In this document: one piece after another, positions 1 through 64,000 of the stretch
How positions within the stretch are numbered: position 1 is the first letter of the stretch
Layout of the letters: the number at the start of each line of letters is the position of its first letter
Source of the DNA: Selaginella moellendorffii
Lineage: Eukaryota > Plantae > Lycopodiophyta
Length of the DNA: 64,000 nucleotides
NCBI RefSeq assembly: GCF_000143415.4
Contig: NW_003314270.1
Coordinates: forward strand, 3,069,668-3,133,667
Direction of reading: 5' to 3'
Position numbers and translations under genes: made by a program
Notes under the pieces: generated by a model
What the model saw: only the letters and a program-made list of their open reading frames with translations
Told to the model about the DNA's origin: nothing
Database searches by the model: none

Positions 1-1385
1 TACCATGCCAGTTTTTTGCGAAGAGTGTAGCGCAGATACGCATCCGTCCCAAATGGTCGTAAGCCCATGTATTTACACATGCTTATCAATCGCGGCCTGC
101 GTTTACAAGGAAAACGTTTAAACCTTTGGTGCAGGAAAATCACGGCTCAGACCTGCTGATGTTGTCCAAAGTCAGTTCGTCATTGAAGAGCTTTGCAAAT
201 CCCAGTATGTCCGCGTTTTTTATGCTTTGTCCAGTGCGGACCTGCCAGAGACAAAGCATGTTCCATAAAACCAGATGACAAAAAATATTATTCGCGAGGA
301 CCTTGGTCATAAAGTCGTCAAGATCTTTGGCGGTTTTCTGAATATCTTCTCCCCGTTTGGATTTGAGCTCGTCCACCATTTCCAGTAACGCATTCTTTAA
401 GCCTTTCGCGTGGCGAAGCCGTGTTTCCAATCGTTTTGTCAACTCCGCCTGAAAAAACAGAACTAGACTGATTGTACGTTGGCGCAAAAGATATAAAACG
501 GACCTCCTGCTTCAACTTGTCCTGGAATGTCGATGGTAGCATGTTGGGGAAGACCTTGAGAAGAACTGGCAGTAAGAACTCCATGAAGGGCACGATGACG
601 ATGATTATGAACGGGACTAAACGAGCAATGTCTCCTGCTGTCCGCCTTAGTTGGAGCTGTTCTCTTCGGCTTAGCTTCTTACCACCCGAGAGCTGGACGA
701 GAAGCCTGGTGGAAATCCGGATCTCCGCCCATAGCAACTTACTTCCAACCCAATAATGTTGCAACTCCAGCCACACAGTCGTCTTTGCTTTCTTGAGCCA
801 CTTTGCCCAGTCCTCTCTGGAGTAAGCAAACTATTAAGAAAATCAAGGAACTAGCACTAACAAAAAACCTTGCCTGCTCATCGAAGCCATGTTTCTCAGT
901 CCCGAGCCGATCCTCACAAGCAGATTCCATGTCTTTTGCAGAAGGGTCTTCTTCTCCAACTTATCCGGCAAAGGATCGTCACTAACTTGGAGTTCTTCCA
1001 CTGATGCCGCAAGCCTCTTGCGCCACTTCCTCGCCTTTTCTTTCTCTTCCTCACTCGCCACCTTCCTATCATTTCTGGAAGAAGCATCGGAGGAGAAAAA
1101 TAACAATGGCGGGAGCCGAGCAGCAGCTCCATCCTTGAAGCCATGAGGGACACGAAATCTTCCCTGGTCTACTCTACGAAGCTCGACTCTATATCCATGT
1201 TGCTGCTGCTGCTGCTGCTTATCCCTTCCACCATTAGAAGACACAAGACAATCGAGCAAACTGGGAAGAGCTCGATATCCGGAGTTGTGTGGAGGGACGT
1301 AGCGAAAGCTGACAACAGTAGCGTTCCTGTGCTGTGCTAATCTTCTCACGGCAAAGCTGAGGCTCCCAGCAACACGGACTTCCAT
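1..1385 (-). CDS. LETM1: LETM1-family mitochondrial inner-membrane protein, multi-exon, 3' part runs off the window start
   Basis: Motifs HYWVGSKLLWAEIRIS, LSRREQLQLRRTAGDIARLVPF, MEFLLPVLLKVFPNMLPSTFQD, FAKLFNDELTLDNISR. ATG at 1385. First intron 817-873 (GC-AG). Confidence 0.93.
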
Positions 1386-1610
1386 GAGAAATCCAGCAGC
1401 ACGGCACCAAAGCAAAGCTGCCTCCCATTAGATCGTCGAGCAGTAAAAATCCAAATCTTGGTCCAGCCGTCCCGGGAAGATGGAAGGCCAAATGGCTGCT
1501 TGAATTCCCGGAGCAAACTAAACAAGGAGTCGTGACCATCTGGATCCAAAGTCTCCGATGTGGCACGGCCATGTCACACTAGCTAAGCTGCTGACAAGGA
1601 AGGTATTTTC

Positions 1611-1994
1611 TTACTTGCAATAGCGGTCGGCTTTCTTCTTCACGCGCTCGTCCAGAGCCGCCTCTCGCGATGCCGATTCCTTCACAGACGCCGCGACAGC
1701 CGCGGCCGCGGCAGCAGAAGATTTCGGGATCTCATACCCGAATCTCTTCGTCTCCACAGGGAAGAGCTCCTCGTATTTCTTACTCTTCTTCCCATCCGGC
1801 GCATGCCCTATCCCTGTGTCGATCTCATAGCCCCCGGATTCCTCCAGTGTCTTCCCTGCGCCGGATTCTTCCTCCTCCTGCGCCTTGGCTTTCTTCTTCT
1901 TCCTCTTCTTCGCGATCGGCCTGTCGGCCGCATTGGCGCCGAGCTTGAGCGAGAGCTTACCTCCCTTGACGCTCTCGTAGGCGGACGATGCCAT
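1611..1994 (-). CDS. Small basic nuclear protein, FRG1-like termini without the central fascin domain
   Basis: Intronless 127-aa ORF: N-terminal AYESVKGGKLSLK plus a poly-Lys NLS, C-terminal ALDERVKKKADRYCK. Telo-box-like AACCCTAA just upstream. Confidence 0.75.
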   Translation of the reverse strand: MASSAYESVKGGKLSLKLGANAADRPIAKKRKKKKAKAQEEEESGAGKTLEESGGYEIDTGIGHAPDGKKSKKYEELFPVETKRFGYEIPKSSAAAAAAVAASVKESASREAALDERVKKKADRYCK

Positions 1995-3822
1995 CCCTAA
2001 GAACCCTAAAATTTAGGGCTCTAGATTCTTTAACCCTTGAATCTTTAGACATCTAACTTGCCAGTGGCTGTATGTTATAAACCACGTCAAATTTCCGTGA
2101 ATGTTAAATGTGAAACCAAATGTTGAAATAAAATATGTAACGAAAGATTCTATAATATCCTATTATACACTACTTGTACAGATCCTCTACTTGGCTTGGT
2201 GTGTGATAGCCCAAAATGTATTGTCCTACTCAAAAATATCACTGAAGTTGATGTTTTAACAGGCTTTAACACTACCACACATGGAGAATATACTTGGAAA
2301 TATGATATTCCTTGTAGGATGAGTGGCCAATCAATCGATCCAACACGCCACAGAGAACAATGTTGGTGTGATACACGATTTGGTTGTGTTGTTTGCTAGT
2401 TTCTTATTTCATGGCTGTGGGTGAAACAAACAAAGGCCAACGCTCATAGAATATTCTTAGAATTTTTCAGTTGGTCGTGTTGTTCTCCTTTCATCCATTA
2501 ATAGTAGTATTTGAAAAGCTAAACTAACTTTAGATGAAGAGAGTCCAAGGTAATACTTAAATGAAGGGAGTTCAAAGTAATACAGCCATAGAGAAAAGAT
2601 GTGTAAATAGCAATATCAACATTGTAGCACACAAAAATGAAAGAAAAAAAAATTCATATGATAATACAGTTATGGAAATAAAAGAATAAGAATAAAGCAA
2701 TAACTCAAATTATATAATAATACGGTTAAAAAACTTAATTTTCCCCTTCTTCGGAAAGCCATATTGGAAACTCAGAAACACTTTTTTCATGTCCATCCTT
2801 GATTTCATGTGACCTCATCCATGAATAACTATTCTATTGAACCAAAAATTCCTAAATTGTTTTGTTATATGCCTTTACTAACTTTTGAGTGAAAATTCTT
2901 ATTGGACTAATCTTTTCAACATTAATCTTTAAGACTTGGATTATGAATTGATCCATAACATCACTAGAGTGTATACATGTTTTAAACTTGGTGATATGAA
3001 TGTTTGATGAATTTTCAAACTAACTAATAAATCCAAAGTGTAAGTAAGATCCCCCACATATTGTTAAATTGTCCAAAGTCCATAATATTGTAGAGACAAC
3101 TTAACACTATTACCTCCTTTTAGAGACCATTTTACATTACTTAGCTTAAAGAAAATTTTATCAGCAATTTTATACTTTTGATGATAATGATATTCATTAG
3201 TTAACCTTTTATCTTGTTTTTGAGCTTGCCTGCTCAAGATTATTTGAATAATCTTGAGAAAATCACAAACTCAAACTCACAATAAGCCTTGATTTATAAC
3301 TATATGAATGGCAATGCTAATAATTAATTATTAAGCACTATTGTAAACAAACTTAAGCAAACTTAGGTTCTTTTTTATACTCCTCGCTAAGTCAAGTTTC
3401 CCACTTCTAAAAACTAATTTATATGCTTTATCTATCAATTCAATTGATTGTAGATGCTTACTATTAATTATGCTCAACTTAGTCTCTAACTCGCAAAGAC
3501 TCTCAATATTGCACTCTTAAGCAATCTTTAACTTTCTATCATAAAATTATTCTTTCTCTATGTTTTAGGTAGTATTGCCCTAAAGTTATACTCCTTACTC
3601 ATTTCATTGATATATATTAGAATAGATGGCAAAGGAGTGGGATATTGAGAAATATGACATTAATGATGATGACTATGATGAAAAAGAGGAGACTCTTAAT
3701 GATAGAAATAGAAACTCAAAAAACATAAAAAAGGTAAAGGGATATTTATCAATTTTATGTTTGTGATTGACAACCATATGTGGTTTTGGTTTAAAAACAA
3801 GTATATGATTGGAGGAGAGGAG

Positions 3823-5578
3823 ATGGAGGAGAGAGCGATGGCGGCAAATCACGCGCCATTGTCACCGCTCAGCTTCCTCTATAGATCCGCGGCAGTGTTT
3901 GGGGACAAAACATCGCTGATTCACGGCGCCTCATCCTTCACTTGGTCGCAAACTCTGGATCGATGCCGCCGTCTCGCATCCGCAATCTCACTCCGGCTCG
4001 GCGTCAATCCTGGCGCTGTGGTATGCGAGATTCCAGTGCTCTCGATCGAAATTGGCCGATCGATCCATCGAAATATCGTGTTCTTGGTTGTCATTTCTTG
4101 TTCTTGCGTTCTTCCAGGTCTCCGTCGTGGCGCCCAACGTCGCCGCGATCTATGAGATGCACTTCGGCGTTCCCATGGTCGGGGCGATCCTCAACACGAT
4201 CAACTTCCGGCTGGACGCGCGCACAATCGCGCTGCTGCTGGATCACGCCCAGAGCCGCGCGGTCTTCGTGGACTCGGAGTTCTTCCCTCTCGTCACGCAA
4301 GCTCTCCAGCTCCTGGCCGAATCGTCCAAGCCTCTCCCCGAGCTCATCCTTATCAAAGATAAGTCCTATACTTCTCAAGCAGCTCACAGCTATGGTGGAA
4401 TTCTAGAGTACGAGGAGTTGCTCGAGAATTCCAGCCCGGATTTTCCTCTCGTCTTTCCCGATGATGAAGAACAATCCATCGCCTTGAACTACACGTCCGG
4501 TACCACCTCCAGGCCCAAGGGTGTTCTCTACACTCACCGTGGAGCGTATCTCAACTCCATAGCCAGCATTCTCCTGTGGGAGATGGGACCTTTTCCAGTC
4601 TACCTCTGGACGCTCCCAATGTTCCACTGCAATGGCTGGTGTTTTACGTGGGCGATCGCGGCCCAAGGTGGAACCAACATTTGTCTACGCAACGTCACTG
4701 CCAAGGCCACCTTTGACGCCATAGCCGAGAGCTCCGTCACTCACCTCTCTGGAGCTCCCACGGTCCTCAACATGATCGCCAGCTCCATCCCCAGCGAGAG
4801 GAGAGATCTTCCACACAAGGTGGCGGTGAGAGTCGGGGGCGCTCCTCCGCCACCGGCGATTCTCTCGAGCATGGAGGAGCTCGGCTTCGTCGTAACACAC
4901 TCTTACGGCCTCACGGAGACTTACGGGCCGGCGCTATTCTGCGCGTGGCGGCCTCACTGGAACTCTTTTCCTCTCGAGGAGCGAGCCAAGCTCAAGAGCC
5001 GGCAAGGCGTCGTCCACCTCGGGCTCCACCAGGCCGACGTCAAGGATCCGGCAACCATGGAGTCGGTTGCCCGAGATGGCCGGACACTGGGAGAAGTGAT
5101 GGTCCGCGGAAGCACTGTGATGAAAGGCTACCACAGAGACGATGAAGCGACGAGGGCGGCGTTCCAGGGAGGATGGTTCCATACCGGTGACTTGGGAGTG
5201 ATCCATCCGGATGGTTACATCCAGCTGCGCGACCGATCCAAGGATATCATCATCTCGGGTGGCGAGAACATCAGTAGCATCGAGGTGGAGTCCATTCTCT
5301 ACGGCCATCCGGAAGTTCTCGAGGCGGCCGTGGTCGCTCGGCCCGACGATTTCTGGGGGGAGACGCCCTGCGCGTTCGTGACGCTCAAGAGGAGTGGTGG
5401 TGCGACCAGCGCTCGAGAGATCATCGATTACTGCCGGGCTCGGCTGCCCCACTTCATGGTTCCTCGATCTGTGGTGTTTGGAGCGCTTCCAAAGACTTCC
5501 ACTGGTAAGGTCCAAAAGTTCTTGCTCCGGGACAGGGCCAGAGCCATGGGAAGCCTCAGAGCTCCCAGCAAGCTTTGA
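3823..5578 (+). CDS. Peroxisomal acyl-activating enzyme (AAE1/AAE5-type acyl-CoA synthetase), copy 1
   Basis: Exons 3823-4020 and 4118-5578 (GT-AG intron). AMP-binding motif YTSGTTSRPKG, YGLTE, GWFHTGD, PKTSTGK. C-terminal SKL (PTS1). Confidence 0.95.
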
Positions 5579-5811
5579 TACTAATAGATGGTTGTATTAT
5601 AAGAAAGCATCAAGCAGAATTCTGATATTGTTTCAAATATGCCACAATGGCACGCAATAACATGTCTTTTGCTTATTAGCATCTTATAAGCATATTCTGC
5701 ATGAATCAACAGTGAACAAGATTGTTACAGGATTGAATAAGATTTCCTGCTTTCTCGAAATTCATGGTCAAGCGACAAGGTTGGTTCAAAACTTCTCTCC
5801 TCCAGTATTTG

Positions 5812-8139
5812 TTATTGAAACTGCGAGGAGACTTTGTCGAGAAGAGGAACTCTTTTAACTGCGAGAGAGATTTTGTTAAACCAGTTATGAAAAAAAGAGA
5901 AGTTGTGATACTTACCATCGCCGTAGCAAGCCATGGTTACTGGGGTGGAAATAATCTTCTCAGCAACTTTGCGAATATCATCCAAAGTCAGCTCACGAAC
6001 GGTGTCGATAAACTCCTTTGCGGGTTTCCTGTCACCAAATAAAATGGTTACAATAGATTCACAAACCATTTAGCTCTCTAACCTGCAACCATAGGTGAGA
6101 ATTTGCCGACCAATGTCCTCATTCACGACCACCTACAAAGAAAACATTTTGTTTATCTATGGAAAGACAAAAAGTTTTTTTTTTTTTTTTTGGAAGAAAA
6201 TATTGTTCTACTTCACGAACCCGAGACTCGAGATTCATCAAAACAAGTGAAACGGTTGCATTCTTTGCGCGCTCCAATTCAATCTCGTCGACTGGAATGG
6301 AAAAGAGCGATCACAGACAAGCGAGAAGAGAAAAGTTTCAAAGTACCTTCTCCAGGTTCTGCCACAGAAATAAGCTCATCTCCTATGAGATCTACAAGCT
6401 CGCCTACAAACTTGTGCTCCTAGAAGAAGATCACAGGAACACGCGTTTAGCAACTAGAAACTATTGCGAGAGGGTGCTACTCACAGACGATGCGTGAATT
6501 CCAAACAAGCCGGAGTCATTGTACACGGAAGTAAAAGCAGTAAAATTCTCCACCTTGGGATGAACAGCCAGAACGCGAGTATCTGGAAGAGTTATTGGAA
6601 AATCCAAGTAAGAAAAAAACCAAAACCACGAACCGTACTTACACAATCTAGAATGGACACCCTTGCCCGGGCCTCCGGAAGAAAACGAACCACCTCCTCC
6701 AAGAAGCGACTAAAGGACGCAGACATTCTTACAGTAAACTTGATAGAGAAGGGAATCTTACTTGTAACACGGTCGCCGTGACAGCATCGCGTTCGTTTCT
6801 CCAGCCACCAGGGATTTCAAACGCGATGGAAACCGATGTAGTCTGCTTAAGGAATGAAAGTATTAAATCTGTCTACACTTCCACACAGAAAGAACAAGAA
6901 AAAAACGAAGAGGAAGAAGAAAAACTCTTACATCACTTTCGCCTTGAAGCCGCCACTCGCCACCAACATACTCGGACTTCACAGGCTCTGGAGGAGCCAC
7001 CAGAGGCATGTCCTCGAACAACGGTTTAACCAGCGAGAGGAAATAGTCGTGTTCGACGCCAGAGCCAGCGAAAACCATCCGTGAAGCTGTATAGTTTGCC
7101 TAGAAAGATCCATGGTATTAGAAAACCACAAGAACAAGGAAAACTAAAAGAAGAGAGGAAGAACTTACAGCTACAAACTCGTGAAGAGCGCGAGAGTCGA
7201 CTCTATCCAACGAGGACTCGCTTGTCACCAGTGCTTTGCCAAGAGGGCCCTTATAACCGGCAGGATGGAGAGCCTCGAGAAGCATTGCTTGAGGATCCTT
7301 CGCCATCTCTTGAATCTCTTCTCTCAAGATATCCACCTGTGGATCCAAAAGAAAAAGAAAGTTCTCAAAGATGATCAATCAACCAGCGAGAAAGGGACCT
7401 GTTCTTTGATTTCCCAGTCGTGGAAAGCCGGGTTCCGGATGCTATCGGCAAGAAGCTCCACAATCTCGGGAACAAAGCTCCTTATCACATCACCCGTATA
7501 AGACATTTGCTCTCGCGAAGCAGACGCAAGAACATTACCGCCGATGGCTTCCGCTTCGCGGACAAGCCTCAAGTGCGTCCGGTTTCGCGTGCTCTTGAAA
7601 GCCATGCGTTCCAGAATATGGCTCACGCCGGAGTTGAAAGGAGTCTCGTGAGAGCTGCCGGAATCAACATAAACTCCAATGGTTGCTGTCGGTCCCTGCA
7701 CGAGAGATGGAGTAAGAACTCTCACAAAAAAAAAACGATTTTGAGCGTAGAAAACCATCGAGAATGGCAAGAGCTTCTCACCATAGTGTTCTCGGAAGCC
7801 ACCGTCAATCCATTGGCGAGTTTGGTGATTTTAGTCTCCACTGGCAGAGCAAAGCCATCGTCCAGATCGAGAGGGAGTTTGACGCCTGGAAGAGGCTCGT
7901 AGAGCGTGGGAAGATCTGATAGCAGGCCCTTCTTTTTCTTGCGCTGGAACCACGAGAGCAACCCCTTTCCTTTGGGCTCCTCTGCGGCTGCTGTTCTGGC
8001 TGCTAAAGCTTGCTTGGAGACTCTGGAAGTCGAGATCGATCTCCAAGTATCGAGAGCGGCCTGAAAGAACTGATTCAATCGCCGCATTCAAGCTCCCAAT
8101 GAGAGATCTCACCTCGCCCAGCCGCCTCGCTTTCTTCAT
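5812..8139 (-). CDS. Mitochondrial processing peptidase alpha subunit (M16 family), multi-exon, apparently intact
   Basis: Short first exon MKKARRLGE (8113-8139). Motifs [37 protein letters not shown], Gly-rich [23 protein letters not shown]. Confidence 0.92.
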
Positions 8140-8169
8140 CCCCCTCGCTAGGGTTTATTCAAGGTTTAA

Positions 8170-9100
8170 GGACCCTAAATTTTAGGGCTCTTGGGCAAGC
8201 GGTCGAGACGAAGAAGAAATCCAGGGATCCAGGGAAGAAAGCCGACCGCTATTGCAAGTAAGCCTGGGCAGCTTAGCTAGTTCTGCCACATCGAAGACTT
8301 TGGATCCAGATGGCCACGACTCCTTGTTTAGATTGCCCCGGGAATTCAAGCAGCTTCCATCGTCTGGATCGACCAAGATTCGACGATCTAAGAGGCAGGT
8401 AGTGGGAGCGTCAGCTTGGCCGTGAGAAGATTAGCACAGCACAGGAACGCTACTGCTGTCGCTACTTTCCTTCACACAACTCCGGCTATCGAGTTCTTCC
8501 CAGTTTGCTTGATTGTCTTGCGGTGAGAGGAGGGAGAAAGAGAAGCAGCAGCAGCAACATATCGAGTCGCTCAACAACAACAAATATCAAGGATGGAGCT
8601 GTTCTCATTCCGATGCTTCTTCCAGAAAGGGCAGGAAGGTGGCGAGTGAGGCTGAAGAACTCCACGTTAGTGATGATCCTTGGCCGGATAAGTTGAAGAG
8701 GAAGGCCCAACCAGAAACTCGCTTTCGGAACCCGAGGGCTAGTTTCCTTGACACCACAAGAGATGATAGCGTCTTAAGTCTGAAGAGCTTTCTGCAGAAG
8801 CAAATGGCTCGACTTTTAGATCGCTCTGTTCCAGGTAAAAACTTGGACTTTCGTTTCTGGTTATTTCATTGCTTGCTGTTTGATTTCTTGCAGAGCGTTC
8901 CCAGCGAGAAGAGCGCCAGCATTTCCAGAACAGCTCAGAGAGAGCTCATCAAGGTATTTTCCCACAAGAAAAGAAAATCCGCTAACACTCGTTACTCTTT
9001 CTCCAGCAAAAGCAAACACCACCGACCAAAAAAGCCTAAGTAGCTGCTTATAACTTCCGTCGGAGTTTTCAGGCAACTTGCTGGCCATTGGGAAAAGAAG
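8170..9100 (+). pseudogene. Deletion-riddled inverted copy of the FRG1-like gene end and LETM1
   Basis: 8232-8262 is the KADRYCK-stop end of the FRG1-like gene. 8270-8730 is the reverse complement of ~890-1590 with many internal deletions. 8790-8950 resembles later LETM1 exons (WLDL..RSVP, ELIK followed by a GT donor). Right boundary approximate. Confidence 0.75.
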
Positions 9101-9680
9101 AAGAAGCATTTTATGGTCGCAATGGCTGATAATGTGAAGCTCTCATCTTGTGTCTTCTACTGATATGGGAATTCCGGATCTATGCGTCTGAGCCAACTGT
9201 AAGAAACCCACTTTAAAGTTTTTGCTTGAAATTGAGAGGAAACCTTTATGTCACAATGTCATTGTGGCACCTTGGCATCATCCACCATAACAATTTCCCA
9301 TGGGCATCCTTTTCATCAAACCGTGGGAGAGAACCTCCTGTTTCTATGCACTTCAAGCACCATCTTAAATCAGGGGAATTTTTCAAGAATATTCTATGGC
9401 CTGGGTTAGGTGTCAATCAATTTTGTGAGGACAAAATGAAAATTGACTTTTTATGACAAAACTTATGGCCATATTTCATGGTAATCACCAAACCAACTTT
9501 TTTATGAAGATTTTCTACACTTTATCAATAAGCTTGTAGAGCTTGATCTCTGCTAGATATTAAGCAGAGGACTTTGTTTTTAGATGCATATGCTGATTTT
9601 GTGATCTTTTCAGATGTATTGACACCTACAATGAATTACTAAAGGTTTGAGTTCAATAAATATGCAGTAGAAAGTCAAGA

Positions 9681-10667
9681 ACATCGGTTTCCATCGCGCT
9701 TGAAATCCCTGGTGGCTGGAGAAACGAACGCGATGTTGTCACGGCGACCGTGTTACAAGTAAGCTTCCCTTCTCTATCAAGTTTACTGTAAGAATGTCTA
9801 CGTCCTTTAGTCGCTTCTGGTTCGTTTTCTTCCGGAGGCCCGGGCAAGGGTGTCCATTCTAGATTGTGTAAGTACGGTTCGTGGTTTTGGTTTTCTTCTT
9901 ACTTAATTTTTCCAGTAACTCTTCCAGATACTCGCATTCTGGCTGTTCATCCCATGGTGGAAAATTTTACTGCTTTTACTTCCGTGTACAATGACTCCGG
10001 CTTGTTTGGAATTCACGCATCGTCTGTGAGTAGCACTCTCTCGCAATAGTTTCTAGTTGCTAAACGCGTGTTCCTGTGATCTTCTTCTAGGAGCACAAGT
10101 TTGTAGGCGAGCTTGTAGATCTCATAGGAGATGAGCTACTTTGAAACTTTTCTCTTCTCGCTTGTCTTTGATCGCTCTTTTCCATTCCAGTCGACGAGAT
10201 TGAATTGGAGCGCACACAGAATGCAACCGTTTCACTTGTTTTGATTAATCTCGAGTCTCGGGTTCGTGAAGTAGAACAATATTTTCTTCCAAAAAAAAAA
10301 AACTTTTTGTCTTTCCATAGATAAACAAAATGTTTTCTTTGTAGGTGGTCGTGAATGAGGACATTGGTCGGCAAATTCTCACCTATGGTTGCAGGTTAGA
10401 GAGCTAAATGGTTTGTGAATCTATTTGTGACCATTTTATTTGGTGACAGGAAACCCGCAAAGGAGTTTATCGACACCGTTCGAGAGCTGACTTTGGATGA
10501 TATTGGCAAAGTTGCTGAGAAGATTATTTCCACCCCAGTAACCATGGCTTGCTACGGGTGATGGTAAGTATCACAACTTCTCTTTGTTTCACAACTGGTT
10601 TAACAAAATCTCTCTCACAGTTAAAAGAGTTCCTCTTCTCGACAAAGTCTCCTCGCAGTTTCAATAA
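9681..10667 (+). pseudogene. 5'-truncated MPP-alpha pseudogene (3' exons only)
   Basis: Near-identical reverse complement of 5812-6839. Has a 10-bp deletion in the Gly loop (~9817), a deletion removing an exon end at ~10137, and a +1 insertion at ~10558. Confidence 0.9.
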
Positions 10668-11000
10668 CAATTACTGGAGGAGAGAAGTTTTGAACCAACC
10701 TCGTCGCTTGACCATGAATTACGAGAAAGCAGGAAATCTTATTCAATCCTGTAACAAAGTTATTCGTTCACTGTTGTATTCATGCAGCATATGATTTAAG
10801 ATGCTAATAAGTATATCTCAGTATGTTAGTCTATTCACAAGTGCTTAAAAGGAGCTTTTTGCACGATTGCTGCAAAGGACCTGTTATTGATGGTACGTGC
10901 CATTGTGGCACATTTGAAACAACTCAGTTTGTGATATATTAGAATTCTGCTTGATCAATGCTTTCTTATATTACTACCATCTTACTAAACATAATTAGTA

Positions 11001-12748
11001 TCAAAGCTTGCTGGGAGCTTTGAGGCTTCCCATGGCTCTGGCCCTGTCTCGGAGCAAGAACTTTTGGACCTTACCAGTGGACGTCTTTGGAAGCTCTCCA
11101 AACACCAGGGATCGAGGAACCATGAAGTGGGGCATCCGAGCCCGGCAGTAATCGATGATCCCTCGAGCGCTGGTCGCACCACCAATGTCCTTGAGCGTCA
11201 CGAATGCACAGGGCGTCTCCCCCCAGAAATCGTCGGGCCGAGCGACCACAGCCGCCTCAAGAACTTCCGGATGGCCGTAGAGAACCGACTCCACCTCGAT
11301 GCTACTGATGTTCTCGCCACCCGAGATGATGATATCCTTGGATCGGTCGCGCAGCTGGATGTAACCATCCGGATGGAGCACTCCCAAGTCACCGGTATGG
11401 AACCATCCTCCCTGGAACGCCGCCCTCGTCGCCTCATCGTCTCTGTGGTAGCCTTTCATCACAGTGCTTCCGCGGACCATCACTTCTCCCAGCGTCCGGC
11501 CATCTCGGGCAACCGACTCCATGGTTGCCGGATCCTTGACGTCGGCCTGGTGGAGCCCGAGGTGGACGACGCCTTGCCGGCTCTTGAGCTTGGCTCGCTC
11601 CTCGAGAGGAAAAGAGTTCCAGTGAGGCCGCCACGAGCAGACTAAAGCCGGCCCGTAAGTCTCCGTGAGGCCGTAAGCGTGTGTCACGACGAAGCCGAGC
11701 TCCTCCATGCTCGACAGGATCGCCGCTGGCGGAGGAGCGCCCCCGACGATCACCGCCACCTTGTCCGGAAGATCTCTCCTCTCGCTGGGCATGGAGCTGG
11801 CGATCATGTTGAGGACCGTGGGAGCTCCAGAGAGGTGAGTGACGGAGCTCTCGGCTATGGCATCAAAGGTGGCTTTGGCAGTGACGTTGCGTAGACAAAT
11901 GTTGGTTCCACCCTGGGCAGCGATCGCCCACGTAAAGCACCAGCCATTGCAGTGGAACATTGGGAGCGTCCAGAGGTAGACTGGAAAAGGTCCCATCTCC
12001 CACAGGAGAATGCTGGCTATGGAGTTGAGATAAGCTCCACGGTGAGTGTAGAGAACGCCCTTGGGCCTGGAGGTGGTACCGGACGTGTAGTTCAAGGCGA
12101 TGGACTGTTCTTCATCGTCGGGGAGGACGAGAGGAAAATCCGGGCTGGAATTCTCGAGCAACTCCTCGTACTCTAGAATTCCACCATAGCTGTGAGCTGC
12201 TTGAGAAGTATAGGACTTATCTTTGACAAGGACGAGCTGGGGGAGAGGCTTGGACGATTCGGCCAGGAGCTGGAGAGCTTGCGTGACGAGAGGGAAGAAC
12301 TCCGAGTCCACAAAGACCGCGCGGCTCTGGGCGTGATCCAGCAGCAGCGCGATTGTGCGCGCGTCCAGCCGGAAGTTGATCGTGTTGAGGATCGCCCCGG
12401 CCATGGGAACGCCGAAGTGCATCTCATAGATCGCGGCGACGTTGGGGGCCACGACGGAGACCTGGAAGAACAAGAAATGACAACCAAGAACACGATATTT
12501 CGATGGATCAATCGGCCAATTTCGATCGAGAGCACTGGAATTTCGCATACCACAGCGCCAGGATTGACGCCGAGCCGGAGTGAGATTGCGGACGCGAGAC
12601 GGCGGCATCGATCCAGAGTCTGCGACCAAGTGAAGCATGAGGTACCGTGAATCAGCGATGTCCTGTCCCCAAACACTGCCGCGGATCTATAGAGGAAGCT
12701 GAGCGGCGACAATGGCGCGTGATTCGCCGCCATCCCTCTCTCCTCCAT
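11001..12748 (-). CDS. Peroxisomal acyl-activating enzyme, copy 2
   Basis: Exons 12551-12748 and 11001-12461. Same motifs as copy 1, ends in SKL. Confidence 0.95.
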
Positions 12749-13055
12749 CTCCTCTCCCCTATTCCTCCCGTGATCCTCCAATCATATACTTGTTTTAAAA
12801 CCAAACGTCCTCTTTTATTTGACCAAAGCTTTAGCATTTCGCAGCTTTCTACCTCGATCGAGCGCTGGAAGAAACACGAAAGAATTCTAAAACCAGATCC
12901 TTCAGCAAGAAACTCGACCACTCACCATCTTGCTCGTAGCAGTAGCAAAACTTCGATCACCACTCGACCATCATCCTTCTTTGCAAACTGGACCATCGCT
13001 CGCGATCTTCTTCTTGTAATGCAGCGCAATGGATCATCGCGATCTTCTTCATTTT

Positions 13056-15597
13056 CTACTCCTCCTTGTAATGCAGCGCGCTGTCCCAGTAATGCCCAAC
13101 TCCAGCGTCGGACAAGTACTTCCTCGCGGCCCCGGCAGTGTGGAACTTTTGGAAGAAGAACCTGTCAAACGCTGGCCGAGCTACGCTTCCCTGCCACACC
13201 TGGACGCACTTGTTCTCCTTCTCCTCGTTTCCATCCTCCTCGTCCCCCTGCTCGTTTCCACCGCTGCCTTCTTCCTTCGCCGACCAGTTGATCCTCCGGA
13301 GCATCAGCTTGGTGTATCGCTTGATCGACTTTGCGCCACCCTCGACGATCACCACCGTCATGCCGTCGGTGATGATCGCGCAACCTGTGAGCCTGTTCTC
13401 CTGGGCGTTGATGTCCACCTTAAACCGAGTCTGGGGGTGGGAGATGTCGCTCACCCGGAACACCGCGACTATGGTTTCCAGCGTCCCCTGGTCGTCAAAG
13501 AGCCTCTTTTCCTTCTTCTCGCGTCTCTCGGCTGGAGTGAGCTTCCTGGCGAGGTTTCTGTCCGTGTGAGCGCGCTCTCTCTCGGCCGCGGCAGTCCTGA
13601 TCTCGTGTTCCATCCTCGTCGGGTCCTGGGTTGCCTCGGCTCCCAGCACGCTCATGAGGTTGGACATCTTCACCTTTGCTTTTGGAGGTTCGATCTTTCC
13701 CTGCCTGATCAGCTCTTGCCTTTCTTTTTCCCTGGCTAGACGACGCTGGGTCCGCATTTTCTTCTGCTCCTTTTTCGTTAGCTTGAGTGGCTGTGGTGGT
13801 GGAGGCGCTGGCTCTGCTGGGGGTTCGATCGGTACGGGGTGCTCAACGTAGATATTGATCTTCTCTTTCTTGAACTTCACGTCAGCTCCGTCGATCACCT
13901 CGTCGTAACTCTGTGTCTGAGGAGGTAGAACAGCGAAATCCCTGTAGGAAAACTTCATGTCAGATTTTACTTTGTGCTTAACTCAAGAAAACTTACCACC
14001 ACTCCACATGAGGAATCGGGTCTTGGTGCTGTTTGTCATCCTTGAATATCCTCTCCGTAACTTCTATAAGATTTGGGTTAATGTCCCCTTCTGCTTTGGC
14101 CTTTGCAAGGGCCGCCTGCTTCGACCTTATCTCGCGGGCTTTAGCAGCCCCAAAACGATTCTAAACACAAGTTATGAGTGACTAGTAGAAGAAAAAAAAT
14201 CAAAGTACTTACATTAAGTCGAAAGATTTCCGCCTTTTTCGTCCATCTTCCCTCTTCCACGAACTGAAAGGAGTTTCTCCTTTGACGTACAAGCTTTGTT
14301 CTGTCCATTCCCATGTCAGCATCAAAATGAGGATTATTTATTGGATCCTCCTCCAATTCTGGATGTAAAATCTGGAAAGCATCCTTCTTTTGCTTGTTGA
14401 TGTTCACCTAAGTACATATAACAAACCGTAGAAAGATCAGACCGCACCCCAAAAACAACCAACTCACCTTGAGTGTGCTGATGTTTGACTTCCGGTTATC
14501 CACAACGACACCGTGCTCGTCAATCTCTCTTCCTTGCTTGTCCAAGCGAAGAACGGGGTGCTTTACAACTTTTGGCCCAGCCGATGGAACACCCGGTACG
14601 TGAAGTGCCATGGAACCAGGCGGCTGCTGGAAGCCGAGGCGAGCTACGCATTCCTGAGCACGCTTGTAACTCGCTATGTTTGCGGCATTAGCAACAACGT
14701 CCACTGTTCCGGAAGGCACCACAGAATCTGGGGTTATAGTGTTCGCGCTATCATTTTCGTTTGCCAGCTGCTCCAACTAGAAACAAGAGAAGAGAAAAAG
14801 GAACTCAAACAAAAGAAATAAAAAACTTCCACTTCACTTACCAGTGGCAACTTTTTCAGCTTCTCGTTGAGCTCCTTGCGAAGCTGCCGCATTCTCGCCT
14901 TGGCCTTCGCTATGGCCGATGCATCACCAGCAACTGGTGCCACCTCTGGTTCCGGTGCTGGAGACGGTTCTTGAGCAACAGGGGCAGTCTGTGGAACAGC
15001 CGCTGGAGCTGCTGCTGGAGCTGGAACAGGGGCAGGAACAGGAACAGGAGCTGGAGATGAAAATGGAGCCGGTGTTGGAGTTGAGGCCGGAGTTAAGGCC
15101 ACCACTGGTTGTGCTGGTGTTTGTCCATTCATCTCTACATTGGAAGCTTTCTCTTCTTCAGCAAATTCGCTACGACTCCGCTTACTCACCGACTTATCGG
15201 CCGTCTCCTTCTCCAAATCGCGCTTGCGCTTCGCGTCCTTCCTTGATTCATCCTCCTGATCCCTGCTCCGCTTCTCCACCTTAGATCCATCTTCCTGATC
15301 CCTGCTACGCTTCTTCAAATCATCATCTTGCTCCCTGCCGCGCTTCTCCGACCTCGTTTTCTCCTTCTCCTCCTTGGAAGACTTGTGACCTCGGTCGTGC
15401 CTCTCCTCCTTGGATTTGTGATGCCGCCTATCATCCTCCTGCTTGTCATACCTCGAAGAAGAAGATTTGTGGCGCCGGCGATGATCATCCTCCTCCCGAT
15501 CCACGTCCCTGTGGTGACGCCGCTCGCGCTTCTCGTCATGGTGCCAGCGATCGTCCTCCTCCACCCTATGGCGCCTATCCCTCCTCTCCTTCTCCAT
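13056..15597 (-). CDS. PRP3: U4/U6 snRNP protein Prp3 (RDM16-like), multi-exon
   Basis: Arg/Asp/His-rich N-terminus. Motifs YVEHPVPIEPP, LTKKEQKKMRTQRR, EPPKAKVKMSNLM, FKVDINAQENRLTG, KRYTKLMLRRINW, NKCVQVWQG. Confidence 0.95.
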
Positions 15598-15723
15598 CGC
15601 CCCTCCCACCCTAACCCTAAACCCTTGAGCCTCAAAATGTGATATCTTTGTTTATTTGGCATCACCACCACATTTACAATAATACCTGCGAAGAAGAAAA
15701 TGCGAAACAACGATCCCTGCCAA

Positions 15724-18451
15724 TCAAAAAAGCTCTTCTGAGTTAAATTTGTTCCAAGCTTCCTGGAGAAAACCAAGAACAAGAGAGTGTGAGCTCCAGA
15801 GAAATGGGAGGAAAAAGAGAGAGAATCTCCCCACCTTCAACAAATCAAACACTTTCTCTGCGATGTACTTCTGCTGGATCGTCGCTCCTTTCTGCTGCAC
15901 CTTATCAGGATGCACGCACAGAGTAGCTCTTCTATACACTTTCTTCACGGCCGCTCCAGTAAGTAAATCCGTGAGGGAAACGGGTTGCCACCCACATTCC
16001 GGCCACAATACCTGCGAATTCATGGACCAAAGAATTGAGTTGAATCGATCGATGCGTTTTCTACTTACATATTGCAGGGTCGAAAGCAAGGCACGAAGAT
16101 TTCCTTCCTTCCCTGCAGCCCATCTCTTTATCTCCGAGTCTAATGTCTCGCTAGCTCTCTGCAAAAGTATGCAACCGGATTAAGCTTCTACGCATCTTAA
16201 TGTTTGAAAAACGTTTTACGTGTTTCTCCGCTTGCTCTCTCTGGGTCGCCAAATCTCTCCGATGCTTTTCATCCAGAGCTTGTCTCTATTAAACAGCACG
16301 TAAGTGCAAGCGTAAAGTGTGAAACTTGGAAACACTCACTGCTCGTGCTTGTGTACGCTGATCCCGTTCCAGCCGAGCCTTCCTTCTATCAGGTGTTTCA
16401 CCATCTATCTCTCTGAAAGGAGAAGATGGATTGTCTAAGAGAAAGCATAGAGCCCGTTAGCCGACCATTGCACTAAAGACGCCTTCTGCTTACCAAATAA
16501 ATTCGTTAACTCATCAATGCCAGAGACTGATGAGACTTTCTTCACTGGCGCGCCCGAGGAGCCTCTTTTATCACTCGAAGGAAACGGCTTCGAGAAATCC
16601 TGTAGGAAAAATACGAGGGGCTCGTCAACCAAAAATATAACAAAGGCGCCGTTTTTACCGAAGTTGGAGGTCGTTGCTTGGGAGCACTTGTTGCGCGGCC
16701 GAAGATACCCCCTTCGAAGTCGTCAGACGATGATCTTTGCTCTTTCGCTTTGTTTTGCGCAGCAGCAGCTTTACGTGCTTCTTCAGCGGCTCTTTCGCGA
16801 ACTTGAGCATTGATCTTTCCCACGGCAGCTCGTTCCCCCGCCTTCTTTTCTGCTGCTATTCGTGCTTCTTCTGCTGCTCTCTCGCGCACTTGAGCATTGA
16901 TTCTGTCCACTGCTGCTCGTTCCCTTGCTCGAGTCTCGGCCGCTGCTTTTTCGGAAGCCGCTTTCTCGGCTGCTGCTCTCTCAGCAGCCCTCTGCCTAGC
17001 GTCAGCAGCTGCTCTTTCACGAGCCTCAGCCGTCGCCTTCTCCACAGCAATTCGCTCGACTCTCTCACGAGCCTGTTTCGCTGCTCTCTGCCTCGCTTCC
17101 TGAGTAGCTCTTTCAACAGCCTCCCGTTCTCTCCTCAACCTCTCCTTTTCCTCCCGTTCTCTCTGTATGCGTTCCTCTTCTTCTCTTTCCGCTTTTCTCT
17201 GCAACTCTCTTTCCTTCTCAAGCTTGTATCTTGCTTCTGCCTCGTCCTCATCGTCACTTAGTCCCCCTTGAAAGTCGTGACGACCATTCACATACGGACT
17301 CTCGTGGTAGCCAAGGCCAGGAGGTGGTCGGGAAGGAGGCGGCGCTACTGTAGGGTCGGTCAAGAGCCGCACACTGTGAACGGTCACCCAAGGTTCCTTA
17401 AACTCACGAGAAGTTCCCTCCTCCGTGAAGTCCCCTGATCCATAACTATCTGCTGGAATGTACTCTTCATTCGGGACGTAGTCCTTCGCCGGAACATACT
17501 CTTCCTGCACCGCTTCCTCTTTTCCTTCTGGTAAAGAATCATCACTATCGTTGTCCACGTCGGCTTTCCTGGAAGAACCAAAGCTTTGTCTAACTGACTT
17601 TGGATAGCCGGTGAAGGGATCCAAAGGATCTGAAACAGAAGGTACGCCAGAGAATGGATCGGGTTCAATACCGGCGAAAGGGTCTACCTCCGTCGAAGCA
17701 GGGGCCGGTTCGTCGACAGAGATGAAAGAGCTCGGCTCTGGCTGCTTGGAAGAAGAGTACCTGGAAACAGCATTTTTAAGTTTCCAGACTTATAGGACGA
17801 AACTACAAAGAACACGTACCCGGATCCCATGCCTGGTATCAAGTCATCATCGTAAGGTGTGGAGCCAGTGTCGAACTGTGGCGGAGGAGGTTTGGTCTTT
17901 GGTCCCGATCTATATCCCCCAAGCAGATCATCCGTCGGGCTTTCACTGGAGCTAGCTCCTCCTCCACCACCACCAAAGACATTGTCGTAAGAAACGCCCG
18001 AGGAGGAGCGAGTCCCTCGCACACCCACGAAGATATCATCCTCGTAAGGAGCGTCGAAAACCGGGAGAGAGTGATCTCTGGAAGAGGACGACGATGGCGG
18101 AGGCGGCGGCTGCGATCTAAAGATGTCCTCGTAGACAGGCACCGATGGGGCGGAGGACGATGTGTGCTTGGGAGGAGCAAATTTGGGCGGACCACCGAAA
18201 ACATCGTCGTAGGATCCACCCAGCGGCTCCGAGGAGGAAGAGGCATTGCGCGGCTTGGAACCAAAGAAGAGATCGTCGTCTCCGAAGGAAGCTCTGGCCG
18301 ATCTAGCATTGCTGCCGCCGCTGCTGCTCTTACCCTTGATCGCCGGCTCACCCCCGGCGGATGCCGTGGCCTTGGCAGCTGACATGGGAGCCATCTTGCC
18401 CTGGGGCTTGATGCCATAATCCCTGTGGAGCAAGTTCGCGAAATCCTCCAT
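15724..18451 (-). CDS. Auxilin-like protein with C-terminal J-domain, multi-exon
   Basis: N-terminal [13 protein letters not shown], Ala/Arg/Glu coiled coil, C-terminal [40 protein letters not shown]. Confidence 0.93.
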
Positions 18452-18691
18452 CTCCCAGATCTAGAATCTAGATCCGGCGCGCAATTAGATCGGCGACCTC
18501 GCGCTGCCGCTAAGTCGTACCTCGATTCATTCACTCACAGCATTGGCGTCTCCATCTCCGCCCTCCACACTGGGCGTGGGCGATGGGCGCCCTAATCCAC
18601 AAACGCTACTAAAGCTACTGTGTAGAAGATAGCGATTACGCTAAGCAAGATACCCTAAAATGTGCCCACGCCAAGAACCCTAAAATTTCTC

Positions 18692-19183
18692 ATGGCGCTG
18701 GCTGCGCGTAGGGCTTTGCGATCGCTGGCGGAATCGGGCGCTCTCTTCTGCCAGCGTCTCTGCGGCGTGAAGACGGCGGCATCGCCCAGCGGCGGCGCGG
18801 CAGCAGCGGGAGGATCGGGATCGGCGCCGCCGCGCAAGACCGGAATCGCGCACTCGCGCTTCACGCACGGCAATGTGTTTGTCACGATCACGGATTTCGA
18901 GGGCAACGCGAGGGCGCAGGCGTCGGCGGGGATGTGTGGATTCAAGGGCTCGCATCGCGACTCCAAGTTTGCGGCGAATGCGGTGGCGGAGCAGGCGGCG
19001 CGAGGGGCCGCGCAGCTGGGGATGAAAGCGGTGGAGGTGAGGCTCAAAGGAGGATTTGGGGTGGGCAAGAGGAAGTACTTGCTGCGAGGATTCAAGCAGG
19101 GCGGGCTCACAGTGCTCAAGATCAGGGACGTGACCGCCATTCCTTTCAATGGATGCCGCCCTCCAAAGAAGCGCAGGGTCTAG
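18692..19183 (+). CDS. RPS11: Nuclear-encoded organellar (probably mitochondrial) ribosomal protein S11
   Basis: Arg/Ala/Leu-rich presequence, then GIAH..GNVFVTITD, SAGMCGFKG, IRDVTAIPFNGCRPPKKRRV. Intronless. Confidence 0.9.
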   Translation: MALAARRALRSLAESGALFCQRLCGVKTAASPSGGAAAAGGSGSAPPRKTGIAHSRFTHGNVFVTITDFEGNARAQASAGMCGFKGSHRDSKFAANAVAEQAARGAAQLGMKAVEVRLKGGFGVGKRKYLLRGFKQGGLTVLKIRDVTAIPFNGCRPPKKRRV

Positions 19184-20600
19184 AATTCCATTCTTTGTTG
19201 GGCGATCGTTCATGGTTTTGGAAATGGCCTTGCGAGATCGTTCGCAAGTCCCGGCTGGTATGTGTCCCCTCGATCATTGTGGAAGGAAAAAGGTAGTCGA
19301 TCTTGTGATATCGCCTTCTTTCTTCTCGAACAGATCATTGTTGGAAGGCGTGAGATTGATTCCAGGAAGAAACTTGCTGGTGGGCAACACTGTTCTTCTC
19401 GAGGCAAGGAAAGCTCTACTTTTAACTTTCTCGATTGCTTCTTCTTGGCATCATCTCCGCAGTGGAATTCTTGTTCACCATCTCTTTTGCAGATCTTGCT
19501 TAGTGACAACAGTGAAGTTTTTTTTTTACACCTCTCGCTCCCCTTTGTTCTTGAAAAGACCCCAACTAAAATGGTGGGCTTTGGCTTGATTACAATTCGA
19601 TCCTTTCTCTCTCTCTCTCTCTCTGCTGCCTGCATCATCGAATCGAAGTCGGCTGGATGATGATGCTGATGTATCATCATCACACTGCATTGTGCTGATT
19701 CGATCCATCTGTTGACTGTTTCGCATGGAGTCCAAGGTTCGCCCCAAAGCTGGACAGAACTTTTCAAGAAGACACACTCACAACAAAGAGAGCATGTAAA
19801 AAGAAAAAAAAAAGGAAAAATTCGCCCATACCCATGATTTTGCAAGAGAGAATCCACCCTTTCATCAGAAAGTCTAACAAAATTTTCACCCAAAGTCAAT
19901 CGTGCTCTTATGTGCGTCCGACAACTTTTCTTATAAAAAGCGAGAAAAAATATCCCACCAAGTGGATAAAAAAGATAAGAAAAACAGTTAAAAAGGAAAA
20001 ATTCTAGAAACCATAACGAAGAAGACCTTTCAATAAATTTTAGGGCAAAGGGTTTGTTGCTCCACGCCACTCCAAGTCGCATTGGAGGCGAAAAAGAAAT
20101 GAAAACAAATCCGGTGGTACGCCTGTATGGAAGATTTGCTGTGGCCCGCATATCATATGTCTATGGTTTGGATGGACATGCCAACCGGTCGGTCCCAAAA
20201 TCAAATCCTGTACGGCGCGCGTACGGCCGCGCGGGTTGTGGCCACGGCTTTGGGCCATGTGTGAGCTCTCTCTCGAGCACACACACACACACACAGCGAA
20301 AGCAATAGTCCCTCTTCTCGCCCAGGCCGCCAGGAGGAGAGAGGATGGGCTAAATCGATTGATCGCGCGAGGTGAGAGAGAGAGGAGAGATTTTGGGAGA
20401 GAGATGAGCACGCATTCTACCAGGGGAGTGATAGATGGGTCGGCGGAGGTTCTCCGAGGGAGCGATGGAGCGAGTTTTGGTACTGGGTCGTGGAATGTGG
20501 CCTCTGGGCGACGGGTTTTAGGATCGTCCATGGAGTGGCAGTGTGGAGCTTAGCAAGAGAGGGAAAGAGTGAAGAAGAAAAAATCCCAAGAAATCGATCG

Positions 20601-23600
20601 ATGTGTCAAGTTCCTCCACCGCGGGACGATGTGAGCTTCTTAGCGGCAGCGGCGGCTGCTGTGAGGATCAAGCTCCCGAGGAAGAGCAGAGAGGCAATGC
20701 CGGAGGAGAAGCTCTCCACCACGGAGGAGCTCAAGGCGCGAGCTAGGAATTCTTCGTGGAAGCACCAAGTTAACAGCAACTTGGTGATGATCACGTCCTC
20801 CTCGTCTTCTTCCAGGGGGCGATTGCTGGGACCATCGAGCGCCACCACCACGCAGACGATCCAGCAGACAACCACGCAAACCACGACTCAAACCACGACC
20901 ACGATGAGTAGTAGCAGCAGTGGCAGCAGTGGAAGCGCTAGCATGAGCAAGCAGCGCCACGTAAAATACTTTGGGGAGAAGTATCACGGCAAGCTGCTGG
21001 TTCTTTGGTTGATCCTCGGGCTTGGAGCCGCGGTCTACATCAATCACTCGCTCACGGACTCCTACATTGAGCGCCGGAGGGAGACGCTCGCGAATATGTG
21101 CAAGGAGCGAGCGTGGATGCTCCAGGACCAGTTTAATTCCAGCATGAACCACGTCCGATCCTTGACGGCCCTCGTCACCACTTTCCATCTCGCGAAGCAG
21201 CCATCCGCGCTCGATCAGGCAAGGCAGTTTTTCTGGTTTTTGCTCGAAAGTTGGCCTTGTTCTTGAGAGCTTTTCTCTCAAGAACAAGGCCAGCTTTCGA
21301 GCTTTTGGAGTTGGAACTTTAGCTCAGCTTTGGTGGTTTGTTGCTTTGCAGGAGACTTTTGCGGCCTACACTGCGAGGACGTCCTTCGAGAGGCCGCTCA
21401 TGTCCGGGGTGGCGTATGCTCACAAGGTGGAGCACTGGCAACGGCGAGCTTTCGAGGAGGAGATGGGATGGAGCATCAAAGAGATGCGAAGCAATGCTCC
21501 GCGAGCTCAGAACCTGGACGAGTACGCTCCTACGGTTCTCTCGCAGAACACTCTCGCTCATCTAGCGTCCGTGGACATGATGTCTGGCGAGGTTTGCTAT
21601 AAGTTTTCGAATTTTTTTCCAAAGTTTTCCTCCATCAACTTAAGCGCTTCTTTTGTGGCTTTTGTAGGAGGATCGAGAGAACATCTTACGCTCCCGAGCA
21701 AGCGGCAAGGGAGCTCTCACGAGTCCGTTCCGGCTTCTCGAGTCGGATCACTTGGGAGTTGTTCTTACGTTCACAGTCTACAAGACGGATCTTCCAGACG
21801 ACGCAACGCCTGCTCAACGCATCCAAGCGACCGCTGGGTCTGTAACTCTGCTCACACTACTCTAGATCTTCTCAATACCACTGTTTGCTCTACCACCAAC
21901 ATCACTCAGTAGCACATACCGCACAGACAGAAAAAGAGAGATGAAGAAGATCATGGAAGGTTTCTCTATTTTTCTGATGGGAAGGGCCATGGCTGTGCTG
22001 CAGCTATGTAGGTGGAGCATTTGACTTCGAGTCGCTTGTGGAGAACCTTTTGCGGCAGCTGTCCGAAAGCCAGACCATCATTGTCAATGTCAACGATGTC
22101 ACGAACAAGTCCAATCCGCTTGTCATGTACGGCCCAAACATTCCCGACGGGAACGAGATCGAAGTATGTCAGCTCGAGTTTGGGGATCCCTTCCGGAAGC
22201 ACGAGATGCGATGCAGGTGAAAGCAATCTCCATTCTCGTATCAAAGTTTCGAAAGAAAGTCTCGAGAGTTTGTCTATAATTCTCTCAGGAGCTTACTCTT
22301 AGATTTGTTCTCTCCCAGGTTTAACAAGGAAGCGTCTGTTGTGTGGACGGCGATCACCACCACCTTTGGAATCGTTGTCATTGTTTTGCTGGTGGCTCAA
22401 ATCTTCTACGCGGCTGGCAACCGCATCGCCAAAGTCGAGGAGGATTATCGCAAGATGGAAGATCTTAAAGTTCGAGCCGAGTCGGCCGATGTTGCGAAGT
22501 CTCAGGTACGATTAGATCACCTCTACTGTGGACTCACGAGATTTTTCTAACTATGTAGTTCCTGGCTACTGTATCACACGAGATCCGGACTCCCATGAAT
22601 GGCGTGCTTGGTGCGTAAGACCTGGTTGAAAGATTCCTTCTTGCGATTTTAACTGTTTTTTTCTTCTGCGCAGGCATGTTGCAAATGCTCATGGACACGG
22701 AGCTCGATTCGACACAGCGGGATTACGCTCACACGGCCCTCGAAAGTGGGAAGCAACTCATAAAACTTATCAACGAAGTCTTGGACCAGGCCAAGATCGA
22801 GTCCGGCAGGATGGAGCTCGAGACTGTCCCTTTCAAGCTACGCACGATTCTCGACGATATTCTCACGCTCTTTTCTGCGGAGAACAAGGACAAAGGAATC
22901 GAAGTAAGCTTTTGTTTACTAGTATTTAGATTGCTACATAGCAAAATGATCTCCAATCTTGTATAAGATCTCCAATCCCGTTTCTTACGTGCTTGCAGCT
23001 GGCGGCATACGTTTCCGAGAGAGTCCCTGACGTTGTCCTTGGGGATCCCGTTCGGCTCCACCAGATCGTGACCAACTTGGTTGGAAACTCAATCAAGGTA
23101 CGTAGATCTTCCAAGCTGTTTCCTTGAACACCCTCATGATCCGGATCGATATATCATTTTCAAATGGTCGGTTTCTTTTCTCTCGCAGTTCACGGATCGC
23201 GGGCATATCTTCGTCTCCGTGCACCTGGAAGAGGACGTGAAAGCCGCAATGTCAGCACAATGCGAGGCGTGCTCGAAACAAGTCACGGAGACGCAAGATC
23301 ACTCGGACAAACTTAACACCGTAGACGCTGCGGGATCGTGCAGCACGCTGAGCGGTCTCGAGGCCGCCGATCGAAGGAACAACTGGGAGACTTTCAAGCT
23401 CATACTGAAACAGGAGAAGTCCCGGCTCACAACTCACAAGCAACCGGTTGACACAGTGAAGCTAGTTTTTAGCGTCGAAGACACAGGAGTGGGGATCCCC
23501 GTCCACGCACAGGAGAGAGTTTTCTCGCCATTCATGCAAGCCGATAGCTCTACCTCGCGGAACTATGGTGGGACTGGGATCGGCCTCAGCATCTCCAAGT

Positions 23601-24785
23601 GTCTGGTGGAGCTCATGAAAGGAGAGATTGGCTTCGTGAGCAGCCTTGGAGTTGGGACAACGTTTTGGTTCACCGTCAACTTCAAGGTGGGAGATCTAGA
23701 AGCGCTCGAGGCTGCTCACAGCGCCGAGTGCTCCAAGCAGCAGCGAGCAGCACACTCGTCAACGCCGCTCACGACGCAGCTGAGTGGACTCAAAGCTCTC
23801 GTCGTGGATGGACGGCCCGTTCGATCGGAGGTGACGAGATATCACTTGCGGAGGCTCGGGATCCAGGTCGACGTTGCGAGTGATGTCTCCTCAGCTCTAG
23901 CTCACCAAAGATCCAAGTAAGTCCTTCCATTTTAGAGAAGATCGTGTAGTTTGAGATAGATGGTCATCGGATCTTATTTGTTTTCTCGGTCACAGGAACT
24001 TAGATATGATTCTGATAGACAAAGATGCGTGGGGTTCTTCCACGGGGCTCTCGTATCCCAGCAAGATCAAGGAGGCGGGACCAACTTTAGCACCGAAGCT
24101 CGTGCTCCTCGCCTTCGACGACGACGAGCACAAGGCCAAGGCCGCTGGCTTTTCGGACAACGTGATAAAGAAGCCGCTCCGAGCAAGCTACATCGCAAAT
24201 CATCTCGAGAAAGCGCTGGGGCTGGATCTCAAGAGGAGAACACGAGAATCAAGCACTCCCACCAGCAGTAGCAGCGACACTAGCGCCAGCATCAACAGCG
24301 GGAGTGGCAGCAGCAACAATCTCCACAGTCTCCTCACCGGGAAATGGATCCTGGTGGTGGACGACAACAAAGTTAACCGGAGAGTAGCGGCGGGAGCGCT
24401 ACAAAAGTATGGCGCTCGCGTCGAGTGCGTCGAGAGTGGGAGGCTGGCCATCGAGAAGCTGGAGCCGCCGCACAAGTTCGATGCGTGCTTCATGGACATC
24501 CAAATGCCGGAGATGGACGGGTGAGTGAGCGCGTGATCTTTCCGAAGTTTCCAAGCCAAGATTATCTAGACGATCAACTTACGATCACTCTCTTCCAGGT
24601 TTGAGGCGACGAGGAGGATACGATGCTTCGAGAAGCGTGGAGGGTCTCACGTCCCCATCCTGGCAATGACGGCGGACGTGATCCAGGCAACTTACGACGA
24701 GTGCCGGCGCTGTGGAATGGACGACTACGTGAGCAAGCCGTTCGAGGAGAAGCAGCTGTATAGAGCCGTGGCCAAATTTTTTTGA
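20601..24785 (+). CDS. CHASE-domain hybrid histidine kinase (cytokinin receptor, AHK/CRE1 family)
   Basis: Transmembrane segment plus CHASE (MCKERAWMLQDQF, TARTSFERPLMSGVAYA), H-box FLATVSHEIRTPMNG, G-boxes EDTGVGIP and YGGTGIGLSIS, receiver CFMDIQMPEMDG. Start codon uncertain (20601 or 20697). Confidence 0.95.
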
Positions 24786-25118
24786 GAAAAAAAAACGAGA
24801 AAAAAAGTAAAGGAAAAACGTATCTAAGCTCTTTCTCGCAAACGTAGCACTTTTGTAGTAAGCGCGATTCCAAAGAACTCTCCTCTCTTATATGAAAGTT
24901 GCCACCTTTGTAGTAACAAAGTTCCAATCACATCTTATAAATCTTGGCGAAAGCATGTAAGTGCTTACCATCCAACACCTCGCGCATTGGTTTTAGGGCT
25001 CTGTGAGAAGATGACGTGTGGTGGTAAGCCAAGTGGCATCTCCGCAAGCCAACGGCCGCGCACCCTCTCTAAATGCGAGACTGCGATCGATCCGGTTCTC
25101 GCGAGAGAAGAAGGAAGG

Positions 25119-26066
25119 ATGGAGGCGATCGATCGCGGCGATGGCGGTGGCTGTAAGGAGGAAGAATGGTGGGGATGGCTGTGGATCGTCTTCTCCAAAC
25201 TGGACGGCCGGAGCCTGGCATCGTGCTGCTGCGTTTCGCGGGCGTGGCAGCAAGCGGCGGGGCAGGAGGAGCTGTGGCGCGGGCTGTGCGCCGCGGCGTG
25301 GCCGGGGCTGGCGCTGAGCGATTGCGGCGAGAAGGCGGTGAGTGTGGCGGGGGGATACCGCCGCTTCTACGGCATCCGGATGAGTGCCGCCGCGCAGCTC
25401 GGTGGCGGCGGTGGGCGATCCAGCCGCAGCAATCCCCGGCTGCGATTGCGGGAGCTCGTGTTTTTTCTCGACGTCCACTACAGGGACTCGCCGGTTTGCT
25501 CCATGGCCAGGGGCGGCGACACGCTCAAGCGGATGTTTCAAGCGGCAGCGGCGCCGCCGGAGCTCCACGATCATCTCGACAACGATGACGAAGATCAAGG
25601 TACATTTCGATTCGTGGTGGAGATCCCGACCTCTACGGGCGCCAGCGACGTGGATGCTCATCAACGTTCTACTGATGGCAATGTCGATTGCGCGGTGTGG
25701 GTGGGGAACTCCGGCAGCAATAGGTGGAGCAAGAAGGAGATACGCGACTTTACGATCAGCTGGGCGGTGATGGTGCGTGGCAGCCCAAAGGTTTTCCAGA
25801 TCCTGCGCTCGCGGCAGCCGGGGCAAGTGGTCGGCAATACTTGCAACTACTCGGAGAGGCTGCCCATCCATTCGTGCTGCTGCTGCTTGAGCGAGACGAA
25901 TCACGTAGCGGAGGTGGATCTCTACTTTTCAGCTGATGGCGGGGGACTGTTTCTTCGCGAGCTGCGGTGTAGCATCCTTAATACGGATTGTTGGAGGTAT
26001 TTCACTCAAGTGCAGGCGTTGCAGTACCTCCAACATGCACTCCTCCACGACTGCCAATTTTCATAG
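25119..26066 (+). CDS. F-box protein, intronless
   Basis: F-box motif LWIVFSKLDGRSLASCCCVSRAWQQAAGQEELWRGLC. Alternative ATG at 25011. Confidence 0.8.
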   Translation: MEAIDRGDGGGCKEEEWWGWLWIVFSKLDGRSLASCCCVSRAWQQAAGQEELWRGLCAAAWPGLALSDCGEKAVSVAGGYRRFYGIRMSAAAQLGGGGGRSSRSNPRLRLRELVFFLDVHYRDSPVCSMARGGDTLKRMFQAAAAPPELHDHLDNDDEDQGTFRFVVEIPTSTGASDVDAHQRSTDGNVDCAVWVGNSGSNRWSKKEIRDFTISWAVMVRGSPKVFQILRSRQPGQVVGNTCNYSERLPIHSCCCCLSETNHVAEVDLYFSADGGGLFLRELRCSILNTDCWRYFTQVQALQYLQHALLHDCQFS

Positions 26067-29000
26067 TTAGACGATCACAAAACAAAAAAGCACTTAAATC
26101 TACGAATGTTTTTTAGCTTATGTTTATTCTATTAGAATAATTAAATTTAATGTTATACATTAGTTTAATAAGTTAGTACAATTGTGACTTTACTTGTGAA
26201 ATATTTATATTTCACATCCCAATCGTCTGTGCAAAGATCACTTTGGAGGTCATGATAAGTCTTTCAAACAGTATCCTCACCATGTTTGTCAGGGTGTATG
26301 TTATTGGCTATTTAGTCCACTTTGTATGCTTCAACCTCCACTATGACAATGCATTTGTGTGTTAGAGATTTTGTCACCAATGCCAAAGGTGGCAATTTGT
26401 GTTTTCTAAAATTAACCACTAGTCTTGTGTAGTTGCAAAACCAAGTAAAGACCTCAAGCTGTTTCTGTAGTATTAAATGGGGTGGAGGCTAGAAGTAGCA
26501 AGTCTGTCTGAATAGAATACTAGGTATAAATATAAGCCAGCTATTTTATCTCTAAGAGGTGGTTACTGATGAATAATGTTTCGATGTATAAGCCAAATAG
26601 AGTTGGAGGACGTGGGCATCCTTATTTGACTTCTATTGTTGTAGTAATATCTCCCTGATGCAAAATCAGCAAGGATGGCATCGTGTTAAGATTAGACTAC
26701 TTGAATTATGTTTGGTGGTGCTCTTATTGCCTTTAAGTGATTTATTAAGCACTGTTGTGGTACTGTGTCAAAAACTTTCTTAAAGGCTACGAAGTAATAG
26801 ATTGAGTGCTTGCCATTCATCATTATCCTTTTGTGTATAGTATGAAGTGTGATGGATGGTCAACACAACTGTATTGTGGTTGAAAGTATGGCATGTTATT
26901 CGTAAACTGGTGCTGCTTGAAAAAAGACTGTACTGCGCAATATTGTGTTTGCTAGGTGGCAACATTTGATGGGCCTGCCATAACTATGTTGTTATTATGC
27001 ACATCCGATAGGCATCCAATGTGATTCGTTGCTTTTTATGATCATCCATACATGCCTATTATGCGGTGTGGCCCATGGCACATGTCTGGTCATCCTTTGA
27101 TTAGGGTCATTTTTTAGGTGAGGATTGCTTGTTGCTAAGCGGGGCATCATGGTGGAGTCCAGATCCAAGGGTATTAGTATTGAAAAATCCAACAAAATAG
27201 CAAAGTGGTTCATATTTGAAATAGTTGAATGGTCTTATTTTCTTTCTATGATAGGATTTGTAAAGAGGTTTTGACATATAGCATACATAGTTAGGTCTAA
27301 CAAACATGAGTAAGTTTCTATTGTTAATTTCAAATATTTTTACTATAGATAACAACAGTTTTTTGCTTGAGATTTTTGTCAGGAGCAAGATGGTATAAGT
27401 GGACAGTCTATCCCATATGATTCAGACTCTTCTTCAACATTTGAGAGGGATAACAGGAGCAATGCATAAAGATATATAATTTTGTGTTCAAAGTAAAATT
27501 TTAAGCATATGATTGTAGGAATTGCAACATTTCTTGAATTCTAGAGGTTATAGCAATCCAACTGCTTTTTATTTGTGGATGCACTTGAAGATTTGTAAGA
27601 CCAAGACAATGGATTACTTGGCATCTTATCTATAAATTTCAAAACCAACATTGTACAAATATATGAGGTTTGTTGATGTAAATTGGAGAGGCATATACAA
27701 TAAGATACCTCCATTAGAGGTACTTCATTATGTCCTCACTAGTGTTGTTATAAATCATGGTGGTACTACATGGGGGATTATGAATGCTTGCTCAAGCTGT
27801 CAAACAGCAAAATATCTTTTTACCTGACATCAAATTCGCAAAGCTTTAGTTATACACAACCTTACAAGGTTCGCACAAAGTCACTTGTCTAAGATTTGGA
27901 GGCAGATATATACTAATGAAGTGCCTTATGCACTGTGCCACATAGATTGTGAGTACTTGATTTAGTTTTCAAACTTCTTTATGTTACCATCTCATTGTAA
28001 ACTAATATTATATAGATTTTATGTCCTTGCCATGATTTGTGGTGTTGCACATTACATCGTCACTTGTGAGTTATTGACTACAAAGTAGTCATATGCAATT
28101 TTCAACACCTATGCACATCTTGTTCACAAATTTAGTCATCCAAAACACACTAGAGGCCAATGATGTGGAGAAAGATATGAATAGAATATGGCTTTTATCC
28201 ATGGCACTTCAGCATGAAACTAGGTCCAAAAATATCTACTCAAATCCTTTTAAATTTTGGTTTTCTTCTTCCAGTGCATTGAGCATCTCTAGAGAGAGCT
28301 TTATGAGAAAGTGATATGGTTTTATAAACAATTATTCAAGTCAATGGAAGATATTAACATTTTAGATGTGTCAAATACATGGCATATGCAAAGCTTGAGG
28401 TGCATATTTGCACCTTATATTGCCAAGGACCTTGTGCATTGAGTTGTGACTTGGAACCTTTATGAGGTTTGAGCATTTCAAAATGGTGACTATTTCAGAG
28501 CTTCTCATGTTTTTACTAATTTGTTTCAACCTATGGAGAGCGAGCTTAGGTAAGAACATATATATATATGCTTTTTATATCTTTAATATGTTTATTGTTT
28601 TTACAACGTAGTTAGAGCATTGAGCAGTAAGGATATTGAACTCTTTCCTAGACCATTTCTATGCAATGTTGAAGGCCACAGGTATTTAGTTCTACCTTTT
28701 GTGTGGTGTTTCCTACCCTAAGAAAGGGAAACACCACACAAAAGTGTTTTCCTCCTTGTTTTGAGCAGCACATAGCAACACTCCAAAATCAAGCATTTTC
28801 ACTTTATCATACTGTGGTAAATTTGGATGAACAATACCTTCTACACTTGAACTTATCAATGCAATGTGCATTAGTAGATGTAGAAGGCATCCTATTCATA
28901 GACTATATTGTAACAACACTACCTATGGCAACTCCAGTCACTAGAAGAGCTCTTAAGAAGTTGCAGATGGCCATTCTCCATCTAGCTTAGTTTTGAATTC

Positions 29001-29149
29001 TTTAAAATTTGTTAATTCTTTCAGGTTTATTCCAATTTTAAGAAGTGGAATTCAAATGTTATCACCAAATATGTATTAGTATTATTGATTCACAAATAAA
29101 AATATATCAAAGCATGATTATATTTTGTAATGCACTCTATCTCTCTCTC

Positions 29150-29540
29150 TTTAAGTCTACTGGAAAATAGGCAATTGCTTAATGAGAGAGCCTTTAATAC
29201 CTATTTTATCCCCATTTATCCCCTAAGATTGCAAGGATTCACAATGATAAATCTCATCTCATGATCATATATGCTACACTATATTTTTAGATCGAAAGAT
29301 GAAATGTGAAATTGAATAACATGTTTTGGATCATATGACAAGATATAGAAGGTAATAATTTTATATGAAAAACATATATGCTATAATTTGGTATAAGAGC
29401 TAAGTGTAGCACATGTGATCATGACATTTAGATATTTTGTTACTGTGGATCTTTAGAATTTTAGGGGATAAATGGGGATAAAATAACCACTAAAGACTGT
29501 TTTATTAAGTATTTGCCCTTTTTTTAGTTAGCTTAAGGGG
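29150..29540. mobile_element. Degenerate foldback/MITE-like element
   Basis: TATTTTATCCCCATTTATCCCCTAA (~29201-29225) is inverted at ~29461-29485, with imperfect extension outward over ~50 bp and an AT-rich non-coding interior. Confidence 0.55.
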
Positions 29541-29729
29541 AAAAAAGATTCACAATCCTAAATATGCTCTTGAATGTTGTTCAAGTCCATGTATGCATCA
29601 ACACAAAGCTCTCTAAAAAGGCATGGTATTTGTTGTGAATGTGACTGTGGTATTAAAAGTTACTTATTGGCTATTCCTTTTGAATATTCTTTACTTACTG
29701 CCACAACAGCAAGAGGTTAGTATTGCTAG

Positions 29730-29980
29730 ACTTTTTATCAGTTCCTTTTGTTCAAGTGTTAGTAAATTAGCTTAGTATCTATACTTGGCCGAATAAGCAT
29801 AAGGAAGGAATTCTTAAGTGTCTATTTAGCAGAGCATACTTGGCTTAGCTTGTTAATTCTCTTTTGCTCTGTCTTGCACTAACTTGACAAGAACCCTCAT
29901 GTATTAAGACTAGTCCCTCAATATTGTTGGATGATAGCTTACCGTATCTGCCAAACACCCTCGCTATCATGCCCTTTATA
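29730..29980. repeat. Dispersed repeat; inverted diverged copy at ~45415-45660
   Basis: TCTGCCAAACACCCTCGCTATCATGCCCTTT (~29948-29978) matches AAAGGGCATGATAGCGAGGGTGTTTGGCAGA (~45418-45449), with weaker similarity over ~250 bp. Confidence 0.7.
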
Positions 29981-32900
29981 TCTAGTAAATTTAAAATTTG
30001 TTCTAGAGATTAATTCTTGGTACCAAGGGAGGCTTGGGGTGGCCTAAAGCATGTGTTCCTCAGGGGGCGGGGGGGGGGGGATAGTGGGTAAGTTGGGCAT
30101 GGTTAACCAACTTGAGGCATAGTTTAGCTCCCACTTGCATGCTTGTCCTTGTTTTGCGTCCGACTTAGGTTTAAGCCCAAGTTCCACACTATGCTAGTTG
30201 GTGGAGTACCTATATCTTCGCATTAGATCATTGGTATGCTGAAATAGTGTTAGACTTTTTTTGGGTTCCATTTTGCATGTTAGTCCTGGCATTGGGATAT
30301 TAGATGCTCTAGGACTGTTCTAAATTGCTTTGTGCTCCTATCCCTTTACTCATTAGACTGTATACTCAGGAGTTGCTTTGTGGTTTAGTTCCGTCGCTCC
30401 TTGGCTCCATGCTTAGGAGTTTGGCTCTGTACCTTCATTCAATGGCCCAAGGCCTTGAAACTTGGGTTGCATGTCACTAACCTTTGGACACGTGGCATAT
30501 GGCACGTGGTATATAACACATGGCACATAGAGGGTCTAGGTTCCGCTTCGTGGTGTTATTCTATGGTAAATCGCCATAGGATAAAGGGTAAAATTCACGT
30601 GTGCTACAGTATTGCATTAGGAGGCCGTGAGGACAAGGTTTGTGTCAAATGTTTGTCATAAATTCACCTTGACAAGTTCTCCTCCATCACCAAACTCACA
30701 TCCATCTTCCTTTCTCACGAGGTTTGAGCAAGTGATTAGTGCTATAACAAAGATTTGAGAGTTTAATGCTTCAATAGTGACTGTAGTAAAGCTTTCTAAG
30801 CTATATCATGACAATTCGCTAAAAGTGACAGCCACTATTGAAGGAACCACCATCCAAGACATTCATCCAAGTTCATAACAAACCTCTTCACCCTCCAAGT
30901 ATGTTCTAGCTTTGCTAAGCCAAATGCATACTAGCTTATTGTGGCCAAAAATATTTAAATTAAAGTATGATTTTACTTTATTTCAACTATATAATAACAC
31001 AATAGTGCCTAGTTTATAGTTTTTTTGTTTATTATTATAATTAATATTTATGATTTCTTATCTTGTATGTCTTATAATGATAATAAAGTGGGAAATTCTG
31101 ATTTTATTTTAATTATAATAATCTCTAGCTCTCTTTTTATTATATTTTGATTAAAAATTATTAATTTTGGTTTAATGTATTTTTAAAATTCTTATTCTAC
31201 TATCTGAGAACTCCTTGACTGTCAGCCATAGAACCTCCATTCAAGTGTAAATTCAACCATAAGTTCAATAGAACTTTTAGGTCGATGATGAGCATGAGGT
31301 TATAGATATTTTCCATTTTAGGGTTAGGGTCGCCCCTATTTAGGGTTTGGTGCAAGGCACAAACAATTAATATCTTTGGACAGTGTGAGATATCAATTTA
31401 TTAATATTGGATTTGAAACTTGGCATGATTACAGTTTTGCCTCAATTTTGTGTTCTCCTGCTATCACGAGCTTCAGAGGCAGCAAACTTCATCATCCATT
31501 TCTTCCAGGTGTTCTAGTGATCGATCAGGCAACACTACAGCATGGTAAAGCTAGAGCGATCTTTGTCCCATCTGAGCCATATCTTCATTGTTTCTCTTTT
31601 TTTCCAGGTGAGTGGGCTAAAAATAACAAGAAGAGGGGAAACCTAGAGAAAAGATCCTTTTGGATTCATAGTAGGCACTCAATCTTCTGTGGCTATCTAA
31701 TGTGAGTAACACTCTATTTGGTTCAGTTCCTATCATGCCTACAGCGCATGAGCATGTGATCTATGTCCCATTCCCATCCTTCTTCTAACAAGATTTTTGC
31801 CTTCATGCCCGTCCAACATGATCAATGCGGGCAACAATATACATAACTTGTTGCAGCTCAAATCCCGCAACTGAGTGTCAACACATGCATTATACTCCTA
31901 GACAATCTTATTCTTCAAGGCCACACAACACCACCGAGCACACACTAACAAAGTTGGCTTTACATCCAAAGGGATGCATAGGAGTGGTTAGCTTTTTGTT
32001 TTTCCTATTTGCAATACTCACTCTCTGATTGTTTTTCCTAATCACAACTCAATGCATTTGCCACATCGGTGCCTAGACAACGGCCAGCAATTACATTTTC
32101 TGGAAGCCCCAGACACTACACTCTCTCGATAGGGTCCTCAACATCTTGCGATGGCCCTGTTGAGGGAAGGAGGGGCACCTCCCCCAACCCTTGCTCAAAC
32201 ATGAGAAATGCTTCAATGCTCTCCACAAAATGCCCCTCCTTTGCCCTTGTGGGGCAAGGGTTTTATACAAGGAAGATAGGGAATATTTTGAGGACCAGAA
32301 TAATCCCTCTCTCTCTCTCTCTCAATGGCCACGCCCTAACATGTGACCACGGTGGATCGCACTGGCTCCAGACACACAAGAACCCTCCGAAGAGTGTAGA
32401 GTGTACCTTTGCTACTGATGCCAAGTGTTGGTAATTGCATGAGATAGTAGAAACTTTAGAAAACAAAGTGGAAAAGGAAAGAAAAGAAGTAGGTGCAAAG
32501 TTTGAAGACAGGGGAGAAACCTAGTGGGAAACCTTGTAGTCAAACTAGACCTAAAGTTTAAGAAAAGTGCAAAAAAAGTGTGGAAAGGGGAGAAAAATAG
32601 ATGAAAAAAAAGTGAATGCCCAAAGAACTTAACCCATATTTGGATTGCAGTTCAAGAAAGTGTAATATGCAAATGCAACCTCGTGATAACTTCAGGTATG
32701 CTCCAAGGATTAACCAAATTCAAGAAAGAAAAAGAGGTAGAAGAGGGGATGCATTGCCTAAGGGTGGTAAGTGTAGAAATGATGAAAGATGGAGTGATAT
32801 GGTGGAGTGCCGAGATGGTGGTGGCACTCTGAGAAGGTGGCCATCTCTGAAAGTGTTAGGCCAATGGTCTGGTATGTCAGACTGAAGAAGATAGCAGTTG

Positions 32901-33539
32901 AAAAGGATGGCGTAGTCGTTGGGTTGCTTGTAAAGAGAGGTGGCATGTGCCTACTGAGTGCTGGAGTAGAAAAAAGTGGCTTTGGCTTCTGTGGCCTCAT
33001 CTAAAGATCCACCTAGGTGCCTTGAGTGAACAGGTTCACCTGGTTGCAAGAAAGTCGCTCCAGAAAAGCTAGTGTGTTGTTGGCAAATGGTCGTAATGAT
33101 ACCTCGAAAATGGCATGTCCAAATGAGGTGGTGTCTTCTATTGCTGGTGTGTGTATGTGTGTCTGTGGTATGGTGTAAATGTGACTTTGAACGGAGATGT
33201 AAATGATGGTGAAAGAATGAAAGATGCAAGACCGGCATTTAGAGGTAAGTGTGGGCAACGCTACTCGAAGTGATTGGTGATGGAACTGTGAGTGTAGATG
33301 ATATAGAATGGGTATGGGGAGTGTGTGGGGTGTAGTAATGGTGAGGGAAGGGCCAAAGAACCTAGAATATAGACTAAGCCAAGTGAGAAACCTTTATACA
33401 AACAGCAATGCAGCCTAAGCATGAAATCCAAGGCACGAGCCACAGTCCAATGGAGAAACACCCTCTAAAAGTAAGAAGAGGAGCCATGAAAGTAAAGTGA
33501 AAGAAAGGAAGAAAAAGAAAAAGAAGAGAAGAGGAACAC

Positions 33540-36500
33540 TTCACCGAATGAAGCGTTTGAGGTGAGAGTTGTTGTGAGTATGTGGGAACTCATGTTCCTT
33601 AGCATCAGCTAGCACATATGCTCCACCTTTGATGTGTCACTGGACAAATTAGGGGCTGGTCTAGCGAGGGGAGAACTTCGAAGGCGGTATAAACTCCTTA
33701 AGTAGAACAAGATCGCCATCCTCGAATGGTTCAGCAGACTGCTGGTGATCAATGATTAACTTGATCTTCTGCTTGCCTCGAAGGAGATGTTAAGTCGTGG
33801 ATCATCACTGTTCTTCCAAGGCAAGAACCTCCAAGTCACATGCATGAAGCTTGTCCTCATTGCTAAGTTGCATCGCTGCTGCATATCGAAGTGAAAGTGA
33901 GAATGATGGCACCTAAATCTCCACTGGAAGCATGGCCTTTGTCCCATATATAAGGGAGAATGGGGTCATAGAGATGGATGTCTTGAAGGACATCCAAAAG
34001 GCTTACAATGCCGTAACCAAGTGCTTGTGCTAACGCCTTGGGTGATCCTCCACAAGCTTTGAGATGACTATCTTTAATATCCTGTTGCTGGACTCGGCTT
34101 GGCCATTTCACTCAGGATAATAGCTGCTGCTCTTCATGTGCTTGACCTGCAGCTGCTAGAGAAGATGCTGCATCACCTGTCCAAGGAAGCCACTGCCACG
34201 ATTGGAAATCAAAATGATAGGAACTCTGAATTGGCAAATAATGTACTCATAGATAAACTTTGCTGTAGACTGTTGATCTGCCTGTCACAGAGGGGTGGCC
34301 TCAACCCATTTTGTGAAATAGTCCATTGCCACGATGATGTATCTTTGTCCTTTTGAGCTCGGTGGGTTGATTGGGATACAAGATCCAGCAAGAAAGTGAC
34401 GAAATCGCTCCAAGGTATAAACAATAGCCACCGCTTCTTTTTCCGCATCCACGTACTTCTTCTCAGTCTCTTTGAACAAATCTGAGGCATAATATGTTGT
34501 TTGCTAGGCTGTGAAAATTGGCAAAGGCATACTCCAAAAGCCTCTGTACCTGTCGTGATGTAAATTTTGAAAGGAAGTTGTTGTTTTGGTGGCTGGAGTA
34601 CCGGGGCCGTGCAGAGTGACTACTTCAGTGATTCAAAGGCTTGTTGTTGGGACTCACCCCAGACAAATGGAATGTTGTGTTGTAGCAGAGCTATCAAAGG
34701 ACGTGAACGTGCAGCATAGTTGTGGAGGAAACAACGAAAGAAACCCATTTACTTGAGGAAGCTATGAAGCTGCTTCACATTGGTTGGTGGGTGCCGATCC
34801 ATAATCTCCTGACCCTTGGCTACCTGGGGCTTGATCCCATCTTGTGAGACATCAAAGCCTAGCAACCGGCCTTTAGTCACCCTGAATTTACACTTTGCCG
34901 TGTTCAATGAAAACCTTTGTTGTCGATAGCGAGTGAAGATCTGCTCCAAGTGCGCAAGGTGGTCCTCAAAGGAGTCAGAGGTGGTGCACAAATCATCCAT
35001 ATACACCCTCAAGGCACCTCCAATCAGGTTGTGAAAGGCGTGGGTCATGAACCGCTGAAAAGTAGCTCCAACGTTACACAAGCCAAATGGTAGGACGTTG
35101 AATGCAAAGACGCCCCAAGGTGTCCAGAAGGCCATAAGATCTTGATGATCGGGATGAACAAAGATCTGGTTGTACCCTGAAATGCCATCCATGAAAGAGT
35201 AGTAATAGTGTCCAGTCATCTCATCTATGATCGCATCGATAAATGAAGTTAGAAAGTGATCTTTCACGGTTGCCTTGTTCAAGTCTCGAAAGTCAACGCA
35301 AAGGCGGATTTTTCCATTTGCCTTGCATGCACGGACGAGGTTGGCCACCCACTCTGAGCTCTCCAAAGGGTAAATAAAGCCGGTGGCCAAAGTCGCTTGA
35401 TCTCCAACTTCATTTCTGAGTGAGCTGCCGGGCTGAAATGCCGCATCTTTTGACGGACTAGTTTGGCTGACTCTAAAAGCACAATACTATGCATGATTGT
35501 GTCCATGGGAACTCCTAGAAGCTGGCTGTAGTCCCAAGCAAACACGTCCTTGAAACAATGAAGGAGGTCCAAGAGCTTTGCTGCGTTTGTTGAAGCAAGT
35601 GATGTGGCAATAAAGACCAGGTCCTTATCATCACCTAGGAAAATGGCATGAACCCTGAAGTCTGGAGAAACCTTGGGCTCAGGGGGTTCATCTATCTTAG
35701 ATTCCTCCTTAACTTTGGAAACCAAAGAGCAGGCATTGCCTTTTGCCTCTTGCATCATGGTGATTGCTTGATGTGATAACCTGTCCGCCCAAAAGTTTTC
35801 TTTATGAGGGACACTTTGAAAAGTCACCTGAGAGAACTCATCCTTCATGTTGACCACCCACTGCCATAGCTCTTTTAGGTTCTCTTTGCAGACTTGGTAT
35901 TCTCCAGTAAGTTGGCGTATGATGAGTTGCGCATCTCCAATGAAATTGACTTGCCTAAGTTTGAGATCAGTGGTCAACTTCATGGCGCTGATAGCCGCCA
36001 AGTACTCCACTTCATTAGCTAATGTTGCTGGCAAAGTGATAGAGAGGTTAGCTACTTTGTTCTCCGCAGGATCAATCATCCAAACTCCAATGCTAGCAAC
36101 CTAGTTTTTGGGGTAGAAAGCACTGTCAAAATAAGCTGTAATCATAGGGGTGTCCTCTTCTTCAAATAAAAATGTTGGGGACACCATATCCAGCAAGACC
36201 ATCTTTGGCAAGTCAGGCAAGAACGTTGCTATTGGATCCAAAGCCTTTGTCTGTTGTTCCCTTTGCTTTTGATGCTCTGAGCACTCAATGTCTAATGCGA
36301 GGACTGTAGCCAAGTACTCTGCAAGGAAGGAAGATCCTCCACTGAAGTCAAGTCCAAGTCTGGTGCTAAAGTTTCAGTGTAATACACTTGCATCTATACC
36401 GGGAGCTCCACGGTAGGAAATTCTGAACTCAAAGTGTTATATTTTGCATGCAGTATGTCCAATTAGCTTGATTCTTTCTACCAATTGTGTGTCTAGATGT

Positions 36501-38910
36501 CATCCTTCATCTCCAAAAAAAATCATGAAAAAATACACTTAGAGTCGTCAGCTACCATGATTTTAGTAGGAAGATGCTGGCTATATGACACCTCAAATAG
36601 TTTCTGAGGAGGATTGAGTTTGGCTTTGTCCTGTGAAAGATGGACCTGGTCTAGAGTGACTGTGTCATCAAGCTCCATAAGAGAGAGTTGGTCCCATGCA
36701 AGAAATAAATCGAGAAGCCCTTTCTCTATGGAGAAACACTCCAAAAATCTGGATACGGGAGCCCATACCCTATAAGCCTTGCCATCAAATAAAGAGGGCA
36801 TGGCTAGAGGCTCGGCCTTACTCTCAAATAAAGAGAGTGAGGTTGAGAGATGTCTCAAGCTATTTGACTCACCTCCAACAATGTCAATCGCATTGCATGA
36901 GAAAGCATTCGTCATATAGATGGTCGACTCCACTGCCAACTCAGGAAAAACCTTTGTGAGCTTAGGAGGAAAGTGTGGTGTGGAGGCCATCTTAGCCTGA
37001 GCTTGCTGGGGTTGCTGAGAAAGAGCTTTGCTGTGGTTGTTGAGAAAGGTGGCGCTATAAGTTTCGTCGCTAATTTCCATCTTGTCTTGTGTGTTGTCAA
37101 TGGTGCAATGGGCTGTGACTTGCCATGAGCGGCCAAGGATGATAGAGTCATTCAAAGAGGACATTCCAAGATGTTGGTAGTCAACCATGAGGAAATCTAC
37201 ATCAGAAATAACACCTTGCTTTGAGACCTTGACACCACAGCAAATGCCCGCTGGAGGAACGATGTGGTTGGCGAAGGTCTTGAGCATGATGGAGGAGCTC
37301 TCAGTGATCTATAGCTATGTTGAAAGGGCAGCTTCAAGAGAAATAATGTTGCTTCCAGAACCAGAGTCAACCAAAGCCTCCATCTGACAAGAGGAAGTAC
37401 CAATTTGCACTGGGACGAAGAATGGACCAGGATCTCCACCGTATCTTGTCATGTCGACAATGTGCACATCTTGAGGAGTTCTCTTGAGAGTGCTCTCTAG
37501 TGTTCCTTACTGTGCAAACTCCTCTAAATGCTAGCCGAATCCCGGGACAAGGCACAACATGTCTTGGAGCGAAAAGGTGACAGGAGTGTCAACCAGCTGT
37601 TGAAGAACCGGCTCCAAAACAGAAATAGCTGTTGGTGAGATCTCAGAAGGAGAAGAGAGTAGTGACTTGAAGGGGAGCTTATAAGCCACCCTTTGTGTTA
37701 CTGGATTTGGTGCCAACAGAGATTCACTTTCAACTGACGCTGGGGGATCTATGACAGGCTGAGCGGCTGCCTTCTTCTTCGCTTGGGTTCGATTGGCTGT
37801 GGTTTGCTACTATTGTCTATAGAGTTCCTCAACTACCAAAATTGTGTTGACCGATGAGGCTGGTGCTTGGCTTTTCTTGACGAAGGGGCTGCCTCAATCG
37901 CCTGTTGCTCCAACTGCTCCTGATATGTCTCTGGACCCCGAGACGATGTGGAATTGTCAACAAAAGGATGTTGTTGGACATGTTGAAAAGGTGGAGGCCG
38001 AAGCTCTAGGTGAAGCTTGAAGCAATGCTGTGTGTTGTGTGCATTCGTCTCGTAGTGAGTGCACGAAAGGGACTTAAATTTGTGTTCTTGAGCTGCAACG
38101 GCCTCTTTCCTGGACTCCACCAGCTCCTGGAGCAGCTTGTCATGGTGTGATTGTTGATGAAGAATGATCTCCTTCAGCTGCTACATCTCATTGGCAAAGT
38201 TTTCAATAGCCGGAGGTGTATGCTCAATAGCGATGAGCTTTTGTGTGGATGGGCGAATAGTTGCACAAGGTGACTCTGATGGGGTGACGGCTTGGTCGAA
38301 ATCAACTCTAGCAATCCCCAAGTCAACAAGAAGCTCTCTTTCTAGCTTTGTGGCAAACAAAAATGCCTCACGGCAAGACTTGAATGTCTTCTTAAGAAGT
38401 TTCCGCTACAAGTTCCCACGTAGACCCGTTGTGAATGCCGTGATCCCTTGTTGCTCATCTTGGACCACTCTGCAATCCCAACACTACTTCCAGTATGCTC
38501 AAAACCAGGCGATGTAATCAGGAACAGACTCGTGAGCACCCTGCCTGAACAAAAAGAGGTCGATGAGTAGTCGATTTGTGGGTTTTTCTTTAATGAAACA
38601 TTCTTTGAAAGAAGCAAGTAGTGTCTGGAAGTCTGTTCGGTTCTCTGGGAGGAGAGGGTCTACCCAAGTTGCTGCTTTGCCTTTGAGAGACTGCAAGAAG
38701 TCGTGGCAGTGTAGTAGTAGTTAAAGTGACTAATATGTGATGTTGGGGAGAATGTTCCAACACCTAAGAAGGTCGGGAGATTACTCCCCTTCTGCAAAAC
38801 ATAGAGATGAGGTCAAGCTAAAGGTGGCTGTGCCATAGCTCTTAGATCTAAGTCACTAAAATTTGCCGAGGATGAAGAGGACTCAACCCAAGAAGGTGCT
38901 GTGTTGTACC
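33540..38910 (-). mobile_element. Degenerate Ty3/Gypsy Tat-type retrotransposon (gag-PR-aRH-RT-RH-INT); its 5' leader and LTR resume at 44605 onward
   Basis: gag (LKGKAATW), protease ALVDSGS, extra RNase H (YFD..NEVEY..FIGDAQL..ENFWADRL), RT (LCVDFRDLN, PFGLCN, YMDD), RH (EKEAVA), INT (YIIVAMDYFTKWVEA). Multiple stops and frameshifts. Putative LTR end TGTGACA plus PBS-like TGGCACCC at ~44672-44689 on the minus strand. 3' LTR not located. Confidence 0.88.
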
Positions 38911-39206
38911 TGTGAGACACAAAATCCCTAGGCCCCAAAGTGGAGCCGGAAAGGGTGCCATGTGGTAGTGGCCGAAGCAAAAGCCAAACGAGCGTAACAC
39001 GTTTGGACTAAAAGCTCTGACTTCAAAGGTTGAGAGCGGGAGTGGAACTCCCAACAAAGTGCTCAAGGAATGAGCACGAAGCGAGCCATAAGCGAGGCTC
39101 TACAAAGGGACCCAAAGGGACCAATATATGACACGTGGAAGAGTCCAAGATGGACCCGAGATGGAGTCCGAGATGGAGTCCGAGATGGACCGAGACGGAG
39201 TCCGAG

Positions 39207-39393
39207 TGTAAGGAACCGACTCCCTAAGATGTCGTAGGCTAAAGGATCCCCAAAAGCTTGACCGAAATGACAAAGAGTGCACCCCCTTTTCCAATTGGTT
39301 AAGGGTCTTGGGATATTTGGGGTTAAGCGTCCTTGGGTTTGAATAGTACTGGGCTGGGTGACCTCCCGGGAAGTCCAAACTCAGGAGCTTACA
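39207..39393 (+). mobile_element. Cassandra-like LTR containing a 5S rRNA internal control region (39321-39376)
   Basis: TGTAAG...CTTACA termini, contains GGTTAAGCGTCCTTGGGTTTGAATAGTACTGGGCTGGGTGACCTCCCGGGAAGTCC, followed by a Met-i PBS. Confidence 0.85.
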
Positions 39394-39794
39394 ATTTGGT
39401 ATCGAAGCTGTTCCTTAGTCCAACTCTTATTGGTGGCCAAGTATATCACCACAAGTGTTAGCATCGGAAGGTCCTAGGAGTGGGCCTATCCTTGAGGAGT
39501 AGCAAGTCGGGAAGACATGGCTCTCCACTACAGTTCAAGTGTGAACTTGTAAGTGAGGTGGTGGATAGAAAGGGGTCAATAATAGAACGACTTTGGGATC
39601 TTGGGAACAGTATAAGGGTTTCCTCAAAGAGTTGAGGATGTGATCCAAATGAGTGTTTGACTCAGCAAACGGGCTAATGTAGTTGTGGTAAACAACTATA
39701 GTTGGGATCACGGGAAAGATGAAAACTCCAAATCAATAAAGGAGTCACAAGATTACCCTCATATAGTTGAGGTTGGTGCTCATGAATGTGAGAC

Positions 39795-39924
39795 CAGAAG
39801 TAATGACCGTGGGAGGTCAAATACGGAAGAAGGGCTCAAATCCTTGAAATGGTAGCAGGCAGAAGTAATGACCGTGGGAGGTCAAATACGGAAGAAGGGC
39901 TCAAATCCTTGAAATGGTAGCAGG
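39795..39924. repeat. Perfect 65-bp tandem duplication
   Basis: CAGAAGTAATGACC...GGTAGCAGG occurs twice. Confidence 0.9.
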
Positions 39925-42900
39925 GGCTACCTTTAATAAATGCTGGAACAACCCAAAGAGTTGGGGGGTGTACTTAGAGATGAGTTGGTATTCTCATCAC
40001 ATGGATAAGTAGTCCTAAGGGGCAAAGGTTGCCCCAGAGAACAAAATCAAGTGTCAGAGTAACACTTGTGAAAATAGTCCTTGTGAGTGAGGACATGAAT
40101 GCAAGAAGTGTATTCCAGTGAGCTAGTGCCCGACAAATGGGACCTTATGGATCTGTGGATTAACCAAGTCCAAAACTGCTGGATGACTCAAGTAGAGTCA
40201 AGGAATGGTCCTAAAGGACTGATGGAAGCATTTGGACTGAAGTGTGTGGTACCCCACAAAGGATGGGGGGGATCATAGGATCCAAGGATGAGAATAGAGG
40301 GTATCTCATCAATGGCAGAATGTGCCATACTAAAGTTGTGGGAAAGATATTCCCAGAAGAAAGCAACTTTGGCTCAGATTTGGGTGCAAACTCTATGGTG
40401 TGGTGCTAACAGATAGTTAGCATGAGGAACAACTATATTGGTCTTGGCAAAGACTTAGACACAAAGAAGAAGTGTCATAGAGGTAGGCTCGTGGAGCCGA
40501 TGGTGTGGAGACACCAAATGTGCCAAAGTGTGATACCTTGAGGCTATGTTGGTGGGTTCATGAGAACCCCTTGCCAAAGGAATCCCAATGGAAATGGGAA
40601 TGGCATAGCCTAAGCTGCAGAGCATGCAGTTGGAGTGTGGTGACCGAGATAATGATGGAGGTGTGGAAGCACCAGCAATGAGTTGTAGGACTTGACAACT
40701 ATGAGGCAACTAAGCAAGAGGTGCAAAATAATTGGTTAAACAGGTAGAAGGTAGCTACCCAAGCCCTCTTAATGGCATAAGGAAGTTGGAAATACCCTTA
40801 CGGGGGATAAGTTGCTTATGTTGCGATATAGTAAGTCAATGTCATAAAAGGAAATACTCATTGTCAAGAAAGCCATCATTGGGACACCCGAACACTCTAA
40901 AACACCAGGAGGTGGTGGTTAATGTCGTGAGGGCAATGGATAAGGCCCAAGGGACTAAGTCCCTAGCGAATGATGGATAGAAGGTGCTATCCAAATGTCC
41001 AAGGTTGCGGAGACAGGAGAAGACTATCTACCCGAATTGGACAAATCCAAAAATGGAATTTTGACAAGGCTAGTGATGGGCATGTAAAGGCCCACAAGCA
41101 ACAATATAATCCCAGTGTGTGGGATTATAGTGTGAGCATACCTGGATTGAGGAACCACTCCGTAGGCTATTGGGTAGGTTCATCCCTAAGAATACTTGCT
41201 AAGGCATGATAGAAAGTGCAAAACTATCCTCCTCGTCTGGAGGAGAATGAAGCCAAAAACAAGAAGTAAGGGGATAGAATCGAACCATAGGAATCGAAGG
41301 GCATAACTAAGGTTGGTTATGCTAGCTGGGAGTGGAGAATCAAGTGGGGGCTCGAGGGTGTTGCCGCTAGCAACCATGATGCCATGGAGAGTCTAAAATA
41401 TGGAATTGTCCATGTTAGAATATATGGTAATTGGAAAGCTTGCAAAAGGGGGGCCTTAGCAAGCTAAGGGACAGAGTTCCTTCAAGGTTCCCAAAGATGA
41501 TTCTAGGTAGCTTAGTACCTAAAAAGGCCAAGCGTAAATGGTTTAGAGAACGCGCGAAATCAGAGTGGCACAGCAGAAACGTGGTCTTGAAGCTTGCCAT
41601 GAGGCAAGGCTATCAAGGTTAGGGAAGTAGTTCCCGAGTGTTCAAAGAGAGGGCTTTGAACGAAAGTCGATGATCAAGGGCTTTCACGCTTGTGCAGGAA
41701 CCATGTTACAGTGGTCGGAGGACTTGCCAAAGCGAGATTGGCAAGTCAGGGGAACAAATACCCTAGTTGAAGGTGATAACTTCAAAAAGGGTGGGCCATG
41801 GGGCCAAGCATGGAGGAGTCCATGCATGATCACAGACTTGTCAAGTGAGAGGACTTGGCAGTGTGGAGGAACTAGGTTCCTAAGCTGTGATCTATAGCGC
41901 GCTTTGAGTATAGTTGGTGCACCGATGTGGGGAGTCACGCCAGGCATCCTGGGTGATGCCGTCCGTAGATGCATATACGGAGGTTGGGTTCGAGTCCTGA
42001 CCCTCTAGTGCTTGGGTTCGAGTCCCAAATCACTAGGGCATGGTGATGGTTTGGAATATGAGGACACTCATATTTCGGTGGTCATGGACTCTCAGTGAGG
42101 AGACTGGTTTGGGCACACCGCCAAGTGACGGATGCCTCGGAGTCGTGATGCACGGTTAGATTGCTTAGTGTGGCTTAGCATGTCTAACTTGACCACCTTG
42201 GTGCAAGTGACACCAAGGACGTGGTGAATGAGATGGGGACACCCAGTCTCAGTTGCTATGGACCCTTGGCTGAAAGGGCTGGCTTGGGTGCACCGCCAAG
42301 TGTGGGGGATGCCCCCAGGGTCATAGTCAACAACTTAGTAAGGTCTGGAAGACCTAGTTCCTATTGGTAGACCTATTAAGGGGTCAAGATGAGATCACTA
42401 GGTGATCTTAGGGCTAAACAAGGGCAAGGTCTTTGTTTGGGTTAAGGAATATGATTCCTAATTCAAAGTGTTAATTTGAACTATTGATAAAGGTGTGGTT
42501 TGGTCAAGGTGACTAAGTGGGAAGGACACCTAAGGGAAATGAACTACTACAATACAATGGTATTATGAGTTCAAGAAAATAGTCTCTAGAGACAGGCCCA
42601 TGGGTGGGTCACAAGGTTAGGCTAGGAAGAGAGCCTAGAACAGTTGGGGAGACTTACTAGGGGTGAACACCCTAGTCTGGGCAAAGCAAATCTTTTGTTA
42701 TGGAACCAAAAGAATACCTTTAGGAGGGAGGTAATGATCCTATGTTGCTTGGTGCAACAATCCAAGGATAGGAGCAAAAGACGAGTGCCCAAGATAGGGC
42801 CGTGGAATCCACTGGAAAGGATCCAAGTGGCAAAGTTAGCCAAGGAACACTAATGTGTTTGAAGCTAATGGATTGCGGAAAAAGAAATGGACTTCCACGG

Positions 42901-43286
42901 ATGGATTCCCAAGTGCTCCAATTTGGCAAAGGAAAGGCTCCAAGTGAGGGAGCAGCTAAGTAGCCAAAAGATAGGGCCGTGGACAGCCCTAGCACAAATA
43001 ATGATAAATGGAACGTAATGCCAATGGTGGCACAAAAATAGAAAAGAGGATGATGGTGCCCTCTAGTAGAGAACTTCCTAGGAGGGGAAGCGGAGTTGCA
43101 CAAAATGTGCAAAGCAAGGTGTCGGAGACACCTAGGAAATTGACTTCCAGAAGTCAAAGAGTAAAAGTTCCAAGGTGCAAACGTTCAATCAATGAAAATC
43201 GAGACTACTCGAGAAGGAGTAATGGGATTGACTTAGAGAAGGGTCTCTAAGAGGTTTAGCGAGAACTAAACCAATAAAAGGAGAGA

Positions 43287-43437
43287 ACCATTAATGAATA
43301 TGGAGAAGGCATGGTGAGCCTTCAATGTCAAACCATTGACGAATATGGAGAAGGCATGGTGAGCCTTCAATGTCAAACCATTGACAAATATGGAGAAGGC
43401 ATGGTGAGCCTTCAATGTCAAACCATTGACAAATATT
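43287..43437. repeat. 45-bp tandem repeat, ~3.3 copies
   Basis: AACCATTGACRAATATGGAGAAGGCATGGTGAGCCTTCAATGTCA units with no spacers. Confidence 0.9.
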
Positions 43438-46369
43438 GGCTAGGTGCCAAGGATGGGAATAGTAACACATGTGGGTGTTACTTTATAAAATGGTTTACCG
43501 TTCGATGAGGACATCGAACTTCGTCTATGGGTGGTGGAGTTGTGAGACACAAAATCCTTAGGCCCCAAAGTGGAGCCGGAAAGGGTGCCATGTGGTAGTG
43601 GCCGAAGCAAAAGCCAAATGAGCGTAACACGTTTGGACTAAAAGCTCCGACTTCAAAGGTCGAGAGCGGGAGTGGAACTCCCAACAAAGTGCTCAAGGAA
43701 TGAGCACGAAGCGAGCCATAAGCGAGGCTCTACAAAGGGACCCAAAGGGACCAATATATGACACGTGGAAGAGTCCAAGATTAGAGTGAACACGGACCGA
43801 CAAGTGGGGTAGCTTGGTGAAGTGTTCAAGAGCCGGCTCTAGTTCCCCCGGGAGATCGACTGGCCGATGCTCCCAGTCCAAGTGTGGGTGGCACTACCTA
43901 CTTGGATACCAGGCATGGCTCAACAGAACCTCGCTCTAAGCCCATGGCTAGAGCACCCAAAGGTGGAAGGCGGGGAAAGTACCCAGGTGGCTTGCGTAAG
44001 GCCACGGTGTTCCGAAATGTTGTCCCAAAGGCCCAGACGGTGGAAAGGAAGAGGAGCAGTCCTCTGGGGTAGTGACCAAGGACACAGTCGTGGGGAGAGG
44101 AAGTCCTAGAGGACCGTGGGACTTAGTGGTCGGGCCTGTGGGCCTCGATCCAGTGGCAGTGTTGGCAAACACGGCCAGGGGCAGAAAGGGACTTAGTGGG
44201 GACTGACAGAGGGATATTGGGGAAGGTTGTTCCCCTTATCGATGGGCATCCTAAGGATGCTAAAGAGTGGATCTCAGATGACCACTCACGAATGGTTTGC
44301 CTAGTCTTGGAGAGCCAAGACTGTGATGCAAGTGGTATTGGACTACCAGTGTGGCAAAGGTGATTGAGCATGGCCTTAGCGTAACAGGTTGCTATATCGG
44401 TGGTACCTTTGAGTGTCGGTCATGGGATCGGACACGTGGAGCACTTGGACCAAGTGCAAGGGTTGAGTGGCATGGATGCCATTCTTGGGGCTAGCAAGTC
44501 CCAAGTTCTGAATTGGACTTATGGAGGTCGTGAATGAGACTCCTCCAAGTGGTCGGAGGTGTGGTTAAGTGACTAAAGTAGAATGGAAAATTTAGTCACT
44601 TACAGTACCTAAGCTACCTTTAGATGTTAGAAAGTTTACTCTGTACCTTAGGGCTTTGAGGTATAGTAAAAGGGTGCCAATTTGTCACACATCTAGTTTG
44701 TACCGGCATCAAATACCCTGAACACTGCAAATGCCTGCTCAAGGCAATTGGGTTGACAGGAGCAAGAAGAGTGTAGACTTATGCTCAAGTTGCTCAAAGT
44801 TGCCCAAAATGCCTGTGAAGAAGAGAAATAAGGGTGAAAATGGAAGGAGATATAGGCCTCAAGCATATATAACCGTTAATCTGTAGAGTAACTGCTGACC
44901 TCTTGCAGTAGCTGGTAACCAGTAACTAGTAACTAGTAACCAGTAATTGGGGATCTATAACCTGTAACCAATAACCCCCTGCTCTCGCTCCTACTCCTAT
45001 GCCTACTCCAGCACCAACTCCTACCCCTGTGCCTACTCCTACTCCTACGCCAACTCCTGTTCTTACTCCTGTTCCTATGCCTACTCTTGCTCCCCAACGA
45101 TTGCTTAGTTCCTAAGGAACTCCTAAGAAAGTTTAGCCCAAAAGAGAAAAATGAGTCCTCTGGTCTTGATCTTTCCCCATTTTGACTGTTGGTGGGCTCA
45201 TTGGAAAGGGCTCAGCCCTGTCTACCCTCAATATCAAGAGTTGCTCTTTGGGACAAACTTAAAACTTATTAAATATAGAATGTCTCTAGATTGTGAATTT
45301 GGACATGAGACGAATACCAGTGTGTTTATAACAATCTCTACATTTTATAGATATGCCAAATGAGCAAATTTAGACACTTTCCATAATTAACATTTGGAAT
45401 CAATATGAAATTAACACAAAGGGCATGATAGCGAGGGTGTTTGGCAGACACAGTAAGCTATCATTTAGTGAATATTGAGGGACCAATCTCAATATCACAA
45501 GGGTTTTTTATACTAGCAAGTGCAAGCCAATGACACGAGTTTTTCAAACCAAGTGAGTAGCTCAACAACAAACACATAGGGTTCCTACCTTATATTTATC
45601 CAATTTAAGTGCAAGGTCATTGACCAGTTTCTCAACTAGCTCAAGTGGGAACGATAAAAGGAATCAATTTTATCGACCTTCTGTAGTCATGGCAATAAGG
45701 AAAGAGTGTTTGTAAGGATTGGCTGACAAGTATTTTTTGATACCTGAAGTCACATTCGCGACACTCTTCCCCCCTTGGGAAAAATCGACGTCCTCGTCGA
45801 TGCTTACCCAAGTCTAGCAAACAGTCAAGGAAACAACTCCGAAAGTTAACGGAAAGCACACTATGTGGAAAACGCATCGACTTAAATGAGTTATGGAATG
45901 ACCTCTCCTCTACGTCCAAAAACGTTAAAATTGAGATACCCTCCAATCGTCACCGACAAGAAAATGACTAATGGAGTTAACCACTCTTGCTGCTCCAAGT
46001 ACCACTCGGTTTATAAAGGAATGATACATCCAAGCCCGTAGGGACATAGGGAGAAGGCTAGAGGCCCAACTTCCCCTGTGTGAAAAATCAACCCTATCGG
46101 GAAGATTTAGACAATTATTATAAACTGGTAGAGTAAGTTGTTTACATGACCACGCCCTTATTAAAAAATGAGTCATTGAGAGAGAGGTAGGGACTTGTGA
46201 TCAATCTATAATAGTTATCCCTATGGTGATGGATTGGACCCATGCACCAAAGTGCCAAAGTCAACCTGCCAAAACTAACCCAATTACTAACGAACGAGAG
46301 AAATGAAACTTCGATTTATAGAAATATATTACTTTATTGATTTGCAAGATTTATTACAAAGTTTACAAA

Positions 46370-46474
46370 AGCTAGTCTTTATTACTATTCTCATACTCTA
46401 TGACAAGCTCACGAGCATGTGTAATATTCTTAAGAGGTTCCCAAGTTGATTCATAAATAGGGTAACCTTTCCAC
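46370..46474 (-). mobile_element. Displaced C-terminal half of the chromovirus chromodomain
   Basis: Reads (K)WKGYPIYESTWEPLKNITHARELVIEYE, continuing EYLV from 60859 onward. Confidence 0.9.
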
Positions 46475-47094
46475 TTAAAAGCTCTATTTCGTTAAAGTGG
46501 GATTTATTCAGTAAAATGGGACTAGGTACAAATTTTCAAGTATTTGAAAATGACGTGAAATTATATGTTTTTTGTCCAGGGGCTAGACATATCTGGGGCA
46601 TGGTGACTAGCGCGGTGACTTTGTGTCCAGACTGAGTCCATCTGGTTGTATAATAAATCTCATTGTCAAGGTGAACAAGCCGAATCTGAAGCTAAAGAAG
46701 AGCAATGGCATGCGCGCACACACTATTTGTTTGTTCATTGAGCGTGTGGTGAGCTTTCCAAGATGAACGTCATTCCTATTAGCCAGACATATAACTTAAT
46801 GGTGAGAACATTTAGATATTATTCAATGTTATCTTTTTCTAACGAATCTAATTGTGAAGGTGTAGCAAGAGGCATTGCTAGTTTGGAGAAGTCATTTAAC
46901 TCATTTGACCCTTAGTGTATTTTCATGAAACTAAATAACATTCATATTATTAAGGAATTTCTCTAGTACCTTTTTTTTACGACATAGAGGCTTGCATTTC
47001 TTTCAAAGGTGATTTAGTAAAAGGCCTGAGGGCACATGCCATTCTATTTCTCAGACCGGTATTAAGATATACTAGTGCAAAGGGCCACATGCCA

Positions 47095-50000
47095 TCACGC
47101 CTCCTCTGATTCAGATTCGGATTGTTCACCTTGAAATAAAATACATTAGAAACTTAGTAAAGGAATATTAAATCTCACCTTGAACCCGGGTTATGAATGC
47201 TCTTGCTGCATCTCTTGCATGGTCTGGCAAGGTGATGGTGGCACTCTGCTTCTGCATCCAACAATGCACAACATTATCCACCGATATGCTCATGCTGGGA
47301 TCCCTTGGATTCAGCACCCATCTCTTTTCTAGGCAATCCTTCGTATATCCGGAACTTGGCTTGAACCACTCCACAGTTACATTGAAGGAGTTAGTTTCCG
47401 CGTCCTCCTCTGCATCAGTGATGCAGCGCCCCACCCATATCATTTGTTTTTTATTACTGGGTCTGACAAGCACGACCATTCCTTTGCAGACTTGTACTGG
47501 ATTGAATGCTGAATCAGGTCCCACAATAGTGATCCTCAACATCGTTATCTGTCACTGCATTTCCAGAGGACATTGTTCCGCTACTATCTGGTGCTTTGGG
47601 TTCTGGCCAAAAGGACTCTTCCAATTCTTCATATACAACCGGCCCATTTTGGATAGCAGATATAATCTTCTCCCAGTATTCGAGCAAAGGCTTGCACCTC
47701 TTAAAATAGGATTCTCCACCAAACACCAACCCCCTCTTCCAGAAGGCAATATGCTGTCTAATCCCAGCCACTATACTTTCCTGGTCTTTGAGTCCATCCG
47801 GGTGCATCGGCCGTGGGGAACCCTGAGGAATCATAGGTTCCCCAGTTATGGGATCTCTCTTGAAGAGTTCAATGCCGTCCACTGGCAGCCACACTGTGTC
47901 CCATTCTCTCATCTTGTACCTCATCACTGGAGCACCGTCACGCATGCTGAAATGAAATTGAAGAGGCTTGGAATGGCCAATCAGCGTTTCGGATCCGTCC
48001 CTGATGTAGCCTCTTACAAACCCCTTAAAGTCTGGAACCTCTGTCACAAGTGCAGCTTCAACAGTGCCTTTGATGCAATTTTGGAATTCATCGTAGAGTT
48101 GTGGGAGGGTGAGGACATTGGATCGCCGGAGGGACTCTGCCAGGTGACTGAACATGGCATCGATGTCTTCATGAGTGTGCCCAACCATGAGAAAGCCAAG
48201 TGTAACCGTTTCAAATATGCCTTTGGCAACAAGCATTGCCAAGTACGCGAAGACGTACATGTTTTTGTTCTCACTGCCAGCATTGTCTGTTTGGAGCAGA
48301 AGATGGGGTGGAAGGCCACATCGGCCGCAAGAACTTCCTTGAGATTCTGCTTCATTTGGATGAGGCTGTGCATTCACCGGGCGACCAGCCTCGTCGGAAT
48401 GGCATGAGGCCTCACGTGATAACCCTACAATCTGACAGCCAACATATTCACTGGGATGGCATGGGGCCCCACGCGATACTGCAAGCCTTTGCTCCTCCTC
48501 CAGCTGAACCCTGTATGGGGTTCGATCGACAAGGGCCTTATGCAAGGGTTGGCCGTTCAGCTCAGTCTGCGCACTTTGCAGAGACCTTAAGTGTTTTGCT
48601 AGGGACGCAATCATCATGTTTGCACCCCCGCCACCCCATAGAGGTACAAAGAAGTTCCCATAGTTCTGGGCACCATGCCCATGAGCGATTATGCCAAACA
48701 GAGACACAGGCAGCTGCATGGATGAAGAGATTGCCTTGGGGGCAGGATTGAGTCGAGGTAAGCACGTCTTTTTCTGGTCCATTTTGTCGTGGATGATGCA
48801 GAGGTAAGAGTCAGGTCTCTCCATGGAGAGAATCCTGTTATGATAATATGCAGTTCTGCAGCTTCTCTGCTCGATGTTGTGGTCGAGCCGCCTTCTAACC
48901 AACGTCTCTCGCTCTTGAGCGCTGCAAGAATTCTTCGACAAAGCCATTTTGATAGCAGTGCACTCGTCACACTTTGAAAAGCTGGAGTACTTTCCTATAC
49001 TCACATCCCTGAACCTGTTGCTCCACAATCAACTAAATCTAGATTGGCTCAGCTTCCTGTAGCCATTACTCTGGAGTTCCCGATTCACATCTTCCAATAT
49101 GGCCCCCTTGGTATACATGGAAGGGAGAACTCGTTGGGTGTCTCGTGTTCCATCTTCCAAGAGGCGGGTTTTATGTGGTTGCTGCTCGCTACATGTCTCG
49201 ACAAACCTCTTGAAGATTGCCTCTCCATATACAACATGACCCCTGGTTTTGTGCGTACCGTCGTTCCCATGGACTGCCTGTTGAACCCTTTGTTCCTCGA
49301 ACTCAGTTTTGATTCTGTAGAATGTGGTTCGAGGGACTCCATAAATGATTCTCCATGCCTTCATGCAGACCAAACCCCTCTGGAAGACCATGCCCCCCAC
49401 CTGATGTTCTGAAGCATCAACAGATGACCGTAATGCCTCATACACAAAATTGCGAGCTGCCTTCCAGGACAATGTCTTGTATCTTGCTCTCTCCTCTTCA
49501 ATAGCATCCCAATCAGCATGTTGACAGCACCTCCTCTTGCAACAAGCAACTGTCGAGACCATTCGAACCTCCATTGCCATTTTCTGCCTTTTCGGTTCGT
49601 TGCTCAGATCCCTTTGGCTGCGCTGTAGGAAGGTGTACTTTCTTTTCCCATGAAGAGATGTTCTGTCATCAGTTGTAGTGGTGTTTGATTGTGAGTCCTT
49701 CACATTCTCAAACACTAAATGCCTCAATTTCCACCGCACAATGCTTCCAATAGTCAGACTGTTTTCTTCTGTGTCAACAACCTCTAAAATTGCAACTCCA
49801 ATATCATCCCAGCCCAATTCTTGATTAGCAACCGCATCTCTTGGATCGACAACTGTGGCTAAGCCCTCAGCTACCACCTCCCCCTCGGGGTTGTTTAGAA
49901 ACACCTTTGCCTGAATCCATGTAGCACGGTTCTTAAGATCCACGGAGGGAACATGCGTCGCACTTGCGCTGTCCCCAACATCTGCTTTCTTCTGCAGATT

Positions 50001-50219
50001 TTTCAAGGCAACAACAACATTTACCCCGACGACCATCTCTCCTCGTTCAATAGCGACCACATTCCCATCGAAGACAGTCTCTACTGATACAGCAGCATTG
50101 CCTTCCCCAAGCCTTTGACAGTGTATAACAAAGTTCCGATCCATAGACACAAGGGTCCCTTTTGCAACTCTCTTCCCACCATTCAAAATGTAAACCTTTT
50201 CCCCAACCCTGAAGGCCAT
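47095..50219 (-). pseudogene. Sola-like DDD transposase with one in-frame TGA (49029-49031) and a +1 frameshift (~47520)
   Basis: Motifs FSKCDECT, IIHDKMDQ, LLLQTDNAGSENKN, FLMVGHTHEDIDAMF. ORFs 49029-50219 and 47514-49028 share a frame. Short last exon GEQSESESEEA*. Confidence 0.8.
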
Positions 50220-50573
50220 TCTGAAAGTGCAGAAAAGAAGTTAAGACCATACAAAAAATGATTGAAGAATGGCCTAAATCATAACATACCAAATAGCATG
50301 AGGCCACATGCCATTATTCAAATATGCTATTGACACCCACGTGAAATTTCGCATTCACAAAATTGGCATGAGCCCTCATGCCATTAGTGGTACCACTAAT
50401 GGCATGAGGCCTCACGCTATCTTTGGCCCCTGCTAGCCTGTTGCTATATTCCTTTTGCCTTGTGACAACTGTATATATTTTTGTGTGCGTGACTAGTCAC
50501 CCATACCATGAGAATATATACTAGTTGCCAGCATGGCATATGGACTATGGCAATAGGCTAGTAGCGGCCAAAG

Positions 50574-50595
50574 ATGGCATGAGGCCTCATGCCAT
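50574..50595. promoter_or_regulatory. Perfect copy of the element-specific 22-bp palindrome ATGGCATGAGGCCTCATGCCAT (representative of ~25-30 copies)
   Basis: Variants at 46705, 47021, 47074, 48399, 48456, 50293, 50363, 50399, 50672, 53964, 54773, 54850, 54910, 56187, 57686, 57827, 58018, 59295, 59370, 60447, 60739 and in each long tandem unit. Confidence 0.8.
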
Positions 50596-51229
50596 CTTGA
50601 TATACACACAGCTGCAGGCAAGTAAAAACATACATGACAATACGCTAGCCATGAAATTGCAAGGGCCCAAGATGGCATGTGGCCTCATGCCATTTCTAAA
50701 TGTGGTCCTAAACCATTCCATGGTGAACATACCAGGAAGCACAAGTGCCGAATATCAAGAGGAAGCGGTAGCCACACCAAAGACAGTGCCGCTCGCAACA
50801 CCGCAACTACTCGTAGCGCCGCTCGCAACACCGCAACTGCTCGTAGCGCCGCTCGCACAAACTGCCACTCGCATAAACTGCCGCTCGCAATGGCCCTCGC
50901 AATGCCGCAACCGCTTGTAGACGCATAAACCACAGCTCACAACGCCGCTTACACAAGCAGCGCTCACTGCGCTCAGCGGAACCAAGAACACGGCGCACAA
51001 AAATGATAGACCTAGGAATGAGTTCGAGAATTTAAAAATAACACACGCTTGAACGTCACATCAAATCCTCTGACAAACTAGATCTTATGATTCCTCTGAC
51101 AAATTTCAAACTGAGTAGCTTCTAGACTTTGCTGTCGGAGGTTGAACTTTGTCACATCATGTCCTTGCCTCGATCCAGCTGTGCCATGTCAGTGATTCGA
51201 ACTTTGCCATGCCATGTCAGCGATCCGCG

Positions 51230-53958
51230 CCAAGATTATTCGCCGTGTAAAGGAATAATTATGCTGTGTGTGTACGTCCATTTATGGCAATATAAGGCCA
51301 CATGCCATTCAAAGAATAATGCTAGTCGAGCATCTTTTGGTGCATTTTTGGGTTCAAAATTGCATGAGCCCACACGCTATAAAGTTTACCTGTACCAAAA
51401 ATAGAAACAGCTTTATTTACTTGGGAATTTATATGGTTGAGGCATTTTTAAACTTACAAACACATGCCCTACTTACATTCCTTTGGTTGCTTAAAATTCA
51501 AAAATATTATAAACCTTTCTTTTTGCATTTTCAATGTTTTCAATTATGGTTTTTGATTTTCGCAGGACCAGCCTAGTAATCTATTTGCATCCCGTCATGT
51601 TTATAGCTAGCTTTCGTTTGTCCCCTTCGCTAGCCTGAGATACATCTGCTCGGCATCTGCCTCTTACAGCATTTGCCCAGAAAGGGCATCTTTCTTCACG
51701 CAGCATTTGCCACATGTTTAGGGTTAGGGTTTAGGGTTTAGGGTTTAGCAATTCAGTAGCTTGATAAACATGCAAATACAGAACTTGATGCAAAATCCTT
51801 TGATATGTCACAATGCCCCTAGGACCATAAACACATTTCAATAGAGAGGGTCCTTTCATTTCATAACTCCTTACGTAGATCTTGGTGAAACCAGAGTTAG
51901 TGAAGTTGGTTTCTTGTAATCCCGCATCTGATTGTGATGTCCCTTTGCAGTGTCGATGGAAAGGTCAATGCACACCAAACTGTAGAATCTTGGAGCAAAA
52001 TAACGGTCGGATCTATGGCAGATGCCCCTGAAACATTGTAAGGCTCGTGTGGTCTCATGTGGTGTCCGATCGAGATGCTTCTTTGCAGGGTCATCAAGAA
52101 GGACATTGTATACCATTCTGTAAAATCTGGTTGCGATCTAACGGTTGGATCTCCAGGAAACTCAAAACAATCTCGCGCGTGTCAGAATATTCTAGGAATA
52201 TACTCCTATGTGCTCCAAGATTATTCGCCGTGTAAAGGAATAATTATGCTGTGTCATTTATGGCAATATAAGGCCACACGCCATTCAAAGAATAATGCTA
52301 GTCGAGCATTTTTTGGTGCATTTTTGGGTTCAAAATTGCATGAGCCCACACGCTATAAAGTTTACCTGTACCAAAAATAGAAACAGCTTTATTTACTTGG
52401 GAATTTAAGTGGTTGAGGCATTTTTAAACTTACAAACACATGCCCTACTTACATTCCTTTGGTTGCTTACATTCCTTTGGTTGTTAGCTTTCGTTTGTCC
52501 CCTTCACTAGCCTGAGATACATCTGCTCGGCATCTGCCTCTTACAGCATTTCCCCAGAAAGGGCATCTTTCTTCACGCAGCATTTGCCACATGTTTAGGG
52601 TTTAGGGTTTAGGGTTTAGCAATTCAGTAGCTTGATAAACATGCAAATACAGAACTTGATGCAAAATCCTTTGATATGTCACAATGCCCCTAGGACCATA
52701 AACACATTTCAATAGAGAGGGTCCTTTCATTTCATAACTCCTTACGTAGATCTTGGTGAAACCAGAGTTAGTGAAGTTGGTTTCTTGTGATCCCGCATTT
52801 GATTGTGATGTCCCTTTGTAGTGTCGATGGAAAGGTCAATGCACACCAAACTGTAGAATCTTGGAGCAAAATAACGGTCGGATCTATGGCAAATGCCCCT
52901 GAAACATTGTAAGGCTCGTGTGGTCTCATGTGGTGTCCGATCGAGATGCTTCTTTGCAGGGTCATCAAGAAGGACATTGTATACCATTCTGTAAAATCTG
53001 GTTGCGATCTAACGGTTGGATCTCCAGGAAACTCAAAACAATCTCGCGCGTGTCAGAATATTCTAGGAATATACTCCTATGTGCTCCAAGATTATTCGCC
53101 GTGTAAAGGAATAATTATGCTGTGTCATTTATGGCAATATAAGGCCACACGCCATTCAAAGAATAATGCTAGTCGAGCATTTTTTGGTGCATTTTTGGGT
53201 TCAAAATTGCATGAGCCCACACGCTATAAAGTTTACCTGTACCAAAAATAGAAACAGCTTTATTTACTTGGGAATTTAAGTGGTTGAGGCATTTTTAAAC
53301 TTACAAACACATGCCCTACTTACATTCCTTTGGTTGCTTACATTCCTTTGGTTGTTAGCTTTCGTTTGTCCCCTTCACTAGCCTGAGATACATCTGCTCG
53401 GCATCTGCCTCTTACAGCATTTCCCCAGAAAGGGCATCTTTCTTCACGCAGCATTTGCCACATGTTTAGGGTTTAGGGTTTAGGGTTTAGCAATTCAGTA
53501 GCTTGATAAACATGCAAATACAGAACTTGATGCAAAATCCTTTGATATGTCACAATGCCCCTAGGACCATAAACACATTTCAATAGAGAGGGTCCTTTCA
53601 TTTCATAACTCCTTACGTAGATCTTGGTGAAACCAGAGTTAGTGAAGTTGGTTTCTTGTGATCCCGCATTTGATTGTGATGTCCCTTTGTAGTGTCGATG
53701 GAAAGGTCAATGCACACCAAACTGTAGAATCTTGGAGCAAAATAACAGTCGGATCTATGGCAAATGCCCCTGAAACATTGTAAAGCTCGTGTGGTCTCAG
53801 GTGGTGTCTGATCGAGATGCTTCTTTGCAGGGTCATCAAGAAGGACATTGTATACCATTCTGTAAAATCTAGTTGCGATCTAACGGTTGGATCTCCAGGA
53901 AACTCAAAACAATCTCGCACGTGTCAGAATATTCTAGGAATATACTCCTATGTGCTCC
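51230..53958. repeat. Long tandem repeat, 3 units (985, 871, 871 bp), each with (TTTAGGG)3-4 and degenerate palindromes
   Basis: Units start CCAAGATTATTCGCCG at 51230, 52215 and 53086. Telomeric motifs at ~51717, ~52594 and ~53465. Confidence 0.95.
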
Positions 53959-54744
53959 TGAAAATGGCATGCGGCCCCACGCCATTCAAGAGATAACGCC
54001 AGATGACGCCGAGCATTTTTTGGTGCATTTTTTGGGATCAAAATTGCATGAGCCCACATGCTTGAACGTCACATCAAATCCTCTGACAATTTATTTAGCT
54101 GAACATCTGGCATTTTTGGAAATACAAGATGCTTTGGAATATCCAATCATGCATGGTATAAATATAGCGAGGGTATTAAATGATATCCCAATCATGATCT
54201 TTCTTTTGGATTTCGCGTGCATGCAGTCCGAGGAATGATGACGTTGTGGATTTCTTTTGGATTTCACGCATGCGCGCGCCGATCCAGAAATTAATGGTGG
54301 CGCCCAAGTCCGAGAAATGATGACGTGGCGGGATTACCAACCGTCGTGACATTTCGCGCGTGTGAGGTTAGGTTTTGCATTTTGCTTCGTACTCGCGCTC
54401 GCACACTCGCGCTCCCACTCGCGCTCGCATCGCGCTCCCACTCGCGCTCCCACTTCTCTACAGGTTTCTCGTGTGCATCGGCGTCCACTCGCGCTTGCAT
54501 CACACTCGCGCTCGCATCGCGCTCGTGTGCATCGGCGTCCACTTCAAGACACACCCAGTTTGTAACTTCGCCGCCAACTCCGCCGCCCACTCCGCCACCC
54601 ACACGCAGCCCACTTGGCGTCCCGGGAGATTTCAGCGCCACTCTCCAACTTTAAGTGGCAGAGTAGCCTTGCTGCTACAATCCGCTGCACACACAGTGCA
54701 CATTCGCCAGCGAGTCCGGTTGTCACGCCTCCATTCGGCTTCAA

Positions 54745-57700
54745 ATGGTAAGTCTTTTAGGCCAAGTAGAAAATGGCATGAGGCCACATGCCATTCAGTA
54801 GCAACATTGGCATGCACCGATTGGGCTCTCAAGTGCAGTCCGGTTACAGATGGCGTGTAGCCTCACGCCATCTTAGGATGCAGCCTCAAGACATCTGATG
54901 CAATGGTGAATGGCGTGTGGCCTCACGTTATTTCCAGCTACTAGCTTTTCATCTGTCAGCTCTAATTGTTGTGCATTTCTGAACAGGCGAGGAATTGCGT
55001 TCTTCTTCCAGCCACTGTCAATGTGGATGCAGAGAAGGGGGAGGAGCTCACCAGTTGGACTTTCGGGATGGAAGGCGAGGATCTGAGGCTGTACAACACA
55101 GATGGTGGGAGAAAAGAATGCATGGGGATCCTCATCCAAGTGACAAACACTCCATGCAGTTCCATGCAAGAATATAGACTGGCACTTGTGGTAGAGACAG
55201 CGTCCGCCTTCAAGATCCACCTTGCACATCCTAGCGGCTTCTCGGAGGGGGGCAGCGGCTATGAGGAATTCCTAGAGGGAGCTAGGGAGAGGTTGTCCAG
55301 GAGGCCCACAATTTCAAAGACACTGCGGGTCTATGAAGATCACATGGAATTCACGGACCTCACCTACGGCGATGTTCAAAAACTATATTCCAACATTGAG
55401 CCGTTGAGAGTGACTCCAATTCGCGAAGCAAAGGGGAAGGGGGTCGATCTGGAAACTACCTCAAAGCAGAAAAGGGTGGTCAAGCTCAAGCCGACGTCCG
55501 ACTCTCCTGCTCCAAAAAAGAAGCTACTCAGTGATGCCATTGCCTCGGGTTCGAACACTACACCCACCAAAAAGAAGAGCCGCAAAGAGCAGAAAGAGCA
55601 AGAAGAGGCAGCAAAAATCGTCGCAGATAATAGTACTTGTTACTATTCCAACAAAGTATATACAATCGACGTGAGCCGTATCGACATCCAAAGCAAATAC
55701 AACCACAGGCTAGTATCTGATGAGTGGGTGGAGAAATTGAAGCAGAAGATGCTGGCAAGTCCAGTAACACCCGACATCACAGACGTGATCCCCTACTACC
55801 AAAAAATGAAGGGCGAGATGAGGTTTCCAGACTTGATCAATAGGAAGGTGTTGGACGATCAGAACATCCGGTTCTATGCCGTCTCCGGGCAGCATTCTAG
55901 CTTGGCGATGCAAGAGATAGTTGTGGAATTTATGGTGGGCGAGGAGGTGAAGAAAGTCTTCAAGACAAGAGTTGTCCGCCTGATAAAAGGCAACTCGCCC
56001 CTCCGATCTATCATATACATCTCCCACGCGCAGAATGTCAAGCAAGAAACGTGCTACAAATCGGGTCTGCACGAGACATTGGCACGAACACGGAAGCTCT
56101 GGGTTCAACTGAAGAAGCCACAAAAACCAGGACAAGGACGTGCACTAGCAACTAGCGCCTGGCAGGTAAGCCTCGTTGTATGTGGCATAACATGTGGCCT
56201 CACGCCATTTCCATTGCAGGAATTCTCGAGTCTTCTCTCGAAAACACTGGGGGTCAATGACACACTCAGCATCCATAACATTCTACTCGCGACAAAAGTT
56301 GTTTTTGACAAATGGGTAGATGTGCTGAGGAGGTACCATGACGGGGAGTTGCCAAACTCAATGGGTGTGGAGGACAGCCGGAAGCCCAATGATTTGAAGC
56401 TCAACGCCTTGCGTTTCTCGCGGTCTCTAGACGACGACGACCTTCTGACAGTGGCTAATGCTCTTCTACGTGGTGAGGTTGTCTTCAACAAGACCAAAAT
56501 GACTCCCGGCCATATTGTGACATACGAGGACTTGTGCACGACTCTGAGAGCTCGTGCGCTATTGAAGGATTGGATCTTCGAGCAAGTGGCCGTGGAGAGG
56601 GTGAGCATCGACACCACGCAAGAGATGATGGAAGCGCTGGAGTTGTCAAATGAAGACATCGACGAGTACGTGAAGGGGGCCCCCAAGTTCATCGATCTGC
56701 TGCGGGATGCCACGAAAAGTAAAGCTGAGAAGTTGGATCAGTATCCAAATTTCATTAAGATTGATGTCGACTGCCGGCTTCAGAAACAGCTCGACCCTGC
56801 AGCAGAGGCCTATCGAGAACCTTACCGGGTATACTTGAATTCGGATGAGGATCAAAGGTGGAGGAGCATCGTTTCCCGCGGAGATGAGCAGGTCAAGAAC
56901 ATCTTTTGTGTGATGGACTTCACAAACGAGGAGATCACTCATGCAGACGAAGTCAGCTCCATCATTGACTTAATGGTGGGTCTTGCGGAGGTGGAATCTT
57001 CAGTCCACTATATGATCTATGACTCCGAATCCTATCACAAGTTCTGGAAGTCCTTGAACGAGGTGAAGGCTCGGTTGAAAGGCAAGGAGATGCAGGAGAT
57101 CCATGGGATAATGGCTAAGAAGAAGATACCGACGAATGTCCGCATCTTCACACTCGCCCTTGTTATTGGTCCTGCAGCAGAGTGGGACTGGAGTGACTTC
57201 CCAGCTTCGTTCGACAAGGCCAATCGAATTGATCTGAGGGAGGTCAATTTACCCGTGCCTGAGGAACTGAAGACGGCTATGGAGCTTTCGAATCCAAAGA
57301 AAGCTCCAGGTGCAGCATGGGAAATGCTCAGCTGGGTCTTCAATGCAATAGCGGGTGGGTCACCTGCTTCCGACTCCAAGGGCAAATGCGTTGTCGAGTA
57401 CAACTGCGGCGGACTATTCTTTTGAGCCGCACTACTCAAGGGTGTCCCGTGTGTTGCGGTGACAAACTCCATTGAAGAGGTGACTTCAATGGAGCATATA
57501 ATTACAGTTGCTAAAGAAAAACAGTATCTTCTCTGCGAACCTGGTGAGTATGCACTTTAAGTTTAAATGTTATCTCACAAGCTCTGTATGCAGGAGCGTG
57601 GCCACCCCCAGATGCTGAAACGGCGTTAACAGCTACTGTTGAAGATACCCATGTTGGGCTGAGCTCACAACCTGCACAAGGTAAGGTCACGTGAGGCCTC

Positions 57701-60412
57701 ACGCCATTTTGATTATAGATCGTTGTGAATATTCAGACACGAGGACTGAAAAGCGCACTGGTGGCGCATCGAAGAAGGACAAACAGAAAAGCAATAGGAA
57801 AAAAGGAGGTACAAATTATATTTGCAATGGCGTGTGGTCTCATGCCATTCCTTGAGGGAGAAACTTCTTCAAAGGCAAAACAGGCAAGCACCAGCCAAGC
57901 TCAAACTGACAGTGGTCATAAAAAGCGAAAGCACGTTGGACAGTCGTCGAGATCAGAGGCGTTTAATTCGAAAAGGAAGAAGGGCAACGAAAAGATGATA
58001 GGTAATGCCTCGCGGTTATGGCGTGTGTGCTCATGCCATTCATTGCAGATCAAGGGCTGAGTGAAAGCAGGCAGTCACCACCTCATGACTCAGATTCCTA
58101 TGGCGGACTCCCCTTCCCCAATCTCAATGGAGAGGTACAATGGATGAGGGAAGCTCTTCAAGTCAGGGCCACGTTTTTCTCATCTCGTCGTCTTCGAAGG
58201 GTGCAAGAATGTGCAGAAACCATGTTAAGACAGTCGGGTGAGGATACGGTCCTAGGTCACGCACTAAAACAGGCTATGGATGTCTTCTATTCTGAGATGG
58301 AGACTCGGCCAGATGATTTTCCCAAGATGGTCCTGGAAGAACAAGCCATCCAGCCTGAGCAGCCTATGGAAGAAATGCAGGAGGGGGATGAGGAGCCAGA
58401 GAAAGATAATGAGCAGGAAGAGCAGAAGGACGAAGAGGAGGACAAAGAAGAGGAGGACGAAGAAGAGGAGGACAAAAAAGAGGAGGACGAAGAAGAGGAG
58501 GACGAAGAAGAGGAGGACGAAGAGGACTTGGATGGTCCTCACAATGGTGACGATCACAATAACAACGACGACGATGATGACGACGATGGCCAGCCTGAGG
58601 TGGCCAAAGAGCGGCGGAGGAAGGTCATACAAGACAAACCATCAGGTAAATAATAATACATCCATTCTTAACCTTTTACCATTTCTAACATTGTCCATGT
58701 AGGTCGCAGAGCAAATGGTAAGTAGAGATTATTCAGTTGAATTTACAAACTCTAGCCTTTAGTGTCGAGGAAGGATAGTGCCAAGCAAGGGTCGAAACGT
58801 ATGTCCAATCCTTCAGAATCAGCAGTGCGCTCAAGTGATATCGGTCCTAGTTCCTCAATAGCAGTTGATGGTAAATACAGTATAGTCGATTCAATGTGCT
58901 AATGAGTTTGTTTTTAGTAGCACGGGAGGATACCATCTCAATCGAAGGGAGATATTTGGACATGCATATGGATCCGCCAGTGGACTCTACTTGGCTGCAA
59001 GAGTCATCAGAGCTGGTGGAGGCTACTATCCATATCAACGCCAAGCAAGCTGACCACGCTCCACTTGATGCTGCCCATACCACTGAGTCAATCTTGTCCA
59101 CGTATCCAACTGACGGTGACCAGGCGCCATTGGACCCACATGAGGCCACCCCAGCCGCCGAGCCGGTCGTATCCTCATTTCCAACGGACTCAACGTGTGC
59201 CCAATCGTCTGACTACGCGCCGTTGGAACCTCCCTACACCGCCCCTGCTGCCTGTTCGGTCATGTCCACTTTGCCAACGGAGGCACCAGCTGAAATGGCG
59301 TGTGATCACACGCCATCGGAACCACCCCATGCCACTGTTGAGCCAGTTGTACCAGAGTCTACAGCTGAAATGGCATGTGCCCACACGCCATCGGATGCGA
59401 TTGACCCCACATTGCAGAGGAGAGTATTTCCGCCCTTCACGTTTCCTCGACCAAAACCCTCTCAACGACCATCGGGAGCAACATTCGCTAATATTGTAGA
59501 TGGTAAAATTGACTTGTACCATTTTTTATGCTGACGCATTTAATTTCAGAGTCACGGCGAAGGTACTATATCGTTTTTGATCTGAACGGTGTCCTTTTCT
59601 CCCATGAGCATGGCTCGTCCTCGAATGTCATTGCACCCTCCAAAGCCTGCGGTCGCAAGTTGGTCAAAAGAGACAGATTCACATTAATCACACGGGAGAA
59701 ACTGCGGGATCTAATAATGACCATGCGACACTTAAAACAGAGGGCCGGGTTCAATTTGCAATTGGGAGTTTGGACATCCATGATGCACCACAATGCATTA
59801 ACGTTGCTACAGATGATGCACGATCAGACGCGAGTAATATTACCATTTGACTTTCTCCTAACGCAGGAGGATTGCTTGACTATGGTCCATGTGAGGGGTA
59901 GCAAGCCCATCTTCGTCAAGCCAGAGGCTGTAGTGATGAACCGGACTGCTAGCTCAAGTGAAATCCTCATCATCGATGACTCGCCGATTAAAACTGCAGC
60001 GAACACGCACACATATGCAGTGCACCCCATCTCTTGCAGTATGGAAACTAGGGAGAAGAAACCGTATGTTCTGGGGGACCTTGCAAAACGGCTTGGAGCG
60101 ATGGTGATAGAGAACCGGCCAGTCCAGGAGGTGGCTGCAGAAATCAACCAAATGGCAGATGGAACGGTATATCAGAAGCCATTTGATCGGACAGACACTA
60201 GTCATCATTTATGGCATGTATATTGTCTAGCCAAGCACTATCCGCATCTCCATAATCTACTCAACCGGATGGGTTCTTCGACCACTGAACATGAGCGTGG
60301 ACGTATTAGAGAAGAGATGGCATTACTATTGGGTTTAAATCCTGATAGTGTGGAGAGTGATGAAATTCCAAGATTATTGTATAGGCGTTGGAGGCAAAAA
60401 ATAACAGTCTGA
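54745..60412 (+). pseudogene. Large spliced accessory gene: ParB/Srx-like domain + degenerate MTase-like region + acidic tract + FCP1-like HAD phosphatase; one in-frame TGA at 57423-57425
   Basis: Predicted introns 54748-54986, 56166-56219, 57544-57593, 57681-57736, 57809-~57860, 58002-58048, 58646-58702, 58718-58762, 58871-58920 and 59502-59549 join the ORFs in frame. Motifs FYAVSGQHS..SHAQN, VFDLNGVL, LGVWTSM, ILIIDDSPIK. Confidence 0.7.
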
Positions 60413-60858
60413 GATGGCATGTATTTATTTAAAAATGTAACTTATTATGGCATGGGGTTCCATGCCATTGTATTAATATTAAAAGACAATTCTTTGAGAG
60501 GATTTGCATTATACTAGAAGTGTTACAGCATGTTATTGGAAGTCTACGAAGTTGTTTTATTAATAATGGGAAAGTAAAGATTGAATGGGGACTTGGGCTC
60601 CACCTAGACTCGGAGCAACTGAGCCAATATTAAAAGGATGGAAAGAAATTGGACGACGATGACAAGGAGAAGAGAGAGGTGAAGCAGTGGCAGGGGGAGG
60701 AGAAGTGATTGAGTAGACATTTCCTTGTTTAAAATAAAATGGCATGTGCCTCAATGCAGTTGAATTTTGTTATATTTATATACTATATAAAGGTTTGGAA
60801 ACATTATTTTACAAGTGGGATAATGACAATTCCCACTTTAACGAAATAGAGCTTTTAA

Positions 60859-63570
60859 CTAGATATTCCTTGGAATGACCACCACAAGCTTTGCGGGACA
60901 AGAGAATCATCTTGAACTCATACTCCATGTCAACATTCACAACTTCTGGAGGGGGACGAATGTCCAAAGAGCGATCCACATCAACATGATATGGTGCTAG
61001 TAAACTGACATGAAACACATTATAAACATGGGACAACTCATCCGGAAGATCCAACTTATAGGATACATCACCAACTCGCGCCAATACCCAATAGGGTCTG
61101 ACATATCTCGGTAATAGTTTCTGAGATAAAGCTCCCTTAATATTCAAGTTCTAGGAAAATAGCCATACCTGATCTCCCACTTGATAGGATACATCCTGAC
61201 GATACTAATCTTTATCACGTTGATACCTATCCTAAGCTTTGTCCATCGCCTTAGTAGCTCTAGACCAACCTTGGTGTAGCTACTCCATATAAGTCTCACC
61301 ACTTGCAATCTTCGACAACCGATCCATAACCACCATCAAAGTATCATAACCTTCAAACTTTGGCAAGCAAGTGACAAAATGAAGTGTCACACTTTGAAAT
61401 GGCTATGCCGGTGCTAGACTACATTGCAACTTTCCAGCCTACTTCTTAGTTCTGTGTTTACATTGCTGGCATATAGGGCAGGAACGGACATAGTTCACTA
61501 CATCACCTTCCATACCAGATCAGAAAAATCCCTTTTTCAACGAATCCAAAGTCTTTCAGTTTCCACCATGTCCAGTTGTTGGAACATTATGGTGTTCCCG
61601 CAAAAACAACTACTGCAGATCCTTAGAGGGAAGATACAATCTTTCTTGCTTATAAAATATAAGCCTATCCCAAACTGAGAAGTGAAGCTTCATATTAGTG
61701 TGACTAGCAACTTTTGTTGCTTTGCTACCAGGGTTTTGCTTTGACAACTCCACATGGTGTAAGATTGCTTTCACCAACAGATCACTTCCATATGAAGCCC
61801 GAACATCCTCCAACCAATCTGAATTAATTATCGATATTTCCCAGAACTAAGCTTGATGACTCAATGCATCCGGAACAATATTGTCTTTACCATGTTTATA
61901 TATAATTTCAATATTATATCTAGCAAGCTTCTTTTGCCAACGAGCCTACTTTAGCATAGGTTTAGACTTCATAGCAAAGTAGCTTAGTGTGTTACTATTT
62001 GTATGAACCTTGGTGTGTCCACCCAAGTAGTGTCTCCAGTGTTCCAATGCCGACACTATAGCAAACATTTCTTTCTTGTGCGTTGGCCATTTTTGTTGGG
62101 TTTCATCCAATTTCTTGGAATAGAACGCAATAGGACAACCATGTTGCTTTAGCATAACATCAACCACTTTATCACAATCTTGCCGCAACACAGCACCAAT
62201 AGCATAGCCAGATGCATCACAATGCACTTCGAAGGGTTTATCAAGATCCGGAATCTTGAGAACAGGAACTGTAGTCAAAATCTCCTTCAACTGTACAGAA
62301 GCACACTAACAAGCTGGTGTCAAATGAAATGACTACTCTTTTTATCAAGATCTAGGATCCTAAGAATAGGAATTGTAGTCATGATCTTCTTTAATTGTAC
62401 AAAAGCACACTAACAAACTGGTGTCTAATGAAATGGTATACTACTCTTCGTTAACTCAGTGAATAGAAGACCGATTTTTGCAAAATTGTGGACAAACTTG
62501 CGATAATATTATGCCAAACTGAGAAAGGAACGAACATCTGATACAGTGGTCAAAACTTCCCAGAACTTCACCACTTCTGTCTTATTTGGATCCACCTCAA
62601 TTACGCTACCACCAACTATATGTCCAAGAAAGTTCACGCACAATTTTCCAAAAGCACATTTAGTTTCTTTAGCATATACTTTGTGTTCACGCAATTTCTG
62701 AAACACCATCTCCAAGTGTTTCAAATGATCTTCCAATGTCTTTCACTAAAAACTAAAATATCATCAATATATAGGACAATAAATATGTCCAAATAATCTC
62801 TGAAAATTCTATCCATCATAGTGTTTAATGTCGCCGGAGCATTGCATACGGCATGACAAGGAACTCATAAGATCTATACTGAGTTTTAAAGGCTGTCTTC
62901 TTTGTTTCAAATGATCCTCCAACGTTTTACTGAAAACCAGAATATCGTCGATATATAGGACAACAAATGTGTTTAGATAATCTCGAATATTCTATCCATC
63001 ATAGTGCTGAACATTGCCAGAGTATTGCATAACCCAAATGGCATGACAAGGAACTCATAAGATCCATACTGAGTCTTAAAGGTTGTCTTCTTCACATCTT
63101 GATTTGCCACCCGTATCTAATGATATCCAGACCGCAAATCAAGTCGCGTAAAATACTCAGCCTTTAAGAGTTGGTCAAATAAGTCATCAATGCGAGGCAA
63201 AGGATAACTATTTTTTACCGTGATTTTGTTGAGTGCCTGATAGTCAATACACATCCTCATGATTCCATTCTTTTTCATAACAAAAAGGACCGGCACTCCA
63301 TAAAGTGACTTGCTATAAGCTCCTTAAATTTAGACTTCCCAGTACTATTCAAACCCAAAGACGCTTAACCCCAAATATCCCAAAACCCTTAACCGATTGG
63401 AAAAGGGGGTGCACTCTTGTTCATGGGCCCTTTCCTTCTATATTTGAACCCCATGAATCGTCTTTTGAGTCATTTTCTTTGGTTGCTTACACTTGTTTGG
63501 TCGAATGTGACCTTTATCAAAAAGCTTCATGAGTTGCTTCTTGAGTTCAGCCATCTCCTTGATGTTCAAT
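60859..63570 (-). mobile_element. Degenerate chromovirus (Ty3/Gypsy with chromodomain) pol
   Basis: [51 protein letters not shown]-region KLLPRYVRPY..VFHVSLL, chromodomain EYLV(K). Frameshifts and internal duplications. Confidence 0.9.
63314..63491 (-). mobile_element. Solo Cassandra-like LTR inserted in chromovirus pol
   Basis: TGTAAG...CTTATA termini, near-perfect 5-bp duplication (CTTGC/CTTGT on the plus strand), splits GHIRP|SKS. Its 5S segment lacks the C-box part. Confidence 0.8.
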
Positions 63571-63571
63571 T

Positions 63572-64000
63572 GATGGATCATCTCTCTAGTCATTCTTTTT
63601 GGTTGCTTACAATCCACTATGCTTCCCTGCAAGTTCATGCCCTCATAAATGGAAGTTGAGAGGTACAGCTCTCCCAAGAGCCTCGCTCTTTTGACACCCT
63701 ACCCCTCGGGTCAAACCCAGTGGGAGCAAACTGAACCAACCAGATGTCAATCAACATGTGGTGTGATTCCCCTAAGCCAACCAACAAAGTCAGACTCGAG
63801 ACCACTTTGATACCAAATGTAAGCTTCTTGAATTTAGACGTCCCGGGAGGTCACCCAGCCCAGTATTATTCAAACCTAAGGACATTTAATCCCAAATATC
63901 CCAAAACCCTTAACCGATTGGAAAAGAGGGTGCACTCTTGTTCATGGGCCCTTTCCTTCTATATTTGAACCCCATGGATCATCTCTTTAATTGTTCTCTT
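63572..64000 (-). mobile_element. Cassandra-like TRIM: 5' LTR (63818 to window end), 206-bp internal region, truncated 3' LTR starting at 63611
   Basis: LTR end CTTACA plus PBS TGGTATCAAAG, 5S-like segment ~63837-63892, AGTGGAT-TGTAAG junction at 63611. Confidence 0.8.

What the first reader, a model, noticed from the sequence alone, without database searches (positions are those of the whole stretch)
46479..60854. Giant two-gene DNA transposon that moved as one 14.4-kb unit
Seen: perfect 24-bp TIRs flanked by TTAA. Removing the element rejoins GAA TAT CTA GTT AAG TGG AAA GGT (EYLVKWKGYPIYESTWEP), a canonical chromodomain now split 14.4 kb apart. Transposase, long tandem array and accessory gene therefore transposed together. 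Known: TTAA targeting occurs in piggyBac, Kolobok and Sola3, and the DN..ENKN / GHTHEDID motifs are Sola-like. Inference: short AAG-starting TIRs, TTAA, a Sola-like enzyme and a large accessory gene do not match a plant superfamily architecture I recognise.
Basis: partly seen in the sequence, partly recalled or inferred. Interest (0 to 1): 0.9.

Follow-up and report, generated by a model that had tools for sequence, protein, structure and literature searches.

The report
Three-gene Sola1-type plant DNA transposon
A 14.4-kb cut-and-paste transposon of the known but little-studied Sola1 kind sits inside a plant retrotransposon; it carries two extra genes that a distant liverwort relative also carries, and dozens of copies of a palindrome found nowhere else in the window.

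Summary
Perfect 24-bp inverted ends (46479-46502 and 60831-60854) are flanked by TTAA on both sides. Removing the element plus one TTAA rejoins a retrotransposon chromodomain in frame.

The transposase belongs to Pfam DUF7869. Its catalytic motifs match Sola1, not Sola3, Kolobok or piggyBac. Sola1 is already recorded in the moss Physcomitrella, so the superfamily is not new to plants.

This copy is defective. The transposase has an in-frame stop and a frameshift that other copies lack.

The cargo is not a one-off capture. A Riccia sorocarpa (liverwort) element whose transposase is only about 32% identical has the same layout. An ~800-aa gene runs divergently from the transposase, followed by a NIF-type phosphatase-like gene. 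The ~800-aa proteins are weakly but collinearly homologous, and the Riccia one has a weak DNA N6-methyltransferase signature.

The new point is the palindrome ATGGCRTG-N6-CAYGCCAT. It occurs 22 times, all inside the element, clustered upstream of each gene, in short candidate introns and in an 871-bp tandem array. Riccia and at least six metagenome relatives each carry their own different palindrome. I read these as binding sites for an element-encoded protein; that is inference.

Verdict: a new variant of a known kind, of moderate interest.

The parts
46475..46478 (.). Left TTAA target-site duplication
   Evidence: Only a 4-bp duplication restores the chromodomain frame.
46479..46502 (+). Left terminal inverted repeat AAGCTCTATTTCGTTAAAGTGGGA. 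A related subterminal motif (TCCCATTTTACTGAATA on the minus strand) lies just inside it.
   Evidence: The Riccia locus L002 has TCCTATTTTACTGAATA about 1.4 kb beyond its transposase gene.
47171..50219 (-). Transposase gene, broken in this copy. N-terminal part 50219-49032, then an in-frame stop at 49029-49031. Catalytic core 49028-47517 (Pfam DUF7869). A frameshift near 47519, then a C-terminal beta-rich domain 47542-47171.
   Evidence: Pfam DUF7869 E 2.2e-43. 4521 representative relatives. P0215 and L001 read through the stop position. P0073 reads through the frameshift. AF2 pLDDT 86 with RNase H-like strand/helix order.
48399..48477 (.). Two palindromes inside the hypervariable, disordered linker of the transposase ORF (residues 184-210 of the core piece)
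   Evidence: The linker is unconserved in the alignment and has low pLDDT at residues 196-233.
50293..50693 (.). Cluster of five palindromes 75-475 bp upstream of the transposase ATG
51227..54070 (.). Tandem array of about 3.2 units of 871 bp between the divergent genes. Each unit carries palindrome copies and a run of (TTTAGGG)n.
54773..54931 (.). Cluster of three palindromes immediately upstream of ORF819. The first lies in a GTAAGT...TCAG candidate intron.
54966..57425 (+). ORF819, accessory gene 1. It contains a ~55-nt in-frame candidate intron with a palindrome at 56187-56208. Weak similarity to the Riccia protein continues in frame past the stop at 57423-57425 to about 57560.
   Evidence: No Pfam, NCBIfam, PADLOC or PDB sequence hit. 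Collinear similarity to exons of the Riccia 805-aa gene, best segment 40% identity, E 2e-5. Post-stop similarity is not significant on its own.
57690..58039 (.). Three palindromes between ORF819 and the next ORFs. The one at 58018 lies in a GTAATG...TTGCAG candidate intron.
58018..59534 (+). Low-complexity ORFs: an acidic E/D-rich one at 58018-58653 and a P/T-rich one at 58896-59534 holding two palindromes at 59295 and 59370. They are probably 5' exons or leader of the phosphatase-like gene.
   Evidence: The first exon of the Riccia NIF gene is likewise low-complexity.
59528..60412 (+). NIF/FCP1-type phosphatase-like ORF, accessory gene 2. The motif at the catalytic position reads DLNGV rather than DxDx(T/V).
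   Evidence: Pfam NIF PF03031, E 2.9e-5, 24.2 bits against a cut-off of 21.8. No PDB sequence hit. The Riccia element has a NIF gene in the same relative position.
60447..60468 (.). Subterminal palindrome near the right end. Matching ones near the left end are at 46705 and 47021.
60831..60854 (-). Right terminal inverted repeat
60855..60858 (.). Right TTAA target-site duplication
46371..46476 (-). C-terminal half of the interrupted host chromodomain (degenerate Ty3/gypsy integrase end)
   Evidence: Pfam Chromo E 1.7e-8, profile positions 22-52
60857..61006 (-). N-terminal half of the interrupted chromodomain, ending ...KEYLV
   Evidence: It gives no Pfam hit on its own.

Best explanation
This is a recently inserted but now defective copy of a large Sola1-group cut-and-paste DNA transposon of a land plant. 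A DDD transposase with an RNase H-like fold recognises the 24-bp TIRs and subterminal motifs. It excises the whole 14.4-kb unit and inserts it at TTAA, duplicating those four bases. This copy landed in the chromodomain of an already degenerate Ty3/gypsy element.

The element carries two lineage-conserved accessory genes. One encodes an ~800-aa protein whose liverwort homologue has a weak beta-class N6/N4 DNA-methyltransferase signature. The other encodes a NIF/CTD-phosphatase-like protein that lacks the second catalytic Asp.

The element also carries about 22 copies of its own 22-bp palindrome. These sit upstream of each gene, in short candidate introns, near both ends and in a tandem array. 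I infer that they are binding sites for a dimeric element-encoded DNA-binding protein, either the transposase N-terminus or the ~800-aa protein. Such a protein would co-regulate the element's genes or protect them from silencing. The closest functional analogue is the VANC system of Arabidopsis VANDAL elements.

Shown: TIRs, TSD, precise target, transposase family and fold, defects of this copy, conserved gene order, element-specific palindromes in several lineages. Inferred: which protein binds the palindromes, what the accessory proteins do, and that all three genes are needed by the element.
For: - TIR, TSD and target.
- Transposase family: Pfam DUF7869 E 2e-43 and 4521 relatives.
- Motifs: IIHDKMDQ / TDNAGSENKN / GHTHEDID line up with Sola1-1_AP VFDLEK / SDNCGGQNRN / GHTQS. 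They do not line up with the Sola2 or Sola3 representatives.
- Fold: AF2 pLDDT 86, pTM 0.85, order beta1(D81)-beta2-beta3-alpha-beta4(D248)-alpha-beta5-alpha(D288/D290). D248 is invariant and D288/D290 are at least 90% conserved in 60 sequences.
- Other copies at 97-98% identity: L001, which is internally deleted and ends at the same TIR, P0215 and P0073.
- Conserved layout: Riccia L002 has NIF gene <- 805-aa gene <- | -> DUF7869 gene. The window, flipped, has NIF-like <- ORF819 <- | -> transposase.
- ORF819 versus the Riccia exons: collinear matches including YAVSGQHSS / LAISGQHSS.
- Riccia C-terminal exon versus M.RsrI: E 0.004, including TVLDFF.G.G. Pfam N6_N4_Mtase E 0.0017.
- Palindromes in the window: 22 of 22 inside the element, 0 expected. 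Half-site CAYGCCAT is 20 of 20 inside.
- Palindromes in Riccia: 31 copies of its own palindrome at L002 655-13232 and none in 13233-22912. They cluster upstream of all three gene starts, and the three inside the transposase gene all fall in introns mapped from the annotated protein.
- Other relatives have their own palindromes: L003 x20, L039 x9, L025 x8, L035 x5, L077 x3, L008 x3.
- VANC precedent: PMC5735166.
Against: - No Repbase or Dfam comparison or phylogeny was possible. Sola1 assignment rests on motif-level comparison with one published representative and on Pfam DUF7869.
- Foldseek found no significant PDB neighbour (best E 0.025). RNase H-fold transposases appear only among weak hits.
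- Only one complete element was seen. TTAA could not be confirmed in a second copy, because the L001 junction reads GAGCTT|AAAG and fits TTAA only if the T-run is 2 nt shorter.
- ORF819 has no database homologue in two large searches. Its AF2 model is unusable (pLDDT 40).
- The methyltransferase signal is sub-threshold. It is seen in Riccia only, and the window-versus-Riccia alignment there is not significant (z 1.4).
- None of 80 metagenome loci with related transposases showed an ORF819 or NIF homologue. The three-gene layout is therefore documented in just two lineages.
- No expression or binding data exist. The intron calls in the window are by eye.
Confidence: 0.72

Rival explanations
1. 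The palindromes are transposition cis-elements. They would be extra transposase-binding sites that help synapsis or excision, like the subterminal repeats of Ac, En/Spm or P elements. They would not be regulatory or anti-silencing sites, and the accessory genes would be unrelated to them.
For: Relatives in which no accessory gene was detected still have palindrome arrays, so the one protein common to all is the transposase. Some copies lie subterminally, at 46705, 47021 and 60447.
Against: Most copies are far from the ends. They cluster just upstream of each gene start in both the window and Riccia. The TIR and subterminal motif is a different sequence and is more conserved between the window and Riccia than the palindromes are.
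Confidence: 0.25
2. One-off cargo: ORF819, the NIF-like ORF and the tandem array are host sequences captured by this lineage or copy (a Pack-type element) and have no role for the transposon.
For: ORF819 has no detectable homologue in very large protein databases. The accessory genes were not seen in 80 related loci. ORF819 may carry a premature stop.
Against: The same order and orientation, with a homologous ~800-aa gene and a NIF gene, occur in a Riccia element whose transposase is only 32% identical. The element-specific palindrome sits upstream of each accessory gene in both species.
Confidence: 0.08
3. It is a Kolobok or piggyBac element, the classical TTAA-specific superfamilies. Kolobok in particular has 5'-RR...YY-3' termini and a two-gene Kol0 group.
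For: TTAA duplication and termini AA...TT fit the Kolobok description in PMC9587614. The element has more than one gene.
Against: The transposase hits DUF7869 and no piggyBac (DDE_Tnp_1_7) or THAP model. There is no C/DxxH motif between the second and third catalytic residues (read from the alignment). The motifs match Sola1. piggyBac termini CCC...GGG are absent.
Confidence: 0.04
4. The palindromes are host-genome introner-like or foldback micro-elements, or host transcription-factor sites, that happen to be enriched here.
For: Several sit inside ~50-nt GT...AG candidate introns. The L035 and L077 palindromes contain CATGCATG, which I recall as the RY element of plant B3 factors; this was not tested here.
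Against: None of 22 lies in the other 50 kb of the window. Each transposase lineage has a different palindrome. At 22 bp they are too short to be mobile on their own.
Confidence: 0.05

Closest known systems
Sola1 group of the Sola superfamily (Bao, Jurka and Kapitonov 2009; Repbase). 'Physcomitrella Sola1' is listed for plants in PMC9033089.
   Same: DDD-type catalytic motifs in the Sola1 pattern, a 4-bp target-site duplication, short TIRs, a transposase of about 1000 aa, and presence in a non-seed plant.
   Different: The length is 14.4 kb, against a mean of about 5.4 kb for curated bivalve Sola1 (PMC10294476). It has two additional conserved genes, a dispersed element-specific palindrome and an internal 871-bp tandem array. 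Whether Repbase Sola1 entries share the TIR, the TTAA preference or these extras could not be checked.
VANDAL (Mutator-like) elements with the VANC anti-silencing protein in Arabidopsis (PMC5735166)
   Same: A multi-gene plant DNA transposon. Short sequence motifs are concentrated in non-coding parts of the element, often as tandem repeats, and differ between related elements. An element-encoded accessory protein acts on its own element.
   Different: A different superfamily and unrelated proteins. The motifs here are 18-22-bp palindromes. Binding and hypomethylation are not shown here; the resemblance is on the cis side only.
Kolobok Kol0 group (two-gene, TTAA-specific; PMC9587614)
   Same: TTAA duplication, RR...YY termini and more than one gene.
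   Different: The transposase family is different: DUF7869/Sola1-like, with no C/DxxH motif and no THAP hit. No KolX-like protein was detected.
Bacterial and phage beta-class N6/N4 DNA methyltransferases such as M.RsrI (PDB 1eg2)
   Same: The C-terminal exon of the Riccia accessory protein aligns with M.RsrI over about 100 residues, including HP..K and TVLDFF.G.G (E 0.004).
   Different: The signal is sub-threshold. At the place where a DPPY catalytic motif would be expected, the sequences read DVTH (Riccia) and DFTN (window); this is a reading by eye. The window protein gives no hit itself.

Membership tests
Sola superfamily, Sola1 group | Transposase with an RNase H-like core and a DDD triad in the Sola1 motif pattern (D on beta1; DNxxxxN[KR]N after beta4; GHT..D after beta5) | tested here: met
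   Motifs compared with Sola1-1_AP from the Majorek 2014 supplement. AF2 topology. Conservation of D248, D288 and D290. This is a motif-level comparison with one representative, with no tree.
Sola superfamily, Sola1 group | 4-bp target-site duplication | tested here: met
   TTAA on both sides, and the host frame is restored only with a 4-bp duplication. The 4-bp rule for Sola is from my memory of Bao et al. 2009, which could not be opened.
Sola superfamily, Sola1 group | Group-specific termini and target preference as curated in Repbase | not testable with these tools
   Repbase, Dfam and the original paper were not available.
Sola3 group | Sola3 catalytic motif pattern (KDYCQ ... SDNASSYHGN in Sola3-1_HM) | tested here: not met
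   excerpt compared with the window sequence.
Kolobok | TTAA duplication with 5'-RR...YY-3' termini | tested here: met
   AA...TT termini. Criterion taken from PMC9587614.
Kolobok | Kolobok-type transposase with a C/DxxH motif between the second and third catalytic residues, often a THAP domain; KolX second protein in the Kol0 group | tested here: not met
   No such motif in residues 248-288. There is no THAP hit, and DUF7869 was the only Pfam hit to pass its cut-off (two weak sub-threshold hits aside). No direct comparison with Kolobok sequences was made.
piggyBac | DDE_Tnp_1_7 transposase and CCC...GGG termini at TTAA | tested here: not met
   TTAA is present, but there is no Pfam DDE_Tnp_1_7 hit and the termini are AAG...CTT.
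PIF/Harbinger (classical two-gene plant TIR element) | 3-bp TWA duplication, DDE_Tnp_4 transposase and a Myb-like second protein | tested here: not met
   The duplication is 4 bp. No such Pfam hits.
VANC-like sequence-specific anti-silencing system (functional class) | Lineage-specific short motifs enriched in non-coding parts of the element, including tandem repeats | tested here: met
VANC-like sequence-specific anti-silencing system (functional class) | An element-encoded protein binds those motifs and removes silencing marks | not testable with these tools
   This needs binding and methylome experiments.
NIF/FCP1/SCP phosphatases (Pfam PF03031) | HAD-type fold with a catalytic DxDx(T/V) motif | tested here: inconclusive
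   The Pfam hit is just above its cut-off (24.2 against 21.8 bits). The motif reads DLNGV, so the second Asp is absent. No PDB sequence hit.
Beta-class N6/N4 DNA methyltransferase | AdoMet-binding motif I (FxGxG) and catalytic (D/N/S)PP(Y/F/W) | tested here: inconclusive
   The Riccia exon matches the motif I region of M.RsrI (E 0.004; Pfam E 0.0017 below cut-off). No DPPY-like motif was recognised. The window ORF819 gives no hit.
ParB/Srx-like DNA-binding domain (idea for ORF819 residues ~230-330, from the SGQHS motif) | ParB/Srx fold with a DGxHR-type motif | tested here: inconclusive
   The profile search of the PDB gave nothing relevant. The AF2 model is too poor to judge.

The most novel reading that the evidence does not exclude
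Bryophyte Sola1 elements may carry a self-recognition module that evolved independently of VANDAL/VANC. A fast-evolving palindrome is placed upstream of every element gene and in its introns. An element-encoded dimeric DNA-binding protein would read it. A catalytically degenerate N6-methyltransferase-like protein and a CTD-phosphatase-like protein would then keep the element transcribed in the face of host silencing.
Probability: 0.2. Interest if true: 0.8.

Novelty: new variant of a known kind. Interest (0 to 1): 0.55.

Why it matters
Sola elements are among the least studied eukaryotic DNA transposons. No structure, no binding sites and no accessory functions are known for them.

This locus gives a textbook-clean insertion, with perfect TIRs, a TTAA duplication and a host reading frame that closes exactly. 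It also points to two things that can now be tested directly.

- A three-gene Sola1 architecture is conserved between this plant and a liverwort.
- Element-specific palindrome arrays recur across the transposase family, with a different sequence in each lineage.

If the palindromes are read by an element protein, this would be a second, independent example of sequence-specific self-recognition by a plant transposon. It would also be a possible source of programmable DNA-binding modules.

Tried and rejected
- Two large word-indexed protein searches for ORF819, one alone and one as an alignment with the Riccia exons, found nothing.
- The AF2 model of ORF819 with a 6-row alignment was unusable (pLDDT 40), so no fold search was run on it.
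- The ParB-like idea for the SGQHS region got no support from a PDB profile search.
- NCBIfam and PADLOC gave nothing for the accessory ORFs.
- A PDB sequence search with the NIF-like ORF gave nothing.
- I first thought transposase residues 160-238 were an intron. Other copies and homologues read through the region. The Riccia introns lie elsewhere. I therefore treat it as a variable linker that may or may not be spliced.
- I tried to define the ends and TSD of the Riccia (L002, L005) and L004 relatives. A related terminal motif was found, but no TIR pair lay within the fetched flanks.
- A TTAA-flanked pair in L057 turned out to lie inside a much longer terminal inverted repeat, so it is not evidence for a TTAA duplication.
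- Species identification failed. Exact look-up of five host ORFs found nothing, and the UniParc and Logan accessions could not be resolved offline.
- Bao et al. 2009 and Yuan and Wessler 2011 could not be opened. Literature searches for the Sola1 target preference were unproductive.
Full report
OBSERVATION

The 24-mer AAGCTCTATTTCGTTAAAGTGGGA occurs exactly twice in the window, in inverted orientation. The sites are 46479-46502 and 60831-60854, with no mismatch and none expected by chance. TTAA lies immediately outside both ends.

On the minus strand the right flank reads ...KACGGHSKEYLV. The left flank continues KWKGYPIYESTWEPLKNITHARELVIEYE. The left half matches Pfam Chromo from profile position 22 to 52, starting at its first residue (E 1.7e-8). 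The insertion therefore split a chromodomain, and only a 4-bp duplication restores the frame.

The host element is a degenerate Ty3/gypsy integrase tail with several stops. A blind scan for TTAA-flanked inverted repeats recovers the same pair.

TRANSPOSASE

Three adjoining ORFs lie on the minus strand: 50219-49032, 49028-47517 and 47542-47171. The middle one carries Pfam DUF7869 (E 2e-43).

An exhaustive profile search found 4521 cluster representatives at E <= 0.001. Named relatives come from the liverwort Riccia sorocarpa, from bivalves and from a xanthophyte alga.

A published RNase H superfamily alignment gives the Sola1-1_AP core as ...VFDLEK... / ...FYSDNCGGQNRN... / ...ERGHTQS. The window has IIHDKMDQ / QTDNAGSENKN / VGHTHEDID at the corresponding places. 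The Sola2 representative (DFAENYT / TDGCAGQYKN / SHG) and the Sola3 representative (KDYCQ / SDNASSYHGN) do not fit.

With a 60-sequence alignment, AlphaFold gives a confident model (pLDDT 86, pTM 0.85). The element order is beta1-beta2-beta3-alpha-beta4-alpha-beta5-alpha. D81 lies on beta1, D248 directly after beta4, and D288/D290 at the start of the helix after beta5. D248 is invariant, and D288 and D290 are at least 90% conserved.

Foldseek finds no significant solved neighbour. The best E-value is 0.025. The weak hits include Mos1, SETMAR, Sleeping Beauty, TnsB, IstA, PIWI and terminase nuclease domains.

I therefore file the enzyme as Sola1-like, with the caveat that no Repbase tree could be made. 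Kolobok would also fit the TTAA duplication and the AA...TT termini (PMC9587614). However, its transposase features are absent. piggyBac and PIF/Harbinger fail on the Pfam family, the termini or the duplication length.

STATE OF THIS COPY

Other copies from the same or a very close genome are 97-98% identical.

- L001 is a Logan contig. It has a 1.47-kb internal deletion and ends at the same TIR.
- P0215 is a 764-aa UniParc protein, collinear with 50219-47931.
- P0073 spans the C-terminal junction.

Both L001 and P0215 have a sense codon where the window has an in-frame stop at 49029-49031. P0073 reads through the point near 47519 where the window is frameshifted and about 14 nt shorter. The window copy therefore cannot make a full-length transposase.

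The L001 junction reads GAGCTT|AAAG. This fits a TTAA site only if the T-run is 2 nt shorter, so the TTAA preference is not confirmed in a second copy.

ACCESSORY GENES

The plus strand carries ORF819 (54966-57425), two low-complexity ORFs, and a 294-aa ORF. The last matches Pfam NIF just above its cut-off, and its motif reads DLNGV in place of DxDx(T/V).

ORF819 has no hit in Pfam, NCBIfam, PADLOC, PDB sequences or two very large protein searches.

The decisive comparison is a Riccia sorocarpa locus, L002. Upstream of its DUF7869 gene, and divergent from it, lie an annotated 805-aa gene without Pfam domains and then a NIF-domain gene. This is the same order and orientation as in the window.

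ORF819 and the Riccia gene share collinear similarity over about 350 residues. Examples are YAVSGQHSSLAMQE / LAISGQHSSRAQQL and LDDDDLLTVANALLRGEVVF / LSDSDLKLAWTVLEEGKVWV. The best segment has E 2e-5.

The last Riccia exon aligns with the N6-adenine methyltransferase M.RsrI across the AdoMet-binding motif (E 0.004). The Pfam N6_N4_Mtase hit has E 0.0017, below its cut-off.

In the window the corresponding stretch (...VVEYNCGGLFF, stop, AALLKGVPCVAV...) runs through the ORF819 stop codon. That local alignment is not significant on its own (z 1.4).

The accessory genes are thus conserved partners in two plant lineages whose transposases are only about 32% identical. Their biochemical roles remain unproven. 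No ORF819 or NIF homologue was found in 80 metagenome loci carrying related transposases, most of them short.

PALINDROMES

The motif ATGGCRTG-N6-CAYGCCAT occurs 22 times with at most 2 mismatches. All 22 lie between 46705 and 60468, and none is expected by chance. The half-site CAYGCCAT is 20 of 20 inside the element, which makes up 22% of the window.

The copies are distributed as follows:

- five within 475 bp upstream of the transposase ATG;
- three directly upstream of ORF819;
- three before the next ORFs;
- two before the NIF-like ORF;
- copies in each 871-bp tandem unit;
- one to two near each end;
- several inside ~50-nt GT...AG segments that look like short introns.

The Riccia element has a different palindrome, CATGGGGACGCGTCCCCATG. 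It has 31 copies between L002 655 and 13232 and none in the remaining 9.7 kb. The clusters lie upstream of all three gene starts. The three copies inside the transposase gene all fall in introns mapped from the annotated protein.

Further relatives each have their own palindrome upstream of the transposase:

- L003, CCTATGGC-N6-GCCATAGG, 20 copies, partly in a ~153-bp array;
- L039, TACGAACG-NN-CGTTCGTA, 9 copies;
- L025, TTTACGGACGCGCGTCCGTAAA, 8 copies;
- L035, 5 copies;
- L077, 3 copies;
- L008, 3 copies.

By contrast, the subterminal motif is similar between the window and Riccia: TCCCATTTTACTGAATA against TCCTATTTTACTGAATA. Two kinds of cis element therefore exist: conserved ends and fast-evolving internal palindromes.

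MECHANISM

The mobile unit, its target and its enzyme class are shown. The role of the palindromes is inferred.

They are perfect dyads of 18-22 bp, they are lineage-specific, and they lie close to promoters. These properties point to a dimeric, element-encoded DNA-binding protein. The transposase N-terminal region is the only candidate present in all lineages. The ~800-aa protein is a second candidate in the plant elements.

The closest precedent is VANC of Arabidopsis VANDAL elements. Its target motifs lie in non-coding parts of the element, form tandem repeats and differ between related elements (PMC5735166).

The main rival reading is that the palindromes serve as auxiliary transposase-binding sites for transposition itself.

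NOVELTY

Sola is a known superfamily, and 'Physcomitrella Sola1' is already listed for plants (PMC9033089). Sola clusters are rare among active plant TIR elements (PMC12973397).

I could not find the following described anywhere: the 14-kb three-gene architecture conserved with a liverwort, the methyltransferase-like and NIF-like partners, and the family-wide palindrome arrays. Repbase and Dfam entries could not be inspected, so the architecture may already be curated.

I rate it a new variant of a known kind, with an interest score of 0.55.

Noticed in passing
window 51716-51748, 52593-52619, 53464-53490: Each 871-bp tandem unit inside the element contains four to five copies of (TTTAGGG), the plant-type telomere repeat (a telobox-like run).
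   Followed up: partly
window 4052-5578 (+) and 11001-12638 (-): Two long intron-free AMP-binding enzyme ORFs (Pfam AMP-binding plus AMP-binding_C) lie in inverted orientation. Matching inverted-repeat arms lie between them, near 5859-5900 and 10599-10620. This looks like an inverted gene duplication.
   Followed up: partly
window 13056-13958 (-), 23081-23920 (+), 24987-26066 (+): Host gene fragments: PRP3 splicing factor, a histidine kinase with an AHK4/CRE1-type receiver domain, and an F-box protein. They mark the source as a plant. The species was not identified.
   Followed up: partly
L057 1-9819 (freshwater metagenome contig Ga0114981_10003604): A 9.8-kb contig whose two ends are inverted repeats of at least 140 bp reaching the contig termini. 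It carries a DUF7869 transposase ORF, a 701-aa ORF with a sub-threshold Tudor_5 hit (30.6 against 31 bits), and divergent 801-aa and 353-aa ORFs with no Pfam hit. All ORFs are long and uninterrupted. It is possibly another multi-gene relative, with long TIRs.
   Followed up: partly
L001 196-2088 compared with window 50210-49969: The second copy (L001) lacks 240 nt in frame, corresponding to residues 4-83 of the window N-terminal ORF. That removes one of two small beta-rich repeats. A weak Transposase_23 hit falls in this repeat, and relatives carry DUF8039 there.
   Followed up: no
window 39303-39331 compared with 63364-63388 and ~63909: Inverted repeats of 19-29 bp link the region near 39.3 kb with the region near 63.4-63.9 kb. 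They are probably parts of retrotransposon copies in opposite orientation around the insertion site.
   Followed up: no
window 54391-54614: Short GC-rich tandem repeats with periods of 12-23 nt (for example ACTCGCGCTCCC) lie just upstream of the ORF819 palindrome cluster.
   Followed up: no
L004 12626-12730 and 13179-14653: Two DUF7869 genes lie tail to tail in a 1-Mb ENA contig. A duplicated terminal motif (TCTCAATTTAATGGA / TCTCAATTTAATGAAAT) resembles the doubled subterminal motif of the window element. The boundary was not resolved.
   Followed up: partly
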